This document shows positions 1 through 64,000 of a DNA stretch of 64,000 nucleotides, one piece after another (position 1 is the first letter of the stretch; each line of letters starts with the position of its first letter). The translations under genes were made by a program, and so were the position numbers. The DNA is taken from contig JAGZEG010000001.1 of assembly GCA_018368455.1 (NCBI GenBank), positions 199,276 to 263,275 of the forward strand, written 5' to 3'. This stretch comes from Coriobacteriia bacterium (GTDB taxonomy: Bacteria > Actinomycetota > Coriobacteriia > Coriobacteriales > UMGS124). Under the pieces are notes generated by a model that saw only the letters and a list, made by a program, of their open reading frames with translations, had not been told where the DNA came from and did not search any database.

Positions 1-420
1 GGCGATGCCCGGGAACGACATGAGGATGTCAAGCAGGCGCATGATGACCTCGGACACGCCCTTGCGGCTCACGGCCGCCAGCGAGCCGATGATGGCGCCG
101 AGCACGAGCGCGAAGCCCGTGGCGCCCAGGCCGATGACGAGCGAGTAGCGCGCGCCGTACATCATGCGCGACAGGACGTCGCGGCCCTTGTCATCCGTGC
201 CGAACAAGAACTCGCTCGACGGCGGCTGGTAGGACTGGTGGATCTCGAGCGGGTCGTAGGGCGCGAGAACGTTTGCGAACACGGCGACGAGCACGACGAG
301 CACGAGAACGATCAGCGAGATGCGGGCGCCGACGCTCATGCTCTTCCAGCGACGGAAGCGCACCTTGCCGCCGGCGTTTGCCTCCATCTTTGCGGTGAGG
401 CCTTCACGTAGTTTAACCAT
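1..420 (-). CDS. ABC transporter permease, DppC/OppC-like (peptide/nickel family); 3' end cut by window edge
   Basis: ATG at 418-420 (minus), 4 nt after the stop of the upstream permease. My translation is MVKLREGLTAKMEANAGGKVRFRRWKSMSVGARISLIVLVLVVLVAVFANVLAPYDPLEIHQSYQPPSSEFLFGTDDKGRDVLSRMMYGARYSL, which shows the typical OppC N-terminal TM helix plus the LFGTDxxGRD motif. Absent from the ORF track because it runs off the window. Confidence 0.85.
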   Translation of the reverse strand, partial: MVKLREGLTAKMEANAGGKVRFRRWKSMSVGARISLIVLVLVVLVAVFANVLAPYDPLEIHQSYQPPSSEFLFGTDDKGRDVLSRMMYGARYSLVIGLGATGFALVLGAIIGSLAAVSRKGVSEVIMRLLDILMSFPGIA

Positions 421-424
421 GTCG

Positions 425-1381
425 CTACACCGTCCTGATTCGCGGATCGATCAGGATATAGAGCATATCCACGATGATGTTGATGATGATGAACGTGATG
501 GCGACGACGAGCACGACGCCCTGGACGAGCAGCGTGTAGCCGGCCTGGATGCCGTTGACGATCTGCATGCCCATGCCCGGCAGTGCGAAGATGACCTCGA
601 TGACGACGGCACCGCCGATGAGGTAGCCGATGCGCAGGCCGAGGACGGTAACAGGCGTGATGAGCGCGTTGCGCAGCACGTTGCGGGCGACGACGACGCC
701 CATGGGGATGCCGAAGCCGCGGGCCGTGCGCACGTAGTCCTTGTCGAGCTCCTCGACCATGGACGTGCGGATGACGCGCGTGAGCTGGCCGGTCACGGGC
801 ACGGCGAGGGCGATGGCCGGCATGGCCATGCGGCGGATCCAGCCGACTGGGTCGTCCATGAGGGCGGGAAGGGCACCGGAGGCGGGCAGCACGTGCAGGT
901 TGGCCGTGAACAGCAGGATGAGCAGGACCGCCAGCCAGAACGAGGGCATGGCGATGGCCGCGATGCTGAACACGCGGATGACCTGGTCAGGCCAGCGGTC
1001 GCGATACAGGGCCGAGATGACGCCGAGTATGACGGCGAACACGACGGCGATGATGAGGCCGAGGAACGTCAACTGCAGCGTGATGGGCAGCGCCGCCGCG
1101 ATGGCCTCGCCTACGGACTTCTGGCTCGCGCCATACGCGCCCAGGTCGCCGTGGAACAGGCCGCCCATGTAGTTGATGTACTGCACGATGAGCGGATCGT
1201 TCAACCCGTGGGACTCGCGGTACTCCTCGACCGCGGCCTGCGAGGCGCTTTCGCCCAGGGCGGAGTACGCCTGGTCTACGGGTGACAGCGCCATGAGGAA
1301 GAACACGAGCAAGGTCACGCCCAAGATCATGATGGGCAGCGCGATAAGCCGTCGACCTATCAGACGCAAGAGGTTGCTCAT
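425..1381 (-). CDS. ABC transporter permease, DppB/OppB-like
   Basis: ORF track 425..1423. Start trimmed to ATG 1379-1381, preceded by aagGGAGGAtgtc. Multi-TM BPD_transp_1-type sequence (MSNLLRLIGRRLIALPIMILGVTLLVFFL..., ...EELDKDYVRTARGFGIP...). Confidence 0.9.
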   Translation of the reverse strand: MSNLLRLIGRRLIALPIMILGVTLLVFFLMALSPVDQAYSALGESASQAAVEEYRESHGLNDPLIVQYINYMGGLFHGDLGAYGASQKSVGEAIAAALPITLQLTFLGLIIAVVFAVILGVISALYRDRWPDQVIRVFSIAAIAMPSFWLAVLLILLFTANLHVLPASGALPALMDDPVGWIRRMAMPAIALAVPVTGQLTRVIRTSMVEELDKDYVRTARGFGIPMGVVVARNVLRNALITPVTVLGLRIGYLIGGAVVIEVIFALPGMGMQIVNGIQAGYTLLVQGVVLVVAITFIIINIIVDMLYILIDPRIRTV

Positions 1382-1411
1382 GACATCCTCCCTTCTCCCA
1401 AATCGTGGCAT

Positions 1412-1447
1412 GCGCACCCACATGCCCCTCTTGGCACGTGGGTGCGC
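1412..1447 (-). other. Intercistronic hairpin between the SGNH gene and the permease genes
   Basis: Perfect 10 bp inverted repeat GCGCACCCAC (1412-1421) / GTGGGTGCGC (1438-1447) with a 16 nt loop, about 30 nt upstream of the permease start. No U-tract, so possibly an mRNA stabiliser or attenuator. Confidence 0.4.
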
Positions 1448-1607
1448 AGGTCAGCTGACATTCCTCCACGCATTCTACCTAACAAGGACGTCCCATACCA
1501 TTGCAAAGCCTTTACTTGTGCACCATTGCACGCACTCACGCGCAAAATAGCGCAATTCCAGCGCCTCTGCACACAAGCCCTAGCGGTGGGTTTGACGATG
1601 GGGCGTG

Positions 1608-2579
1608 CTAGAAACCCGAACGGGGCCGTGTACAGACGCAGTACCAGGCGTTTCCGGTCCCCTTTGCCCAGGGACACCCCACACACGCACGTCCCGGGCA
1701 CCAGTCGCGCGACGCCCACGCCTCGGCGCCTCCCGCGTCGGAGAAGCCCCAGCGTTCGTCGGCGACAAGGGCCTGCCGTGCCTGCGACTCGCCGGATACC
1801 TCGTCGAGGTTCAGCGCACGGGCGGCCTGGGCTGATCCCGCTGCTGCCATGCCGGCGAGGAACATGCCGGCAAGCTGGCGCATGCCACGCGCCGTGGGGT
1901 GCGTTCCGTCTATGGCCTCGTAATCCAGGCCCAGGGCGCAGGCATCAGCGAGATGGGCGCCATGGCGCGCCGCCGCCTGACCGATGACCTCGTTGTAGGC
2001 GGTAAGTCCCACGCCGCGCAGGCTCCATGCGAACGTTGGGTGATCCTCCCCTGCCAGGCGACCGGGCACGAGCGTGCAGCACCAGATCGTCGCGTTCGGG
2101 TACGCAGCGTGCAGGCTCTCGAGCATGAGGTCGTATGCCTGGGCGAAGCCGTCGATCGCGTCGGCGGACGCCATGCCGGCTACGGCGGGAGGGATGCTCG
2201 CGAGGTCGGTTTCGGGAGGCATGGCGGCGCTGCGGCCGGCGGCCTGGTTGCGCGCTCCAGCCCAGCCGTAGTCGTTTATGCCGAGGAAGACGACGATGTC
2301 GTCGGGCGCTGAGCCACCCTCCCCCGTCACGGCTGCTATGCGCTCGGGACTCCAACCGGCCGGGAAGCCCGCCCCCTCCACCATGCTGCCCGAATAGGCG
2401 CCGTTTGCGATCACCGTCTCGCCTAATGCGTCGGCAAGCAGCGCCCACCACGTGTCGGAGGGGCCCGCCAGCCCGCTTGCCGCGGCGCGCTCCGGCGTGA
2501 AGAACACGGCGAAGCCCTCGGGGTTGCATCCCTCGAACGTGCTGATGGAATCGCCGAATATCGAGATGGTGCGCGGCAT
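1608..2579 (-). CDS. SGNH/GDSL-family hydrolase (esterase) with Cys-rich C-terminal tail
   Basis: SGNH blocks seen: I FGDSIS, II NGAYSGS, III FLGINDYG, V DGTHP. ATG 2577-2579 preceded by AGGAGA. The tail ...WCPGRACVGCPWAKGTGNAWYCVC is unassigned. Confidence 0.8.
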   Translation of the reverse strand: MPRTISIFGDSISTFEGCNPEGFAVFFTPERAAASGLAGPSDTWWALLADALGETVIANGAYSGSMVEGAGFPAGWSPERIAAVTGEGGSAPDDIVVFLGINDYGWAGARNQAAGRSAAMPPETDLASIPPAVAGMASADAIDGFAQAYDLMLESLHAAYPNATIWCCTLVPGRLAGEDHPTFAWSLRGVGLTAYNEVIGQAAARHGAHLADACALGLDYEAIDGTHPTARGMRQLAGMFLAGMAAAGSAQAARALNLDEVSGESQARQALVADERWGFSDAGGAEAWASRDWCPGRACVGCPWAKGTGNAWYCVCTRPRSGF

Positions 2580-2604
2580 GGGCTCTCCTGTGGTGTCGTG
2601 GACG

Positions 2605-2646
2605 TCTCACACAAAGGGAGACCCGCCGACGTGCGACGGGTCTCCC
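2605..2646 (-). terminator. Intrinsic terminator/attenuator after the substrate-binding protein gene
   Basis: Perfect 10 bp stem GGGAGACCCG (2616-2625) / CGGGTCTCCC (2637-2646). On the minus strand it is followed by CTTTGTGTGAG. Confidence 0.55.
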
Positions 2647-2686
2647 AGTCAGGATCTATGAGGCCGCTCGGGACCTCGAGGGGCTA

Positions 2687-4249
2687 CTAGGCCTGCTTGA
2701 CGCTGCAGTCCAGGAACACGAGGCCCGTCGTGGCGATCGGCTTGAAGCCGTCGATGAGCTCGGGGCGATAGCCCGTGGCCAGGTCGCGGTGGAACAGCGG
2801 GTAGAGCGGCACCTGCTCGGACAGCAGGTCGAAGCACTGGTTCCACAGGTTCTGCTGGTCGTCACCCGTGGCGACGCGCGCCTGCTGCAGCAGATCCTGC
2901 AGCTGCGTCCACTCCTCGGTGCCCTTCCAGCAGGAGCGGCCCTGCGTCCACACGTTGTCGCCGTACCACCAGGTCATGAGCAGGTCGGGGTCGTTGCCGA
3001 AGCAGCTCGGGTCGCCGGGCGTCAGCATGACGTCGTAGGGCAGGATGTCGTCGGACTCGGCGAGAGAGGCCCACTGGATGGCCTCGGTCTGCAGCGTCGT
3101 GTTGATGCCCACGGCGTCCAGGTCGTTCTTGATCTGGGCGGACAGGTCGGAAACCCAGTTGTTGTTGCACAGCAGCGTGACGTTGATGGACTCCTGGCCG
3201 GCCTCCTTGAGCAGGCTCTTGGCCTTCTCGGGGTCGTAGGTGTACACCGTCGAGGCCTCGTGGTAGTTGGCGAAGCTCTCGGGCAGGAAGCTCTTCACGG
3301 CGTGTGCGTGGCCGTTCATGACGTTGGAGATGAGCTTCTCGATGTCGATGGCATAGAAGAACGCCTGACGGACGCGGACGTCGTCAAACGGAGCCTTCTT
3401 CGTGTTGAACATGAGGAACGGCAGGTTGAAGCCGGGGGCGTAATCGACCGTGGCGCCAAAGCCGGTCAGGGCCTCGGCGTTGGCGTCCGGCACGGCCTCC
3501 ATGACCTGAGCCGTGCCCTCCATGAGGGCCGTGGAGCGGGCCGTGCCGTCAAGCTGCACGTCCCAGTGCATGCTGGCGGCCTTGGCGGGCTTGGGGCCGT
3601 TGTAGTTGGGGTTAGGCTCGAAGTCGATGTGGCCGCCGTCCTCGCCCTGAATGTCGGTGTACATCCAGGGGCCGGAGCCGATGGGGGTCACGGCGAGGTT
3701 CTCGGGCGTGATGGACTTCGGGAAGACCTTCACGACGGCGAGACGCGCCTTGAGCAGGCTCTCGAACGCGTACTTCAGCGTGAAGCAGACCGTCTTCTCG
3801 TCCTCGGCCTTGACGCTGTCGATGAACGACAGGAAGGCGCCGTACGTCTCGTTGGCCATGTTGACCTCGAAGGCGTTGACGACGTCGTCAGCGGTGACAT
3901 CCGTGCCGTCCGAGAACTTGGCGCCGTCACGCAGGGCAACGTGGTACTCGGTGTCGGAGACCTTCTCGGGGTCGCCGGCGGCCAGGGCGGTATACGTCGT
4001 GTAGTCGTGGACGTCGATCTCGTACAGACCCTCGAACACGTGCCAGGTGGCACCGAGCATCAGGGCCGAGCTGCAGCCGATGGGCGAATAGTTCGTGCTC
4101 TGGTAGGCGCACGTGCCCGTCAGGGTGCCGGCACCCTGACGGGCACGTGCGGGTGTGGCCTCGAAGCCACCCTTGGCGAGCAGGGCAAGGCCGGCCGTGG
4201 CGGCGGTAGCGGCAACGAACGAGCGGCGGGACAGCGAAAGATCGCTCAT
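2687..4249 (-). CDS. ABC transporter substrate-binding protein, family 5 (peptide/nickel type), Tat-type signal
   Basis: N-terminus MSDLSLSRRSFVAATAATAGLALLA carries a twin-arginine motif. The SBP_bac_5-like segment HVALRDGAKFSDGTDVTADDVVNAF is present. 520 aa. Confidence 0.9.
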   Translation of the reverse strand: MSDLSLSRRSFVAATAATAGLALLAKGGFEATPARARQGAGTLTGTCAYQSTNYSPIGCSSALMLGATWHVFEGLYEIDVHDYTTYTALAAGDPEKVSDTEYHVALRDGAKFSDGTDVTADDVVNAFEVNMANETYGAFLSFIDSVKAEDEKTVCFTLKYAFESLLKARLAVVKVFPKSITPENLAVTPIGSGPWMYTDIQGEDGGHIDFEPNPNYNGPKPAKAASMHWDVQLDGTARSTALMEGTAQVMEAVPDANAEALTGFGATVDYAPGFNLPFLMFNTKKAPFDDVRVRQAFFYAIDIEKLISNVMNGHAHAVKSFLPESFANYHEASTVYTYDPEKAKSLLKEAGQESINVTLLCNNNWVSDLSAQIKNDLDAVGINTTLQTEAIQWASLAESDDILPYDVMLTPGDPSCFGNDPDLLMTWWYGDNVWTQGRSCWKGTEEWTQLQDLLQQARVATGDDQQNLWNQCFDLLSEQVPLYPLFHRDLATGYRPELIDGFKPIATTGLVFLDCSVKQA

Positions 4250-4539
4250 ACATCCTCCTCAGTCATTCAACCTCAGATAGAAAAGCGGCGCACGCGTAAA
4301 TCTCCGGTGCTCTCGCATCGTATTGCGAATCCTATCCCGTCACCTGCCGCTCGGCCAAACCTTTCCAGGCCTGAGAGGCCGCTCAGTCCGTGAGCGGTTG
4401 GCGTGCGGGTGGTGAGCGGGCAGCGCGACAGGAAAGGCACACGAACGTGAAGGGGCCGGCCCACGCCTGCGTGACGTGTGACCGGCCCCCATTTGCCCGA
4501 CACCGCTCTGCCGGGCAAATGCTTGCGTGCGAGTTGGCG

Positions 4540-6528
4540 TTACTTTCCGGCTGCCTGGGTCAGGCAGTCAACGACGGCCTGACGGACGCGGTTCGTCGTG
4601 AGCGTCGCGCCACTGACGCCGTCGATCTCGGGGCCGGCCGCTGCGATGACCTGGTCGGTGAGCTCGGGAAGGGCCGCGCCGCCGATGCTCGACGTCTCGT
4701 TGTTGCTGACGACTTCAAAGCCGGTGAGCTTGCCGCCGGAGACGGTGACCTTGACCTCCATCGGGCCCTGCTGACCGTCGACCGTGGCCGAGTACTCGCC
4801 GTCCGTGAGTTCCTGGCTCGTGTCGAACGTCGCGCCCTGGACCTTCTCGACGACGAACAGCTCGTCTTCGAGGATGTCGGCGGCAGGCTTGACCTCATAG
4901 CCCGTCGCAGGCGTCTCAGAGGCGCTGTTGGCGCCGGCGATACGGCCAAATGTCAGGCAGCCCATGACACCGGTGCCGCCGCTGACGAACTTGCCCCAGA
5001 TGTCGCCGACGACCTCGCCGGCGGCGTACAGGCCGGGGATCTGGTTGCCATCGGCGTCGAGCACGCTCATATTCGTGTCGCACTTGATGCCACCGAGCGT
5101 CATGACGACGAGCGCCTTGATCGGGATGGCGTAGAACTTGTCGCCCTCGATCTTGTTGTTGCACGTCTTGTAGCTGCTCGTGGAGTCGTCGTACGTGCGG
5201 CCGAACTCGTCGGTGCCGCCCGCCTCGACGGCGGCGTTGTAGTCCTCGACGGTCTTTTCGAGCGCGTCGGCCGGGATACCGAGGTCGGCGGCCAGGTCGG
5301 CGATCGTCGGCGCCGTGTGGATGAGCCAGTGGCCCATGGAGTCCTCGGGCGCGTAGAACATGTCGTAGAACATCGAACCCTTGGCGGCCTGCAGATCGGC
5401 GATGATCTTGTCGGTGAAGATGTCGTACTGCAGGGCGTCAGGCTGCTGGATGAGGGCCTCCTCGCGCACGGTCGGGCTCTCGTCGTTCTCGTTCATGAAA
5501 CGCTCGCCGTTCTTGTTGACGCAGATGGCGCCGGCCTTCCACATGTACGTGGACGCGATCTGGCCGTGGCCGGGGTTGTCCTGCTCCTCGAGGCCCATGG
5601 GGAACGAGGGGATGGCGTCCATGTTGACGAGCGTGCCGCCGACCTTCTGCATCATCTGCAGGCCGCGTCCGTCGCTCCAGGCGCCGCAGCCGATGAGGTA
5701 CTCGCCGCCGTACTCGTTGTACTTCGCCATCATCTTGCGGTTGCCGCCGTAGCCGCCCGTGCACATGACGACGCCGTGCGTGCCCGTGTACAGCGTGCCG
5801 GCACCGTCCTTGCCCGTGGCGACGACGGAACACACCTGACCGTCTGCGTTGGGGACGAGCTCGACGGCTGTCGCGTTGTAGACGACCTCGATGGCGTCAC
5901 AGCCCTGCACGTAGGTGTCGATGACCTCGTGGGCGGCCGACTTGTAGACGTCGGGGTTCTTCGTGCCGCGCGTCTTATACGTGCGCGGGATGCCGTACAG
6001 CTCGTGCTCCGGGGCGAAGACGGCGCGCTTGCCCTCCTTGTCGGCACTGAACTCGTAGTCCTTCAGGCCGTGATCCCACAGCCACTGGAACATAGGGATG
6101 TCCTGCTCGGCGTAGAGGCGCACCATGTCCTCGTCGAGCGTGCCGCCGTAGGCCGTGCCCGTCTTGATGATGTCGGCGACGTAGGCATCAACGGTGTCCT
6201 CGATGCCATCCTCCTTTTGGATGACGCTCTCGGCGCACGACATGGAGCCGCTCGTGAGGTTGAGCGAGCCGCCGGTCTTGCCCGTCATCTCGAGGACGAT
6301 GACGCGCGTTGCACCCGCGTCGACGGCGTTGACGGCAGCGGAAAGGCCGGCGCCGCCGGCGCCGACGACGATGAGGTCAGCCTGCTCGGTGGCATCGTAA
6401 GGCGTCTCGGTGGACGGCTTCTCATCGGCAAGCGCGAGCCAGGGCGTCGTGCAGACGCTGGCCATGGCAGCAAGCCCGGCGGCGCCGATGATGAAGCCGC
6501 GGCGGGAGAGCGCGTGATCGTACGACAT
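4540..6528 (-). CDS. Tat-exported FAD-dependent reductase (flavocytochrome c / fumarate reductase superfamily) with C-terminal FMN_bind domain
   Basis: Tat signal LSRRGFIIGAAGLAAMA. Dinucleotide fold DLIVVGAGGAGLSAAVNA. Family C-terminal segment IPGLYAAGEVVG. The last 90 aa or so form an FMN_bind-like domain with the flavinylation-type motif DGVSGAT. RBS AAAGGGGA lies before ATG 6526-6528. Confidence 0.85.
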   Translation of the reverse strand: MSYDHALSRRGFIIGAAGLAAMASVCTTPWLALADEKPSTETPYDATEQADLIVVGAGGAGLSAAVNAVDAGATRVIVLEMTGKTGGSLNLTSGSMSCAESVIQKEDGIEDTVDAYVADIIKTGTAYGGTLDEDMVRLYAEQDIPMFQWLWDHGLKDYEFSADKEGKRAVFAPEHELYGIPRTYKTRGTKNPDVYKSAAHEVIDTYVQGCDAIEVVYNATAVELVPNADGQVCSVVATGKDGAGTLYTGTHGVVMCTGGYGGNRKMMAKYNEYGGEYLIGCGAWSDGRGLQMMQKVGGTLVNMDAIPSFPMGLEEQDNPGHGQIASTYMWKAGAICVNKNGERFMNENDESPTVREEALIQQPDALQYDIFTDKIIADLQAAKGSMFYDMFYAPEDSMGHWLIHTAPTIADLAADLGIPADALEKTVEDYNAAVEAGGTDEFGRTYDDSTSSYKTCNNKIEGDKFYAIPIKALVVMTLGGIKCDTNMSVLDADGNQIPGLYAAGEVVGDIWGKFVSGGTGVMGCLTFGRIAGANSASETPATGYEVKPAADILEDELFVVEKVQGATFDTSQELTDGEYSATVDGQQGPMEVKVTVSGGKLTGFEVVSNNETSSIGGAALPELTDQVIAAAGPEIDGVSGATLTTNRVRQAVVDCLTQAAGK

Positions 6529-6755
6529 GTCATTCCCCTTTCACCTGCGCGTCGGCCCCCTTGGCCGACGGCGTATCTCAAAAGCGGCACCTGCGCTGAC
6601 GCGTGCGTTGGGTCGGGCGCTGTCGCAGCCTCGACCCTCCCCCGGCACCGTCCGGATAGCAGGGCATACCGCTTTCATCCTGAGCATAGACACATGGGGA
6701 ATGGCGCGGCAATAGTAAATCCGCAGGTTTTCTCGGTTTTTGCTAACATGCTGGC

Positions 6756-6772
6756 TCACCGAAAACCGGTGA
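6756..6772. promoter_or_regulatory. Candidate operator (inverted repeat) upstream of the reductase gene
   Basis: TCACCG-aaaac-CGGTGA, perfect 6 bp arms, about 230 nt upstream of the reductase start and downstream of the AraC gene. Confidence 0.2.
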
Positions 6773-6912
6773 TGACATAAATGGTAGCTCTGAGCTGCGG
6801 TGATGATGAGAAGACCTTATCCGGATCCCTACAGGCGTACCCACATGAGGGGATGTGCGAGCCGCTCAGACAGCGGTGAGATGTTGGGATGTCTCTGCTT
6901 TCGACTCGCGAC

Positions 6913-7938
6913 TCAGCGCTGGGCGCTTCGCCAGGCCGAGGGCGTCATGCCTGTTTTTGCGCGGAAGGCTTCGGTGAAGCTCCCCTGATTGCGGTAACCG
7001 ACGTTTTGGGCTACCTGTGCGATTGGGCAATCCGATGTTGCCAGGATCTCGCACGCCCTTTCTAGACGCAGGCGTCGCGTGTAACGCCCGATGCTCTCCC
7101 CCGTCTCTGCGTGGAAGGCCTCGCATAGATGCGTTCGACCTACGTAGAGCATCCGTGCGAGCTCGTCGAGAGAGATGGACTTGCTCAGGGACTTTTCAAT
7201 TGCCGAGCAGGCGCGTTCCACTAGCAGCCTTTGTTCGCGACTTCCGCGCCGTAGGCCGGCGCTCGAGGCCTGCGCTACGTGGTCGATCAAGATCGCAGCC
7301 ACTTCGAGAGCTGCGGCGCGAACCCGTAGCAGAGTGCCTGCGTCGTCTGCACGCGCGGCGTTGAGGTGGTGAAACGCTGCATCCAGATCTTGCGGCAAAC
7401 TTTCAGGGTCGAGTGCGCTCAGCCGCTCGGCAAGTAACGTGAAGCCCTCGTTGGCGTGTCGCGATCTTCTTTTCTGAGCGCACTGTAGAGCGCTGTCGAG
7501 GCTGTCGGTGATGAGGCCGTTTTCGAAAAAGTTCGGGAGAAAGCTGAGCGTGCACATGCTATAGCTCTGGTGAGCCTGCAGGTCGTAGCGCTCTAGCGCG
7601 CTGCCGCGAACAAAGGCGGCAAGGTTGCCTGTGGGAAGCATGTGACGGGAGTGGGCTCTTGGAGGCGTCTGCGCGATGGAGCTTGCCGTGCCACTGCATA
7701 TGCAAAGGCATGAACGCGGATATTCCACCATGCTTAGCGGGTTGTTGAGACGAACGTTGTTATATATCAGTAGGCAGTCGGGCCCTGCTGGAGCGGCCCA
7801 AACGCCTCCGCTGCAGAGGGGGCTGTCCGTGGCGATGACGCCGGAACGTACGGGTCGGGGCTCCATGCCGAGCTGCTCTACCTGCGGCTCGAACAACGTC
7901 AGCAGGCTCGTGTCTATATGTGCGTACGCGTGTGCCAT
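6913..7938 (-). CDS. AraC/XylS-family transcriptional regulator
   Basis: C-terminal double HTH: LDELARMLYVGRTHLCEAFHAETGESIGRYTRRLRLERACEILATSDCPIAQVAQNVGYRNQGSFTEAFRAKTGMTPSAWR. The N-terminal 220 aa or so are an unassigned sensor domain. Third-position GC looks lower than in neighbouring housekeeping genes. Confidence 0.85.
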   Translation of the reverse strand: MAHAYAHIDTSLLTLFEPQVEQLGMEPRPVRSGVIATDSPLCSGGVWAAPAGPDCLLIYNNVRLNNPLSMVEYPRSCLCICSGTASSIAQTPPRAHSRHMLPTGNLAAFVRGSALERYDLQAHQSYSMCTLSFLPNFFENGLITDSLDSALQCAQKRRSRHANEGFTLLAERLSALDPESLPQDLDAAFHHLNAARADDAGTLLRVRAAALEVAAILIDHVAQASSAGLRRGSREQRLLVERACSAIEKSLSKSISLDELARMLYVGRTHLCEAFHAETGESIGRYTRRLRLERACEILATSDCPIAQVAQNVGYRNQGSFTEAFRAKTGMTPSAWRSAQR

Positions 7939-8202
7939 GTGCTGTGCCTCTTTGCGGCTGCGGTATTCGTTCGCCTTTTTTCGCCGTGCGTTCGCTGACG
8001 AGCGACATCAAACCAACGGCGTTGAAAAAGCTTATGTTAGCCACGGTTTATTTGCAAGAAGCACGGGTGTGACGGCTAAATGTCCAGATGGTGCGAGCGC
8101 GTTCTGCTAGGCCCGTCAGGCCACCAATGCTAAGACACTCGCGCTGTGGCAGATATGCCGCTGCTGATCAGAACGACCTCACTCGATTGTTTGGAGGATC
8201 CA

Positions 8203-8958
8203 ATGGAACTTACGCGCAGGTCGCTGCTCTCTCTTGCGATGCTTGGCGCTGCCTCGCTTGGCATGACGCCGCTGCTTGCCCACGCTAGCGAGAAGTCCTC
8301 GCAGGACGATGCCGCTACGTCCGAGGGGGCCGTCGTGGCCGCACCCGGCACTCCTGAGGCTGCCGGGCAGCTTATGGAGGCGCTCAATGGCACGTATGTT
8401 GAGCTGTTCCCCGTGCTTAACCAATTCCCGGAGTATTGGGAGGAAGTCGCGGCTTCTATTGTGGGCGAGGCGGATGCCAAAGAGACGGCCGAGATGCTGA
8501 TGGGCGCGTGTGCGGGCGAGATATATGGGCCCGATGCCGTTGAGGCGTATGAGGCTGACCCGGAGTCTGCTGTGTTTGATTGCTATTTCCCCGAGGGGAT
8601 AGAGAAACTGACGTTTGAGGACGGGGCGATTCGCGGCGTCGATTCAAACGGCAATGCCGTGTTCGAGCACGGCTACGAGTTCCTCTGTTACGCACCGTCG
8701 CTCGATTTCTGCGTGTTTCAAACGGGCGACGAGGACGCCGGCGAGTATCGGTACTTTGTGTCGCGCTCCGATACCACGCAGGGGACCTATCACCTCGAGT
8801 TTAGGTTTGGCAGCGATATTGACGCGCTCCTCGACTTGTATGCGGGGGCGTACGCCTATTGGATGCCGGCTGCCATTGACGAAAACTGGGACGAAGATCT
8901 TGCGAAGAAGGGTATCGAGCTTTTCGTGACCGAGAACCTGGCGCCAAGCGAGGAGTAG
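8203..8958 (+). CDS. Tat-signal secreted protein, ZinT/YodA-like lipocalin fold suspected (metal-binding His residues not conserved)
   Basis: ORF track 8146..8958. Start set at ATG 8203, 4 nt after GGAGGA (8193-8198). N-terminus MELTRRSLLSLAMLGAASLGMTPLLAHA. By-eye similarity to E. coli ZinT (recalled sequence): IEKLTFEDG vs IEMIGIEDG, and YRYFVSRSD...YHLEFRFG vs KYIQFSDH...HFHIFMG. Confidence 0.6.
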   Translation: MELTRRSLLSLAMLGAASLGMTPLLAHASEKSSQDDAATSEGAVVAAPGTPEAAGQLMEALNGTYVELFPVLNQFPEYWEEVAASIVGEADAKETAEMLMGACAGEIYGPDAVEAYEADPESAVFDCYFPEGIEKLTFEDGAIRGVDSNGNAVFEHGYEFLCYAPSLDFCVFQTGDEDAGEYRYFVSRSDTTQGTYHLEFRFGSDIDALLDLYAGAYAYWMPAAIDENWDEDLAKKGIELFVTENLAPSEE

Positions 8959-9005
8959 CGCTTCTGCGCCGTGAAAGGCTTTGCAAGTTGGTAGACGCCT
9001 CGGAG

Positions 9006-9047
9006 GGCTGTGATCCCGTCGCATGAGGATGCGTCGGGATCACAGCC
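9006..9047 (+). terminator. Long hairpin downstream of the ZinT-like gene (probable terminator)
   Basis: GGCTGTGATCCCGTCGCAT-GAGG-ATGCGTCGGGATCACAGCC. A 19 bp stem with one T:T mismatch, followed by TCTCGCCTTTGCG (weak U-tract). Confidence 0.45.
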
Positions 9048-9318
9048 TCTCGCCTTTGCGCGCCGGGAGGCGCACCCCCCTCGCCTGTCACGGAATCGCG
9101 CGTTTTCGGTCACTTTTGCGAGGTATGTATGGCGTGCCGGGACGGTGGGACGGTTGCTTAAGGCGTGAGCAAGCGAAACCGCAGGTTGAGAAGGTGTCAG
9201 CAAAGACGCCTGTCCCTGCGCGTAAAGAGGCGCCATACACGGCCCGCCTTTATGTCCACCCTGGCAGGCTTTCGTGCGAGTTGGAGGCGCGGCGCTCCTC
9301 GGAGGCGAGCATATACGC

Positions 9319-9356
9319 AAAAGGCGGGCCGCCTCGCTGTGGAGACGACCCGCCCG
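9319..9356 (-). terminator. Intrinsic terminator of pnp
   Basis: Minus strand: GGCGGGUCGUCUC-CACAGC-GAGGCGGCCCGCC (13 bp stem including 2 G:U pairs), followed by UUUUGCG. Lies 50 nt after the pnp stop. Confidence 0.7.
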
Positions 9357-9403
9357 GTTGCTTGCAATGCTAGGTGAGACGGCCTATGCCGGCTGAATTC
9401 GCC

Positions 9404-11698
9404 TTACGCCTCGTGGTGACGGCGCGGCTGACGGCCCATGCCGCCGCCGTTGCCGCCCTCGGAACGGCCACCGTTGGCGCCGCGGTCGCCGGGGCGACGG
9501 GGCGTGCGGCGCTCGGGACGCTCGCCGCCCTCACGATCGTGCCCGCCGTGACGCTCGTGACGCTCGCCGTTGCCGGAGCCAGCGGGAGCCTCGGGCTTGT
9601 CGATGCGATCGAGCGAGACCTTGCCCTTCTCGTCGACCTCGAGCACCTTGACGTGCACCTCGTCACCGACGTTGAGCACGTCCTCGACCTTCTCTACGCG
9701 GCCCTTCGCGACGCGGCTGATGTGGAGCAGGCCGTCCTTGCCGGGCAGCAGCTCAACGAAGGCGCCAAACGGCTGGATGCCCACGACGCGGCCGAAGTAC
9801 TCCTCGCCCACCTCGGGCTCCTTGACGAGCGCCTCGATGCGGGCGCGCGCCTCCTCGGCGCCGTTGTCGGACGCGCCGATGAAGACGGTGCCGTCTTCCT
9901 GGATGTCGATCTGGGCGCCCGTGTCCTCCTGGATGCCGCGGATCGTCTTGCCGCCGGAGCCGATGACATCGCGGATCTTGTCCGTCGGGATCTTGATCGT
10001 GATGATGTGCGGCGCGTTGTCGCGGACGTCAGGACGAGGCTCAGCGATCTGCTCGAGCATCTTGCCGAGGATGAACGCGCGGCCCTCCTTGGCCTGCTGC
10101 AGCGCGGTGCGCAGGATGTCGAACGTCAGGCCCGTGGCCTTGTTGTCCATCTGCATGGCGGTGATGCCCTCAGGCGTGCCCGTCACCTTGAAGTCCATGT
10201 CACCGAGGAAGTCCTCGAGGCCCTGAATGTCGGAGAGAACGACCGTCTTGCCCTCTTCCTGGATGAGGCCCATGGCGATGCCGGACACGGGGCGCTTGAT
10301 CGGCACGCCGCCGTCCATGAGCGCGAGACAGCTGCCGCACGTCGACGCCATGGACGAGGAGCCGTTGGACTCGAGCACCTCGGACACGACGCGGATCGTG
10401 TAGGGGAACTCCTCCTCGGAGGGGATGACCGGCAGCAGGGCGCGCTCGGCCAGGGCGCCGTGGCCGATCTCGCGGCGCTTGGGGCTGCCCATGCGGCCCG
10501 TCTCGCCGGTGCAGTACGGCGGGAAGTTGTACTGATGAATGTAACGCTTGCCGTCGACGGGCTCGATGGTGTCGAGGCGCTGCCAGTCGTTGAGCATACC
10601 GAGCGTCAGCACGGAGAGCACCTGGGTCTGGCCGCGCTGGAACAGGCCGGAGCCGTGGACGAGCGGCAGGTAGCCAGGCTTGACCATGATGGGGCGGATC
10701 TCGTCGGCGCGGCGGCCGTCAACGCGCTCACCCGTCTCGACGACCATGCAGCGCATGGCGTGCTTCTCGAGGCTCTTGAGCTCGACGGGCAGCTCGCGCT
10801 CGTACTGGGCCTGCTCCTCGTCGGTAAACTCGGCGATGATGGCGGCCTTGAGCTCGGCGACCTTGCCCATGCGCGACAGCTTGTCGGCGTCCTTGAGCGC
10901 GGCGCTCATCTCGTCGTAGTGAGCGAACACTTTGTCGTGGACGTAGGCGTTCGGCTCGTCGAGCGGGTACTCCTTGAGCTGGATGGGGCCGTTTGCTTCC
11001 TCGACCTTCTGGAAGAACACCTTCTGCTGCTCGCAGAACGCGCCGATGGCCTCCTGGCCGAACTGCATGGCGGCCAGCATGTCCTCTTCGGAGATCTCCT
11101 CGGCGCCAGCCTCGAGCATGGAGATGAAGTCGCCGGTGCCGGCGAGCTCGAGGTCGAGGTCAGAGTTGTCGCGCTCCTCGTACGTGGGGTTGACGAGGAA
11201 CTCGCCGGTGTCGCGGTCACGGCCGATGCGGACGCAGGCCAGCGGGCCCTCGAACGGCACGCCGCCGACGGTGAGGGCCGCAGAGGCGCCCATCGTGCAG
11301 ATGACGTCGAACGGGTTCTCCTGGTCGCACACGAACGACGTGGCGACGACCTGAACCTCATTGCGGAAACCGGACGGGAAGCTCGGGCGCAGCGGGCGGT
11401 CGATCATGCGGGCCGTGAGCGTGGCCTTGTCTGTCGGGCGCGTCTCGCGCTTGAGGTAGCCGCCGGGCAGGCGACCCACCGAGTACATCTTCTCGATGAA
11501 GTCGACCGTCAGCGGGAAGAAGTCGTAGTTCTTGCGCTCCTTGGACACGACGGCCGTGACGAGGATGGTCGTGTCGCCCTGCTTGACGAGGCAGGCGCCC
11601 GTGGCCTGCTTGGCCAGCTCGCCGGTCTCGAGGGTGTAGTGCTTGCCGTAGAGGTCGAACTCGTGCGTAACCTTCATGTGTGCTGTGCTCTCTTTCAT
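9404..11698 (-). CDS. pnp: Polyribonucleotide nucleotidyltransferase (PNPase) with Arg/Gly-rich C-terminal tail
   Basis: Two RNase PH-like domains plus KH plus S1 (…YFGRVVGIQPFGAFVELLPGKDGLLHISRVA…). Sits immediately downstream of rpsO. Start ambiguous: ATG 11698 (MKESTAHMKVT) or 11677; the ORF track extends to 11743. Confidence 0.95.
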   Translation of the reverse strand: MKESTAHMKVTHEFDLYGKHYTLETGELAKQATGACLVKQGDTTILVTAVVSKERKNYDFFPLTVDFIEKMYSVGRLPGGYLKRETRPTDKATLTARMIDRPLRPSFPSGFRNEVQVVATSFVCDQENPFDVICTMGASAALTVGGVPFEGPLACVRIGRDRDTGEFLVNPTYEERDNSDLDLELAGTGDFISMLEAGAEEISEEDMLAAMQFGQEAIGAFCEQQKVFFQKVEEANGPIQLKEYPLDEPNAYVHDKVFAHYDEMSAALKDADKLSRMGKVAELKAAIIAEFTDEEQAQYERELPVELKSLEKHAMRCMVVETGERVDGRRADEIRPIMVKPGYLPLVHGSGLFQRGQTQVLSVLTLGMLNDWQRLDTIEPVDGKRYIHQYNFPPYCTGETGRMGSPKRREIGHGALAERALLPVIPSEEEFPYTIRVVSEVLESNGSSSMASTCGSCLALMDGGVPIKRPVSGIAMGLIQEEGKTVVLSDIQGLEDFLGDMDFKVTGTPEGITAMQMDNKATGLTFDILRTALQQAKEGRAFILGKMLEQIAEPRPDVRDNAPHIITIKIPTDKIRDVIGSGGKTIRGIQEDTGAQIDIQEDGTVFIGASDNGAEEARARIEALVKEPEVGEEYFGRVVGIQPFGAFVELLPGKDGLLHISRVAKGRVEKVEDVLNVGDEVHVKVLEVDEKGKVSLDRIDKPEAPAGSGNGERHERHGGHDREGGERPERRTPRRPGDRGANGGRSEGGNGGGMGRQPRRHHEA

Positions 11699-11794
11699 CT
11701 CCGCTCGCCCCATTGCGAGCGGGCCGACTTCGCGCGATGGCACGTTCGTGTGCCCGCGCAGGCCTCCGATGCGGATGCTCGCAGGCCCGATAGC

Positions 11795-11818
11795 AAAAGG
11801 GGGCGGTCGCCCGCCCCC
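11795..11818 (-). terminator. rpsO terminator/attenuator hairpin preceding the pnp leader
   Basis: GGGGGCGG-gcga-CCGCCCCC followed by UUUUGC on the minus strand, 10 nt after the rpsO stop. Confidence 0.7.
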
Positions 11819-11827
11819 TTAGGCTTG

Positions 11828-12103
11828 CTACTTGATGTTGTCGCGGATACCGAGCTTCGCGATGAGCTCGCGGTACTCGTTGATGTCGTTGTCGCGGATG
11901 TACACGAGCAGACGACGACGCTGGCCGACGAGCATCAGCAGGCCACGGCGGCTGTGGAAGTCCTTGTGGTGGGACTTCATGTGCTCGGTCAGCTCCTTAA
12001 TGCGAGCCGTGAGAAGGGCGACCTGAACGCGGGCGCTGCCCGTGTCGTGCTCGTCCTTGCCGAACTCCTTGACGATAGCCGCGCGCTGTTCCTTGGTGAC
12101 CAT
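11828..12103 (-). CDS. rpsO: 30S ribosomal protein S15
   Basis: [69 protein letters not shown]... is the canonical S15 sequence. RBS GGAGGAG. Confidence 0.97.
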
Positions 12104-12244
12104 GTAGCAACTCCTCCACGTAACGTGCGAGCCAGCGATGGGCCCGCGCCTCGCCTGTTCCGATTGGCTCAGGCGGCAGTCGCCTCGATCTGGGTGGGAA
12201 CCTGTGGTTGGATCGCCACCAAGGCCGAGGTCACAAACAAGAAA

Positions 12245-12253
12245 ATGATAGCA
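12245..12253 (-). promoter_or_regulatory. Candidate extended -10 promoter of rpsO (TGcTATCAT)
   Basis: Minus strand cgcgTGcTATCATtttc. It would give a 5' UTR of about 135 nt. The same TGcTAnnAT pattern precedes lepA, rpsT and the rubrerythrin gene. Confidence 0.4.
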
Positions 12254-12423
12254 CGCGGCGTTGTGCCTTTCTGCGAGACGCCGCGCATGCGCTGGCCTGC
12301 ACTAAGCGTCCATTATCGGAAGTATGTCTAGTGGGTAAGGCCATCGCAGTATACAGGCCGCACCTTCGGCTGGCTGGCGCGCTCCGGAGGTCTGGGCCGG
12401 GCGCCAACGGCAGGAGGGCCATC

Positions 12424-12801
12424 GTGGGCGAGACGATTGAGATCGAGAAGCTAGACTGCGCGCTGTCGGTGTGCAAGGTTGCGGACTACTCGCTCGTGGA
12501 CGTAGAGGATGAGTTCTGCTTCACGGGACATACCGATGAGGAGCGCTCTCTCGTCTGCCGTACCGAGTTGGTGCCGGCCAACGCGATCGCGCGCGAGGAC
12601 GGATGGCGCGCGTTTCGCGTCAAGGGCGTGCTCGACTTCTCACTCGTTGGTATCCTGGCACCGATCGCGACGCTGCTGGCGGACAACGGCATAAGCCTGT
12701 CAGCCGTCTCGACGTTCAACACAGACTACGTGCTTGTGAAGCAGGAGAGTTTCGAGCGCGCGCTCGCGCTGCTTGACCAGGCTGGCTATGCGGTGAGCTA
12801 G
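12424..12801 (+). CDS. ACT-domain protein (ACT_7-like)
   Basis: ORF track 12208..12801. Start set at GTG 12424, 6 nt after AGGAGG. The sequence ...WRAFRVKGVLDFSLVGILAPIATLLADNGISLSAVSTFNTDYVLVKQESFERA is typical of small ACT proteins. Confidence 0.7.
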   Translation: MGETIEIEKLDCALSVCKVADYSLVDVEDEFCFTGHTDEERSLVCRTELVPANAIAREDGWRAFRVKGVLDFSLVGILAPIATLLADNGISLSAVSTFNTDYVLVKQESFERALALLDQAGYAVS

Positions 12802-12849
12802 AGTCGTACGCGGCGGGTGCGCATCGGGGCCGCTTGTGCAGGGCGTCTG

Positions 12850-14313
12850 CTAAGCGCCGGTAGGCACAACGCGCGCGTGGAGCAGTCGCGTACGAGGGTC
12901 GTACGACTCGATGCAGGCGCGGACAAGGCCGGGCGTGACGGGTTCGACCATGCCCTGTGGGGCCTCGACGACGGCGCGATGGTAACTGGCCGTCGTACCA
13001 CGGGCAGAGCCGTCTGCGGCGATGCGTTCGACGAGAACGGGCTCGACCGTACCCACGCGTGCTGCGGCGTCTGTGGCGCGCAGCTCATCGGCCAAGGTGC
13101 GCAGGCGTTCGGAGCGGACCTGCGCCACGCGGGGATCCACCTGGTTGGGCATGGACGCGGCCGGCGTGTCGGGCCGTGCTGAGAAGCGAAAGACGTGCAT
13201 CTTCGAAAAGCGCATCTCGCGGCAGAACGCGAGCGTCTGCTCGAACTCCTCGTCCGTCTCGCCGGGGAACCCGACGATGACGTCCGTCGACAGCGAGAGC
13301 TCGGGCAGCTCGCTGCGTACCATCTCGACAACGTCGGCGAAGGTCTTCGTGTCGTAGGCGCGTCCCATGCGCGCGAGCGTCGCGTCGCAGCCGGACTGCA
13401 GCGGCAGGTGCAGGTGGGGACAGACGACGCCGCGCAGCTCCGCCATGGCGTGCGCGAGCTCGGGCGTCACGTCGGGCGGCTCGATGCTCGAGGCGCGCAC
13501 GATGGCGCGCTCCCTCGCCAGGTCGGACACCCTGCGCAACAGGCCGTCGAGGGCGATGGGCGCCCCGTCGGGGGCGGTGTCCCGATAGCGGCCCAGGTTG
13601 ATGCCCGAGAGCACGACCTCGCCGGCGCCTTCGGCTAGCACGGTGCCCACCTGGCGCTCGACTTCGGGAAGCGGCGACGAGCGCACCGGGCCGCGGGCGC
13701 GCCACACGATGCAATACGTGCAGCGGTTGTCACAGCCGTCCTGCACCTTGACGCCGCGGCGTAGGCGCGTCTCGTAAGTCGATGCCTCGTGGCCGTGGGA
13801 GACGGCGGGGGTGGTTGGCGCCGCGGCGACCGAGACGCTCTCTGTGGGATTGGCGGCCGCTGTGCTATCAGGCGCGAGGCAGCCGTGTTCCGCGCTTTCT
13901 GCACCGACACGCGCCTGCTCGTCAAACAGCCGCAGCGCCTCGCGAGCCACGTTTGCCTTGTCAGCGACGACGTGCACGCGCTCGCCCAGGGCGCGCGCCT
14001 CTTCGGGGAACAGGTTGGCGACGCATCCCGTCACGCACACGAGCGGGCGCTGGGGCAGGCTCACCGCGTGTCGGATGGCCTTGCGCGTCTTGGCCTCGGC
14101 CTCGCCCGTGACGGCGCACGTGTTGATCACGACAATGTCGGCGCTTCCCTCCCCTGCCGGTTCGCAGCCGAGCTCAGAGAGGGAGCGTTCCATCCAGTCG
14201 CTTTCGATGCGGTTGACCTTGCAGCCAAGGTTGACGACGCACGCCTTCACGCGGCGGGTGCTCACGGCAGACCGCGCTCTCGCTACGACAGTGCGTCGCG
14301 CAGGCGCTGCCAC
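12850..14313 (-). CDS. mtaB: Radical-SAM methylthiotransferase, MtaB-like (tRNA t6A37 methylthiolation)
   Basis: N-terminal UPF0004 cysteines ([24 protein letters not shown]). Radical SAM motif [18 protein letters not shown]-like C-terminus. Start uncertain: the ORF start overlaps the dnaJ 3' end by 31 nt, and GTG 14265 is an alternative. Confidence 0.85.
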
Positions 14314-15428
14314 GGCTTGCGGCTTGGCTTGCAGCCGTCTTTGCCGTCGAGCTGCTCGGCCAGCTCCTTCATGAGCTTACGCTGGTACTCCGTCAGCTTC
14401 TTCGGCACGACGACGTCGACGTGGGCCAGCAAGTCGCCGCGGCCCGAGCGGCCGACGCGCGGCATGCCCATGCCCTTGACGCGCACGACGTCGTCAAACT
14501 GGCAGCCGGCTGGGATGTCGACCGTGACCGTCTCGTCGGGCAGGATGCCCTCGACCTCGAGCGTCGTTCCCAGCGTCGCTTGCGTGATGGACGCCTCGAC
14601 GCGCATGTGCAAGTCATCCCCGTCGCGCTGGAAGTTCTTGTCGCCTGAGACCGCCACGGTGACGATGAGGTCGCCCGTGTGGGCGCCGCGCACGCCAGCC
14701 TCGCCTGCGCCGGAGATGCGCACCTGCTGGCCGTCGCGAATGCCGGCGGGAACCTCGACGCTCACGCGCTCGCGGTCAGGTGCGCGACCCTCGCCGTCAC
14801 AGTCGGGGCAGGGCTTGTCGATTTTCTGGCCTGTGCCGTTGCAGTCCGGGCACACGGAGCGCGTCTGCATCTGGCCGAGGAACGTGCGCTGCGTCGTGAC
14901 GACCTGGCCGGTGCCGTGGCACGTGGGGCACGTCACGTTCTTGCTGCCCTCGGCGCAGCCCGACCCCTCGCACGTCTTGCACGGGGCCATGCGGTTGTAG
15001 GCGATCTCCTTCGTGCAGCCCGTCGCGGCCTCCTGCAGCGTGATGCGCACGGTCGCACCCATGTCTCGGCCGTCCATGCGCACGGCGCGCCCGCCCGCCC
15101 CGCCGGCTGAGCCGGAGAAGAACGAGCTGAACAGATCGCTCATGTCAAAGCCGCCGAAAATGTCGCCGATGTCCGGGCCGCCCTGGCCATAGCCGTCGAC
15201 GCTCCCGTAGCGATCGTAGTACTCGCGCTTTTGCGGATCGGACAGCACGGCGTACGCCTCGTTGACCTCCTTGAAGCGCTCCTCGGCGTCGGGGGCCTTG
15301 TTGATGTCGGGGTGTAGCGTGCGCGCCTTCTGGCGGAACGCCTTCTGGATGTCGGACTCGCTTGCGTTGCGGTCGAGGCCGAGAATGGCGTAGTAGTCCT
15401 TAGGGGATGCGGAACCGGGCATGGCCAA
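14283..15428 (-). CDS. dnaJ: Molecular chaperone DnaJ (canonical type I)
   Basis: J domain with HPD (TLHPDINK), a G/F region, four CxxCxGxG repeats and a complete C-terminal domain (…[30 protein letters not shown]…). Confidence 0.93.
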
Positions 15429-15583
15429 CCTTCTCTTGCGTGCTCCCGCGGCCCCTGGCGAGGCAACGTGCGGGAGGGCGCACCTGCGGACCTGAGTCGA
15501 GGCGCGCCGTTTCCTTAGACGTTTTCAGCCTTTGAATACTATCGCGGGGACATCGGATGAAACGGGCCTTCACTATATGAACA

Positions 15584-15617
15584 GGCCCCGGGACGACCGC
15601 ACGGCTGTCCCGGGGCC
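15584..15617 (-). terminator. Terminator of the membrane-anchored dnaJ-like gene
   Basis: Perfect 11 bp stem GGCCCCGGGAC / GTCCCGGGGCC with a 12 nt loop, followed on the minus strand by UGUUCAUAUAG. Starts 15 nt after the stop codon. Confidence 0.6.
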
Positions 15618-15631
15618 TGCGTGCCTGCGCG

Positions 15632-16732
15632 CTAGATGAAGAGGCGCGAGCACGACATGAGCGGCATGAGCAAAATGAACATGAACAGGCCGATGACGAG
15701 GCCGAAGCCGATGCGTCGTGCCGCGCGGTTCCAGAAGCTGCCGCCCTTCTTGCGCCCACCCATCGGGAACATGAAGAAGATGAAGAACAGCGGCAGGGCG
15801 AAGAACGAGAGCAGGCGCAGGATGGTCCCGGCGAACAGCGAGCACAGAACGAGGGCGAGAACGACGCCGAGCACCGTGAATCCAAACTCCTGGGAGCTTG
15901 TGAGGTGCTCGGAGGGAACGGTGAGCTCCGCCTCGAGATCCCCCTGCGCGCCGCCGCAGCGACCGGCGTCGCCGGCGCCCTTGACGCGCAGCACGGCGCC
16001 GTCGTGCGAGCCGGCGGGGATGTGGATGGCGACTGTAGCGCGGCGCAGACGAGTGCCCGAGCCGGAGCACTCGGGGCACAGGTCCTTGATGACCTTGCCG
16101 CTGCCGTTGCACTCGGGGCAGCGCATCGTCTGCTGCACGTCACCCATGAACGTCGTGAGGCGCGCGTTGACGGATCCCTTGCCGTGGCACGTCGGGCACG
16201 TGACGATGCCGTCGGAGGACTGGGTGCCCCGGCCCCCGCAGCTCGTGCACGCCTCGAAGCGCTCGAACGAGATCGTCTTCGTGGTGCCGTGTCGTGCCTC
16301 GTCCGCCTCGAGCGTCAATGAGATGCGACGGGATCCGCCGGGTTCGGTGGAGAAGGGCGCCGTGTTTGAGCGGCGCCGGCTTGCGGAGGCCTGGCCTGCA
16401 GCGCCGGCAAACGGGCCCCAGAACGGACCAAACGGGTCGAACGGCATGCCACCGAAGGGGGAGCCGCCCGTGGAGCCTCCAGCGCCGCCCGCGTAGGGAT
16501 TCTGCGTCGTGAAGCCCCCGGCGCGAATGACGTCGTAGCGCTGGCGCTTACCCGGGTCGGACAGCGTCTCGTACGCCTCAGAGAGCTCCTTGAAGCGCTC
16601 CTCGGCGTCGGGAGCCTTGTTGACGTCGGGGTGCATCGTCGCGGCCTTCTTGCGGAAGGCCTTCTTGATGTCGTCTGTGGAGGCGTCTTTGGGGACGCCG
16701 AGGATGTCGTAGAAGTCTTTGGTGTCTGCCAC
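15632..16732 (-). CDS. DnaJ-like protein: J domain + G/F + zinc finger + partial CTD-I, with a C-terminal three-helix membrane anchor
   Basis: GTG start 16730-16732. (M)ADTKDFYDILGVPKDASTDDIKKAFRKKAATMHPDVNK. Zinc-finger repeats CTSCGGRG, CPTCHGKG, CPECNGSG, CPECSGSG. The C-terminal 90 aa contain FGFTVLGVVLALVLCSLFAGTIL, LLSFFALPLFFIFFMFPMG and IGFGLVIGLFMFILLMPLM. Confidence 0.85.
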   Translation of the reverse strand: MADTKDFYDILGVPKDASTDDIKKAFRKKAATMHPDVNKAPDAEERFKELSEAYETLSDPGKRQRYDVIRAGGFTTQNPYAGGAGGSTGGSPFGGMPFDPFGPFWGPFAGAAGQASASRRRSNTAPFSTEPGGSRRISLTLEADEARHGTTKTISFERFEACTSCGGRGTQSSDGIVTCPTCHGKGSVNARLTTFMGDVQQTMRCPECNGSGKVIKDLCPECSGSGTRLRRATVAIHIPAGSHDGAVLRVKGAGDAGRCGGAQGDLEAELTVPSEHLTSSQEFGFTVLGVVLALVLCSLFAGTILRLLSFFALPLFFIFFMFPMGGRKKGGSFWNRAARRIGFGLVIGLFMFILLMPLMSCSRLFI

Positions 16733-16845
16733 GTGTGGCCGGCCTATCCCTCGGTACGAAGCGGGGCAAGCCGGTTGAGGGCCGGGTGAGCACCCGCGAA
16801 AACGTGCTGGGGATATTCTACCCAGCGCAGGGCGGCAACACGAAA

Positions 16846-17155
16846 CGCCCAGAATGCCGAGGTGTTTTCAGGAAAGCGGGCCAGGGTTTAACGCGCGCTT
16901 CCGGAGGTGCCATGCAGGCGGGCTCGGATTGCGGTTCTGCAGGGTTTTGCAAAACGGGGGCGCGAATTTGGGCGTGAAACGCGGCTGTGCTGGGTTTGCC
17001 TGCTAGAAATCTGCGCGGCTTCTGGTGGCTTTTGGAGGTATGCCGTTCTAGCCTGCGTGTTTCGCGTGCGCCCCGTGGACAGCTGCTCCTTTCGGTTCGC
17101 GCAAACCTGGCACAAAAGAAATGCGCGCCCAAAATGATGGGCTGGTTTTGCATAA
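16846..17155. repeat. Non-coding degenerate repeat modules (left flank of flavoprotein gene)
   Basis: Modules shared with 19283-19505:
- GATTGCGGTTCTGCAGGGTTTTGCA (16927-16951)
- GAATTTGGGCG (16964-16974)
- GTGCTGGGTTT (16987-16997)
- TCTGCGCGG (17010-17018)
- CGCGCCC..GGTTTTGCA (17124-17152)
Includes the 12 bp palindrome GTTTTGCAAAAC (16944-16955). Confidence 0.45.
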
Positions 17156-17499
17156 CATTGCTGAAGCGTGGATCTTGCCAGGCTGCTGGGGTGCACGGAA
17201 GCAGGGAAGCGGCACGTCGTGCAGGTGAAGAGCTTAGCGGGGGACGTGGTGGTCGCCGTAGTTGCGCGTCGATGCTTTCTTGCGAGGCGAGCAAAGCGAT
17301 TGGTGGCGTGTGATCAGCTGTCGACATTCACCGGCACATTACGAAGCGCTCAGCGACTGTATCGAAAAAGGTGCTTCACATAGTTTTCACATTGATGCAT
17401 GATGTGCGTTGTCCGGTTCGCAGTGCGATATAGGGATCGCGAGGCGAAGCGTGGCATTGCACTCGACCACGAAACACAAGGTAAAGGGGGACGTATCTG

Positions 17500-19182
17500 A
17501 TGGAGCAAACCAATCTCACGCGTCGTTCGTTCGTTGCCGGTGTTGCTGGTTCTACTGGTGTTGTGCTTGCCTCTATGGCGGCGCACGATGCTTTGGCGGC
17601 AGGGGCAGCTTCCGATCCCAACGGCCAGGCGCCGACGGGCGAGCTGCCCTGGCTCGGTGCCGAGCCTGAGATCTCCGATGCCGATGTCGAGCAGGAAGTT
17701 AGTGTTGATGTGGTTGTCATCGGATGCGGACTGGCAGGCACGCTTGCTGTGCGTTCGGCCGCAGAAGAGGGCGCGACGGTAGCGGCGTTCGAGAAGGGCG
17801 ATGGCGTTCAGGCTCGAAGCGGCGAGTACGCCATTGTTGGTGGTACCCTCGCCGGGCGATGGGGACGCGAGGAGTTCGACATCGATATGCTCGTCGAGCA
17901 CGAGATGGACGAGTGCTCCTACTTCCCGAAGCGCACGATCTGGCGAAAGTACTTCGAACATGGCGCCGAGGTGTTTGACTGGTATATCGGGGCGAAGGAA
18001 GACATCGTCATCCTCGACACGTCTGACCAAGAGGCACCGGCTGACGCCGAGGCTGTCGTGCGCCCATTCTTTGTGCCAATGATCAACGACTACGATTGGA
18101 CGACCGAGCAGCATCCCTGTTTCCCGAGTTCGCTCATCATTGAGCCGAGCCACGTGCCGGTCATTCAGGCAAACATGAACAAAGCCATCGAGGCAGGTGC
18201 CCAGACGTTCTACGGTCACTTCGTCGAGAAACTTATCATGGAGGACGGCCGCTGCACGGGCTGCTATGCGCGCAATGCCGAGACGGGAAAGTACGTCAAG
18301 GCAACGGCGTCCAAGGGCGTCATTCTGGCTACGGGAGACTACGGCAGCAATCCTGACATCATCCAATACTACTGCCCCGAGGTCATTGCCAATGGCATCA
18401 CGGAACTCTGGATGAACCAGGACGTCGAGGGCAATCCGACGAACACGGGTGACGGCCTAAAGCTCGGTGCGTGGGCAGGTGCGGCAATCCAGCAGCATCA
18501 CGCGCCGATGATCCACCATATGGGCAACACGCCTGACGGTGCTCAGGGCCCGCTTGGCATCGATCCCTACCTGCGCCTCAACAAGGCTGGCCAGCGCTTC
18601 ATGAACGAGGACTGCCCCGGGCAGCAGACTGAGAATCAGATGGAGAATCAGCAGGACCACACTGCCTATATGATCTGGGATGCCAACTGGCAGGAACAAA
18701 TCAAGAGCTTCCCTGCTGCCCACGGCCTGAAGTACGACGCCACGCAGGAGACGATCGATGCGGCCGTCGAGGCGGGCCAGGTTTATAAGGCCGACACACT
18801 TGAGGAGCTGTTTGGCCTTGTTGACATTGATGCCGAAGCGGCGCTCGCTTCGGTTGAGCGCTACAACGAGCTTGCAGCGAAGGGCAAGGACGAAGACTTT
18901 GGCAAGAAGGCGTCACGTCTGTTTGCTCTGGACACGCCGCCCTACTACATTCAGCCGATGGGCCTTTCCCCGATGCTCGTGTGCATAGGCGGCCTGGAGA
19001 GCGACGAGGAGTGCCACGTGTACAGCTCCGATCGTACGGTCATTCCTGGCCTGTATGCGTGCGGTAACATCCAGGGTAACCGCTTTGCCGTGCAATATCC
19101 TATTGGCTTCAAGGGCGTGAGTCACGGTCTCTGCATGTACTACGGGTACGTCGCAGGAAAGAACGCAGTGGCACAGAAGTAG
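17500..19182 (+). CDS. Tat-exported FAD-dependent reductase (flavocytochrome c / fumarate reductase superfamily), no FMN_bind domain
   Basis: MEQTNLTRRSFVAGVAGSTGVVLA (Tat signal). VDVVVIGCGLAGTLAVRSAAEEGA (FAD fold). VIPGLYACGNIQG near the C-terminus. RBS AAAGGGGGA. Many A/T-ending codons compared with neighbouring genes. Confidence 0.85.
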   Translation: MEQTNLTRRSFVAGVAGSTGVVLASMAAHDALAAGAASDPNGQAPTGELPWLGAEPEISDADVEQEVSVDVVVIGCGLAGTLAVRSAAEEGATVAAFEKGDGVQARSGEYAIVGGTLAGRWGREEFDIDMLVEHEMDECSYFPKRTIWRKYFEHGAEVFDWYIGAKEDIVILDTSDQEAPADAEAVVRPFFVPMINDYDWTTEQHPCFPSSLIIEPSHVPVIQANMNKAIEAGAQTFYGHFVEKLIMEDGRCTGCYARNAETGKYVKATASKGVILATGDYGSNPDIIQYYCPEVIANGITELWMNQDVEGNPTNTGDGLKLGAWAGAAIQQHHAPMIHHMGNTPDGAQGPLGIDPYLRLNKAGQRFMNEDCPGQQTENQMENQQDHTAYMIWDANWQEQIKSFPAAHGLKYDATQETIDAAVEAGQVYKADTLEELFGLVDIDAEAALASVERYNELAAKGKDEDFGKKASRLFALDTPPYYIQPMGLSPMLVCIGGLESDEECHVYSSDRTVIPGLYACGNIQGNRFAVQYPIGFKGVSHGLCMYYGYVAGKNAVAQK

Positions 19183-19209
19183 TGTTTGCTAGACATAACG
19201 AGTATGCAC

Positions 19210-19250
19210 GACCCCGGAGGCGTGGGATGCTCCGGGGTCGCGTTTGTCTT
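19210..19250 (+). terminator. Intrinsic terminator of the flavoprotein gene
   Basis: Perfect 10 bp stem GACCCCGGAG (19210-19219) / CTCCGGGGTC (19230-19239), followed by GCGTTTGTCTT. Confidence 0.7.
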
Positions 19251-19282
19251 GAGGGGTCGCTTGGCTTCGCTTCTGCTGGTCA

Positions 19283-19505
19283 GAATATTCGGATGTGCTG
19301 GGTTTTGTATTTTGAGGCTCTGAATTTGGGCGCAGATTGCGGGTCTGCAAGGTTTGCAGAGACCTCTGCGCGGGGCGCTGCTCGGGTGGTGGGGCTTGAC
19401 CTGCGGGAATGGTTTGCTTGCTCTCATTCGAAGCCCGATTCCTTGGCGCAAAGCTAGCATAGCCGTAAAACGCGCCCGATTTTGGGAGGCCGGTTTGCAA
19501 AAGCT
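19283..19505. repeat. Non-coding degenerate repeat modules (right flank of flavoprotein gene)
   Basis: Modules shared with 16846-17155, partly in a different order:
- GTGCTGGGTTT (19295-19305)
- GAATTTGGGCG (19322-19332)
- GATTGCGGGTCTGCAAGGTTTGCA (19335-19358)
- TCTGCGCGG (19365-19373)
- CGCGCCC..GGTTTGCAAA (19471-19501). Confidence 0.45.
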
Positions 19506-19559
19506 TGCAGAGTCGTCAAATCTGGCCGAGGGAAGTAGGCGCGAGCAGGCTTTGCGAAG

Positions 19560-21029
19560 CTATGCGAGATCCCAGAACGCCTCGTAGAGCTCGTTGCCGA
19601 GGAGCCAGCCTTGCTCGGTGGGAGCGAGGCGGCCTTCGGGTGTACGAATTGCAAGGTCGCGTGCTTCGACGTCTGCGAGAGCGGCGTCGAGGGCGGTACC
19701 CATGACGCCGCGGGCGCGTGCGAGTAGATCAGTCCCCACCCCCGCGCTCATGCGCATGCCGAGCATAAGGTCCTCTGCTAGGGCCTCGCGCTTTGAGAGC
19801 GTTTCGACGGCTATGTGGAGCGGGGCGTTCTCGCGCACAGCATCCGTGAGCCTTCTGGCGTTGTCGGTCAAGCGGATGCGGACCCGGGCGATGTGATCCT
19901 CACTCGCAGCTAAAGCGCGCTTGGCAAGGATGACTCCCGGTATAGCGAAGAGCCGGTCGCCCAGATCGCATGGCTTGTCCGAGGCACCGGAACTTGCTCG
20001 GACATCGCGTGCCGCTACTGTCGACTCGGCGTCTCCCCACAGCTCGGGGTCGGCGGCCGCTGGATCCTCGGGGGCGCACAGCAGTGGCAGGGCTTCTGCC
20101 AGCGCGGCGAACTCCTGCGGCGTCAGCATGCTGGCGGCCGATGTTCCCAACCCTAGGTAGCTTCGGCCTGTCCAGTAGGCGATGTTGTGCTGGCAGACAT
20201 GGCCAGGCCGCGCGTAACTTGCGACTTCGTAGCGCGTCAGGCCCGCTCTCGACAGGACGCGTTCGGCCACGAGCATAAGGTCTGCCTCCGCGTCGTCCTC
20301 GGGCCACACCTCCTCCCCTGACTCGCATGCGCGCCACAGCGGAGTGCCCTCCTCGACCATGAGGGGGTAACAGCTCACATGAGAGGCGCCGGCGTCGAGT
20401 ACGCCGTGCAGGGAGGCTTCGAGGCTTTCGGCCGTCTGCAGGGGTGTGGCGCACATGAGATCGCACGAGAGGTCGAGCCCTGCGTCGCGCACGGCAGATG
20501 TCGCCTGCAACGCGCGGGTGCGGTCGTGAACGCGGCCGAGACGCGCGAGTTCGGCGTCATTGAGTGATTGCACGCCGAGGGATATGCGGGTGAGTCCTGA
20601 CTCAGCCAGGGAGCGGACGAGATCAACATCAAGCGACTCGGGGTTTGCCTCGGAGGAGAACTCTCCTAGGGGGCTTCCGGCTTGTCGACAGGCAGCAGAA
20701 GCCTCGCGAACGAGCTCCGCAAGGTCGGCTCCTGCCATAGTGGGTGTCCCTCCCCCCACATAGGCAGTTTTGATGCTTGCGAGAAGCCCACTCTTCCCCG
20801 CCCTGCGAACCAGCGAGCGCAGCGCACCCACATACGCCCCAATGAGCGGATCCTCATGCGGCACAGCTGAAGTGGAAAAGTCGCAATACCGACACCGCGC
20901 GACACAAAAGGGCACGTGCAGGTAGAGGGCTGAAACACCTGTATCACATGTGCTTGCCACCCGGATCGCCCCCGTCGGTCTCTCTTCTCTATCTGCGGCT
21001 CCTCTGCCGCAACCACGGCTGTGGAGCAC
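19560..21029 (-). CDS. hemW: Radical-SAM HemW/HemN-like protein (heme chaperone / coproporphyrinogen oxidase family)
   Basis: LYLHVPFCVARCRYCDFS radical-SAM motif. Position next to lepA is typical. Start uncertain (GTG 21029 or GTG 20960). Carries an insertion relative to typical 380 aa HemW proteins. Confidence 0.85.
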   Translation of the reverse strand: MLHSRGCGRGAADREERPTGAIRVASTCDTGVSALYLHVPFCVARCRYCDFSTSAVPHEDPLIGAYVGALRSLVRRAGKSGLLASIKTAYVGGGTPTMAGADLAELVREASAACRQAGSPLGEFSSEANPESLDVDLVRSLAESGLTRISLGVQSLNDAELARLGRVHDRTRALQATSAVRDAGLDLSCDLMCATPLQTAESLEASLHGVLDAGASHVSCYPLMVEEGTPLWRACESGEEVWPEDDAEADLMLVAERVLSRAGLTRYEVASYARPGHVCQHNIAYWTGRSYLGLGTSAASMLTPQEFAALAEALPLLCAPEDPAAADPELWGDAESTVAARDVRASSGASDKPCDLGDRLFAIPGVILAKRALAASEDHIARVRIRLTDNARRLTDAVRENAPLHIAVETLSKREALAEDLMLGMRMSAGVGTDLLARARGVMGTALDAALADVEARDLAIRTPEGRLAPTEQGWLLGNELYEAFWDLA

Positions 21030-21162
21030 CTGCGCACAAGGGACGGCGCGGCAGGTGGTCCGCCGCGAGTTCCGCAGTGCCCGGCGCTTTATGCCGGGCG
21101 ATACGAGGACTGTCTGAGCGCCGGATTACCTGCCGCGCCATCCCGACCAAGCGGAAACAGCA

Positions 21163-22167
21163 TTACAGCATCCCGTGCGCGCGGCAGGCCGCCTCCATCT
21201 CGTCTATCAGCACCTCGTAGTCGTGCTCGTCACAGCATTCCATGGAGCGGGCGCGCCACGTGCTCGCGGCTGGCAGGCCCTTCACGTACCAGCCGACCAT
21301 TGGGCGCAGCCGAGCCATGTGACTGCCCCGCTCGGCAAAGCGCCGCACGTGCGTGCGCAGGGCGTCGAGGCGCTGGGTTATCGTCGGCTCAGGAGGAAGG
21401 GATCCCGTGCGTAGCAGGGCTTCCGCACGTGCGAAGAACCAAGGGTTACCGTAGCTGCCACGTGCCACAAACACGCCGGAGCACGCCGTCGTCTGGAGCA
21501 GCGCCACAGCGTCGACCGGCTCGAATACGTCGCCCGAGCCGATAACGGGCACGTCGACGCTGCGAGCAACATCGTCGATGACGCGCCAGTCAGCATGTCC
21601 ACGATAGAGCTGTCCGGCGCTGCGCCCGTGCACGGCGACGCCGCAAGCCCCGCTCGCCTCCATGCGTTGGGCGAACTCGGGCGCAAGAACCTCGTCGGAG
21701 CGGATACCGGCGCGGATCTTCACCGTGACGGGCACGCGCCCCGCAACGCCGCGCACCGTGGCCTCAAGGCACGCAGCGGCGACGTCGGGCGTGCCCATGA
21801 GGGCGCAACCCTCGCCTTTCTTGAACACCTTGGGCACGGGACACGCCATGTTGATGTCGACAAGTGCGAGACGATGGCCGAGGCGCTCGCACACCTGTGC
21901 CGCGCCCGCCTCGAACTGCTCGGGCTTGTTGCCAAACAGCTGCACGGCAACCTGGTCCTCGTCGGGCGCGGGCTCCACGAGCTCCCAGGTACGCTCGGAA
22001 TCGAAGGCGAGGCCCGCGACGGAGACCATCTCGGTGTACGCGAGAGGACATCCGTGGTCGCGGGCTATTGAGCGGTACGTCGCGTCCGTCACGCCGGCCA
22101 TGGGCGCAAGCATGAACGGGTGGGCCGCCAGGCGCTCGCGAAGCGCTTTGACCTGGTCGTTCGCCAC
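21163..22167 (-). CDS. dus: tRNA-dihydrouridine synthase
   Basis: FMLAPMAGVTDATYRSIARDHGCPLAYTEMVS and INMACPVPKV motifs. GTG start directly abuts the lepA stop. Confidence 0.9.
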   Translation of the reverse strand: MANDQVKALRERLAAHPFMLAPMAGVTDATYRSIARDHGCPLAYTEMVSVAGLAFDSERTWELVEPAPDEDQVAVQLFGNKPEQFEAGAAQVCERLGHRLALVDINMACPVPKVFKKGEGCALMGTPDVAAACLEATVRGVAGRVPVTVKIRAGIRSDEVLAPEFAQRMEASGACGVAVHGRSAGQLYRGHADWRVIDDVARSVDVPVIGSGDVFEPVDAVALLQTTACSGVFVARGSYGNPWFFARAEALLRTGSLPPEPTITQRLDALRTHVRRFAERGSHMARLRPMVGWYVKGLPAASTWRARSMECCDEHDYEVLIDEMEAACRAHGML

Positions 22168-23976
22168 TTATTCGTCCACCTTGAGGATGGCCATGAACGC
22201 CTCCTGCGGCACATCGACGGCGCCGATGGCCTTCATGCGCTTCTTGCCTTCCTTCTGCTTCTCGAGCAGTTTGCGCTTACGCGAGATGTCGCCGCCGTAG
22301 CACTTGGCCAGCACGTCCTTGCGAACGGCGCGCACGGTCTCGCGTGCAATGACGCGTCCACCGATAGCCGCCTGGATGGCGACCTCGAACTGCTGGCGCG
22401 GGATGATCTCCTTGAGCTTTTCGCACAGCACGCGGCCGCGGGCCTGAGCCTTGTCGCGATGCACGATGAACGACAGGGCGTCCACCTTCTCGCCGGCCAG
22501 CAGGATGTCGAGACGGACGAGCTCGCTTGCCCGGTAGCCGCAGTACTCGTAGTCAAGCGAGGCGTACCCACGCGTGCGGCTCTTGAGCTGGTCGAAGTAG
22601 TCCATGATGAGCTCGGACAGCGGCATCTCCCAGTGCATCTCGACCGTTGTCGGCGAGAGGTACACCATGTTGTTGAACGTGCCGCGGTGGTCGATCGTCA
22701 GGTCCATGACGGCGCCCACGTAGTCCGGTGGTACGAGCACCTTCACGGTGAGATAGGGCTCCTCGATGCGGTCGAGGCCGGAGGGATCGGACATCTCCTG
22801 GGGAGAGTCGACCTCGATCATCTCGTGATTGCGCAGGTAAGCGTGGTACTCGACCGACGGGGCTGTCGCGATGAGGTCAAGGTTGAATTCGCGCTCAAGG
22901 CGCTCCTTGACGACCTCGAGGTGCAGCAGGCCGAGGAAGCCGACACGGAAGCCAAAGCCGAGCGCGACGCTCGTCTCGGGCGTGTAGACGATAGCGGGGT
23001 CGTTGAGCGACAGCTTGTCGAGAGCGTCGCGCAGGTTCTCGAAGTCCTCGGTGTCGATCGGGAAGATGCCCGTGTACACCATCGGCTTGACCTCGCGATA
23101 GCCCGGCAGCGGCTCGGCGGCGGGCTTGCGAGCGTCCGTGACCGTGTCGCCGACGCGCACGAGCAGCGGGTCCTTGAGGCCGGTGATGAGGTAGCCGACC
23201 TCCCCGACGCCCAGATCGGGCAAAGGTGTGTTGGCCGGACGGCGGCAGCCGACCTCCTCGACCTCGAGTTCCAGGCCCGTGCTCATGAGACGCACCTTCT
23301 GGCGCGCGCGGATAGAGCCGTCAACGACGCGGATGAGCGCGACGACGCCGCGGTACGCGTCGAAGTGCGAGTCGAAGATGAGCGCCTTGAGCGGGGCATC
23401 GGGGTCACCAACCGGCTCGGGGATGTCGCGCACGACGGTCTCGAGCAGGTCGTGGATGCCCAGGCCCGTCTTGCCCGAGACAGCGCAGGCGTCGTCGCAC
23501 GGGATGGCGAGGCCTTCCTCGATCTCGGCCTTCGTGCGCTCGACATCTGAGGAAGGCAGGTCGACCTTGTTGATGGCCGGCACGATCTCCAGGCCGGCGT
23601 TCATGGCGAGCAGGGCGTTGGAGACGGTCTGTGCCTCGACGCCCTGTGTGGAGTCCACGACAAGAACGGCGCCCTCGCACGCGGCAAGGGAGCGCGAGAC
23701 CTCGTAGGCAAAGTCGACGTGTCCGGGCGTGTCGATGAGGTTGAACTGGTAGGTCTGGCCGTCGTCTGCCTCGTACATGACGCGAACGGCCTGGCTCTTG
23801 ATCGTGATGCCTCGTTCGCGCTCGATGTCCATGGAGTCGAGCAGCTGGGCCTCCATGTCGCGCTCGGCCACGGTGTGTGTCTGCTCGAGGATGCGATCCG
23901 CGATCGTCGACTTGCCGTGGTCGATGTGGGCGATGATGGAGAAGTTCCTGATGTGTGAAGGCGTGTCTGTAGGCAT
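22168..23976 (-). CDS. lepA: Translation elongation factor 4 (LepA)
   Basis: [28 protein letters not shown]..., DTPGHVDF and NKVD GTPase motifs. ORF-track start trimmed to ATG 23974-23976. Confidence 0.96.
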
Positions 23977-23985
23977 AGTGACAAG

Positions 23986-23994
23986 ATGATAGCA
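23986..23994 (-). promoter_or_regulatory. Candidate extended -10 promoter of lepA (TGcTATCAT), near-leaderless
   Basis: Minus strand gtcTGcTATCATcttgtcactATG. The -10 element ends 9 nt before the ATG and no SD is present. Confidence 0.4.
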
Positions 23995-24167
23995 GACGGC
24001 CCGCCGCCGCGCACGGAGCGCGATGGCGGGCCGCAAGAACAACAAGGCGGCACGGGCGGCCGGGCCTTATGGCATCGCGGGCGTGTGGGTGTCCGCCTCC
24101 TTCTGGCCTGTGCGGACCATCTTGTAGGCATAGTGGCCTGCGACCTTCCGACTGCCGGGGCTCATGC

Positions 24168-25109
24168 CTATTGTGGTTGACAGCCGTTCTGGGCCGCGCC
24201 GTCGTTCGTGCCTCGGGAGGCCCGTGCTACCGGGCGCGATGGCTCTCTCAGGCGTTGCCCGAGCCACGATGCGAAGCTTGCCGCGGTGCTGTCGCGAGGC
24301 ACCCCCTCGCGCGTCACGAGATAGAGAGGGACGTCGAGGGAGTCTCGCTCCACGAGCGGGACAACGGCTAGGCCCGGGGTGACGGCAATCATAGGATGGC
24401 CGCGCGGCACGAACGCCACCCCCTCGCCACCCTGCGCCGCCTGAAAGTAGAATCGCATCGGAACGGTGCGAAACGTGGGCGAGAAGCCGTAGGGCACGCA
24501 TCGCTGGCGTATAAGCTCCACCGTGTACTCCCGGTCGGGCGGCGTGAGCAGCGTGACGTTGCGCAGGTCGTCGAACGAGAGCTCGCCGAGGGACGCCAGG
24601 GGACTGTCCCCTGCGAGCACCGCGACGGTCTCGCCGCGCCGCACGAGCTGGCCGTCGAGGCCGGGCATCTGCGGGGGGCCGGGCACGAACGCCACGTCTG
24701 CCTGCCCGTCTGCGACGAGCGACAGGCAGCGCGCCCGCGACCCCTCGACCATCCCGGCGCGCACGTCGGGGCATGCGCGCTCGAAGTCGGAGAAGTCCAC
24801 GTCCGTGAGGCTGTCCGTCGTCGCGGCGAGCGTGACGCTGGCCACGCCTGCCCCCATGCGCCGTATCTGCCCGGGCAGCGCGTCGACCTCGCGCAGGATG
24901 AGCGTTCCCCGGTCGGCGAGCAGCCGGCCCTGCGGCGTGGGGGCCACTCCCCTGCTGCCGCGTTCGAGGAGCCTGCAGCCGAGCTCCTCCTCGAGCTTGC
25001 GCACGGCGCTCGAGATGGTCTGCTCCGTCACGTACAGCGCGCTGGCGGCGGCCGTGACGTTTCCCGTCTCGCACGTCTTGCAAAAGTATCGCAGCTGCCG
25101 CAACTCCAT
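24168..25109 (-). CDS. LysR-family transcriptional regulator
   Basis: MELRQLRYFCKTCETGNVTAAASALYVTEQTISSAVRKLEEELGCRLLERGSRGVAPTPQG is the canonical LysR wHTH. It is the 3' third of the spurious 932 aa track ORF. Transcribed divergently from the flavoprotein gene. Confidence 0.9.
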   Translation of the reverse strand: MELRQLRYFCKTCETGNVTAAASALYVTEQTISSAVRKLEEELGCRLLERGSRGVAPTPQGRLLADRGTLILREVDALPGQIRRMGAGVASVTLAATTDSLTDVDFSDFERACPDVRAGMVEGSRARCLSLVADGQADVAFVPGPPQMPGLDGQLVRRGETVAVLAGDSPLASLGELSFDDLRNVTLLTPPDREYTVELIRQRCVPYGFSPTFRTVPMRFYFQAAQGGEGVAFVPRGHPMIAVTPGLAVVPLVERDSLDVPLYLVTREGVPRDSTAASFASWLGQRLREPSRPVARASRGTNDGAAQNGCQPQ

Positions 25110-25140
25110 GATTCCCCCAGCCATCGGCGCCATGGCACAA

Positions 25141-25161
25141 ATTATAGCTGTCCTCGCCCTA
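25141..25161 (-). promoter_or_regulatory. Candidate lysR promoter -10 (TATAAT) overlapping a T-N11-A type dyad
   Basis: Minus strand TATAAT = 25141-25146, 31 nt upstream of the LysR ATG. Plus strand TAG-N11-CTA at 25145-25161. Confidence 0.35.
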
Positions 25162-25262
25162 GAGACGTTTGTTTCACTTGCGGCCGGGCGCCCTCCAAAA
25201 TCATGTCCGGGGCTCGCCCACATGGGTGTGCCCGCCACTGGCCTTGTATTGAGGAGGATGTC

Positions 25263-26876
25263 ATGGGAATCATCGAAGCGAACGTCACGCGCAGGCAAGC
25301 GGTTGGCGCGGCGGGCGTCGCATGCGCCGCCGCAGTTCTCGGGTCGGGCGTCGCGCACGCCGCCGAGCCGGCCGCCCCCGCCGCCGCCGATGCCGTGGAG
25401 ACCTGCGACGTCGTGGTCGTCGGCCTCGGCGCCTCGGGCATGCTGGCCGCGATCGGCGCCGCCGACGCCGGCGCGAGCGTCATCGCGCTCGACGCGGCAG
25501 CCGGCTTCACGTCCACCACGAACACGAAGACGACGGGCTCCTTCTTCGTCGAGGGATCCGCGCAGCTCGCCGAGCCGTGGCACCTCACGAAGCAGGACGC
25601 CTACGACTACATGATGGAGGGCACGCACTACTCGGAGAATAGCCCGCTCGTCCGCAACATGATTGAGGTGAGCGGTCGCGCCGTCGACCTCATGGAGGAT
25701 GGCGGCGTCGTGTTCACGCACCAGTTCGAGGGCGCCACGGCCGACTCCCCCGTCGCCACGTCCACGGGCTACACGTTCATGACGCAGCCTGACGAGCGCG
25801 CCGCCCAGTTCGAGGCGCTCCTCGCCGCCCACCCGGGCATCACGGCGAAGTGGGGCTGCACGGTGAAGTCCGCCGTCGTCGAGGACGGCCGCGTCTGCGG
25901 CGTCACGTATGTGGACGCGGGCGGCAAGACCGTGCGCGTCGACGCCGGCGCCGTCATCAGCTGCGGCGGCGGCTTCATCGCCAACGACGAGATGAAGCAC
26001 AAGTACTACGGCGGCTCCACGTTCGTGAGCATGGGCTTCCCCACGGTGAACGGTTCGGGCATCCAGATGTGCATGGACGCGGGCGCCCAGATCGGCAAGA
26101 ACTTCACCGTGTCGGTGAACGAGATGGGCGGCTGCAGCTTCAACGCCACGCCCCAGTTCTCCTGGATCCCGGGCACGGGCACGAACCAGGCCATGTACCT
26201 GTTCCTGCTCGGCGGCCTGCTCGTGAACCGCGCCGGCGAGCGCTTCGTGCGCGAGAGCCGCCTCGTCACGAACATGATGTTCACGGGCGAGCCGCTCGTG
26301 CGCGAGGGCGTCTACTACGTCATCATGGACCAGGCCACGATCGACAAGGTCTCGTCCGAGCCCCTGCTGCAGCTGTTCGACGAGGTCGGCGTCAAGGGCC
26401 TGGCGCCCATCCTGACCATGGGCTTCCAGGGCTTCACGTGCGACGCTCTGGCCGACGACCTCGCCACGGCACAGGACGAGGGCTGGGCGTTCAAGGCCGA
26501 TTCCGTCGAGGAGCTCGCCGAGCACTTCGGCCTGACCAACCTGGCGCAGACGGTGGAGAGCTACAACGCCATCCCGGACGAGGGCGACGGCTTCCTGTTC
26601 CTGGAGCCCGAGTACGTGCGCACCGTCGAGGAGGGCCCGTTCTACGCCATCCAGTACAACCCGGGCTCCTGGTGCACCATCGGCGGCATCCGCACGGACG
26701 CCCACTGCCGCGCCCTGAACGCCGAGGGCGAGCCCGTAAGCGGCCTGTACGTGGCCGGCATGGACGCGGACCTCTGGAGCGTGCCGTACTACCAGGCCGG
26801 TACCGCCCAAGGCTTCAGTTATGCCTCGGGTCTGCTGGCAGGCGAGACGGCCGCGGTGGACGTGCTCGGCGCGTAG
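25263..26876 (+). CDS. Tat-exported FAD-dependent reductase (flavocytochrome c / fumarate reductase superfamily)
   Basis: Start ATG 25263 after GAGGAGG. MGIIEANVTRRQAVGAAGVACAAAVLGSGVAHA (Tat signal). CDVVVVGLGASGMLAAIGAADAGA (FAD fold). VSGLYVAGMDAD near the C-terminus. Confidence 0.85.
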   Translation: MGIIEANVTRRQAVGAAGVACAAAVLGSGVAHAAEPAAPAAADAVETCDVVVVGLGASGMLAAIGAADAGASVIALDAAAGFTSTTNTKTTGSFFVEGSAQLAEPWHLTKQDAYDYMMEGTHYSENSPLVRNMIEVSGRAVDLMEDGGVVFTHQFEGATADSPVATSTGYTFMTQPDERAAQFEALLAAHPGITAKWGCTVKSAVVEDGRVCGVTYVDAGGKTVRVDAGAVISCGGGFIANDEMKHKYYGGSTFVSMGFPTVNGSGIQMCMDAGAQIGKNFTVSVNEMGGCSFNATPQFSWIPGTGTNQAMYLFLLGGLLVNRAGERFVRESRLVTNMMFTGEPLVREGVYYVIMDQATIDKVSSEPLLQLFDEVGVKGLAPILTMGFQGFTCDALADDLATAQDEGWAFKADSVEELAEHFGLTNLAQTVESYNAIPDEGDGFLFLEPEYVRTVEEGPFYAIQYNPGSWCTIGGIRTDAHCRALNAEGEPVSGLYVAGMDADLWSVPYYQAGTAQGFSYASGLLAGETAAVDVLGA

Positions 26877-26971
26877 GAAGGGCGTCTCGGGGGTCTCGTC
26901 CCGTGCGCATGAAGAAGGGCCGTCGCTTCCGCCCGTCCTGCACGTGATAATCGCATCTCGTCCCACGCACC

Positions 26972-27015
26972 AAAACTAAAGGGCCTGACCCCGGTTGGCT
27001 TCCGGGTTCAGGCCC
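26972..27015 (-). terminator. Terminator of the rubrerythrin gene (possibly bidirectional)
   Basis: GGGCCTGAACCCGG-aagccaa-CCGGGGTCAGGCCC (one mismatch), followed on the minus strand by UUUAGUUUUGG. Lies between convergent genes. Confidence 0.65.
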
Positions 27016-27113
27016 TCAAGGAGACCGCTTGGGACGCCCTCATTTCAACGCTCAAGTTTTGGGCGCAGTTCAAGACAGTAACGGGGCGGCATGCCCTGGT
27101 AAGTGCCTGTAGC

Positions 27114-27830
27114 TTAGTAGGCCTGGAAGGCGCTCTTCGGGGCGCCGCAGATGGGGCAGGTCTCGAAGTCGTCGCCCTTATGGATGTAGCCGCAGATGGG
27201 GCACAGGTAGAACTTGTCCTCATCGGGGTTGTCGATGTAGTTGTAGGCCTGGAGGTACAGGGCGGCGTGATAACCCTCGGCGAGCTTGGCGCGCGTGAAC
27301 ACGTTCACGGCGTCGTCCTTGCCCTCCTCGACAGCCTTCGCGATGAACGCGGGATACATGTCGGAGGTCTCGTAGATCTCGCCGTTGGCGCCGGAGATCA
27401 GGTTAAGGTCCGTCGGGGCCTCGGCGGGGGCGTCAGCCGTCGGACGCTCGAAGTCGGGCTCCTCGGCCGTGATCAGGCCATACTCGAGCTCGATGTGGAT
27501 CTTCTCGGCGTCAGAGGTGCAGGTGAACAGGCGGGCGATCTGGCTGTAGCCGGCCTCCTCGGCAACCTTGGCGAAAGCGGCGTACTTCGTCGTCGCGCCC
27601 GTCTCGCCGGTGATGGCCGTCTTGAGGTTCTCGAGCGTCGTGCCGACCTTCGTCGTGGACTCGGCGACGACGTTGAAGTTGGTGGCGGTGTCATACGTGG
27701 GCAGAGCGGCCGGGGCGGACGCGGCCTTGGCGTCCTTGCCCTCACTGGCGAAGGCTGCGGCGGGCACGGCCAGGCCGGCGGCGGCAGCAACTGCGGCCTT
27801 CACAAAGCTCCTGCGATTGAGCTGATCCAT
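27114..27830 (-). CDS. Rubrerythrin with twin-arginine signal peptide
   Basis: MDQLNRRSFVKAAVAAAAGLAVPAAAFA (Tat signal). Diiron ligand motifs: E...AEKIH and E...AEGYH. C-terminal rubredoxin-like CPICGYIHKGDDFETCPICG. Confidence 0.9.
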   Translation of the reverse strand: MDQLNRRSFVKAAVAAAAGLAVPAAAFASEGKDAKAASAPAALPTYDTATNFNVVAESTTKVGTTLENLKTAITGETGATTKYAAFAKVAEEAGYSQIARLFTCTSDAEKIHIELEYGLITAEEPDFERPTADAPAEAPTDLNLISGANGEIYETSDMYPAFIAKAVEEGKDDAVNVFTRAKLAEGYHAALYLQAYNYIDNPDEDKFYLCPICGYIHKGDDFETCPICGAPKSAFQAY

Positions 27831-27919
27831 GCTTGTTCCCTTTCGTCTCCTCGGGGCCGCCCCTGCGGTCCCGCTCCCCGCATGCGCTGGACTATCCCTT
27901 GCTCTCGCATGCTAGGCGT

Positions 27920-27948
27920 AAGATAGCACTATTAGGAATCAATCTCAA
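27920..27948 (-). promoter_or_regulatory. Candidate promoter of the rubrerythrin gene
   Basis: Minus strand TTGAGA (27943-27948), 17 nt spacer, then TGcTATCTT (-10 at 27920-25). ATTAGG is repeated twice, 11 nt apart, over the -35 region. Confidence 0.45.
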
Positions 27949-28272
27949 TTAGGTAGCGTAGGTAAACTATTCTCGTCACGTCGCGAGCACAAACCTGGGA
28001 AGCCTTTATGGATGAAGTCATCTACAGGATGCATTTCGCTGACTTAGCGCCATTGAACAGGCAAAACATCTCGCTGCTATCTACAAATCCTTAGTCTTAA
28101 GTCTACCGTTCAATGTATATCTCTATTGTTTGAGTTGAGTGTTAGACATTGGCCAAAACTGCGTAGCGCTGGACCCTAAGTGCCCTTTGAGCCCCCTTTG
28201 AGGGGTGGATATGCGGGATAATTGCGCAGAGTTATTGGCGGATTCTGTGGGTCTTCCCAGCAGGTTGTGACG

Positions 28273-28281
28273 TGCTACAAT
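28273..28281 (+). promoter_or_regulatory. Candidate extended -10 promoter of rpsT (TGcTACAAT)
   Basis: cgTGcTACAATgc, about 66 nt upstream of the rpsT GTG. Confidence 0.45.
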
Positions 28282-28346
28282 GCTAAGGCTTATGTGCGCG
28301 GGCATTGGCCTGCGATGTTTTGAGAGATACGAAGGGAACAACTTCA

Positions 28347-28613
28347 GTGGCGAACATCAAGTCTCAGATGAAGCGCATCAAGACGAACGAGAAGGCTCGT
28401 ATGCGCAACAAGGCCGTCCGTTCTGAGCTCAAGACGGCTGTCAAGAAGGTCGAGGCTGCCGTGCAGGCTGGCGACGTCGCTGCCGCCGACGCTGCCGTCC
28501 AGCATGCCTACAAGCTTCTCGACAAGGCTGTGGCCAAGGGCGTTATCCACAAGAACCAGGCTGCCAATCGCAAGTCGGGTGTGCGCAAGCTCGCCAACAA
28601 GGTTGCCGCGTAA
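28347..28613 (+). CDS. rpsT: 30S ribosomal protein S20
   Basis: (V)[38 protein letters not shown]...[23 protein letters not shown] is canonical S20. GTG 28347 after GAAGGGAA. Confidence 0.93.
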
Positions 28614-28641
28614 GGCTTCCCTTTCTTTTGTATGTGCGCAG

Positions 28642-28680
28642 CGGGCGTTCGATCTTCGGATCGGGCGCCCGTTTTCTTTT
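28642..28680 (+). terminator. Intrinsic terminator of rpsT
   Basis: CGGGCGUUCGAUC-UUCG-GAUCGGGCGCCCG (13 bp stem including 2 G:U pairs, UUCG loop), followed by UUUUCUUUU. Confidence 0.85.
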
Positions 28681-28720
28681 GCACGTGTGAGCGACGGCGA
28701 GACGGCTGAGAGGCGTAGCA

Positions 28721-29689
28721 ATGGGGCTGACGGGCAACTATCATCTGGTAACGCGCCACTACGACGTGGCTCTCCCCCAGCTTGACACCGCATATGACGG
28801 TTATCGCATACTCCAGGTTTCTGACGTCCACAACGCGCTGCAGGAGATTGTCGGCGGTCTCAATGCGCTTCTCGACGCTGCGCGCCTCGCCCGTCCTCAC
28901 GTCATCGCGATTACGGGGGATCTCCTTGATCGTCACTCCCCCGACGTCACGTCTGCCTGCGCGCTCATTCGTGGACTCTCCGCTATTGCTCCGGTGTACT
29001 ACGTCACGGGCAATCACGAGCGCACGCCGCTGGGAAGCGACGGACTGCCCCTGCCTTATCGACGCGTGACGCCGGAGCGGGCCGCGTCTCTCTATGTGCC
29101 CACGGCACAAGGTGGGGAGGGTCGCGTAGATGAGGGGGTCTTACCGCGCTTTGATGACCTCTTCACGCGCAACCGGGACGCTTTTGAGACGGCGGGTATC
29201 CACGTGCTTGAGGGGAAGACGGTTGAGCTCTCGCCTCGGGAGGGTGCTGCACCGGCAGGTCTCGTGCTGTGCGGCGTGCGCGATCCGTGGCCCCTCACGG
29301 TGACGAACCCCGGCGCCTGGGAGTCGCTTCTTGGTGACGTTGCCCAGCGTGCGCGGGATCTTTCCGGTTCACGTGGGGCAACCGTGCTGTTGACGCATCG
29401 CCCCGAGCGCGTCGAAGACTATGAGCGGGCGGGCGTTAACGTCGCGCTCGCTGGCCATGCACACGGCGGCCAGGTGCGCGTGCCAGGCATCGGCGCTCTC
29501 ATCGCGCCAAACCAGGGCTTGTTCCCACGTTATAGTCGCGGCCTCTATCGCGTGGGCGCGACGCAGCTCGTCGTGAGCTCTGGCGTGGGTACGACGGGCT
29601 ATCGTCTGCGCGTGCTCTGTCCGCCCGAGCTCGTTGTCGTGCGGCTGCGCTGCGGAGCGGGAGTGCAGAACGACAGCACCCAGCGCTGA
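28721..29689 (+). CDS. Metallophosphoesterase (calcineurin-like, YkuE/YaeI type)
   Basis: Motifs ILQVSDVHN, ITGDLLD, VTGNHE, LLTHRP and LAGHAHGGQV. Confidence 0.85.
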   Translation: MGLTGNYHLVTRHYDVALPQLDTAYDGYRILQVSDVHNALQEIVGGLNALLDAARLARPHVIAITGDLLDRHSPDVTSACALIRGLSAIAPVYYVTGNHERTPLGSDGLPLPYRRVTPERAASLYVPTAQGGEGRVDEGVLPRFDDLFTRNRDAFETAGIHVLEGKTVELSPREGAAPAGLVLCGVRDPWPLTVTNPGAWESLLGDVAQRARDLSGSRGATVLLTHRPERVEDYERAGVNVALAGHAHGGQVRVPGIGALIAPNQGLFPRYSRGLYRVGATQLVVSSGVGTTGYRLRVLCPPELVVVRLRCGAGVQNDSTQR

Positions 29690-30702
29690 ATGGCACGCGT
29701 CTTGTCCGGCGTTGATTTGAGGGCCTCGTCGCAGGCCGCAGCACCGCGCAACGCAGCCAAGAGCTCGGCCATCGTGTAGTTGCGCGCCCATGTGGCGTGG
29801 TTTTTCACCTGCCAGGACTGCATGCCGAGCGCCTGAGCGAGCATACCGGGCGTTCCACGCTCTGCAAGCGCCTTTGCCGCGATGAGCTCGCGCAAGCGAC
29901 TGACGGCAAGTGTGAACAGTCCGATGGGGCTCTGAGAGGGCATCTCGTCGAGCATGCGCATCGCAAGGGTGGGGTCGCGCTGGCACACGGCGTCGAGAAA
30001 GTCCCACGGCTTCACTTCTGCGATGCGCGTGACGTTGGCCTCGACATCGGCGGCCGTGATGTTCGTCCGGTCGCCGATCGTGGACGCGAGCTTGCGCACC
30101 TCAGTGTCGAGCATGGTCGTCGACTCGCCGACGAGGCGGACAAGCAACTCGGCGGCCTCTGGATCCATCTGCTTGCCATGCGTGCGCGCCATACCCACGA
30201 CCTGCGGAGGAAGCTCCCAGCGCTTCTTGGGCGCGCAGTCCATGACCGCCTTCTCGTCGAGCTTGGCGACGGCTTTGTACAGCCGTGTGCTCTTGGGCAT
30301 CTTGGCACACGTCATGGCGAGGACGGTCGTGGGGTTGGGAGACGCCAGGTAGTCGGCTAGCATGTCACGCGTTGCCTTGGGCGCCTTGTCGACGCCCTTG
30401 ATGATGACGAGACGGAAGTCGCTCGCGAACGGCAGCGTATCGAGCGAAGAGCGCAGCAGGGCGGCGTCGCTGAGCGATGCGCCATCGAGCACGTCTTGGT
30501 TGAACTCCGCCTCTCCGCTCGCAGCAAGGCGCTTCTCAAGACGCTCGAGAGCGGTGCGCTGCTTGAGCTCGTCCTCCCCCACCATGAGGTAGGCGGGCAG
30601 CAAGGCCGCACCTTTCGCTTTGAACGTCGCTGACGCCACGTGACCCTCCATCCGGTTGCCGCTCGTCGCGTCTTTCGCCTGGCGCGCGTCGGGCTCCAGC
30701 AT
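29599..30702 (-). CDS. holA: DNA polymerase III subunit delta
   Basis: LLPAYLMVGEDELKQRTALERLEKRL... N-terminal pattern, ...FRLVIIKGVDK..., and position downstream of comEC. Start ATG 30702 or 30651. The 3' end overlaps the convergent phosphoesterase gene by 91 nt. Confidence 0.85.
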   Translation of the reverse strand: MLEPDARQAKDATSGNRMEGHVASATFKAKGAALLPAYLMVGEDELKQRTALERLEKRLAASGEAEFNQDVLDGASLSDAALLRSSLDTLPFASDFRLVIIKGVDKAPKATRDMLADYLASPNPTTVLAMTCAKMPKSTRLYKAVAKLDEKAVMDCAPKKRWELPPQVVGMARTHGKQMDPEAAELLVRLVGESTTMLDTEVRKLASTIGDRTNITAADVEANVTRIAEVKPWDFLDAVCQRDPTLAMRMLDEMPSQSPIGLFTLAVSRLRELIAAKALAERGTPGMLAQALGMQSWQVKNHATWARNYTMAELLAALRGAAACDEALKSTPDKTRAIQRWVLSFCTPAPQRSRTTTSSGGQSTRRR

Positions 30703-33236
30703 AGCGTACGTCTCGCCATCGTGGCTGTGCGCGTGGACGATGCCCGAAGAAGCACAGCTTGCAGGGCGTCCCTATGCTGGCAGCGCACGGCAACGCCGCC
30801 TGTGCCGGGACGAAGCTCGATATCACCCGCCTCGATCGTGCAAAGCAGGGGTATGTCGGCGTCCGAAAGCACGTCCTTGCATGCCTGTGTCGGGTGTCCG
30901 TAGCGGTTGTGCTCGCCAGCGCTGACGACGGCGAGCTCGGGTAGGCATCCAGCCAGCAACTCTGGCGAAGTGGAGACTGCGGAGCCGTGATGGCCGACTT
31001 TGAGCACGTCTACGTCACCGAACAACCCCTTGCGCGCGAGGGGACCCGTCAGGTCCTGTTCAGCATCGCCCGTGAGCAGGACGTTTAGCGAGCGACCCTC
31101 AGAAAGAGGGCCCGCGGGGCTGTAACGGGCGACTGCGACAATGGAGTCGGGGTTCTCGTCGCCAGAAACGGCGTCCTGTGGCGAGGCGATGTCGAGCATA
31201 AAGTCCCCGAAGCGCAGGGTATCGCCCGCTTGCACCTCCTGCACCCGCCCTCCCGAAGCATCGTTTATTGCGTGCTGAAGCGTGGGGTCAGACGCGCGGA
31301 TATGGTCGCCGACGCCCCGGGCGACGATGACCCGTCCAACGCCGACGAGGCCGCGCAGGTTGGCAAGGCCGCCGGTGTGGTCGGTGTCGGTGTGCGTGAG
31401 CAGGACCGCGTCGAGATGGAGGACGTGCTTGCGAGCCAGGGCTGAGAGCACGGCGTCGTCAGGGCCCGTATCGACGAGCATCGACGCGGCCCCCTGCTGC
31501 ACGAGGATGGCGTCTCCCTGCCCAACGTCAAGCACGACAATTCGTGCGGGTGCCAGCAGACGCCAGCTCATGAACGTCAGGAAGACGGCCGCAAGGGGGA
31601 CGGCCAGCACAAGTCGCGCCGTGCGGGGGCTGGGCAGCGGCCATGCGGCGTAGACGGCCAGAACGAGGAAGATGGTGACGAGTGCGCAGGGCACGGGGGA
31701 AATGTCGCACGGCAGCGCGGCATACGGTACACGGGCAAGCAGGCCGGCGAGTCCACACGCGATGTTGGCGAGAGCGTCGCAGGGGGCAAGTGCAATTGGG
31801 GCCACGGAAGGCGCTATCGAGGCCAGGGGAACGCAGACGAGCCCTACAGGGAGCAGGGCGGTCATGACGGGCGCGAGTAACACGTTTGCCAGGGGCGACA
31901 GCACAGGGAGCACGCCGAACGCGGGCAAGGTCACGGGCATCGTGAGCACCTGGGAGACGAGCGTGAGTGCGAGGGAGTCACGTAGCCCTCCTGGCATGCA
32001 TATTGGATGCGTGAGAGATGTGATCCAATGGGCAACGAGGCCAGATAGCGTGCTAATGCCGAGGATCGACAGGACCGAGAGCGTAAAGCCCATACCTGCG
32101 GCGTTTGACGGGTCAAAGAGCAGCATAAGCAGGGCGGCGGCACCCAGCGCGGAGGGAACGTGGGCGCGCCTGCCGGATACCGTGGCGACTTGCGCTGCCA
32201 GCACCATGGCGAACGAACGCAAGGCGCTTGGCTGCAGCCCGCTGAGGATGACGTAGGCTCCGAGAACGATGATCTGCGTCGTCAGACGCACCCCGGGGCG
32301 CAGCCTCAGGCCACCTAGGCCGATGCTCATAATGCCGGCTATGACGGCAAGGTGCGAGCCTGAGACCGCTACGAGGTGCGTGAGGCCCAGGTTCGCGAAG
32401 TCTTTGCTTACGGGGTATGTGGAAAGCGACGCCTGCTCGCCGAGGACGACGCCGGCGACAAGGGCGCGCCCGGGGTCGTCGCGCGACTCGATGGCGTCCA
32501 GAAGATATGCCCGCATACGCCGGATTGCACCGACAACTCCCCGTTGGCTGCCCTCGATACTGCAGCGCTTTGCCTTGATGCCGGCGGCGCAGCCCCGGGC
32601 AAGCAACGTCCTGCCCCACTCGCTCGCATCTGGCTTTTCCCAACTTCCGACGAGGCGTACGCGGCGGCCCATGCGCAGCGGCTCCCGTGTGGCTGCATCA
32701 GCCGGAAGCGTCACGCGGACGTGCGTGCCGGGCACGGCCTCGTTGTCAAGGTTGTCTGGGATGGCGGACGCTTCGAACGAGATCTCGCCCCTTGATCCCA
32801 CCTTCGGGTCCGTCTCAACGATGAACGCATACGCTGAAACGGGCTCTGACCTCAGATGATCCCCTGCCGTCAGCGTTTCCTCAATGAACATGCCGCCCGC
32901 TATTCCGCCGCCAAGCAGGCCTGTGAGAGCGAGAATGACGAACGGACGCGCGGGCGCAAGGCGGCACGAGGTGGCAAGGCCTGTCGCCAGTATGGCCATG
33001 CACAGGAGCGCGAGGAGCAGGTAAGGCTCAACTCCGAGCCAGCGCTCCCCGAACGCCGCCGCAGTCCCCGCAGACACGCTCGCACGTGCGGCTCCCCAGG
33101 CGCACGCTAGAGACAGGAGCAGAGGCGAGAGGATGGGCCGGTGCGGTGCGTCGCTGGCTCGCGCGCCAAGGGAGGCCCGACGTCTCAGTTTCGCGTGGAG
33201 TCGTTTGGCGATCTGGGCGTGGCGCGAGGGCGTCAT
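30357..33236 (-). CDS. comEC: DNA internalisation competence protein ComEC/Rec2 (with metallo-beta-lactamase domain); 3' tail overlaps holA
   Basis: Multi-TM competence domain followed by an MBL domain (VVLDVGQGDAILV..., LLTHTDTDHTGG, VGHHGS). The recognisable protein ends near 30770, but the first in-frame stop is at 30357. Confidence 0.85.
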   Translation of the reverse strand: MTPSRHAQIAKRLHAKLRRRASLGARASDAPHRPILSPLLLSLACAWGAARASVSAGTAAAFGERWLGVEPYLLLALLCMAILATGLATSCRLAPARPFVILALTGLLGGGIAGGMFIEETLTAGDHLRSEPVSAYAFIVETDPKVGSRGEISFEASAIPDNLDNEAVPGTHVRVTLPADAATREPLRMGRRVRLVGSWEKPDASEWGRTLLARGCAAGIKAKRCSIEGSQRGVVGAIRRMRAYLLDAIESRDDPGRALVAGVVLGEQASLSTYPVSKDFANLGLTHLVAVSGSHLAVIAGIMSIGLGGLRLRPGVRLTTQIIVLGAYVILSGLQPSALRSFAMVLAAQVATVSGRRAHVPSALGAAALLMLLFDPSNAAGMGFTLSVLSILGISTLSGLVAHWITSLTHPICMPGGLRDSLALTLVSQVLTMPVTLPAFGVLPVLSPLANVLLAPVMTALLPVGLVCVPLASIAPSVAPIALAPCDALANIACGLAGLLARVPYAALPCDISPVPCALVTIFLVLAVYAAWPLPSPRTARLVLAVPLAAVFLTFMSWRLLAPARIVVLDVGQGDAILVQQGAASMLVDTGPDDAVLSALARKHVLHLDAVLLTHTDTDHTGGLANLRGLVGVGRVIVARGVGDHIRASDPTLQHAINDASGGRVQEVQAGDTLRFGDFMLDIASPQDAVSGDENPDSIVAVARYSPAGPLSEGRSLNVLLTGDAEQDLTGPLARKGLFGDVDVLKVGHHGSAVSTSPELLAGCLPELAVVSAGEHNRYGHPTQACKDVLSDADIPLLCTIEAGDIELRPGTGGVAVRCQHRDALQAVLLRASSTRTATMARRTLCWSPTRARRKTRRAATGWRVTWRQRRSKRKVRPCCPPTSWWGRTSSSSAPLSSVLRSALLRAERRSSTKTCSMAHRSATPPCCALRSIRCRSRATSVSSSSRASTRRPRQRVTC

Positions 33237-34198
33237 ACGCAGATCAACCCCTGGAGCTTGGCAAACTTCTTGTTGCCGATGCCGCTGACCCTCAAGAGGT
33301 CTTCCGGCGCGGAAAACGGCCCGCCTGACGCGCGTTCGTCAACGATGGCCTGTGCGGTGGAGGGCCCGATGCCGGGCAGGGTCTCAAGCTGAGAGATGTC
33401 TGCCGTGTTGATGTTGACGAGCGTTGGCGTGGCTGAGCTCGTGCTTGCCGGTGTCTCCTGCTCCCCACCGCTGACCTCTGCCTGCTCGCCCACAAAGGGG
33501 ACGCGGATCTTCATGCCATCTCTGATATGCTCGGCAAGGTTGAGCTCGTCAAGGTCTGCGTCTGCGGCCGGGCCTCCCGCCGCGTCGACCGCGTCCTTAA
33601 CGCGCGCCGAGTCGGGCAGCTCGTACACACCCGGGTGCTCGACGGCTCCTGCAACGTGTACGGCGATACGGCTCTCGGCTGGCTCTCCCCCGCCTTCGAC
33701 GAGCACGGGGACGCCCGTATCGGCTCTGCCGTTGGACGCGTCGCGTGGATCGGCTGCCTGTTCCGGCACGGCTTCCTGGGCGGGGCTGCCTGCCTGGACA
33801 AAGTTATCGACCATATCACCCGTATCCGAGACAGGCCGTGTGCCGTCGAGTGATAGATCATCGTGTCGCGGAATCGTGACGCCGCTCGTGCACAGCTGCG
33901 CGCGCAAGACGAGACCTGCCGCGATCGCAAGCGCAACGAGCACGATGAGGGCAACGAGGACGGGCCTTGGCACCTCCGAGAGGCGTAAGCTTTCGGCCAG
34001 CCCCGCTCTTTCGGTATGGATGTCTGCGTTGCTGTAAAACGGCGCGTCAATGGAAGGCCCGTGCCCCGGAGCTGCATAGACGCAAGGCGCGTCGTCTCTG
34101 ACATTGCGAGATCGACGGCCCCGCGCGGCGGTGCTCCTTGCAACTCCGTCTTGCTGCGAGCCTTGGCGCTGCCTGAACTCGTCTCGAGAAATCTGCAT
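33233..34198 (-). CDS. comEA: Competence protein ComEA (TM anchor + SLBB + helix-hairpin-helix DNA-binding domain)
   Basis: C-terminal LVNINTADISQLETLPGIGPSTAQAIVDERASGGPFSAPEDLLRVSGIGNKKFAKL. Stop overlaps the comEC ATG (ATGA). Start uncertain: TTG 34261, ATG 34204, or ATG 34198, the last 8 nt after GGGAGG. Confidence 0.85.
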   Translation of the reverse strand: MQISRDEFRQRQGSQQDGVARSTAARGRRSRNVRDDAPCVYAAPGHGPSIDAPFYSNADIHTERAGLAESLRLSEVPRPVLVALIVLVALAIAAGLVLRAQLCTSGVTIPRHDDLSLDGTRPVSDTGDMVDNFVQAGSPAQEAVPEQAADPRDASNGRADTGVPVLVEGGGEPAESRIAVHVAGAVEHPGVYELPDSARVKDAVDAAGGPAADADLDELNLAEHIRDGMKIRVPFVGEQAEVSGGEQETPASTSSATPTLVNINTADISQLETLPGIGPSTAQAIVDERASGGPFSAPEDLLRVSGIGNKKFAKLQGLICV

Positions 34199-34356
34199 CT
34201 CCATCGCCTCCCGATGTTCCAGGGTAGGAGGCAAGGGCTCTCGGGCATCGTCTGCCAGCAAACTGTTCGATCACGTCTGACGCAGATCTGACAACGTGCT
34301 CTCTGACCTGCGGCGTAAGGCACTGTAAGACGCTCATCAGATCGGGCCACCCACAG

Positions 34357-34396
34357 AAAAGCCGCCCAGACGGATCTCGACTTCCGTCAGGGCGGC
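34357..34396 (-). terminator. Intrinsic terminator of thiI
   Basis: GCCGCCCUGACGG...CCGUCUGGGCGGC (one mismatch) followed by UUUUCUGUGG on the minus strand. Confidence 0.7.
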
Positions 34397-34424
34397 CTCG
34401 TAGGCAGAACAGAAGATGTCGTGG

Positions 34425-35726
34425 CTACTCGCCGTTAGCCTTTGATGGTGCGGCCTCCGCAGCGCGTACATCCTTGCGTGACTCGGCCGGACCTGCCGGT
34501 GCCAGCGTCTCGTGGGGACGCCACCAGGCGCGCGGCGCCACGTACGACGGACAGTCGAAGCTGCGGTACTCGAGTAGGCCCATCATGTCGTCGAGCATGG
34601 CTTCGTGATCGAACAGGTCCCAAGCGGCGTGCGCCTTGCGCAGCGTGCAGTGCGTCTCGGGGCTGCGCGGCATGAACAGCGTGCAGCAGTCGTCGGCTTT
34701 CTCAGTCGAAATCTCGAGCGTGCCGAGCTGTTCGGCACGCCGCATGATCTCGCGTTTGTCACTACCGATGAGCGGGCGCAGCACGGGAAGCGTTGCCATT
34801 TCGTCCGTCACCATGATGTTCTCGAGCGTTTGCGAGGCGACCTGGCCCAGCGACTCGCCTGTCACGAGCGCCTTTGCGCCCTCGACGCGTGCCAGGCGGC
34901 AAGCGAACGCAAACATCATGCGCCGGTACATGAGGATGCGCAGATCATCGGGGACGGCGCTTGCGATTGCGCGCTGTATGTCGCCGAACGGCACGACATA
35001 CAGCCTGCCAAAGCCGCCTGCCGGGGCAAGGCGCTCCATGAGGTCTTGCACAAGCCATTCGGACGTGTCGGTCGTTTGGGGGCGTCCTGAGAAGTGAAGT
35101 CCGATGACGACAGCGCCGCGGCGCATGATCTCCCACGACGCGACTGGCGAGTCGATGCCGCTCGAGATGAGTGAGATGACCTTACCAGCACTGCCGACGG
35201 GAAGACCGCCGACGCCCTCTTCCGTGCTCACGTACACGTACGCGCTGCCTTGGATAACGTACACGAAAACGGTGCGATCCTGCCCCTTCATGCGAACGAG
35301 CTTGTCGGGGAGGCGCTCACAGAGATACGAGCCGACTTCGCGGTTGAGGTCGAGCGAGCCAAGCGGGTAGTCGGTGTTCGAGCGGCGCGCGCTTACCTTG
35401 AACGTCGTGAAGTCGCCCGACGCCATGAGCTCCTCGTAGGCTGCGCGGCAGTAGTCCTCGCTCGAGAGCTCGCAGCACTGGGCAAGTGACACGCGTGCGA
35501 CGCCCGGCGTCTTGAGCACGCGCTCGAAGACGACGGCTACCTCATCGGCGCTTGCCTTGGGCTCCATGCGTACAAGGACGTGGCCAGAGATACGCTCAAC
35601 GGACGTGGCCGCAGTATGAGAGAGGCACGCCCTAAGATTCAGGACGAGCCTCTTCTCGAAGTTGCTGCGGTTGTTGCCCTTGAGGCCGATCTCGTGGTAG
35701 TGAACGAGGCAGACGTACGAGGCCAT
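34425..35726 (-). CDS. thiI: tRNA 4-thiouridine synthase ThiI (no rhodanese domain)
   Basis: HYHEIGLKGNNRSNFEKRL N-terminus, a THUMP region, and the PP-loop LISSGIDSPVASW. Confidence 0.9.
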   Translation of the reverse strand: MASYVCLVHYHEIGLKGNNRSNFEKRLVLNLRACLSHTAATSVERISGHVLVRMEPKASADEVAVVFERVLKTPGVARVSLAQCCELSSEDYCRAAYEELMASGDFTTFKVSARRSNTDYPLGSLDLNREVGSYLCERLPDKLVRMKGQDRTVFVYVIQGSAYVYVSTEEGVGGLPVGSAGKVISLISSGIDSPVASWEIMRRGAVVIGLHFSGRPQTTDTSEWLVQDLMERLAPAGGFGRLYVVPFGDIQRAIASAVPDDLRILMYRRMMFAFACRLARVEGAKALVTGESLGQVASQTLENIMVTDEMATLPVLRPLIGSDKREIMRRAEQLGTLEISTEKADDCCTLFMPRSPETHCTLRKAHAAWDLFDHEAMLDDMMGLLEYRSFDCPSYVAPRAWWRPHETLAPAGPAESRKDVRAAEAAPSKANGE

Positions 35727-35748
35727 GCTGGGCTATCCCTGCCTTTTG

Positions 35749-36093
35749 CTATTCGGCGCTGGCGTCGGAAACAGCCTCGTCGTCAAGACCGAGGTCGCGG
35801 TGGAGCGTGGCGGCGTCGTAGCTGATGAGGCCCGGCTCAGGAGTGCCCTCGTCGTCCTTGCGCGGTGCAAGCTCGTCGAAGGCGATGGACAGGGGGTTGG
35901 GCGCACGTCCCTCGTCGTCGCTCATGAACATGGAGACGTCCTCGATGTCGGCGAGCTGCTCAGCGCGGTTGTGCTGGTTGCGCATCATGTCGTTGATGTC
36001 GCAGGCACGGCGAGCGGCCAGCTCACAGAGCAGGAAGCGATTCTCGTCGGTGACCGACAGCAGGTCGTCGATGGTGGGGTTCACAACAGACAT
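35749..36093 (-). CDS. rpoZ: DNA-directed RNA polymerase subunit omega
   Basis: MSVVNPTIDDLLSVTDENRFLLCELAARRACDIN. ATG 36093 lies 8 nt after GGAGG. Position after gmk is typical. Confidence 0.85.
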   Translation of the reverse strand: MSVVNPTIDDLLSVTDENRFLLCELAARRACDINDMMRNQHNRAEQLADIEDVSMFMSDDEGRAPNPLSIAFDELAPRKDDEGTPEPGLISYDAATLHRDLGLDDEAVSDASAE

Positions 36094-36150
36094 GGCACAG
36101 GCCTCCAGAAAACGGCGATCCACCGTATGGTGGTGGAATACGCCTCGAAA

Positions 36151-36708
36151 CTAGCAATTCTCGTAACGGTCTATGATAGCAAGCACCTGGGCGACCGTGT
36201 CGTCCAACACGTCGTTGACCACCACTTCATCATAGCGTGTCGACGCGTCCATGAACGACTGGACGTCGGAGAGGCGCTTGGCCAGCGAGGCCTCGTCCTC
36301 GGTGCCCCGTCCAGTCAGTCGCTCGCGCAGCACGTCGAGGCTGGGCGGGGCGATGAAGACGAGCACGGCATCAGGCATGCTCTCCCGGACGTTAAAGGCG
36401 CCCTGGGGGTCGATCTCCAGGATGAGGGAGCTCTTTTCGAGCACCTGCTCAACGTGAAGCCGAGGCGTACCGTAGCGGTGGTCGTGCACGTGCGCCCACT
36501 CAAGGAACCCGCCGGTCGCAACGAGCTCGTCGAACTGGGCGTCGCTGAGGAAGTGATACGAGACGCCGTCTACCTCGCCTGGGCGCGGGGCACGGGTCGT
36601 CGCAGACACGCTGAGGGCGAGGTCGGGACGGACGGCGCGTACGCGCGCGATGACCGTGCCCTTCCCCGCCCCCGGAGGTCCTGAGAAGACGAACAGCCTC
36701 CTACGCAA
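36151..36708 (-). CDS. gmk: Guanylate kinase
   Basis: FVFSGPPGAGKGT P-loop and SVSATTRAPRPGEVDGVSYHF. Confidence 0.93.
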   Translation of the reverse strand: MRRRLFVFSGPPGAGKGTVIARVRAVRPDLALSVSATTRAPRPGEVDGVSYHFLSDAQFDELVATGGFLEWAHVHDHRYGTPRLHVEQVLEKSSLILEIDPQGAFNVRESMPDAVLVFIAPPSLDVLRERLTGRGTEDEASLAKRLSDVQSFMDASTRYDEVVVNDVLDDTVAQVLAIIDRYENC

Positions 36709-36714
36709 GGCTGC

Positions 36715-37023
36715 CTACTTGCCGAGCTTCTCGATGAGCTGCTCGCGCTGACGGATGCCCAGACCCTGAACGCGGCGCGACTCGGAAATGCTGAGCTCTT
36801 CCATGATCTTGGCGGCCTTGGCCTTGCCATAGCCAGGCAGAGACTCGATAAGGATGGAGACCTTCATACGCTTGGCGACGTCATCGTCCATCTCGAAGAC
36901 CTCCTGCAGGGAGACCTGACCGGACTTGATGTCCTCGCGCAGCTGCGCACGAGCGCGGCGAGCCTCCTCGGCCTTCTTGAGATACTTCTGACGGTCCTCG
37001 GCGGAAAGCTGGGGGAGAGCCAT
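36715..37023 (-). CDS. mihF: Actinobacterial integration host factor MihF
   Basis: MALPQLSAEDRQKYLKKAEEARRARAQLRE...MKVSILIESLPGYGKAKAAKIMEELSISESRRVQGLGIRQREQLIEKLG closely parallels mycobacterial mIHF. Confidence 0.85.
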   Translation of the reverse strand: MALPQLSAEDRQKYLKKAEEARRARAQLREDIKSGQVSLQEVFEMDDDVAKRMKVSILIESLPGYGKAKAAKIMEELSISESRRVQGLGIRQREQLIEKLGK

Positions 37024-37112
37024 GGTGCCTCCAAACGTAGTCTGCGTATCACTGCGTACCGCCCGCTTGCATACGTGGCAAAACGAGCGGCTGTGTTTTT
37101 AAAGCCTCGTAG

Positions 37113-37141
37113 AGGGTATCCCACCACCTGCGCGTTTTCAA
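37113..37141 (-). promoter_or_regulatory. Candidate promoter of mihF-gmk-rpoZ
   Basis: Minus strand TTGAAA (37136-41), 17 nt spacer, TACCCT (37113-18). Confidence 0.3.
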
Positions 37142-37228
37142 GCATCCGCACGAAATTGCACGATGAGTGGAACCCCGTTTGGGGGCAGACGCGTGGCGGG
37201 TGACCCGCGCCTGCCCCCTAGCGATGCC

Positions 37229-37951
37229 TTACGAGAGCGCTTCGGCGACCTCGGATTCGACGGAAAGGAGCGCGGCGAGCGGGTCGGCGGCCCTCGTGAT
37301 GGGACGGCCCACGACGAGGTGCGTCGAGCCCGCCGCGATGGCGGCGCCCGGCGTCACGACGCGCGCCTGGTCACCTGCGTCGGCGCCGGCGGGGCGGATG
37401 CCCGGCGTCACGATGAGGGCGTCCTCCCCCAGCGCAGCGCGCATGGCGGTGGACTCCTGCGCCGAGCAGACGACGCCGTCCGCGCCGGACGCATAGGCCA
37501 TCCGTGCCAGAAGCACCGCCTGCTCGGCGGCGGGACGATTCACGCCGACCGACGCCAGCGCCTCGTCATCCATGCTCGTGAGCACCGTGACGGCGAGTAA
37601 CTTCGGCGCGGGAAGGCCGGCGGCCTCGGCACCCTCGTCGAGGCCCGCGCGCGCGGCGGCGACCATGGCGGGGCCGCCGCCGGCGTGAATCGTGAGCATG
37701 TCGACGCCCAGGCCCGCGAGCACGCGCGCCGCCTGGCGCACCGTGTTGGGGATGTCGTGCAGCTTCAGGTCGAGGAACACGTGTAGGCCGCGCGCCTTGA
37801 GGTCGCGTACGACAGGGGTGCCGGCAGCGTAAAACAGTTCCATGCCCACTTTGGCCCACGCGAGCTTGCCGGCCATGAGGTCGGCAAGCTCGAGAGCGCG
37901 CTCGTGCGTGCAGTCCATGGCGACGATGACGCGTTCGGCAACGGGGCTCAT
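37229..37951 (-). CDS. pyrF: Orotidine 5'-phosphate decarboxylase
   Basis: VIVAMDC...KVGMELF...FLDLKLHDIPNTV motifs. Start ATG 37951, downstream of GGGGAGGG. Confidence 0.9.
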   Translation of the reverse strand: MSPVAERVIVAMDCTHERALELADLMAGKLAWAKVGMELFYAAGTPVVRDLKARGLHVFLDLKLHDIPNTVRQAARVLAGLGVDMLTIHAGGGPAMVAAARAGLDEGAEAAGLPAPKLLAVTVLTSMDDEALASVGVNRPAAEQAVLLARMAYASGADGVVCSAQESTAMRAALGEDALIVTPGIRPAGADAGDQARVVTPGAAIAAGSTHLVVGRPITRAADPLAALLSVESEVAEALS

Positions 37952-37968
37952 GGAAGCGTCGCCCTCCC

Positions 37969-38889
37969 CTAGCATTCGAACGCCCCGATGAGCTCGTTGA
38001 TGTCCTTGACGCCCTGGCTCTCGGCCCACTCCTCAAGCTCTGCGAGGATGCGTAGGGCGCTGCCGGGCTCGACGAGGTTCTGCAGGCCGACGGAGACGGC
38101 CGTGCAGCCCGCCAGGATGAACTCGGCCGCGTCGACGCCCGACGTGATGCCGCCGACGCCGCACACGGGGATGGACACGGCGTTGCACGCCTCCCACGCC
38201 ATGCGCAGCGCGATGGGGTGCAAGCAGGGGCCAGACAGGCCGCCCGTGGGACGCGCGAGCCTGCTCTTGCGCGTGCGCACGTCGATGGCCATGCCGGGGA
38301 TGGAGTTGATGACGGTCAGCACGTCAGCGCCGGCCGCCTCGCAGGCGCGGGCGACCTCGGGCACGCGCTCGGGCGCCATCTTGACGAGCAGCGGGCGCTT
38401 CGTGGCGGCGCGGCAGGCCTTGATGACCTCGGACGCGCCCTCGGGCGTCGAGCCCATGGCGCAGCCGCCGGCGGCGATGTTGGGGCACGAGATGTTGATC
38501 TCGAGGCCGGCCGCCCAGGGGGCGAGCTCCTCGAACAGCTCGACGGCCTCGACGTACTCGGCGACGGAGTGGCCGGCCACCTGGCAGATGACACTCGTCT
38601 TCGTGCTCATGTCGGCCAGGTACTCGCCCGACTCCTCGACGAGGCCGCGGACGCCGGGGTTCTGCAGGCCCACGGAGTTCATGACGCCGCACTTGACCTC
38701 CGTCATACGCGGCTGGGGGTTGCCAGGCCACGCGACGCTGGCCGCACCCTTCGTCGTGAACGCGCCGAGTTTGGACACGTCCATGAGGTTGGAGAACTGC
38801 CAGCCGGCGCCGAACGTGCCGGCTGCGGTGTTCACCGGGTTCTTCATGGGGATGCCGCCGAGGTTGACGGCCATGTTCACCTTGCTCAC
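37969..38889 (-). CDS. pyrD: Dihydroorotate dehydrogenase, catalytic subunit (class 1B)
   Basis: GIPMKNPVNTAAGTFG, NSVGLQNPG, EINISCPN and GGLSGP motifs. GTG 38889 overlaps the pyrK TGA (GTGA) and lies 7 nt after GGAGG. Confidence 0.92.
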   Translation of the reverse strand: MSKVNMAVNLGGIPMKNPVNTAAGTFGAGWQFSNLMDVSKLGAFTTKGAASVAWPGNPQPRMTEVKCGVMNSVGLQNPGVRGLVEESGEYLADMSTKTSVICQVAGHSVAEYVEAVELFEELAPWAAGLEINISCPNIAAGGCAMGSTPEGASEVIKACRAATKRPLLVKMAPERVPEVARACEAAGADVLTVINSIPGMAIDVRTRKSRLARPTGGLSGPCLHPIALRMAWEACNAVSIPVCGVGGITSGVDAAEFILAGCTAVSVGLQNLVEPGSALRILAELEEWAESQGVKDINELIGAFEC

Positions 38890-39677
38890 CAGACGACCTC
38901 CTTCGCGTCGAACACGGGGCCAGCCATGCAGACGCCCTTGCGGCCGCCCGTCGTGTCGCAGACGCACGTGGCGCAGGCGCCGAAGCCGCACGTCATCATC
39001 TTCTCCATGGACACCTGGCACGCGACGCCGGCCTTGTCGACGATCTGTGCGATGCCGCGCATCATCGGTGTAGGGCCGCAAACGTACACGACGTCGTAGG
39101 CGTTGTCGGCGAGCATCTGCTCGCACGGCACGCTGGCATAACCTTTGATGCCGACGGACCCATCGTCCGTGGCGATCTCGAGGGTGCGCACGCCCATCTC
39201 GCGCAGGTCGTCCGTGAAGATGACACGGCGCTCGGCAGCGGCGCCCTCGATGAAGTCGACGGCCACGCCGCGCGCGATGAGCTCGCGGGCCAGGCTTACG
39301 AGCGGCACGACGCCCGAACCACCGCCCACGAGCAGGGCGGCCTTCATGCCCTCGGGGAAGCGCCAGCCGTGGCCGCACGGGCCGAGCACGTCGAGCTGCG
39401 CGCCCGGCTTGACCTGCGCGAGGCGGCGCGTGCCGTCGCCGTTGAGCAGGTAGCCGAACTCGACCTCGCCCGTCTGGGCGTCGGCTGCCGAGTACGAAAA
39501 CGGCAGGCGGACGAGCTGGCTCGGGTCGCCCGGAACGGCGAGGTCAAAGAACTGGCCCGGCTCGATGGAGCGGGCAAGCTCGGGGCAGGTGAAGCGCATG
39601 CGCATGACGTCGCACGTCATGGGCTCGTTCGAGACGACGGTCAGCGTGTGGCGCGTCGCCGTTGAGGGGGTGGGCAC
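38886..39677 (-). CDS. pyrK: Dihydroorotate dehydrogenase electron-transfer subunit
   Basis: Ferredoxin-reductase-like FAD/NAD fold plus C-terminal 2Fe-2S cysteines (MTCGFGACATCVC). Confidence 0.9.
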   Translation of the reverse strand: MPTPSTATRHTLTVVSNEPMTCDVMRMRFTCPELARSIEPGQFFDLAVPGDPSQLVRLPFSYSAADAQTGEVEFGYLLNGDGTRRLAQVKPGAQLDVLGPCGHGWRFPEGMKAALLVGGGSGVVPLVSLARELIARGVAVDFIEGAAAERRVIFTDDLREMGVRTLEIATDDGSVGIKGYASVPCEQMLADNAYDVVYVCGPTPMMRGIAQIVDKAGVACQVSMEKMMTCGFGACATCVCDTTGGRKGVCMAGPVFDAKEVVW

Positions 39678-39701
39678 GTTTGCTCCTCTCCTTCTTCTCG
39701 C

Positions 39702-42928
<3,227 letters not shown>

Positions 42929-42929
<1 letters not shown>

Positions 42930-44188
42930 TAGAAGCGCCTCCCTTCGCGGACGTCGATGGCAAGGTAGTCGTCGCGCTGGCCCTCCATCAGGCGGCAGAA
43001 CGACGTGAAGATGTAGCTCGCGTCGACGGGGCCGGGGCACGACTCGGGGTGGTACTGCACGGAGAACGCCGGGACGTCGAGGAACTGGATGCCCTCGGGC
43101 GTGCCGTCGTTGAGGTTGACGTGCGTGAGGCGGATGCGGCCGTAACGTTCGTTCTGAACGACGGGCGCGATGCCGGCGCGCGACCACTCGCGCAGGTCGG
43201 CGACGTGCTCCGTGCGACCGCCGGACAGCTCGGGCACGATGGGACCGAACGACTCATCGAACACGAGGCCGTAGTTGTGGTTCTGGGCCGTGATCTCGAC
43301 CTTGCCCGTCAGCAGGTTCATGACGGGCTCGTTGCCACCGTGGTGGCCGTAGGGCAGCTTCTCGATCTGGCCGCCGGCTGCGATGGAGAGCAGCTGGTTG
43401 CCCAGGCAGATGCCGAAGATCGGCTTCTTGCCTAGCAGCTCGCGGGCAGCCTGGGCCGTGGGGCCGACCTGCTCGGGGTCACCTGGGCCGTTGGAGAAGA
43501 ACACGCCGTCGGGGTCCATCTCCAGCACCTTCTCGGCAGGCGTGTCCCACGGCACGGCTGTGACCTCGCAGCCGAGCTTCGTCATGTTCTTGAGGATGCC
43601 GAGCTTCTCGCCGCAGTCGTAGGCCACGACCTTGAAGCGACGCTCGCCCTGAGCCGGGTGCGTCACAGGTTCGCTGGGTGACACGTCGGGCACGAAGTTG
43701 TGTTCCGAGATGCGCGGGGCGGCCTGGACACGGGCGACGAGGCTTGTCGGGTCGAGGTCGGTCGTCGAGATGGCCGCGCGCATGGCGCCCTTGTCGCGGA
43801 TCGTCAGCGTGAGGGCGCGCGTGTCGATGCCCTCGATGGCGACGACGCCGCGCTTCTTGAGCATGTCGGGCAGGCTGCCCTGGCTGCGCCAGTTGCTCGG
43901 CGTGCGGCACATGTCGTGCACGACGAGGCCGCGCAGGTGCAGCACGTCGCTCTGGACGTCCAGGTCGGTGACGCCGTAGTTGCCGACCTGCGGGTAGGTC
44001 AGCGTCACGATCTGGCCGGCATAGGAAGGATCGCTCACGATCTCCTGGTAGCCCACCATGGACGTGTTGAACACGATCTCGCCGAACGTCTCGCCCTCGG
44101 CGCCTGCCGCCCAGCCCAAAAACGTGGATCCGTCTTCGAGAGCAAGCAGGGCGCGGGGGGTCGAACCATCATCTACCAGCGGGTTCAC
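42929..44188 (-). CDS. carA: Carbamoyl-phosphate synthase small subunit (glutaminase)
   Basis: [17 protein letters not shown]...[36 protein letters not shown]. GATase motif [12 protein letters not shown] 44188 overlaps the pyrC TGA. Confidence 0.95.
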
Positions 44189-45486
44189 TGGGACACCACC
44201 TCTCCGTTCTCCAGTATTGCGCGACCGGCGACGAAAGCGTGCGTCGCGCGGCCGTCGAGCTCGGCGCCCAGGAAGGGCGTGTTGGACTGCGATCCTGCCA
44301 TGAACTCGCGCGTCACGGTGAACGGTGCGTGCGGGTCGATGAGCGTGAGCGTCGCCTCTCCGCCGACCTCGATGCGCACGGGTGCGAGGCGGCAGATGCG
44401 ACGCGGGTTGATAGCCGTGACCTCGACGAGGCGCTGCCAGGTCATGAGGCCGGGGTTCACGAGGTGCGTGAGTACGAGCGGAAGCTCCGTCTCGAGGCCG
44501 ACGATGCCGAACGGCGCGCGCTCGAACTCGAGGTCCTTCTCGTGGGGCGCGTGGGGCGCGTGATCGCTCACAAGGCAGTCGATACGCCCGTCGCACAGGG
44601 CCGCACGCAGCTCCGCGGCGTCCTGTGCTGTGCGCAGCGGCGGGTTCATCTTGTAGTTCGTGTCGTAGGCGTCCGTGATGTCGTCCTCGGTGAGGAACAG
44701 GTGGTGCGGGCACACCTCACACGTGACGTCGGCGCCTTCCTCCTTGGCGCGTGTGACGTAGGCGACACCAGCCGCCGTCGTGACGTGGGCGGCGTGGAAG
44801 GGGCAGCCCGTGAGCCTGGCGATCTCGATGTCGCGGTCGACCTGGACTTCCTCGCCCAGCGCCGGCCAGCCCGCCAAGCCAAGGCGCGTCGAGACGGCAC
44901 CCTCGTTGACGACGCCGTGGCCGACGAGCGACTCGTCCTGGCAGTGCGAGATGACGGGCAGGTTGAACTGGGCGATGTAGTCCATGGCGGAGCGCATCAT
45001 GCCGGCAAGCTGCACACCGCGCCCGTCGTCGGAAAACGCGCAGGCCCCAGCCGCAGCCATGTCAGCGATGTCGGCTAGGCCCTCGCCCTTCTCCCCCTTC
45101 GTGATGGCGCCGATGGGGTGCACGCGCGCCAAGCCTGCGCGCTGAGCCTTGGCGCGCTGGAACTCGATGAGCGCGCCCGTATCCGTGACGGGGTTTGTGT
45201 TAGGCATCGTGGCGACGTCGGTGTAGCCGCCCTTGGCTGCCGAGCGCACGCCGCCCTCGATCGTCTCCTTGTACTCCTGGCCGGGGTCGCGGAAGTGGAC
45301 GTGCATGTCGAACAGGCCGGGCACAAGCACCTTGCCGGCACCGTCGATGACAGTGCAGCTCTCGGGGGCCTGCACGGCGTCGCCGAGCGCGGCGATCGTG
45401 CCGTCGTCAGCGAGCAGCACGTCAACGACGGCGTCGAGGTCGACCTGCGGATCGACGGCGCGGGCGCCCTTAATCAGATATGCCAT
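44185..45486 (-). CDS. pyrC: Dihydroorotase
   Basis: MAYLIKGARAVDP...PGLFDMHVHFRDPG. ATG 45486 after GGGAGGAG. Overlaps the pyrB 3' end by 17 nt. Confidence 0.93.
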   Translation of the reverse strand: MAYLIKGARAVDPQVDLDAVVDVLLADDGTIAALGDAVQAPESCTVIDGAGKVLVPGLFDMHVHFRDPGQEYKETIEGGVRSAAKGGYTDVATMPNTNPVTDTGALIEFQRAKAQRAGLARVHPIGAITKGEKGEGLADIADMAAAGACAFSDDGRGVQLAGMMRSAMDYIAQFNLPVISHCQDESLVGHGVVNEGAVSTRLGLAGWPALGEEVQVDRDIEIARLTGCPFHAAHVTTAAGVAYVTRAKEEGADVTCEVCPHHLFLTEDDITDAYDTNYKMNPPLRTAQDAAELRAALCDGRIDCLVSDHAPHAPHEKDLEFERAPFGIVGLETELPLVLTHLVNPGLMTWQRLVEVTAINPRRICRLAPVRIEVGGEATLTLIDPHAPFTVTREFMAGSQSNTPFLGAELDGRATHAFVAGRAILENGEVVSQ

Positions 45487-46404
45487 TGGCTTCTCCTCCC
45501 AGCAGCAGGTAGATGGCGGCCATACGCACGGAGACGCCGGAGTTGACCTGCTCGTTCTTGACGCAGCGGGCGTCGTCAACGACCTCGGAGCTCAGCTCGA
45601 CGCCGCGCATGACAGGACCGGGGTGCATGACGATGGCCGTCGGCTTGGCATGCGCAAAGCGCTTCCCGTCCACGCCGAACAGCGTGCGGTACTCGCGCTC
45701 GGAGGGCAGCGTTGCCCCGTCGAGGCGCTCGCTCTGGACGCGCAGCATGTACAGGACGTCGAGCTCGGGCAGGACGGCGTCGAGGTCGTCCGTGAAGTCG
45801 GCGCCGAGCACGTCGGGGCGGGCCGGCATGAATGCGTGCGGGCCAACGAGCGTGACGCGGGCGCCCATCTTCGTCAGCGCCGGAGCGAGCGAGCCCACGA
45901 CGCGCGAGTGGATGCAGTCGCCGACGATGCCGACGCGCAGGCCTTCGAAGCTCGGCAGGTGCTTGCGGATCGTGTAGAGGTCGAGCAGGGCCTGCGTGGG
46001 GTGCGCGTGCTTGCCGTCGCCGGCGTTGATGACGCGCGCCTGTGTCGTGCGGGCGATGATCTCGGGCGAGCCGGCGAACTTGGCGCGGCAGATGAACATG
46101 TCGACACCCATGGCGTCAAGCGTCTGGATCGTGTCGACGAGCGACTCGCCCTTAACGACGGACGACGAAGACCCGGCCACGGACAGCGTGTCGGCGCCCA
46201 GGCGCTTGCACGCCAGCTCGAACGAGCTCTTCGTGCGCGTCGAGGGCTCGAGGAACAGGTTGACGATCGAGCGCCCGCGCAGCGTGGGTAGCTTTTTGAT
46301 GGCGCGCGAGTTCACCTGCTCGAACGTGTGCGCCGCCGTGAGGATCTGCTCGATGTCGTCGACGGTGAGGTCCGTCGTGTTGATGAGGTTGCGCACGCTC
46401 AGCA

Positions 46405-46405
<1 letters not shown>
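45470..46405 (-). CDS. pyrB: Aspartate carbamoyltransferase catalytic subunit
   Basis: NLFLEPSTRTKSSFELA and HPTQALLD motifs. ATG 46405 overlaps the pyrR TGA (TGATG). Confidence 0.95.
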
Positions 46406-47022
<617 letters not shown>

Positions 47023-47037
47023 CTAACGCTGACGCAC

Positions 47038-47157
47038 AAAAAAGGACGCCCGCACGCGCGTCGCGCGTCCGGACGTCCCGCTATACGATGAGGTTGTGAG
47101 TCGTACGCTGTCTTCATCTGCGCCACCTTGTCGGTCTCTCAGTACCGCGCTTAAAGG
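47038..47157 (-). promoter_or_regulatory. PyrR-binding leader with attenuator terminator
   Basis: Minus strand CCUUUAAGCGCGGUACUGAGAGACCGACAAGG (47123-47157) resembles the PyrR binding loop (UUUAA...CCAGAGAGG...AAGG). It is followed about 45 nt later by the hairpin GGACGUCCGGACGCGCG/CGCGCGUGCGGGCGUCC plus U6 (47038-47078), just upstream of the pyrR RBS. Confidence 0.65.
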
Positions 47158-47231
47158 TCAGACGTAGTGTAGCGCTCACCACTGCTCTTGCATACCCCGC
47201 GCACCCGATCACCACGGCGAACGGGTGCAAG

Positions 47232-48359
47232 CTAGATGCCGGCGCCCCGCGTGATGTTGGGGTTGTTGCGGCTGATGCGCGAGCGACGCCCCATGAACAG
47301 GGCGAAGCGCGACAGGCCGAAGCCCAGGCCGTTGTTGCGCACGCTGTAGACGAACTCGTTCACGAGTGCGCGGCGGTACAGGCCCTTGTCGAACGTCGGC
47401 TCGATGCCCCGGACGGTACAGAACAGCGTCTTGATGGGGTTGGAGATGTTCGGGTTCGTGAAGACGCTGTCGACCGGCATGCGCTCGAACATGTGGCGCA
47501 TCTGCGTCTCAGCGTCGCTGCCGGCGATCTTGGCTTCCTCCATAATGCCCGAGAGGTACGACACGCCGCGAACTGCGTGGGCGCGGCGCACGCCGGCGTC
47601 GTCTACGCCGAGGCGATCGAGGACGTCCGTCATGTCGTTCCAACGCTCAAACGCCAGATTGGTCGCGCGCAGCATGGACGACGAACCGGGCAGGTCCTCT
47701 CGGTAGCAGTAGAACTCCTTCTCGAGGAACACGATGGAGCGTGCCTGGCACAGCGTCTCGACGAGGAACGGATTGTCAACCCAGCCGCCGCCCTTGGCCT
47801 CCTTAAAGCGGATGCCGTGCTCCTCGAGAAACGCGCGGCGGTACATGGCCGACCAGATGCTGGGGTGGTGCTGAAGCAGGCGTGGCTCATCAAAGATCGT
47901 GAACGGCTGGTGTGCCAGCGTGAGCCGGTGGGCGTACGCGCAGTGGTACAGGCGCTCCTTGGGCGTGCACGGCAGGTAAACGCGCGTGTAGGGCGTCTTC
48001 ACGACGTCGGGCAGCTCGGGGAACGTCCGCGCGAACGCGAGCATCTCGTCGTAGAAGTGCGGACGCACGTAGTCGTCAGGCTCAAGGATGGCGACATAGG
48101 TACCGCGCGCCTCAGACAGCCCACGGTTGCAGGCTGAGCCGTAGCCTCCGTTCGGCTTGTCGATGACGCGCACGCGCGGGTCTTCCTGCTCGTGGCGCCG
48201 CATGATGGAGAGGCTGTCGTCGGTCGAACCGTCGTTGACGGCGAGGATCTCCATGCGAGCGACGTCGTTCTGACGCGCTGTCGACAGGGCCTGGTCGAGA
48301 AAGGCGCCCGTGTTGTACGTCGGCACGATGAGCGTGACGTCGATGTTCTGCGTGGTCAT
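47232..48359 (-). CDS. Glycosyltransferase family 2
   Basis: VTLIVPTYNTGAFLDQAL...ILAVNDGSTDDS...ILEPDDY, the GT-A DxD-type pattern. Confidence 0.85.
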   Translation of the reverse strand: MTTQNIDVTLIVPTYNTGAFLDQALSTARQNDVARMEILAVNDGSTDDSLSIMRRHEQEDPRVRVIDKPNGGYGSACNRGLSEARGTYVAILEPDDYVRPHFYDEMLAFARTFPELPDVVKTPYTRVYLPCTPKERLYHCAYAHRLTLAHQPFTIFDEPRLLQHHPSIWSAMYRRAFLEEHGIRFKEAKGGGWVDNPFLVETLCQARSIVFLEKEFYCYREDLPGSSSMLRATNLAFERWNDMTDVLDRLGVDDAGVRRAHAVRGVSYLSGIMEEAKIAGSDAETQMRHMFERMPVDSVFTNPNISNPIKTLFCTVRGIEPTFDKGLYRRALVNEFVYSVRNNGLGFGLSRFALFMGRRSRISRNNPNITRGAGI

Positions 48360-48372
48360 GCGCGCTCCTTCT

Positions 48373-49170
48373 CTAGGCGCCCAGGCTGCGATAGGCCGCG
48401 CAGACCTCGCTTGCCGGGCCGAATTGGCGCAAGTGCCCCTTCTCGATCCACACGGCCTTGTTGCACAGGCGCTCGATCTGTGACGTCTCGTGGCTGACGA
48501 TCATGACCGTGACGTTGTCGTCGTTGATGAGGCGCTGGATGCGCTCCTCGCACTTGCGCTGGAACAGAAAGTCGCCGACAGAGAGCGTCTCGTCGACGAT
48601 GAGCAGATCGGGGCGCGTCGAGGTCGCGATGGAGAACGCGATGCGCGCCACCATGCCCGACGAGTAGTTCTTGAGCGGCATGTCCAGAAAGTCGCGCAGC
48701 TCGGCGAAGTCGACGATGTCGTCGAAGTGCTCGTTGATGAACTGCTTGGAGTAGCCGAGCAGCGCGCCGTTGAGGTAGATGTTCTCTCGCGCCGTTAGCT
48801 CCATATCGAAGCCGGCGCCGAGCTCGATGAGCGGCGCGATCGTACCGTGCACGGTGCAGCTGCCTTCCGAGGGCTCAAGCACGCCCGCCACGATCTTGAG
48901 CATCGTGGACTTGCCGGAGCCGTTCGTGCCGACGAGGCCGAACACGTCGCCGCGGCGAACCTGGAACGTGATGTCGTTGAGGGCGCGAAACTCCTTGAAC
49001 ATCAGCTCGTGCCTCATGAGCTTGATGAAGTACTCCTTGAGGCTATTGAGCTGTTCTGAGGCCATGTTGAACACCATACTGACGTGGCTGGCGTCCACAA
49101 TGACGTCGCGCGTGTCCTTCGCCGGCGCCGCATGGCTCACGTCGGGCGTTTGCATGCTTTCGTCGCTCAT
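48373..49170 (-). CDS. ABC transporter ATP-binding protein, polysaccharide/teichoic-acid export type (TagH/Wzt-like)
   Basis: Walker A GTNGSGKST, signature YSSGMVARIAF, Walker B LLIVDETLSVGD. Confidence 0.88.
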   Translation of the reverse strand: MSDESMQTPDVSHAAPAKDTRDVIVDASHVSMVFNMASEQLNSLKEYFIKLMRHELMFKEFRALNDITFQVRRGDVFGLVGTNGSGKSTMLKIVAGVLEPSEGSCTVHGTIAPLIELGAGFDMELTARENIYLNGALLGYSKQFINEHFDDIVDFAELRDFLDMPLKNYSSGMVARIAFSIATSTRPDLLIVDETLSVGDFLFQRKCEERIQRLINDDNVTVMIVSHETSQIERLCNKAVWIEKGHLRQFGPASEVCAAYRSLGA

Positions 49171-49188
49171 GTGCTGCGTGCGCCTCCC

Positions 49189-50004
49189 TTAGATGTACAG
49201 GATGAACTTGTGCTGCGTCTTACGGAACACGAGGATGCCCACTGCAAGCGTGCCGAGGGCAAACGCAAGGCAAATGAGGTTCTCCTGCAGGCCGGGGATC
49301 GTCCCATACATCATGACGTCGCGGAAGTAGACGACGAAGTGGTACATGGGGTTGAAGTTCTCAACGGCCACGAGCGCCTGGGCGAGGCCCGGGTTAGGCA
49401 TGCCGGCCGTAAACTCGACGAGGTTCTGCGGCCAAAACACGGGCGTGAGGTAGTTCCATGCCGTCATGACGACGCCCCACAGGTGCATGACGTCACGGAA
49501 GAACACGGAGAGTGCCGACAGGATGAGACCGATGCCCACGGAGAACACGACGACGTACAGCACAAGGATGATGCCCATGAGCATCGTGGTGCCGTGGATG
49601 TAGAACGGGTCGTCAGCCGGGGACGTGAAGTGGAAGAACAGCATGACGCCCGCGACGGCGACGAGGGAAAGCGCGAAATTCACGAGGGAAAAGAGCACCT
49701 TCTCGATCGGGAAGACCGCCTTTTGCACGCGGACTTTCTTGATGAGCGGCGCGGCGTCGATAATGGAGCTCATGGCCCCGCACGTTGCGTCGCTCATCAG
49801 CGTGAACAGCACGGTACCCAAAATGAGGTACAGCGGGTAGTGGTCGATGTTGAAGCGGAACATATTGCTGAACACGAGCGTCATGACGGCCATCATGAGC
49901 AGCGGGTTCAGAACGCTCCATGCAACGCCGAGCACCGAGCGGCGGTATTTGAGCTTAAAGTCCTTCGTGACGAGCTGCTGAAGGATGAACAGCGTGCTGC
50001 GCAT
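49189..50004 (-). CDS. ABC-2 type transporter permease (TagG/Wzm-like)
   Basis: LVTKDFKLKYRRSVLGVAWSVLNPLLMM signature and 6 TM segments. Start set to ATG 50004. The track ORF extension to 50217 would run through tRNA-Arg and its terminator. Confidence 0.85.
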   Translation of the reverse strand: MRSTLFILQQLVTKDFKLKYRRSVLGVAWSVLNPLLMMAVMTLVFSNMFRFNIDHYPLYLILGTVLFTLMSDATCGAMSSIIDAAPLIKKVRVQKAVFPIEKVLFSLVNFALSLVAVAGVMLFFHFTSPADDPFYIHGTTMLMGIILVLYVVVFSVGIGLILSALSVFFRDVMHLWGVVMTAWNYLTPVFWPQNLVEFTAGMPNPGLAQALVAVENFNPMYHFVVYFRDVMMYGTIPGLQENLICLAFALGTLAVGILVFRKTQHKFILYI

Positions 50005-50076
50005 GACCTGGCGCGAGGCGGCTTTTGATGCGGGCGTGGTCGAGGCTTGGGTGTCAGTCACCGGCACAATCCCATC

Positions 50077-50118
50077 TCGAAAACGCCCCGCGACATCTCG
50101 AAAGACGCCGCGGGGCGT
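50077..50118 (-). terminator. Terminator after tRNA-Arg
   Basis: Perfect 10 bp stem ACGCCCCGCG (50083-50092) / CGCGGGGCGT (50109-50118), followed on the minus strand by UUUUCGAG. Confidence 0.6.
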
Positions 50119-50131
50119 AATGAAGGCAAGC

Positions 50132-50208
50132 TGGTGCCCCCTGACGGGCTCGAACCGTCGACCTTTCGCTCCGGAGGCGAACGCTCTAATCCGCTGAGCT
50201 AAGGGGGC
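50132..50208 (-). tRNA. tRNA-Arg (anticodon CCG)
   Basis: 77 nt: GCCCCCT-TA-GCTC-AGCGGATTA-GAGC-G-TTCGC-CTCCGGA-GCGAA-AGGTC-GACGG-TTCGAGC-CCGTC-AGGGGGC-A-CCA. Cloverleaf folded by hand. CCA is encoded. Confidence 0.93.
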
Positions 50209-50309
50209 ATTGCGCAAGCGATGGTACCACAGGGATGGCGCCGCTGCCAGAACCAGGTGCAGGCGTCACAGAAATACATGCGCAGTGAGACAGAGGTAGA
50301 CCGATATAC

Positions 50310-50336
50310 AAAAAGACCCCCGCAATGCGAGGGTCT
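50310..50336 (-). terminator. Terminator after the tRNA-Asn pair
   Basis: AGACCCUCGCA-U-UGCGGGGGUCU followed by UUUUUG on the minus strand. Confidence 0.65.
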
Positions 50337-50345
50337 TAGAGGAGC

Positions 50346-50420
50346 TGGCTCCCCGAGTAGGGCTCGAACCTACAACAACTCGGTTAACAGCCGAGTGCTC
50401 TACCATTGAGCTATCGGGGA
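50346..50420 (-). tRNA. tRNA-Asn (anticodon GTT), copy 1
   Basis: 75 nt: TCCCCGA-TA-GCTC-AATGGTA-GAGC-A-CTCGG-CTGTTAA-CCGAG-TTGTT-GTAGG-TTCGAGC-CCTAC-TCGGGGA-G-CCA. Confidence 0.95.
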
Positions 50421-50458
50421 ATGTCAAAAGGGAGGTATGCTCCCGGAGGAAAAGCAAG

Positions 50459-50533
50459 TGGCTCCCCGAGTAGGGCTCGAACCTACAACAACTCGGTTAA
50501 CAGCCGAGTGCTCTACCATTGAGCTATCGGGGA
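50459..50533 (-). tRNA. tRNA-Asn (anticodon GTT), copy 2 (identical)
   Basis: Same 75 nt sequence as 50346-50420, offset by 113 bp. Confidence 0.95.
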
Positions 50534-50558
50534 ATGCGGCGCTCAAACAGCGGTGATT

Positions 50559-50586
50559 AGTATAGACAAGCTGCCCTGCAACGCAA
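50559..50586 (-). promoter_or_regulatory. Candidate promoter of the tRNA-Asn genes
   Basis: Minus strand TTGCGT (50581-86), 16 nt spacer, TATACT (50559-64). The tRNA 5' end lies about 25 nt downstream. Confidence 0.45.
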
Positions 50587-50639
50587 GCAGAAACTTCGGA
50601 TATGGAGATGAGTCCATAAATTCGGAGACGTAGGCCTCC

Positions 50640-50685
50640 GAGAAAGAAGGCGGCCCGGGGGCGCATCGCTGCGTGCCCGGGCCGC
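50640..50685 (-). terminator. Terminator of rpoD
   Basis: Perfect 10 bp stem GCGGCCCGGG (50650-59) / CCCGGGCCGC (50676-85), followed on the minus strand by CUUCUUUCUCGG. Confidence 0.6.
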
Positions 50686-50715
50686 GCGGAAGACGATAGG
50701 AATCGCGTCAGGAGC

Positions 50716-52002
50716 TTAGTCCTCCAGATAGTCTTTCAGCTTGCTGGAGCGGCTGGGATGGCGAAGCTTGGCCAGCGTCTTGCTCTCGATCTGACGGATG
50801 CGCTCGCGCGTGACGCCGAACTCCTTGCCGACCTCCTCGAGCGTGCGGGGATGGCCGTCCGTCAGGCCGAAACGCAGCTCGATGACCTTGCGCTCGCGCT
50901 CGGCCAGCGTGTCGAGCACCTGGTTGATCTGCTCCTGGAGCATGGAGAAGCTTGCGGCGTCGGGCGGCACGATAGCCTGGCCATCCTCGATGAAGTCTCC
51001 GAGCTGGGAGTCCTCCTCCTCGCCGATAGGCGTCTCCAGCGACACGGGCTCCTGCGAGATCTTCTGAATCTCGCGGACGCGGTCGGGCGTCATGTCCATC
51101 TCCTCGGCGATCTCCTCCGGAGTGGGGTCGCGGCCGAGGTCCTGCAGCAGCTTGCGCTGGACGCGCACGAGCTTGTTGATCGTCTCGACCATGTGCACGG
51201 GGATGCGGATCGTGCGGGCCTGGTCGGCGATGGCGCGCGTGATGGCCTGGCGGATCCACCACGTGGCGTACGTGGAGAACTTGAAGCCCTTCGTGTAGTC
51301 GAACTTCTCGACTGCGCGGATGAGGCCGAGGTTGCCTTCCTGGATGAGGTCGAGAAACAGCATGCCGCGGCCGACGTAGCGCTTGGCAATGGAGACGACG
51401 AGGCGCAGGTTTGCGCTGATGAGGCGCTGTTTGGCGTCGAGACCCACCTGCTCGACGCGGTTGAGGCGGCGCAGCTCGGCGCGGGGCAGCTCCTCGCCCG
51501 AGTCCTCGGCGTCGTCAAGGCGCTTCGTGGCCTCGAGACCCGCCTCGATCTTCATGGCCAGGTCGATCTCCTCCGAGGCGGAGAGCAGGTCTACCTTGCC
51601 GATCTCCTTCAGATACATGCGCACGGGGTCGCCCGTGAGCAGCACGGGGGCCTGCGGCTCGTTGCGACGTCCATGTGCCTTGCGGCGCGACTTAGTGGGG
51701 GCAGTCACCTTGGGGAGCTCGATGTCGACGACGGCGGCCTCCGACGTGTCGATCTCGTCCTCGATCTCCTCCTCGGCGAAGCTCTCCTCCTCTTCGGCAT
51801 CGACGGCATCGCCAGACGCCTTGATGTCGACGCCCTGAGCGCGAATGGCATCGTAGACAGCCTCGAGCTCGTCGCCGTCCGTGTCGACGTCGGCAAGAGC
51901 TATCTGGATGTCGTCCTCGGTGATGGAACCCTCGGTCTTGCCCTTGAGCACGAGCTTTTCAACCGAAGCGTTCAGCTCGTCCGAGAGGGCAACGTCCTTC
52001 AT
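50716..52002 (-). CDS. rpoD: Primary RNA polymerase sigma factor (sigma-70 / SigA)
   Basis: [42 protein letters not shown] (region 2), region 4 [23 protein letters not shown], and an acidic N-terminal region. Start ATG 52002 is tentative; the ORF extends to 52122. Confidence 0.93.
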
Positions 52003-52163
52003 CGTCTTCGTCAAACCCTGTCCTTTCACCGTGAGTCGCGCATAATGCGCACGGCCGAGACTAAACCTCCTCTGCCGTGTACCCAAAACCGATGCGTCTC
52101 TTACAAACGAATTATTATCCACGCCGAGCGGCAGTCATTCAAGCACGCGGTGCTCGATCTCCC

Positions 52164-54074
52164 CTACTTCATCGCACGCAAGCCGGTCTCGAGTTCCTTG
52201 AGGCGTCGCTGATAGCCCGTCAGCTCTGCGAACAGCGTGTTGAACGCATCGGGATCACCCGTCGCGTCCAGGGCGTTGAGGCGTGCGCGGCCCTGATCGA
52301 TCTGGCGTCGCAGCGACTTCATCTCGAGGTCATCGAGCAGGATGTTGAGCGCACGCCCGTTGTCCTGCTCGCTTGCAAGGGCTGAGTCGCCGGCTGCGAG
52401 GATGGTCGCCCCCTCGGGCACAACGGACTCTGCTGCCCCGATGGCCTGCAGCGGCGTTGTCCCCTCCGGCGTGGCGAGCAGGGCCCAGGCGATGGCCTCG
52501 TCACGGGGATCGGCCCACACGATGGAGGCGACGCGGTCGGCAAAGGCGCGCGACGCGTCAACGTCTGCGGCGATCGTCGCAAGCACCTCCCGCTCGACGC
52601 GGATCATGCGCGCGTCGCCGGGCAGCAACGTCGCGAGCATCGGAGCGGACGCCGTGGCGGGGGGACGCAGGTCGTCGCGCAAGTCAAGTCGGTCCGTGCG
52701 CGTTTCGAAAACGATGGGCTCGTCGGGGGCGTCGTCGTAGTCGGGGCGGGGTGCCCACTGGACGCGCGCAAGTGACGTGCGCACGGTCGTCGCGTCCGTC
52801 ATGAGACGGTCCGCGACGTACTGCACGTACTCCTCGCCCAACGGCGTTCCCTTGACCGGGCCCATGGCCTGCACGACGTCGGCGAGCGCGTTGACGCGCC
52901 CCTCGGGCGTCGTCGTGTCGAACTGGTCGATATGCCTGTCGACGACGTAGCGCGCGAGCGGCACAGCGCCGTCGAGCAGCGAGCGCAGCTCCTCGACGGG
53001 GTGGGCACGCAGGAACTCGTCGGGATCCTTGCCGTCGGGCAGCGTGAGGCGATACATGGGTGTAGGCACGGTGCCCGCATACTCGAACGCGCGCTCTGCA
53101 GCCTTCTGGCCGGCGGAGTCGGCGTCCTGCAGGCACACGATGCGGCCGCGGCTCACTGACGAGGCGCCGCTCTGCAGAAACGACGTGATGCGCTTCATCT
53201 GCGCTGGCGTTAGCGCCGTGCCGCACGGGGCGACGACGTTGCTGATGCCCGCCTCGTGCATGGATATGGCATCGAAGTAGCCCTCGACGATGATGGCCTC
53301 CTGAGCCGCCGTGATGCCGGACTTTGCCCGGTCGAGCGCGAAGACCGTCTGCTTCTTTGAGTAGAGCGTCGACTCGCCCGAGTTTATGTACTTCGCCGGC
53401 GCGCTCGGGTCGAGGGAGCGCCCGCCGAGCGCGATAACGCGGCCCTCGGGGTTGCAGATGGGGATGATGACGCGGTCGAAGAAGAAATCGCGCAACTTGC
53501 CGCCCTTGTCGGAGGCAAGGCGGGCGTCGATGAGCTCCTGGCGCGTGAAGCCCTGGCGCGTGAGCTCGCCGATGAGTGCGCCGCCGCCCGGGGCATAGCC
53601 CAGGTTCCAGCGGTCAGCGACCGCGCTGCCCATGCCACGGCCGGCGAGGTAGGAGCGCGCCTTGGCAGGCCCCCCGTCGCGCACGCGCGTGAGCTGCGCG
53701 TGGTAGAACGCCGTCGCCGCTTCCATGGCTGCAAACAGGCGGGCCTTGCGCGAGGACGAGCCGTGACGGCGCGAGCGGGTCTCGTCGTCTTTCAACTCGA
53801 TGCCCGCACGGTCGGCCAGAATGTGAACCGCCTCAGGAAACTCGACGTTGTCGCGCAGCTGCACGTATTTGAAGCAGTCACCGCCCTGCTGGCAGCCGAA
53901 GCAAAACCACGTGCCGAGGCGCGTGCGAATGTGAAACGACGGACTCTTCTCGTGGTGAAAGGGACAGCAGCCCCACAGCTCGCCGTTTTGCGGCCGCAGC
54001 GCGACCGTCTCGCCGACGAGGGCGGCAAGATCTGTTGCCTCGCGGACTTTCTGGACCTCTTCGGGGCTGATCAC
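52164..54074 (-). CDS. dnaG: DNA primase
   Basis: Zinc finger CCPFHHEKSPSFHIRTRLGTWFCFGC and Toprim EAIIVEGYFDAISMHEAG. GTG start overlaps the ribF TGA (GTGA). Confidence 0.93.
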   Translation of the reverse strand: MISPEEVQKVREATDLAALVGETVALRPQNGELWGCCPFHHEKSPSFHIRTRLGTWFCFGCQQGGDCFKYVQLRDNVEFPEAVHILADRAGIELKDDETRSRRHGSSSRKARLFAAMEAATAFYHAQLTRVRDGGPAKARSYLAGRGMGSAVADRWNLGYAPGGGALIGELTRQGFTRQELIDARLASDKGGKLRDFFFDRVIIPICNPEGRVIALGGRSLDPSAPAKYINSGESTLYSKKQTVFALDRAKSGITAAQEAIIVEGYFDAISMHEAGISNVVAPCGTALTPAQMKRITSFLQSGASSVSRGRIVCLQDADSAGQKAAERAFEYAGTVPTPMYRLTLPDGKDPDEFLRAHPVEELRSLLDGAVPLARYVVDRHIDQFDTTTPEGRVNALADVVQAMGPVKGTPLGEEYVQYVADRLMTDATTVRTSLARVQWAPRPDYDDAPDEPIVFETRTDRLDLRDDLRPPATASAPMLATLLPGDARMIRVEREVLATIAADVDASRAFADRVASIVWADPRDEAIAWALLATPEGTTPLQAIGAAESVVPEGATILAAGDSALASEQDNGRALNILLDDLEMKSLRRQIDQGRARLNALDATGDPDAFNTLFAELTGYQRRLKELETGLRAMK

Positions 54075-55132
54075 AGCGTCAGACCCTTTGTGCCGTAGGC
54101 GGAGGCAACCCAGTCAATGTTGCCGTTGACCGTGGCGATGAGCTCGTCAAGTGAGTCAAACTTGCGCTGCGGGCGCAGGAACTTCGTGAACGCGACGCGC
54201 ACGGACTCGCCGTAAAGGTCGCCGGTGAAGCCAATGAGGTTCGCTTCGAGCTCCGCGCACCCCTGCTTGCCGGCGAACGTGCGCGGAATGCCGACGTTGA
54301 TGGCAGCGGGCCACGCGACGCCGCGCGCCTCGACGAAGCCGGCGTACACGCCCTCGGCGGGCATGACGTACGGGTAGGTGATCTGCACGTTAGCCGTGGG
54401 GAATCCCAGGTCGCGACCCTCGTGGCGACCGTTGACGACCGTGCCCCTCAGGTAATAGGGACGGCATAGCAGATCGGTCGCCTCGTCAATGTTGCCGGCA
54501 GCCAGATCGTTGCGGACGCGTGTTGCGCTGACGGTCCGGTCGTCGAAGCGTCGCAGGACGTGGCCGTGCACGTCGAACCCGTCGCGCTCCCCCACTGCGC
54601 GCAGACTGTCGACCGTCCCCTCGTTGCCGGCCCCCAGGCGGAAGTCGGCGCCCACGTGGATGGCCTTGACCTCCATGACGCGTCCGAGGACGTCGTGCAG
54701 GAAGCTTTCGCAGCTGTGCGAGGCAAGCTCGCGCGTGAACGAGACGATGATAACGTAGTCGGTGCCGAACGTACGCAGGTACGCGGCGCGATCCTCGTCG
54801 CTGAGCAGCTTTCGCACGCGCTCGCGCGGCAAGAAGAGCTCGTCGGGGTCGGGCTCGAACGTTACGATGGCGCTGGCGATACCTCTGTCACGCGCGTCTT
54901 GCACGACGTGCGAGAACAGGAAGCGATGCCCCTGGTGGACGCCGTCGAACGCGCCGATCGAGCAGACCGCGGGGCCGATGTATGGCGCATCCTGGTCGAG
55001 ATCGAGGCGTATGAGGCGCGCTTCGCTGGCGGAGCCCTGTGCAGGCGAGGCGGAGGCGCCGTCATGAGAGGGCTGCACGAGAAAGGCGCGACGTGCGAGC
55101 TCCAGGGGGGTGATGTCGTCCATCGTCACCAT
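54071..55132 (-). CDS. ribF: Bifunctional riboflavin kinase / FMN adenylyltransferase
   Basis: CSIGAFDGVHQGHRFL and GFPTANV motifs. Follows truB. Confidence 0.92.
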   Translation of the reverse strand: MVTMDDITPLELARRAFLVQPSHDGASASPAQGSASEARLIRLDLDQDAPYIGPAVCSIGAFDGVHQGHRFLFSHVVQDARDRGIASAIVTFEPDPDELFLPRERVRKLLSDEDRAAYLRTFGTDYVIIVSFTRELASHSCESFLHDVLGRVMEVKAIHVGADFRLGAGNEGTVDSLRAVGERDGFDVHGHVLRRFDDRTVSATRVRNDLAAGNIDEATDLLCRPYYLRGTVVNGRHEGRDLGFPTANVQITYPYVMPAEGVYAGFVEARGVAWPAAINVGIPRTFAGKQGCAELEANLIGFTGDLYGESVRVAFTKFLRPQRKFDSLDELIATVNGNIDWVASAYGTKGLTL

Positions 55133-55134
55133 CG

Positions 55135-56100
55135 CTACCCTTCGTCGTTCATTCCGTCGATGCCGTCTGGGAAGACGGCCGCAGGCTCGAGGCGCCCGCG
55201 TCGCACCGTCGCGACCGCACGCAGCAGCCCGCCGGACACGAGCGCGACCCGTTCGCCCTCTCGGGCGTTTGCCAGAACGCCGCAGTCAACCGGCGTGCCG
55301 TTGCGCACGGCGGCGCTCTCCCGCTCGGACAGTGCGCGGGTGCGTAGCCCGAGCACGGCAGCGGGGTCGAGCGGGCGAAGAGCTTGTACCCCGAGGTACT
55401 CGAGCTCATCCAGAGAGACGCACTGCGACAGCGAGACGCTGCCAGAGCGCGTGCGCCTCAGCTGGCGCAGGTGGCACGCGCTACCCAGCTCGCGCCCCAG
55501 ATCGCGCGCGAGGGCGCGCACGTACGTGCCCTTGGAGACATGCACGATGATGTCCCAGAACGGGGCGCCGTCGTCGTCGGTGCCCGTCGCGAGCGCCAGG
55601 GCGGAGAGTACGCGGATCGGCCTCGGGTCAAGCGCGACCTCCTCGCCGCGACGCGCTGCGGCATACGCACGCACGCCGTCGACGGAGATGGCCGAGTACG
55701 CCGGAGGGACCTGCTGCGTCATGTTGAGTAGCAAGTTCATGGAGTCCTGCGCAAAGGCAAGGTCGAGCACATGCTCGGGGGTCGATGCCTCGCAGCGCGT
55801 CTCGCCCTCGGCGTCGTCGGTCGTCGTCTCATGGCCAAACGAGACGCGGGCGAGGTACTCCTTGTCTTCTGCGGTCGCGAAGCCGAGCAGGCGCGTCGCC
55901 TGACCTACACCGAGCACCATGACGCCCGTCGCGAGCGGGTCGAGCGTGCCGGCGTGGCCGATGCGGCGCTCGTGCAACGCACGGCGCACGCGGGCCACGA
56001 CGTCGTGCGACGTCATGCCGGCTGGCTTGTCTATGCCAACGAGCAGGTTGAGCCCGCTCGTCGATGCGGGGCGGCGTCCCATGCTACGCCTCGCACGCAT
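55135..56100 (-). CDS. truB: tRNA pseudouridine(55) synthase
   Basis: LLVGIDKPAGMTSHDVVARVRRALHERRIGHAGTLDPLATGVMVLGVG. ATG 56082 is an alternative start. Confidence 0.92.
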   Translation of the reverse strand: MRARRSMGRRPASTSGLNLLVGIDKPAGMTSHDVVARVRRALHERRIGHAGTLDPLATGVMVLGVGQATRLLGFATAEDKEYLARVSFGHETTTDDAEGETRCEASTPEHVLDLAFAQDSMNLLLNMTQQVPPAYSAISVDGVRAYAAARRGEEVALDPRPIRVLSALALATGTDDDGAPFWDIIVHVSKGTYVRALARDLGRELGSACHLRQLRRTRSGSVSLSQCVSLDELEYLGVQALRPLDPAAVLGLRTRALSERESAAVRNGTPVDCGVLANAREGERVALVSGGLLRAVATVRRGRLEPAAVFPDGIDGMNDEG

Positions 56101-57148
56101 GCGGCGCCACGGCCGCGTGGTGGGCCGTAAGGGCCTGCGAGAGGGCTTGGACGACGTCGCGCAGGGCGTCGGGCATGGCGCCCTCGTAGGTCAGGCCGGC
56201 GGCGGAGCGGTGCCCTCCCCCGTTGAAGCGCTCGGCGACGGACGCGACGTCGAGACTCCCCTTGGAGCGCAGGTTGCCGCGCACGCCCGTGCCGTCCGCA
56301 CGCTCGCGGAAGAACGCGCACGCATCGATGTCGGCGACGGAGCGTACAACGTCGATGAGGCCCTCGCAGTCCTCGGGCTTCGCATGCAGGCGCTCGAGGT
56401 CTTCGCACGTAACCCAGCTGTAAGCAATGCGCCCAGTCTCGTCGAGGGCGAGACGCTCCATAGCCAGAGCCTTGAGGTGCATGCAGGCGACGGTGTCGCT
56501 CTGGTACACCCACGTCGCGATCTGGGCGGGGGACGCGCCGGCGTCGATGAGGTCGGCCGAAGCCCGCAGTGCGTGGGCGTCAGTGTTCTGGTACTGGTAG
56601 CGGCCCGTGTCCGTGAGGATGGCCGTTAGCAGGCACGTCGCCACGGAGAGCGACGGCTCCACGCCCAGGTAGCGCATGAAGTCGTACACGATATCGCCTG
56701 CGGAAGCGGCCGTGTCGCGCACGAGGTTGATCTGCGCGAACTCCTGCAGCGTGGGATGGTGGTCGATGGCGACGGTTGCGCGGGCACGTTCGAACACGGC
56801 GGCACCATTCTTGAGCCGCTCGGGCATCGGCGTGTCCACGCTGATGAACAGGTCGGGTGTGTCTGTGTACTTCGAGGCCCACACGAGCCCGTCTGCCCCA
56901 GGAAGCTGAGCGTACACGCGCGGAACGTCGGCGTCGTTTGCGAGCAGGGATGTGACGTGCTTCTCGGGCCAGCGCTGGGCGATGATGGCAGCAAGGCCCA
57001 GGTTGGAGCCAAGCGCGTCTCCGTCAGGGTCTGTGTGACCCGAGATGGCGATGGTGTCGGCCTCTTCAATGGCCGCCTCGATGAGCGCGAACGCCGAACG
57101 CTCGCGCTCATCGAGCGGCATGGGCCAGCAGGTGGATGAGGACATCAC
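56084..57148 (-). CDS. nrnA: DHH-family phosphoesterase (NrnA-like oligoribonuclease / pAp phosphatase)
   Basis: ISGHTDPDGDALGS, AIDHH and DHHA1 GGGH motifs. Sits between rbfA and truB as in many Gram-positives. Confidence 0.85.
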   Translation of the reverse strand: MMSSSTCWPMPLDERERSAFALIEAAIEEADTIAISGHTDPDGDALGSNLGLAAIIAQRWPEKHVTSLLANDADVPRVYAQLPGADGLVWASKYTDTPDLFISVDTPMPERLKNGAAVFERARATVAIDHHPTLQEFAQINLVRDTAASAGDIVYDFMRYLGVEPSLSVATCLLTAILTDTGRYQYQNTDAHALRASADLIDAGASPAQIATWVYQSDTVACMHLKALAMERLALDETGRIAYSWVTCEDLERLHAKPEDCEGLIDVVRSVADIDACAFFRERADGTGVRGNLRSKGSLDVASVAERFNGGGHRSAAGLTYEGAMPDALRDVVQALSQALTAHHAAVAPHACEA

Positions 57149-57591
57149 AGCGCCTGACCACCCGCCGGGTCGTCCTGCTCGTCATCCCCGTCGAGATCGA
57201 CGTCCGCGTCATCCTCGATGGGATAGCCGAACTCGTCCTTAGGCACGCTCATTGTTGGAGGCACGTTCTTGAGCGCCTCCGTGATGCGCATGGCCTCGTC
57301 CGTCGTCGTATCGATGACGAAGTCGAGCTCGGGCGTGACGCGCCACGTGAGCGAGCGGCCAAGCAGCGAACGAATGCGCCCCTTAGCCGATTCGAGGCCG
57401 GCGAGTACGTCGTCGTAGGTGCCGGGCTGTGCCGCCACGTACACGCGGCACAGCGATCGATCGACCGACACCTCACACGACGTGATCGTGATCAGGTCAA
57501 GACGCGGGTCGGAGACCTCGAGCATGAGAATCGAGGCGATCTTCTCCCGCGCCTCGCGCGCCAGGCGGCGCGTTGCGGCGTTCTGCTTCAT
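57145..57591 (-). CDS. rbfA: Ribosome-binding factor A
   Basis: RRLAREAREKIASILMLEVSDPRLDLITITSCEVSVDRSLCRVYV. Acidic C-terminal tail. Confidence 0.92.
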   Translation of the reverse strand: MKQNAATRRLAREAREKIASILMLEVSDPRLDLITITSCEVSVDRSLCRVYVAAQPGTYDDVLAGLESAKGRIRSLLGRSLTWRVTPELDFVIDTTTDEAMRITEALKNVPPTMSVPKDEFGYPIEDDADVDLDGDDEQDDPAGGQAL

Positions 57592-57618
57592 GGTGAAACC
57601 CTCCTCCCCGCGCGGCAG

Positions 57619-60315
57619 TTACTTCGACGGCGTTGCGGTGCGCTCGATCTGGACGGTCTTGTAGGACTCGATGACGTCGCCCAGGTGGATGTCCTGGAAG
57701 CCGTCGATGCCGATGCCGCACTCATAGCCGCTCTTGACGCTCTTGACGTCATCCTTGAAGCGGCGCAGCGAGCCGATCGTGCCTTCGTACACGACAACGC
57801 CGTCGCGCACGACGCGCACCTTGTCGTCGCGGCTGATCTCGCCGTTCGTGACCATGCAGCCCGCGATCGTGCCAACACGCGGCACCTTGAACGTCTCGCG
57901 GACCTCAGCGGCACCGGTGTCCTTGTCCTCGAACTCGGGCGCAAGCATGCCCTGGCGAGCAGCCTCGATGTCGTCGATGGCCTGGTAGATGACACGGTAG
58001 GTCTTGATCTGCACGCCCTCGCGCTCGGCGGCGTCGCGCGCCTTGGGATCGGGGCGCACGCCAAAGCCGATGATGATGGCGTTGGACGCGGCGGCAAGCG
58101 TGACGTCGGTCTCGGACACGGCGCCAACTGCGGCGTGGATGACGCGGATCTTGACCTCGGACTGGTCGATCTTCTCGAGCGCGCCCTCCAGAGCCTCGAT
58201 GGAGCCCTGAACGTCGGCCTTCACGACGAGGCTGAGCTCCTTGACGTCGCTCTCGTCCATCGTCTCGAACAGGTTCTCGAGCGTGACGTGCTTGCGCTTC
58301 TCCTGCTCGGCGAGGCGGGCCTTGAGCGCGCGCTGGTCAGCGAGCTCGCGCGCCTGGCGCTCCTCGTTGAACACGCGGAACTCATCGCCGGCGGCCGGGA
58401 CGCTGCCCAGGCCCTGGATCTCAGCGGCCTCGGAGGGATGAACGTCGTTGATGCGGCGGCCGTGCTGGTCGAGCAGGGCACGTACGCGACCGTAGGACAT
58501 GCCGGCGAGCACGATGTCGCCGACGTGCAGCGTGCCGCGCTTCACGATGACGGACGCGACGGGTCCGCGGCCGCGGTCGAGCTTGGCTTCGAGCACGTAG
58601 CCAGACGCGAACGTGTCGGGGTTTGCCTTGAGCTCGAGCACCTCGGCCTGGAGCAGGATCGTCTCGAGCAGGTCGTCGATGCCGATGCCCTTCTTGGCCG
58701 ACACGTTGACGAACATGTTCTCGCCACCCCACTCCTCGGGGATGACGCCATGCTCCGTGAGCTCCTGGCGCACGCGGTCGGGGTTGGCCGTGGGCTTATC
58801 GATCTTGTTGACGGCAACGACGATGGGCACGCCTGCGGCCTTGGCGTGGTTGATGGACTCGATCGTCTGCGGCATGACGCCGTCGTCAGCAGCGACGACG
58901 AGCACGGCGATGTCCGTGACCTTGGCGCCGCGCGCACGCATGGCCGTGAAGGCCTCGTGGCCGGGCGTGTCGACGAACGTGATCTCCTTGCCGTTGATCT
59001 TGACCTCGGACGCGCCGATGTGCTGCGTGATGCCGCCGGCCTCGCCCGCAGCAACGCCCGTGTGACGGATGGCGTCGAGCAGCGACGTCTTGCCGTGGTC
59101 GACGTGGCCCATGACCGTGACGACAGGGGGACGCGGCTTGAGATCCTTCGGGTCGTCATAGAAGGAGAACGTGTTCTCCTCTTCCGCCGTCATGATCTTG
59201 ACGCGGCGACCGAGATCGTCGGCGATGAGCTCGACGAGGTCACTGCTCATCGTCTGCGTGAGCGTCAGCGGGGAGCCGAGCAGGAACAGCCGCTTGATGA
59301 TGTCGTTGGCCGGAACGCCAAGCGCCTCCGCGAACTCCGAAACCGTCGGGTTCTCGCCAAGCTTGACGACGTCGAGATCCTCGGGGTTCTGGTCGTTAGC
59401 GAGGGCCTCCTTGATGGCGGCCTCGTGACGCTCCTCCTCCGCGGCGGCCTCGCGACGCTCCTTGCGCTTCTTGCGGCGGCCAGTCTCGCGGTTCGCCTCA
59501 GCGATGGCCTCGCGGGCCTCGGCAAGGATGCGATCGCGGTTGTAGGCCTCGGCCTCGCGGGCCATGCGGGCGTAGTGATCCTCGCCTGCAGCTGCCTCGG
59601 CGACGGGAGCCGCGTCACGGCCCGCCTTGCGGCCCTTCTTGCCAGAGCGCGCCGTGTCGGCGTCAGCTGCGGGGCGGCCGGCGGGAGCGGCGACAGGGCC
59701 GCGCTGACCCTTGGGCGCAGGGGTGGCGTTCGAGCCAGAGCGCTTGGGACCGCGACCGGAGCGGTCAGCGGCACCGGCCTTGGAGGCCTCGCTCTTCTGA
59801 GCAGCCTGGCGCTCGCGCTCCTTGGCGGCGTCGGCAAGCGCGCGCTCCTGCTGGGCGATCTGCTCGAGCAGCGAAGAGAACGAGGGCGTCGACTTCGGGG
59901 CGTTGTCGCCGTGGTTGCGCTTCTCCTCCTCGGCCTTGCGAGCGGCTTCCTCCTCGGCACGAATGCGCTCCTCCTCGGCGCGCTTCGCCTCCTCGGCGGC
60001 ACGGCGCTCAGCCTCGATGCGGCGCTCCTCCTCGCGGCGGGCCTCCGCCTCCTGGCGGGCCTTCTCCTCCGCGATGCGCTTGGCCTCCTCCTCGGCGCGC
60101 TTTGCCTCTTCCTCAGCCTGTCGCGCGGCCTCGATCTCCGCCGCACGCTGCTCGAGGATGGGAGCGAGGTTCTTGCGCGCAAGATTGACGTAGGCGTCTT
60201 CGAGCGTCGAGCTCGCCGACTTGGCGGGAATCTTCATATCCTGGAGATGACCGAGCATCTCCTTGCTGCTCATGCCAAATTCCTTGGCGAGCTCATGCAC
60301 GCGAATCTTGGCCAT
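57619..60315 (-). CDS. infB: Translation initiation factor IF-2
   Basis: [14 protein letters not shown], a Lys/Glu/Ala-rich N-terminal region, and G domain [28 protein letters not shown]. Start set to ATG 60315. Confidence 0.96.
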
Positions 60316-60330
60316 GTACACCACCTGTCC

Positions 60331-60618
60331 TTACTGTACGTCGTCACTGTGCCCGACGCACAGCATGTCGAATTCTGTCCCGAGGCGCGCATAGCCGTCT
60401 TCGCCAATACGCACCCGGAGCGCGCGATCCAGGGCGTGACGCTTGTGAGCCACGTCAAAGCAGGTCTGCTCGGCGCAGAGGTAGGCGCCGCGGCCCGGCT
60501 GACGACCCGTCGGGTCGACGTCCACCGTTCCGTCGGCATGTCGGACGAAGCGGACGAGCGTCGTCTTGCTGCCCGTCTGTCCGCATGCGACGCACGTCCT
60601 CTCGCGTATCTGCGCCAT
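60331..60618 (-). CDS. ylxR: YlxR/DUF448-family RNA-binding protein
   Basis: RTCVACGQTGSKTTLVRFV...GRGAYLC pattern. Lies between nusA and infB. Confidence 0.85.
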   Translation of the reverse strand: MAQIRERTCVACGQTGSKTTLVRFVRHADGTVDVDPTGRQPGRGAYLCAEQTCFDVAHKRHALDRALRVRIGEDGYARLGTEFDMLCVGHSDDVQ

Positions 60619-60685
60619 CGCGCCCCTTTCGCCTGCGACTCACCAATGATGCCATAAACGCACGCTACGGTGCGTTGGAAGAGCT

Positions 60686-61915
60686 TTAGATGAGCGAGTC
60701 ATCGTCCATGTGCTCGTGCACGCCGCAGAAGCGCGAGCCGGGGCGCGCCTGGTTGCGGCAGCGCGTGCCCGTCTCGTCGACGTACTCGCAGCGTGCGTCG
60801 CCTGCGGGCTCGGCGCTGTCCGACGTGTTCATGAGCGGCGCGATGGAGCCCATGAGGTTTGCGGCGAGCGACTCGTTCTTGATGTCGATGTGCCAGCCCG
60901 TGAGGCGGGCGGCAAGGCGGGCGTTCTGGCCCTCCTTGCCGATGGCGAGCGACAGCTGGTCGTCCGGCACGATGACGGTGGCGTACTGATTCTCCGTGTC
61001 GGCAAGCACGCGCGTGACCTTGGCGGGCGACAGTGCGTTGGCGACGTAGCGGGCAGGGTCGGCGTCCCACAGCACGACGTCGATGCGCTCGCCGCGCAGC
61101 TCGGACACAACCATGCGGACGCGCGAGCCCTTGGGGCCGACGCAGGCGCCCACGGGGTCGAGATGCGAGTCCAGCGAGTTCACGGCAACCTTCGAGCGCG
61201 TGCCAGGCTCGCGGGCGATGGCCTTGACCTCGACGACACCGTCGTAGACCTCGGGGACCTCGAGCTCGAACATGCGACGGATGAGGTCGGGGTGCGTGCG
61301 GCTCACGATGATGGGCGGGCGGTTGTGCTCGCCGCGCGTCGACGTGCCGCTCTGGGCGGCCTTCGGGTCGCGCACGTCGATGATGATGGCGCGGACGCGC
61401 TGGTTGTGCTGGTAGTACTCGCCGTTCGGGCGCTCGTTGCGCTCGTCGGGGTTGCGGCGCTTGTCGAAGTGAGGCAGCTCGGCCTCGACGCCCTCACGGA
61501 TCTTGAGGATCGTGAAGTCAGGCGTCGTCTGCAGGACCGTGCCCGTGATGAGCTCGCCGACGCGTTTGGAGAACTCTTCGTAGATCTGCTCGCGGGCGGC
61601 GTTGCGCACGATGGACGCGATCTCGGCCTTAGCGTGCTGGGCGGCGATGCGGCTCGTGTCGCGCGGCGTGACGTCCTTCATGTCAAACTCGGTGTAGTCG
61701 CCGGTCTCCTCGTCGGGCTCGCCCTTGGGAACGAGCTCGTAGACGTAGATCTTGCCCGTCTGACGGTCGATGGTGACCTTGGCGCCCCACTCGAGGTCGA
61801 GGATGTCGGCATAGCTCTTGGCGAGCGACTGCTCGAGGCGGTCGAGCACGTAGAGCTCGTCGAGGTGCTTCTCCTGCGCCAGGGCCTGCAGCGCTTCGAT
61901 CATTTCAGTGGCCAT
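60686..61915 (-). CDS. nusA: Transcription termination/antitermination factor NusA, with Cys/His-containing C-terminal extension
   Basis: N-terminal domain, S1, KH1 and KH2 (…[26 protein letters not shown]…[25 protein letters not shown]). Extra tail [27 protein letters not shown]. Confidence 0.95.
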
Positions 61916-61980
61916 CTGTCCTGTCCTTTCCTACCTGCTGCTACGCTCTCGCGACCTCGCAGGCCGCGTCATGTCTGTCT

Positions 61981-62535
61981 TTATGCCTCGTCAGTGTCGT
62001 CCTCGCCGGCCGCCTCGAGATCGCCGGCCTGCTTGGCGGCTTTCTTTGCGGCGGCGAATACCTTGTCGAAGTCGGGCTTGAGCTGGGCACGCGAGACGTC
62101 GCTCACCGGAATGTGCCACTCAGCTCCGTCGACGCTCAGCGTCACAACGCCGTCCTCGACGGCTGCGATGACGCCCGTGCCCTTTGTGCGGTCCTCCACG
62201 GGATGACTCGCACGAACCTCAGCGCGCTCGCCGATGAAGCGGGCGAAGTCGCGCTCGCGGCGCAGCGGTCGATCGAGACCGGGCGAGGAAACCTCGAGCT
62301 CGTATGAGCCAGGGAACGGGTCGAGCCCCTCGACGACGTCAGACACCCAAGGTGTGAGGGCGACGACCTCGTTCATGTCGATCGTGCCCTGCTCGTCGAG
62401 CGTGTCGATGCGCACACGCACGATGGGGTGGCTCGCCGGGCCTGCAACCTCAACGTCGACGATGTCGAGGCCCTGCTCCCCTGCAACCGCCTCAAGGGCG
62501 GCGAGGATGTCGTTCGCCTTGTCCTTCTGCGCCAC
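61981..62535 (-). CDS. rimP: Ribosome maturation factor RimP
   Basis: GLDIVDVEVAGPASHPIVRVRID...YELEVSSPGLDRPL. First gene of the nusA-infB operon. Confidence 0.9.
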   Translation of the reverse strand: MAQKDKANDILAALEAVAGEQGLDIVDVEVAGPASHPIVRVRIDTLDEQGTIDMNEVVALTPWVSDVVEGLDPFPGSYELEVSSPGLDRPLRRERDFARFIGERAEVRASHPVEDRTKGTGVIAAVEDGVVTLSVDGAEWHIPVSDVSRAQLKPDFDKVFAAAKKAAKQAGDLEAAGEDDTDEA

Positions 62536-62641
62536 GGCATATCCTTCCCTGTTGGCCGCTGCGCTCCACGGGGGCGCACCAACCGATCAATCTGACAAGC
62601 GCCTCGCGCGATGCGATGCGACTTCACCGTGATTTGGTCTC

Positions 62642-62674
62642 AAAAAAAGGAAGTGGGATGACTCCCACTTCCTT
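62642..62674 (-). terminator. Intrinsic terminator of the upstream hypothetical gene
   Basis: Perfect 11 bp stem AGGAAGUGGGA-gUCA-UCCCACUUCCU followed by U7 on the minus strand. Confidence 0.8.
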
Positions 62675-62808
62675 CACATTACCATCACAGGTTAACTACC
62701 ATGGCGAGTTTAGCACGCCCTTAGAGCCACGGCTAGAGCGAGCTTGCCGATGTTTGCCGAGCGCGAAAAACACCCATAAACCCGGTTGGTAGCCACGTGT
62801 ATGGGATG

Positions 62809-63996
62809 TTACGCGTCATGCTCCGATGAGGCGGCGTCTTCGTCGCTCAGGGAGCTTTCGCTACCATCTTCGCTGGCAAGCTCAGCGTTGCCGCCGACCT
62901 CGCCATCGGTTGACGCAATGGGATCGGCGCCAGAGCTGGCCATGGCGTCGCCCTTTGCGCTCGACGAGGCGGAGCACCTATCGAGACCGGCGGACTCGTG
63001 AGAGGACGAGGAGGCTGCCCCATCGAGAGAGGAGGCCGGAGCCTCGACCACGCTGACTGTGCTCGCGTAGCACGCCACGTCGAGCGCGTCAGCCCACGCG
63101 TCGAGCGCGTCCTGGCGAGAGGACGCCGCGTCGTAGAAGTCGGAGATGCCCGTAGCGGCGTGGGGCCCGTAATACGGGTTGCGCACCGCTACGTATACCG
63201 TCCAGTTCGGATCGGCCGCGAGCGCGCCGACAGCCTGCACCTCCGCGTCGCTGAGGTCGATGGAGGAATCGAGCGACAGCGTGGCTGGGTCGCCCTTTGC
63301 CGCGAAGAACGTCACCGACTCCAGGCTCGCAGGACTGCCCATCGGGTAAATCGTTAGGGCGTGGCCAGCGATGTTGTCGCCGTCCTGTGCCAGGAGCACA
63401 TCGCTGTACGTGTAGTCCCATGCACCCTTGAACAGATCTGCAGGAACGGTCACGGCGTAATAAGGCGTATAGATCGAGGTCCCCTCTGAAGTCTGCGCGA
63501 CGCTGGCCACCTTGCCCGAGGCGTCATACGGAGAGAGGGGCGTTGCCACAACGTGTGTGCCGCTGCCGACCTCCCCATCGGATGCGCCGACCCTATCGCG
63601 CGAAAAGGACGACTTTGCGCTGCTACCGGCGGGAGCGGAAGCGCCCGTGGAATCGGCTTCGCCATCCTTGGCTGTCGAGCCAAACGCCGTGGAAGAGACG
63701 GTGAGCTTGGGCGTGATGGAAAGCGCCCCGGCCAGCTCCTTAGCTGCCTGATCATCGAAGGCGTCGGCATACGGTACTGCATCCGCAGGGTAAGGAACGG
63801 CGACAACGATATGCGTCGTCGGCTCGTCGGGCAGCGTGAGGCCCGTGTTATATGTCGCATACGCCTGCGTGAGGCCATCCCAGTTGCCAGAGGCGCAGAG
63901 GACCTGTGCGACTTCGGCGCCATCTGCGTCATAGAACGTCAGGGCACGGCCTGAAAGAAGGCCGAGATCGTTCATTTCGACACCCATGGAACGCAC
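62809..63996 (-). CDS. Hypothetical protein with two internally similar domains and a Ser/Asp/Ala-rich acidic tail; 5' end possibly beyond the window
   Basis: 395 aa ORF followed by a strong terminator. The frame stays open to position 64000, and the first start in the window is GTG 63996. No motif recognised. Two similar segments: ALTFYDADG...HIVVAVPYPADAV...DAFDDQAAKELAGAL vs ALTIYPMGS...TVYVAVRNPYYGP...DFYDAASSRQDALDAWADAL. Confidence 0.6.
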   Translation of the reverse strand: MRSMGVEMNDLGLLSGRALTFYDADGAEVAQVLCASGNWDGLTQAYATYNTGLTLPDEPTTHIVVAVPYPADAVPYADAFDDQAAKELAGALSITPKLTVSSTAFGSTAKDGEADSTGASAPAGSSAKSSFSRDRVGASDGEVGSGTHVVATPLSPYDASGKVASVAQTSEGTSIYTPYYAVTVPADLFKGAWDYTYSDVLLAQDGDNIAGHALTIYPMGSPASLESVTFFAAKGDPATLSLDSSIDLSDAEVQAVGALAADPNWTVYVAVRNPYYGPHAATGISDFYDAASSRQDALDAWADALDVACYASTVSVVEAPASSLDGAASSSSHESAGLDRCSASSSAKGDAMASSGADPIASTDGEVGGNAELASEDGSESSLSDEDAASSEHDA

Positions 63997-64000
63997 GTCC

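Follow-up and report, generated by a model that had tools for sequence, protein, structure and literature searches.

The gene that we call dnaJ-TM encodes a J-domain protein in which three hydrophobic helices stand where DnaJ has CTD-II and its dimerisation domain. We think it probable, at roughly 70%, that the product is a functional membrane-anchored J-domain co-chaperone, derived from a class A DnaJ and serving to bring DnaK to the cytoplasmic side of the membrane. The gene lies in a 64-kb stretch of DNA, the whole of which is called the window here (Table 1), and its product is identical to NCBI MBS5449772.1, annotated as 'DnaJ domain-containing protein [Coriobacteriia bacterium]'.

As far as the end of CTD-I, the protein is built like a class A DnaJ. 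The HPD motif of the J domain (H34-P35-D36) is invariant among 116 homologues, and in the G/F linker that follows, with its 14 glycines and 6 phenylalanines per 50 residues, F101 and a G106-P107-F108 motif are near-invariant in the same set, while the linker as a whole is disordered in the AlphaFold2 model. A regular-expression search finds HPD and each of the four CxxCxGxG motifs. Of the eight zinc-finger cysteines, seven are invariant across the 116 sequences, and C179 is retained in at least 90% of the members. The Pfam DnaJ_C match, at aa 136-276, covers only positions 2-77 of the 152 in the profile, which correspond to CTD-I; positions 78-152, which correspond to CTD-II, are absent. The AlphaFold2 model has a mean pLDDT of 86.4, and in a Foldseek comparison its CTD-I and zinc finger superpose over about 150 residues on those of Streptococcus pneumoniae DnaJ (6jzb), DNAJA2 (7zhs) and Ydj1 (1nlt).

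Set against the class A pattern, dnaJ-TM thus has the J domain with HPD, the G/F linker, the zinc finger and CTD-I, and lacks CTD-II, the dimerisation helix and an equivalog-level score. The bacterial DnaJ model TIGR02349 (DnaJ_bact) is matched over positions 1-259 of 354, with a score of 249.5 bits where the cut-off is 377.2, and the protein falls below the cut-off of every NCBIfam DnaJ equivalog. The original prediction, made from the letters of the window, had proposed this succession of J domain, G/F linker, zinc finger, CTD-I and three-helix anchor, and Pfam, Kyte-Doolittle hydropathy and AlphaFold2 bear it out, down to the expected matches to DnaJ and DnaJ_CXXCXGXG with a partial DnaJ_C.

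Table 1. Coordinates, in the window, of dnaJ-TM, its parts and flanking features.
Feature	Position	Strand	Description
-10-like element GGGTAGAAT	16815..16823	-	Conserved; 83 nt upstream of the GTG
dnaJ-TM gene	15632..16732	-	GTG start; 366 aa and stop codon
J domain	16532..16717	-	aa 6-67; Pfam DnaJ match, E 6e-26
G/F-rich linker	16373..16522	-	aa 71-120
CTD-I, first strands	16250..16336	-	aa 133-161
Zinc-finger-like region	16055..16249	-	aa 162-226; Pfam DnaJ_CXXCXGXG, E 1.5e-14
CTD-I, remainder	15917..16054	-	aa 227-272; last stretch colinear with canonical DnaJ
Juxtamembrane linker PSEHLT	15899..15916	-	aa 273-278; conserved
Predicted transmembrane helix 1	15833..15886	-	About aa 283-300 (model helix 279-299)
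Predicted transmembrane helix 2	15767..15823	-	About aa 304-322 (model helix 301-321)
Basic loop, predicted cytoplasmic	15713..15766	-	aa 323-340 (PMGGRKKGGSFWNRAARR)
Predicted transmembrane helix 3	15656..15712	-	aa 341-359; G344xxxG348
S360-C361 motif and five residues	15635..15655	-	C-terminal; predicted outside the cytoplasm
G+C-rich hairpin past the stop codon	15581..15623	-	-44.5 kcal/mol, z = -4.6; no U tract
Canonical full-length dnaJ	14283..15428	-	381 aa; tandem paralogue of dnaJ-TM
Tat-signal flavoprotein reductase gene	17500-19182	+	Directly upstream of dnaJ-TM

The tail is helical and strongly hydrophobic. AlphaFold2 places helices at residues 279-299, 301-321 and 333-365, all with pLDDT above 90, and a Kyte-Doolittle scan picks out 19-residue hydrophobic segments at 287-305, 308-326 and 341-359 (mean hydropathy 2.67, 1.91 and 2.53, respectively); the same scan finds no such segment in the canonical DnaJ of the window. 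A turn of two or three residues separates the first helix from the second, and the loop that joins segments 2 and 3, RKKGGSFWNRAARR, has six lysines or arginines and no acidic residue. This charge bias extends to the family, with on average 4.5 K/R and 0.5 D/E in the TM2-TM3 loop and 0.3 K/R in the TM1-TM2 turn. Taken together, the hydropathy, the charge bias and the monomer AlphaFold model suggest that the tail inserts into the membrane, and by the positive-inside argument, which had been made from the basic loop at the outset and which holds at the family level, the J domain would lie on the cytoplasmic side.

Several positions of the tail are strongly conserved among the 116 sequences: E275 (115 of 116) and L277 (108 of 116) in the linker, G289 (invariant) in TM1, P314 (74 of 116) in TM2, an aromatic residue at 333 (all 116) and W334 (88 of 116) in the loop, and G344 (invariant) and G348 (99 of 116) in TM3. 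A Ser-Cys motif follows TM3, with the serine in 92 of 116 members and the cysteine in 111 of 116. One reading of this last feature is that TM3 and Ser-Cys form an internal lipoprotein-type signal, the cysteine being lipid-modified or the chain cleaved there. The layout, with some 20 uncharged residues between a basic segment and x-x-S-C, resembles such a signal, the Ser-Cys, at what is predicted to be the outer end of TM3, is almost invariant, and TM3 would run from inside to outside as signal peptides do. We consider this reading very improbable, however: a permissive Gram-positive lipobox pattern (a basic n-region, an uncharged h-region and [LVI..][ASTVI..][GAS]-C) fits only 32 of 116 members, the commonest motif is MFSC, in which the -2 residue is atypical, one family member (P0011) has no cysteine, and all lipoprotein signals known to us are N-terminal. 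The Ser-Cys, predicted to lie outside the cytoplasm, might be modified.

Beyond the family, the tail has no detectable homologue. A phmmer search with the tail only against 1.84 billion representatives gave five matches, all of them family members or fragments of these, and no Pfam domain was found in the tail of any of the 116 members with a Pfam set that lacks PF27659.1, an entry listed in precomputed annotations. The supposition that dnaJ-TM belongs to no named family thus agrees with the Pfam tail search and with the equivalog scores given above.

The gene immediately downstream is a canonical dnaJ, separated from dnaJ-TM by 203 nt. As had been proposed, the two products are colinear: BLASTP aligns them at 42% identity over aa 2-272 of dnaJ-TM, and the alignment ends exactly with CTD-I. 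The J domains of the two paralogues are also very similar, which we count toward a common origin. Most likely, dnaJ-TM arose when the class A dnaJ beside it was duplicated in tandem in a Coriobacteriales ancestor.

A truncated copy next to an intact dnaJ could also be a pseudogene, a dnaJ broken by a frameshift or an error of assembly, and that adjacency is the sole point in favour of such an origin. Everything else speaks against it. The full-length tail is kept in at least 115 homologues (36-99% identity) and the gene is present at no fewer than 173 genome loci, and the identical protein occurs on 5 independent contigs. The tail is under purifying selection, with dN/dS below 1 in all 12 pairs compared (0.05-0.47 in 11 of them, and 0.86 in the most diverged pair). 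A tblastn search with the canonical CTD-II against all frames of 15430-16100 found no CTD-II remnant; its sole match was the in-frame CTD-I, to which CTD-II is related as an internal repeat. The coverage of the homologues, the dN/dS values and this search together refute a pseudogene or frameshift, in agreement with the original prediction, and we regard this origin as having a negligible chance of being right.

Beyond what the original prediction had seen, the dnaJ-TM genes belong to a conserved family that is widespread and has a fixed synteny. The synteny figures refer to 80 of the at least 173 loci, whose labels are almost entirely those of Coriobacteriales-type taxa; among the organisms in which the family is conserved are Collinsella, Olsenella and Atopobium-type bacteria and their relatives. 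The order lepA-dus-hemW-[dnaJ-TM]-dnaJ-mtaB is seen, at least in part, at all but two incomplete loci (L015 and L016), and a full-length dnaJ lies immediately downstream of dnaJ-TM wherever there is enough flanking sequence. The hemW-dnaJ interval that dnaJ-TM occupies is the position of hrcA in other Actinobacteria. The neighbours at the examined loci are housekeeping genes that give no pointer to clients, and no conserved neighbouring membrane-protein gene was found among them.

This context bears on a suggestion, made when the gene was first noticed, that dnaJ-TM is a holdase and DnaK recruiter dedicated to Tat or Sec pre-proteins. A Tat-signal flavoprotein reductase gene does lie directly upstream in the window, and a J-protein facing the membrane would plausibly meet pre-secretory clients. 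However, this adjacency is restricted to the window and one other locus (L008), the more than 70 other loci having housekeeping neighbours; the Atopobiaceae-type genomes, which are well represented, carry the family in a purely housekeeping context; and the sequence shows no sign that signal peptides would be recognised. The link to the Tat/Sec precursors is therefore not upheld, and we judge a dedicated role of this kind unlikely. Around the flavoprotein gene, a search for repeats gave nothing significant, the only match being one of 21 nt at 90%.

The flanking DNA gives some indication of how dnaJ-TM is expressed. The -10-like element GGGTAGAAT occurs once in the whole window, and it appears to be dedicated to dnaJ-TM, which would count in favour of expression of the gene. 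No CIRCE element, the operator of HrcA, was found in the window when up to 3 mismatches were allowed, no HAIR element, the operator of HspR, was found near dnaJ-TM in the window, and neither occurs at a consistent position across the 80 loci. The absence of these heat-shock operators fits expression that is constitutive rather than limited to stress. An Rfam search of 11000-24000 gave no match. Downstream of the stop codon, the G+C-rich hairpin is terminator-like and specific to the lineage of the window. It had been taken for the gene's own terminator; it has no U tract, however, and a structured region 3' of the stop codon is present at only 22% of loci, so that a conserved terminator as a family feature was rejected. 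In Atopobium-type loci, the next dnaJ begins about 45 nt past the dnaJ-TM stop codon.

How might such a protein work? The parts needed for activating DnaK and for holding unfolded clients (the J domain with HPD, the G/F linker, the zinc-finger-like region and CTD-I) would all be retained, and a family-specific membrane module of three helices would substitute for CTD-II and the dimerisation helix. In the arrangement that we favour, the J, zinc-finger and CTD-I parts would lie on the cytoplasmic side, TM1 and TM2 would make a tight hairpin, the loop with its basic and aromatic residues would return to the cytoplasmic face, and TM3 would leave the membrane outward, with the short Ser-Cys tail outside. 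Activation of the DnaK ATPase and capture of clients would then be concentrated where the membrane faces the cytoplasm. The clients would probably be membrane or pre-secretory proteins that are being inserted, assembled or checked for quality, and the bulk cytosol would be served by the neighbouring soluble DnaJ. Full chaperone activity of E. coli DnaJ and Ydj1 requires the C-terminal dimerisation region. Because dnaJ-TM lacks CTD-II and this region, by analogy it may perform poorly as a general chaperone and could serve one dedicated client instead, or the loss of the dimerisation domain might be offset by confinement to the membrane or by packing of the glycine-rich transmembrane helices.

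The thought of a dedicated client leads to another possibility, which we entertain as a minority view: that the tail is a docking or sensing domain, a lineage-specific module that links DnaK with one particular machine or substrate of the membrane or that responds to membrane state. The protein would then resemble the specialised class C J-proteins, and its target might be FtsH or another protease, a translocon, an insertase, or a regulator sequestered at the membrane. Conservation of the tail (E275, G289, P314, the aromatics at 333 and 334, the GxxxG of TM3, S360-C361) goes beyond plain hydrophobicity, and because the invariant glycines, the WW/FW loop and Ser-Cys exceed what a passive anchor needs, it hints at a specific partner. 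The purifying selection on the tail, its want of homologues beyond the family and the loss of both dimerisation and the CTD-II client sites point the same way. On the other hand, the whole client-binding unit of zinc finger and CTD-I is kept, as in a generalist class A protein, the conserved glycines could merely pack intramolecularly, and the genes alongside include no conserved membrane-protein gene. Were this reading true, dnaJ-TM would be the first case in bacteria of a class-A-type J-protein integrated into the membrane to serve a dedicated role.

Under the reading that we prefer, a membrane-tethered co-chaperone, DnaK is probably brought to the inner surface of the membrane in a group of gut and oral Actinobacteria. 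Membrane-tethered J-proteins are a way in which cells direct the general Hsp70 machine to particular sites, and the family suggests that bacteria, too, have fixed a client-binding J-protein of class A type in the membrane. Collinsella, Olsenella and their Atopobium-type relatives are common in the gut, mouth and vagina of humans and animals, and because the family is conserved in them, it offers a tractable entry to membrane proteostasis in these little-studied Actinobacteria. The family also serves as a natural experiment that asks if a J-protein restricted to two dimensions can do without CTD-II and dimerisation.

Finally, we compare dnaJ-TM with known J-proteins. With bacterial class A DnaJ (from E. 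coli, Thermus thermophilus (4j80), S. pneumoniae (6jzb) and the window itself) it shares the J domain with HPD, the G/F linker, the four CxxCxGxG motifs inserted in CTD-I and the CTD-I fold; it differs in having three predicted transmembrane helices and neither CTD-II nor the dimerisation helix. None of the curated family models searched (Pfam, NCBIfam) describes the protein, and a literature search, in a scope that excludes the bacterial J-protein survey of Barriot et al. 2020, found no description of the architecture.

To our knowledge, the bacterial membrane J-proteins DjlA, DjlB and DjlC lack the client-binding unit of zinc finger and CTD-I. E. coli DjlA is membrane-anchored and acts with DnaK; it has an N-terminal transmembrane segment, a C-terminal J domain and no zinc finger, an order that is the reverse of that in dnaJ-TM. 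The NCBIfam DjlA model NF006948 gives 20 bits against a cut-off of 162, over only 32 aa of the J domain (E 4e-4). DjlB and DjlC have an N-terminal J domain, a single transmembrane segment and neither zinc finger nor CTD-I, and their Hsp70 partner is HscC. Compared by description rather than by sequence, they share with dnaJ-TM the N-terminal J domain and the C-terminal anchor, whereas dnaJ-TM has three predicted transmembrane helices and, in addition, the zinc finger and CTD-I. PMC8215388 describes both E. coli proteins as tail-anchored. The original prediction had ascribed the opposite layout, without a zinc finger, to all three; this is correct for DjlA, but the layout was wrong for DjlB and DjlC.

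The combination of a DnaJ-type zinc finger with transmembrane helices also has eukaryotic counterparts. The plant plastid proteins OR and LQY1 have CxxCxGxG fingers and, N-terminal to them, transmembrane helices; they have no J domain and therefore do not activate Hsp70. By description, finger and helices are common to these proteins and dnaJ-TM, and the J domain is found in dnaJ-TM only. A further parallel is with yeast Ydj1, DNAJA1/A2 and plant ANJ1, farnesylated class A proteins that likewise join a zinc finger and CTD-I to a C-terminal membrane tether, through the CaaX isoprenylation of eukaryotic class A J-proteins (PMC5597180). These farnesylated proteins keep CTD-II and the dimerisation domain and carry a reversible lipid tail, whereas dnaJ-TM would have an integral anchor of three helices. 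The two kinds of tether are evolutionarily unlinked, and the bacterial family parallels the farnesylated proteins of eukaryotes with an anchor that was invented independently.

The best-supported reading of these sequences is that dnaJ-TM, a dnaJ paralogue specifying a three-helix C-terminal membrane tail (TM1-TM3), encodes a membrane-anchored, class-A-derived J-protein that acts with DnaK. The reading draws on the invariance of HPD, the full or near-full invariance of the zinc-finger cysteines, the intactness of CTD-I (the first of the two C-terminal domains of class A DnaJ), a conserved and constrained membrane module, and an obligate pairing with canonical dnaJ. The protein would activate DnaK and capture clients at the cytoplasmic face of the membrane, and the cytosol would be served by the soluble neighbour DnaJ.

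The ORF is as the original prediction described it, and Pfam, hydropathy and AlphaFold2 bear out the proposed architecture of J domain, zinc finger, CTD-I and three-helix hydrophobic tail. Pfam detects the DnaJ and CxxCxGxG domains, together with a DnaJ_C match confined to part of the profile, so that the protein has CTD-I without CTD-II. dnaJ-TM shares the HPD and the full set of four CxxCxGxG motifs with canonical dnaJ (14283..15428, minus strand), which lies across a 203-nt gap; BLASTP aligns the two proteins with 42% identity over query aa 2-272, the alignment breaking off precisely with the final strand of CTD-I. The NCBIfam bacterial DnaJ equivalog, TIGR02349 (cut-off 377.2 bits), matches canonical dnaJ over its full length with 390 bits, above the cut-off, and dnaJ-TM over profile positions 1-259 of 354 with 249.5 bits, below it. 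In precomputed annotation of the matches listed, most Atopobiaceae-type members (e.g. proteins P0002 and P0045-P0120) carry PF27659.1 between J domain and zinc finger.

A broken or frameshifted dnaJ is ruled out, as had been predicted. An identical protein exists in NCBI (MBS5449772.1, 'DnaJ domain-containing protein [Coriobacteriia bacterium]') and occurs on five contigs. Nearly all of the 120 matches listed from a search of 5.8 billion proteins (identity 36-99%) span 98-100% of the protein, tail included, and the tail aligns throughout, whether 20 or 116 members are compared. Nei-Gojobori dN/dS for the tail, calculated from locus DNA, is 0.05-0.47 in 11 of 12 pairs and 0.86 in the most diverged; every value is below 1, and the tail is often under weaker constraint than the N-terminal domains. 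Finally, tblastn of canonical CTD-II against 15430-16100 in six frames recovers only the in-frame CTD-I, which is a known internal repeat of CTD-II.

Features of dnaJ-TM, its protein and nearby genes (counts are for 116 family members)
Feature	Position	Strand	Details
dnaJ-TM ORF	15632..16732	-	GTG start, 366 aa
J domain	aa 6-67		Pfam, E 6e-26
DnaJ central CxxCxGxG domain	aa 162-226		Pfam, E 1.5e-14
DnaJ_C match	aa 136-276		Pfam, profile positions 2-77 of 152 only
E275	aa 275		115/116; juxtamembrane linker VPSE[HR]LT
L277	aa 277		108/116; same linker
G289	aa 289		invariant; TM1
P314	aa 314		74/116; TM2
Aromatic residue	aa 333		116/116; basic loop
W334	aa 334		88/116; basic loop
G344	aa 344		invariant; TM3, GxxxG with G348
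G348	aa 348		99/116; TM3, GxxxG with G344
Ser360	aa 360		92/116; directly after TM3
Cys361	aa 361		111/116; directly after TM3
FAD_binding_2 flavoprotein reductase	17500-19182	+	twin-arginine signal TRRSFV; between hemW and dnaJ-TM
Cytidine/dCMP-deaminase-like ORF	L012 (an Olsenella-type locus) 6692-7180	+	162 aa, HAE...PCxxC; between hemW and dnaJ-TM
932-aa ORF	24168-26966	-	LysR HTH and substrate-binding domains in last 310 residues only

The tail contains hydrophobic 19-aa segments at aa 287-305, 308-326 and 341-359 (Kyte-Doolittle means 2.67, 1.91 and 2.53), with six K/R and no acidic residues in the loop between the second and third; by the same scale, canonical DnaJ has no comparable segment. 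In an AlphaFold2 model based on the 116-sequence alignment (mean pLDDT 86.4), the J domain is followed by a G/F region that is disordered (75-119), then by a CTD-I rich in beta structure into which the zinc finger is inserted, and finally by long helices spanning 279-299, 301-321 and 333-365, whose block pLDDT is mostly >90. A Foldseek search of the PDB yields matches to many J domains and, over ~150 residues of CTD-I and zinc finger, 6jzb (S. pneumoniae DnaJ), 7zhs (DNAJA2) and 1nlt (Ydj1). Column statistics across the 116 members indicate that tail conservation exceeds plain hydrophobicity. The main rival to an anchored, DnaK-activating protein is that the tail is a docking module for a dedicated partner.

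Across the family, the TM2-TM3 loop averages 4.5 K/R and 0.5 D/E, and the TM1-TM2 turn 0.3 K/R. Because the protein lacks an N-terminal signal sequence and cytosolic Hsp70 is what a J domain must meet, the data are consistent with a cytoplasmic N-terminus, a TM1/TM2 hairpin, a cytoplasmic basic loop, and an outward TM3 leaving the C-terminus outside. Family-wide, a near-invariant Ser-Cys marks the end of TM3 that is predicted to be extracytoplasmic (aa 360-366; 15635-15655, minus strand), with 3 to ~20 residues after it; in Atopobiaceae-type members these are often aromatic or basic. The motif is similar to the terminal part of a lipoprotein signal; however, a permissive lipobox pattern fits only 32 of the 116 members.

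Scanning one genome per GTDB species for G[MA]G[DN]AG[TR][NC]G[GSA], with confirmation by tblastn alignment of CTD-I plus tail, located dnaJ-TM at at least 173 loci, 80 of which were analysed for context. Their labels are Atopobiaceae, Coriobacteriaceae, Olsenella, Collinsella, Atopobium, Parafannyhessea, Thermophilibacter, Tractidigestivibacter, Parolsenella, and uncultured Coriobacteriales or Coriobacteriia; seven MAG contigs labelled otherwise (e.g. Oscillospiraceae, Bacteroidaceae) are probably mis-binned. As far as seen, dnaJ-TM is confined to Coriobacteriales-type Actinobacteria. The tail alone (aa 266-366) has five matches among 1.84 billion representatives, all of them family members or fragments, and by this search the membrane module is therefore family-specific.

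Gene order, determined by tblastn with the proteins of the window's neighbours, is very stable: lepA-dus-hemW-[dnaJ-TM]-dnaJ-mtaB, with rpsO-pnp farther along. Parts of it are present in all 80 loci but L015 and L016, both incomplete, and a full-length dnaJ follows wherever downstream sequence suffices. The adjacency of the paralogues and their near-identical J-domain motifs point to a tandem dnaJ duplication in an ancestor of these lineages, after which the C-terminal half would have been replaced. One locus (L001; CAIFEU010000006.1) has two tandem dnaJ-TM copies (5991-7100 and 7299-8396) whose proteins are identical past about residue 40 and differ at their N-termini, for which very recent duplication, gene conversion or an artefact of MAG assembly would each account.

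The otherwise conserved hemW/dnaJ-TM junction is interrupted by the oppositely oriented reductase in the window and L008 only. A role in serving Tat/Sec pre-proteins, which would be a subset of the anchored reading and had been proposed from precursors encoded nearby, thus gains nothing from conserved context. The flanking spacers of 768 nt (16733-17499) and 377 nt (19183-19559) have lower G+C (0.56-0.61) and contain no convincing ORF, Rfam match or significant repeat. Some Olsenella-type loci have the deaminase-like gene here instead; hrcA, which occupies the hemW/dnaJ junction in other Actinobacteria, is absent from it there (L012). Elsewhere in the window, the long N-terminal extension of the 932-aa ORF is probably an over-call in high-G+C DNA.

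As to expression, the window (64 kb) contains a single copy of the 9-mer GGGTAGAAT, at 16815-16823 (minus strand), 83 nt upstream of the GTG. In 19 loci, GGGTANAAT has its sole plus-strand match upstream of dnaJ-TM, within ~150 nt of the tblastn match start, and looser variants are visible 5′ of the gene in others. It would appear to be a -10 element that is dedicated to dnaJ-TM and conserved. In its exact form, GGGTA(N)AAT is found once per 13-64 kb, always shortly upstream of dnaJ-TM (e.g. L002 7218-7226, L004 7270-7278), and it probably represents the -10 consensus of the lineage; boxes resembling it, GGGTATAA or GGGTAGAG, precede canonical dnaJ in several loci. Its conservation at dnaJ-TM is striking. 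CIRCE and HAIR heat-shock operators are absent from the window and have no consistent position across the 80 loci. The terminator attributed to the gene survives only as a strong hairpin after the stop (15581-15623, -44.5 kcal/mol, z = -4.6): it lacks a U tract and is not conserved, a structured region following the stop in just 22% of loci. In Atopobium-type loci dnaJ starts ~45 nt past dnaJ-TM, which suggests co-transcription.

By domain content dnaJ-TM is a truncated class A derivative and not a DnaJ equivalog: it has the J, G/F, zinc-finger and CTD-I elements of class A J-proteins but lacks CTD-II and the dimerisation domain and falls below every curated DnaJ cut-off. The original interpretation is thus supported in part, for architecture and gene integrity, but not for the Tat/Sec context; the 'opposite layout' ascribed to DjlA/B/C holds for DjlA and not for DjlB or DjlC, which PMC8215388 describes as tail-anchored. 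Our literature search found no description of this architecture, although Barriot et al. 2020, reportedly a survey that covers the architectures of bacterial J-proteins systematically, may have tabulated it. Tethering of J-proteins to membranes is in itself well known, and no unexpected mechanism is demonstrated here; dnaJ-TM is a conserved, uncharacterised family with a clean, testable architecture. Its nearest functional analogues are the E. coli membrane J-proteins and the farnesylated class A J-proteins of eukaryotes, Ydj1, DNAJA1/2 and ANJ1 (PMC5597180). The architecture of dnaJ-TM parallels that of these membrane-tethered class A proteins of eukaryotes.

What the first reader, a model, noticed from the sequence alone, without database searches (positions are those of the whole stretch)
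27114..27948. Rubrerythrin carrying a textbook twin-arginine export signal
The 238 aa protein starts MDQLNRRSFVKAAVAAAAGLAVPAAAFASEG, which has the RRSFVK Tat consensus, a hydrophobic h-region and an AxA-like cleavage site.

It continues with a complete rubrerythrin: both diiron E...ExxH pairs (AEKIH, AEGYH) and the C-terminal rubredoxin-like CPICG-x12-CPICG centre.

The rubrerythrins characterised so far, to my knowledge, are cytoplasmic NAD(P)H/rubredoxin-dependent peroxidases. An exported, pre-folded metal-loaded rubrerythrin would need an extracytoplasmic electron donor.

The gene is convergent with a Tat-exported flavoprotein (25263-26876), which offers one speculative partner. It has its own candidate promoter (TTGAGA-17-TGcTATCTT) overlapped by a twice-repeated ATTAGG motif, and an 83 nt leader.
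Basis: partly seen in the sequence, partly recalled or inferred. Interest (0 to 1): 0.55.

Follow-up and report, generated by a model that had tools for sequence, protein, structure and literature searches.

The report
Tat-exported nigerythrin-type rubrerythrin
A gut-type Coriobacteriia bacterium encodes an iron-containing hydrogen-peroxide-detoxifying enzyme (a nigerythrin-type rubrerythrin, so far studied only inside cells) with a conserved export signal, so it most likely works on the outer face of the cell membrane.

Summary
Window 27114-27830 (-) encodes a 238-aa protein. Residues 41-238 are about 69% identical to Desulfovibrio vulgaris nigerythrin, with all seven diiron ligands and four Cys. 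Residues 1-28 form a canonical Tat signal (NRRSFVK, Ala-rich h-region, AFA|S).

The start codon question is settled by comparison. ATG1 has a Shine-Dalgarno sequence in six diverged loci. The Arg-Arg pair is invariant in 24 homologues, down to 33% identity, and is encoded by different synonymous codons. dN/dS of the signal is 0.09, the same as the core.

The window protein belongs to a small SPase-I-type clade. A larger sister group in cultured Eggerthellaceae (Gordonibacter, Paraeggerthella, Eggerthella sinensis, Raoultibacter, Hugonella) carries the same RR signal plus a lipobox. Five genomes hold both an exported and a cytoplasmic copy.

The flavoprotein-partner idea is not supported: synteny is not conserved, and the gene looks monocistronic.

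By my heuristic, 80 of the 150 nearest 50%-identity cluster representatives also carry Sec, lipoprotein or Tat signals. I found no paper describing an exported rubrerythrin.

Verdict: a real, conserved, undescribed localisation variant of a known enzyme. Export, activity and electron donor are inferred, not shown. Interest is moderate.

The parts
27114..27830 (-). Complete CDS, 238 aa plus stop: Tat-signal nigerythrin
   Evidence: ORF list and sequence. NCBIfam nigerythrin NF045783 scores 345 bits against a cut-off of 340. PDB 1yux E=2e-85 over residues 41-238.
27747..27830 (-). Signal peptide, codons 1-28. n-region MDQLNRRSFVK, h-region AAVAAAAGLAVPAAA, c-region A-F-A with predicted SPase I cleavage after A28.
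   Evidence: TIGR01409 scores 16.7 bits, equal to its cut-off. Pfam PF10518 scores 21.0 against 22.7. dN/dS is 0.09 against the 89%-identical orthologue. AF2 pLDDT is below 50 for residues 1-5 and 13-40.
27810..27815 (-). Twin-arginine codons (R6 R7; CGC AGG)
   Evidence: Invariant in all 24 aligned long forms. Encoded by different synonymous codon pairs in six loci: CGC AGG, CGC AGA, AGA AGG, AGG CGA.
27696..27746 (-). Variable linker between the cleavage site and the conserved nigerythrin N-terminus (codons 29-45)
   Evidence: Length and sequence vary in A1. dN/dS is 0.64. Low pLDDT.
27240..27650 (-). Four-helix-bundle diiron domain (residues about 61-197) with ligands E76, E109, H112, E151, E154, E185, H188
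   Evidence: Pfam PF02915 covers residues 67-195. Ligands are conserved in Tat and cytoplasmic forms. Helices 65-92, 96-123, 140-168 and 172-197 have pLDDT above 95. Foldseek hit 1yuz: TM 0.95, rmsd 1.2 A.
27117..27212 (-). C-terminal rubredoxin-like Fe(Cys)4 domain (residues 207-238; C210, C213, C225, C228)
   Evidence: Pfam PF21349 covers residues 209-235. The cysteines are conserved in 24 of the 26 Tat forms; the other two have a gap at these columns.
27836..27852 (-). Shine-Dalgarno region GAGGAGAcgAAAGGGAA, ending 5 nt before the ATG
   Evidence: Identical in L001/L002. An SD-like purine run precedes ATG1 in all six loci compared.
27920..27953 (-). Candidate sigma-70-type promoter: -35 TTGAGA 27943-27948, 17-nt spacer with TG, -10 TATCTT 27920-27925. 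It is overlapped by two CCTAAT repeats (27948-27953, 27931-27936).
   Evidence: Promoter scan. The 29-nt block CTAATTGAGATTRATTCCTRATAGTGCTA is the best-conserved upstream stretch against L001-L003. CCTAAT counts. Function not shown.
26970..26992 (-). Terminator-like hairpin GGGGTCAGGCCCT followed by a T-rich tail, about 120 nt after the stop codon
   Evidence: Terminator scan. Weak evidence: 2 found against 1.2 expected.

Best explanation
The gene encodes a nigerythrin-type rubrerythrin, a diiron plus Fe(Cys)4 hydrogen-peroxide reductase. The proposed mechanism is as follows.

1. The enzyme folds and takes up its iron in the cytoplasm.
2. The twin-arginine (Tat) pathway carries it across the membrane.
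3. In this lineage, signal peptidase I releases it after A-F-A28. In the sister lineage in Eggerthellaceae it is lipid-anchored at a lipobox cysteine.
4. It works on the extracytoplasmic face of this monoderm anaerobe.
5. There it reduces H2O2 (possibly also O2) next to the organism's many Tat-exported respiratory flavoprotein reductases. Relatives of these (Cgr2) are oxygen-sensitive.
6. Electrons come from the extracytoplasmic branch of the respiratory chain, either a quinol-linked cytochrome of the Cgr1 type or a flavinylated EET protein. They do not come from cytoplasmic rubredoxin or NAD(P)H.

Shown here: the gene, the domain and ligand integrity, the signal-peptide anatomy and its conservation, and the co-existence of exported and cytoplasmic paralogues.

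Inferred: export, cleavage, peroxidase activity outside the cell, and above all the electron donor.
For: Enzyme identity:
- 69% identity to D. vulgaris nigerythrin and a match to the fold (TM 0.95, rmsd 1.2 A).
- The score is above the NCBIfam nigerythrin equivalog cut-off.
- All 7 diiron ligands and 4 Cys are present and conserved in Tat forms.

Signal:
- NRRSFVK, then a 17-residue uncharged h-region, then AFA|S.
- TIGR01409 scores at its cut-off. 14 of 24 long forms hit TIGR01409 and 9 hit the formate-dehydrogenase TAT model.

Start codon:
- ATG1 with an SD is conserved in 6 loci.
- Codon 10 is GTG/GTG/GTT/GTC/ATG/CTC, so there is no conserved alternative start.
- The RR pair is kept through synonymous codon changes.
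- dN/dS is 0.09 in the signal, 0.64 in the linker and 0.09 in the core.

Clade:
- R6 and R7 are invariant in 24 homologues, down to 33% identity.
- 26 species-level loci carry RR plus lipobox and 1 carries RR plus AxA. The species include Gordonibacter pamelaeae, Paraeggerthella hongkongensis, Eggerthella sinensis and Hugonella massiliensis.
- 5 genomes hold both a Tat form and a 202-aa signal-less paralogue.

Host context:
- Five other proteins in the 64-kb window carry the same style of RR signal, three of them FAD_binding_2 reductases.
- Eggerthellaceae are known for large arsenals of signal-peptide-bearing respiratory reductases (bioRxiv 10.1101/2022.12.26.521950).
- E. lenta Cgr2 is a predicted Tat-secreted flavoprotein of the same Pfam family, with a [4Fe-4S] cluster. 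It is proposed to be fed by the cytochrome Cgr1 (PMC5953540).
Against: - There is no experimental evidence of export, and no dedicated predictor (SignalP/TatP) could be run.
- The Pfam TAT_signal score (21.0) is below its gathering threshold (22.7).
- No Tat machinery gene was identified in the window.
- No candidate electron donor is encoded nearby in any of 34 loci.
- A GTG with an AGGAG 4 nt upstream exists at codon 10 in this genome and its closest relative.
- All biochemically characterised rubrerythrins and nigerythrin are cytoplasmic (own knowledge).
- In a monoderm cell an SPase-I-cleaved protein could simply be lost to the medium.
Confidence: 0.7

Rival explanations
1. The protein is exported or membrane-anchored, but not through Tat. 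Either translation starts at GTG codon 10, giving MKAAVAAAAGLAVPAAAFA, a Sec-type signal. Or the RR signal is used by Sec, or it stays uncleaved as an N-terminal membrane anchor. The enzyme would then fold and acquire iron outside the cell.
For: GTG10 is preceded by AGGAG 4 nt upstream, and some gene callers used it (229-aa cluster members). Many more distant rubrerythrin-family representatives carry plain Sec or Sec-lipoprotein signals and still keep the CxxC...CxxC domain (44 of 48 single-domain-size proteins). So Sec export of this fold appears to be possible.
Against: Codon 10 is not a start codon in 3 of 6 loci, while ATG1 plus SD is conserved in all six. The RR pair is invariant over 24 sequences despite synonymous codon turnover. 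Codons 1-9 show dN 0.12 against dS 1.5. The Ala-rich, weakly hydrophobic h-region is typical of Tat signals rather than Sec signals (own knowledge).
Confidence: 0.1
2. The protein is exported by Tat, but its job outside is not peroxide scavenging. It could be an extracytoplasmic ferroxidase or iron-handling protein, analogous to the Tat-exported EfeB/YwbN of the EfeUOB iron-uptake system. Or it could be a terminal O2/H2O2 reductase whose main role is energy conservation.
For: Rubrerythrin has ferroxidase activity in vitro (own knowledge). Two Tat-SPI loci have Peripla_BP_2 iron-siderophore-type binding proteins within a few kb (L005, L006). One residue next to ligand E109 distinguishes the forms: D107 in all 20 close exported forms compared, against A or E in the cytoplasmic ones. 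This could reflect a change at the active site or in the partner.
Against: The iron-transport neighbours are not conserved. All ligands are identical to those of nigerythrin, which has peroxidase activity (own knowledge). No EfeU/EfeO-like genes lie next to it in any locus examined.
Confidence: 0.12
3. The N-terminal extension is a vestigial or non-export RR peptide, for example a chaperone-binding remnant like the one on E. coli NarG. The enzyme would remain cytoplasmic, like all characterised rubrerythrins.
For: The Pfam TAT_signal score is sub-threshold. No donor is known outside the cell. The closest characterised protein is cytoplasmic.
Against: The full tripartite signal, with an AxA site, is under purifying selection. 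The sister clade couples the same RR n-region to a lipobox cysteine in 26 species loci, which only makes sense after translocation. Five genomes already have a separate signal-less paralogue for the cytoplasm.
Confidence: 0.05

Closest known systems
Nigerythrin of Desulfovibrio vulgaris Hildenborough (PDB 1YUX/1YUZ/1YV1; NCBIfam NF045783)
   Same: About 69% identity over residues 41-238. Same four-helix diiron domain plus C-terminal Fe(Cys)4 domain, same ligands, and the same nigerythrin-specific N-terminal stretch (xPTxxNxxNFN). The model superposes at TM 0.95 and rmsd 1.2 A.
   Different: The D. vulgaris protein is 202 aa and has no signal peptide. The window protein has a 28-residue Tat signal plus a variable linker of about 17 residues. 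It also has D107, where cytoplasmic forms have A or E.
Classical rubrerythrin (D. vulgaris Rbr 1RYT/1LKM, P. furiosus 1NNQ; NCBIfam NF045767)
   Same: Same superfamily, domain order and metal ligands. Peroxidase chemistry presumed the same.
   Different: Only about 32-34% identity. The score of 106 is below the 200-bit equivalog cut-off. Classical Rbr is cytoplasmic and rubredoxin/NAD(P)H-linked (own knowledge).
TAT-SOR class of superoxide reductases (SORGOdb)
   Same: An anaerobe-type non-haem-iron ROS-detoxifying enzyme, otherwise regarded as cytoplasmic, that in a few genomes carries a predicted twin-arginine signal (PMC3116461).
   Different: Unrelated fold and reaction (superoxide to H2O2). 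Seven proteins were reported, in Desulfovibrio, Desulfuromonas and Geobacter (diderms), not in Coriobacteriia.
Extracytoplasmic peroxidases of other types: Tat-exported DyP peroxidase EfeB/YwbN of Bacillus subtilis, and the periplasmic cytochrome c peroxidase Ccp of E. coli, which supports H2O2 respiration (own knowledge)
   Same: Cofactor-loaded peroxidases placed outside the cytoplasmic membrane. YwbN is a Tat substrate in a monoderm. Ccp draws electrons from the quinol pool, the kind of donor arrangement proposed here.
   Different: They are haem enzymes with unrelated folds. No rubrerythrin has been shown to act this way.
Tat-secreted flavoprotein reductases of Eggerthellaceae (e.g. E. lenta Cgr2 with cytochrome Cgr1)
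   Same: Same host group, same style of RR signal, and a metal-cofactor-bearing passenger. Three such FAD_binding_2 proteins lie in this window.
   Different: Different enzyme family and substrates. Cgr2 has a dedicated adjacent electron-donor gene, while the nigerythrin gene has none.

Membership tests
Nigerythrin (NCBIfam NF045783 equivalog) | Whole-protein HMM score at or above the curated cut-off (340 bits) | tested here: met
   345.0 bits, residues 40-238 on profile positions 4-202 of 202. The margin is narrow.
Nigerythrin (NCBIfam NF045783 equivalog) | Seven diiron ligands (5 Glu, 2 His in E...ExxH x2 plus ExxE) and a C-terminal CxxC...CxxC Fe(Cys)4 site | tested here: met
   E76, E109, H112, E151, E154, E185, H188 and C210, C213, C225, C228 are present and conserved in relatives.
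Nigerythrin (NCBIfam NF045783 equivalog) | Fold: four-helix bundle plus rubredoxin-like domain, superposable on 1YUX/1YUZ | tested here: met
   AF2 pLDDT is above 95 for residues 61-238. Foldseek hit 1yuz_B: E=1.6e-21, TM(target) 0.95, rmsd 1.2 A over 198 columns.
Nigerythrin (NCBIfam NF045783 equivalog) | H2O2 reductase (peroxidase) activity | not testable with these tools
   Needs purified protein.
Classical rubrerythrin (NCBIfam NF045767 equivalog) | HMM score at or above 200 bits | tested here: not met
   106.4 bits. It is a rubrerythrin-family protein (Pfam PF02915 79.9 bits against 22.8), but not the classical Rbr equivalog.
Tat (twin-arginine) signal peptide | Consensus S/T-R-R-x-F-L-K in the n-region, within about the first 35 residues | tested here: met
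   N5-R-R-S-F-V-K11. The RR pair is invariant in 24 homologues.
Tat (twin-arginine) signal peptide | Uncharged, moderately hydrophobic h-region of at least 12-13 residues, followed by a c-region with an AxA or lipobox site | tested here: met
   A12-A28 is uncharged, followed by A26-F-A28|S29. Sister-clade proteins have L-[AL]-[AG]-C lipoboxes at the same place.
Tat (twin-arginine) signal peptide | Profile-HMM recognition (TIGR01409, Pfam PF10518) | tested here: inconclusive
   TIGR01409 scores 16.7 bits, exactly at its cut-off. PF10518 scores 21.0 bits, below its 22.7 cut-off. 14 of 24 clade members hit TIGR01409 at E<=0.05.
Tat (twin-arginine) signal peptide | The signal is translated: the true start lies upstream of the RR | tested here: met
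   ATG1 plus SD is conserved in 6 loci, and the alternative codon 10 is not conserved. There is synonymous turnover of the RR codons. dN/dS is 0.09.
Tat (twin-arginine) signal peptide | A Tat translocase (TatA/TatC) is present in the genome | not tested
   No tat gene was identified in the 64-kb window, and the rest of the genome is not available here. Indirect support: five further RR-signal proteins in the window, and Tat prediction for E. lenta Cgr2.
Tat (twin-arginine) signal peptide | Tat-dependent translocation shown experimentally (RR to KK, tat mutant) | not testable with these tools
   Experiment needed.

The most novel reading that the evidence does not exclude
Extracytoplasmic rubrerythrins are a large, overlooked class, and within the nigerythrin family export may be the ancestral state.

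By my heuristic, 80 of the 150 nearest 50%-identity cluster representatives carry Sec, lipoprotein or Tat signals. Most of them keep the Fe(Cys)4 domain. Some are giant secreted proteins with 3-8 tandem rubrerythrin domains.

In an NJ tree the window's Tat clade groups with the cytoplasmic nigerythrins in 72% of bootstraps. The close Tat forms as a whole are monophyletic in only 6.5%. Deeper branches are again exported forms.

On this reading the textbook cytoplasmic D. vulgaris nigerythrin would be a secondarily internalised enzyme. The exported forms would be terminal H2O2 (or O2) reductases wired to the respiratory chain. That would give Gram-positive gut anaerobes peroxide respiration, and protection of their extracellular reductase arsenal, with an as yet unknown donor.
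Probability: 0.25. Interest if true: 0.75.

Novelty: new variant of a known kind. Interest (0 to 1): 0.5.

Why it matters
All mechanistic work on rubrerythrins assumes a cytoplasmic enzyme fed by rubredoxin or NAD(P)H. A conserved exported form moves peroxide reduction to the cell surface. That raises a concrete, testable question: what feeds electrons to a rubredoxin-like Fe(Cys)4 domain outside the membrane?

The hosts are Eggerthellaceae and related Coriobacteriia, which metabolise drugs and polyphenols in the gut. They depend on dozens of exported flavin, molybdopterin and Fe-S reductases, and E. lenta Cgr2 is an oxygen-sensitive example.

An extracellular H2O2 reductase could explain how these enzymes survive micro-oxic episodes near the mucosa. 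If it is linked to the quinone pool, H2O2 would become a respiratory electron acceptor.

Cultured carriers such as Gordonibacter pamelaeae and Paraeggerthella hongkongensis make the idea directly testable. The co-existence of exported and cytoplasmic paralogues in one genome offers a natural comparison.

Tried and rejected
1. Dedicated electron-donor partner. I compared the neighbourhoods of the window, L001-L007 and 27 more Tat-type loci by all-against-all BLASTP clustering. The only recurrent neighbours are lineage synteny (LytTR regulator, PGI, HypF, a phosphatase). There is no cytochrome, rubredoxin, flavodoxin or FMN-binding protein. The convergent flavoprotein idea is rejected as a specific partner.

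2. Structured RNA in the 83-nt leader. The Rfam E-value scan of 26800-28700 gave nothing near any gathering score.

3. Downstream start codon GTG10. Considered because of the AGGAG 4 nt upstream and the 229-aa database calls. Rejected on comparative grounds.

4. Literature. Six full-text searches were aimed at an exported or Tat-signal rubrerythrin: rubrerythrin with twin-arginine, Tat signal, signal peptide or periplasm; exact phrases such as 'periplasmic rubrerythrin' or 'secreted rubrerythrin'; rubrerythrin with Eggerthellaceae names; and rubrerythrin with flavinylation. A seventh search supplied the Eggerthella reductase context. None of the six turned up a description of an exported rubrerythrin. 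The main rubrerythrin phylogeny paper never uses the words signal, periplasm, secretion or export. The original nigerythrin gene paper (PMC179298) is not held.

5. Taxonomy of the Sec-type exported rubrerythrin representatives. The cluster look-up returned no organism names.

6. The window's own species is not among the GTDB species representatives: the best locus there is 63% identical. The only name available is 'MAG: Coriobacteriia bacterium'.

7. A first bootstrap run timed out. It was redone with a numpy distance routine.

8. The conserved promoter block was searched in all loci. It is present only in the closest relative.
Full report
**What is at the locus**

Window 27114-27830 on the minus strand is an open reading frame of 238 codons.

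Pfam finds a Rubrerythrin diiron domain (residues 67-195, 79.9 bits) and the rubredoxin-like RUBY_RBDX domain (209-235, 37.5 bits). NCBIfam places the protein in the nigerythrin equivalog: NF045783 scores 345 bits against a cut-off of 340, over residues 40-238. The classical rubrerythrin model stays far below threshold, at 106 against 200.

The best solved structure is Desulfovibrio vulgaris nigerythrin (1YUX/1YUZ), at E=2e-85 and aligned without gaps over residues 41-238. An AlphaFold2 model built on 24 homologues has pLDDT above 95 from residue 61 to the end. It superposes on 1YUZ with TM 0.95 and rmsd 1.2 A at 69% identity. Residues 1-5 and 13-40 have pLDDT below 50.

The seven diiron ligands (E76, E109, H112, E151, E154, E185, H188) and the four cysteines (C210, C213, C225, C228) are all present.

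- The two CPICG motifs are 10 residues apart, not 12.
- The protein is a nigerythrin rather than a classical rubrerythrin.

**The N-terminal extension**

Relative to the 202-aa D. vulgaris protein, the window protein has about 36 extra N-terminal residues. Their anatomy is M-D-Q-L-N-R-R-S-F-V-K, then 17 uncharged Ala-rich residues, then A-F-A | S-E-G.

TIGR01409 (the TAT signal model) scores 16.7 bits, exactly its cut-off. Pfam PF10518 scores 21.0 against 22.7, just below. Taken alone, the profile evidence is borderline. No SignalP or TatP was available.

**Is the signal translated?**

Such a codon exists. GTG at codon 10 has an AGGAG 4 nt upstream, formed by the Arg codons CGC AGG AGC. Two members of the protein's 90% cluster are 229 aa long, which matches calls from that GTG.

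I compared six loci spanning 57-89% protein identity: the window, L001, L005, L006, L004 and L007.
- ATG1 is present in all six and is preceded at 5-9 nt by a purine-rich Shine-Dalgarno sequence.
- Codon 10 is GTG, GTG, GTT, GTC, ATG and CTC, so it is not a conserved start.
- The Arg-Arg pair is written CGC AGG, CGC AGG, CGC AGA, AGA AGG, AGG CGA and AGA AGG. The amino acids are kept while the codons drift.

Against the 89%-identical orthologue, codons 1-28 have dN/dS = 0.084/0.90, about 0.09. That equals the catalytic core (0.036/0.416). The linker, codons 29-45, has 0.64. The counts are small, but the pattern is the one expected for a selected signal peptide, a free linker and a selected domain.

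**The clade**

Among the 120 best 90%-identity clusters, 101 are 202-207 aa with no extension. The other 19 are 234-281 aa, and every one of these carries an RR motif.

An alignment of 24 long forms (A1) reaches down to 33% identity with the window protein. R6 and R7 are invariant in it, while the rest of the signal varies. Of the 24 members, 14 hit TIGR01409 and 9 hit the formate-dehydrogenase TAT model.

There are two processing types:
- The window's group (P0001-P0009, P0011) ends its signal in AxA.
- A larger group ends in L-L-A-[AG]-C, a lipobox. These are predicted Tat-dependent lipoproteins.

A lipobox is only meaningful after translocation. This is the strongest comparative argument that the RR peptide is a working export signal.

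A scan of one genome per GTDB species returned 80 best loci.
- At least 27 are Tat forms: 26 with a lipobox and 1 with AxA.
- Carriers include cultured Gordonibacter pamelaeae, G. faecis, Gordonibacter spp. 28C and Marseille-P2775, Paraeggerthella hongkongensis and P. hominis, Eggerthella sinensis, Enteroscipio rubneri and Hugonella massiliensis, plus Raoultibacter MAGs.
- Three more loci are probably Tat forms, but were hidden by over-extended ORFs.
- Five genomes hold both a Tat form and a 202-aa signal-less paralogue.
- The signal-less forms occur in Eggerthellaceae and Desulfovibrionaceae.

The window's own species is not among the representatives. The only name attached to an identical protein cluster is 'MAG: Coriobacteriia bacterium'.

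**Evolution**

In an NJ tree with 200 bootstraps:
- The window's Tat-SPI clade groups with the cytoplasmic nigerythrins in 72% of replicates.
- The cytoplasmic forms are monophyletic in 69%.
- All close Tat forms together are monophyletic in only 6.5%.
- Deeper branches are again Tat or Sec forms.

So the signal was either lost once, on the way to the cytoplasmic nigerythrins, or gained more than once. The method is crude and the support is moderate, so I treat this as a lead.

One column separates all 20 close exported forms compared (D107, two residues before ligand E109) from the cytoplasmic forms (A or E).

**Genomic context**

The gene lies between rpsT (28305-28613, +) and a convergent FAD_binding_2 flavoprotein with its own RR signal (25263-26876, +). 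A divergent LysR regulator sits at 24168-25109 (-), and lepA follows.

A sigma-70-like site, TTGAGA-17-TATCTT with a TG extension (27948-27920), is picked up by the scan: 2 sites against 0.3 expected. It lies in the best-conserved upstream block shared with the closest relative. The CCTAAT hexamer occurs three times in the 64 kb, and two of those are in this promoter. A weak terminator-like hairpin follows the stop codon. No Rfam family matches the leader. The unit looks monocistronic.

In the 89%-identical relative the gene sits in the same lepA-rpsT interval, but with different neighbours: another flavoprotein upstream on the same strand, a LuxR-type regulator, and two Oxidored_molyb proteins. 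In other relatives it lies in unrelated contexts.

Clustering all neighbours of 34 Tat-type loci gave only lineage synteny and no redox partner. The flavoprotein-partner speculation is therefore not supported.

**Host physiology**

The 64-kb window contains five further proteins with the same style of RR signal:
- three FAD_binding_2 reductases, one of which has a C-terminal FMN_bind domain;
- an SBP_bac_5 solute-binding protein;
- a 251-aa protein with no family match.

This fits the description of Eggerthellaceae as carrying tens to more than a hundred signal-peptide-bearing respiratory reductases (bioRxiv 10.1101/2022.12.26.521950). It also fits E. lenta Cgr2, a flavoprotein with a [4Fe-4S] cluster that is predicted to be Tat-secreted. 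Cgr2 is thought to be fed by the membrane cytochrome Cgr1 (PMC5953540).

**Mechanism proposed**

1. The enzyme folds and binds iron in the cytoplasm (inferred from Tat logic).
2. Tat exports it (inferred from the signal and its conservation).
3. It is cleaved after AFA28, or lipidated in the sister clade (inferred).
4. It reduces H2O2 at the outer face of the membrane (inferred from ligand identity with nigerythrin).
5. Its electrons come from the extracytoplasmic respiratory chain (speculative; no candidate was identified).

The rationale is that exposed flavoenzymes can make H2O2 when O2 intrudes, and the neighbouring Fe-S and molybdopterin enzymes are labile. A surface peroxidase would protect them. 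If linked to quinol, it would also turn H2O2 into an electron acceptor, as Ccp does in E. coli (own knowledge).

**How unusual is it?**

A search of 1.84 billion 50%-identity representatives gave 2712 hits. Among the 150 best, my heuristic (n-region charge, h-region hydrophobicity, RR motif or lipobox) calls signal peptides on 80:
- 53 Sec-like;
- 13 Sec-lipoprotein;
- 14 Tat-like.

Of the 61 single-domain-size proteins among these, 53 keep the C-terminal CxxC...CxxC. There are also secreted giants with 3-8 tandem rubrerythrin domains.

This heuristic is mine and uncalibrated, and it covers only the nearest relatives of the query. Still, it shows that signal-bearing rubrerythrin-family proteins are common in sequence space.

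In the literature library I found no paper that describes one. The phrases 'periplasmic/secreted/exported/extracellular rubrerythrin' do not occur at all, and the main rubrerythrin phylogeny paper never mentions signals or export. The nearest precedent is the predicted 'TAT-SOR' class of superoxide reductases (PMC3116461).

**Verdict**

The feature is real and conserved. It is best described as a localisation variant of a known enzyme family: a Tat-exported nigerythrin. The sequences themselves are in public databases as 'rubrerythrin family protein'. The export signal and its implications appear not to have been discussed.

My confidence that the protein is exported is about 0.85. My confidence in the whole statement, including peroxide reduction outside the cell, is about 0.7. 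The donor is unknown. Interest is moderate (0.5): surprising to a rubrerythrin specialist and directly testable in cultured relatives, but purely predictive and not rare in sequence space.

Noticed in passing
window 2687-4249(-), 4540-6528(-), 8203-8958(+), 17500-19182(+), 25263-26876(+): Five further proteins in the 64-kb window carry the same style of twin-arginine signal (x-[LI]-[ST]-R-R-[SG]-F-[VI]). They are an SBP_bac_5 solute-binding protein, three FAD_binding_2 flavoprotein reductases (one with a C-terminal FMN_bind domain) and a 251-aa protein. Two of the reductase genes have an adjacent regulator: an AraC-type ORF at 6913-7938(-) (assigned by eye from its C-terminal sequence, not scanned) and a LysR at 24168-25109(-). 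This matches the reductase-arsenal pattern described for Eggerthellaceae.
   Followed up: partly
window 8203-8958 (+): A 251-aa protein with a clear RR signal (MELTRRSLLSLAMLGAASLGMTPLLAHA|SE) has no match in Pfam or NCBIfam. It is an exported protein of unknown family.
   Followed up: partly
proteins P0136-P0145, P0151, P0157 (50% cluster representatives): Giant predicted secreted proteins of 700-1957 aa carry 3-8 tandem rubrerythrin domains behind Sec-type signal peptides. P0136, for example, has 8 matched stretches. I know of no description of such arrays.
   Followed up: no
window 24046-28304 compared with L001 3358-13829: The interval between lepA and rpsT is a variable slot. The window holds LysR, a flavoprotein and nigerythrin. 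The 89%-identical relative holds an AAA-ATPase/PDDEXK gene, a different flavoprotein, nigerythrin, a LuxR-type regulator and two Oxidored_molyb (sulfite-oxidase-family) proteins, one with a faint MtrC-like segment.
   Followed up: partly
window 27801-27815 (-), codons 6-10: The Arg codons CGC AGG AGC create an AGGAG 4 nt upstream of an in-frame GTG (codon 10). Two database members of the same protein cluster are 229 aa, consistent with calls from that GTG. It could in principle give a minor RR-less isoform in this lineage, but it is not conserved in other loci.
   Followed up: yes
residue D107 of the protein (window 27510-27512, -): This is the only alignment column that cleanly separates the exported forms (Asp in all 20 close exported forms compared) from the cytoplasmic nigerythrins (Ala or Glu). 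It lies two residues before diiron ligand E109.
   Followed up: no
window 14283-15428 (-) and 15632-16732 (-): Two tandem DnaJ-like genes. The second ends in a long hydrophobic C-terminal tail (…FGLVIGLFMFILLMPLMSC), suggesting a membrane-anchored J-protein.
   Followed up: no
L004 9085-9798, L007 6939-7652 and 10 further Tat-lipoprotein loci: A LytTR-type response regulator gene is convergent with the Tat-lipoprotein nigerythrin gene in 12 loci. This is probably lineage synteny, but it is the most recurrent neighbour.
   Followed up: partly
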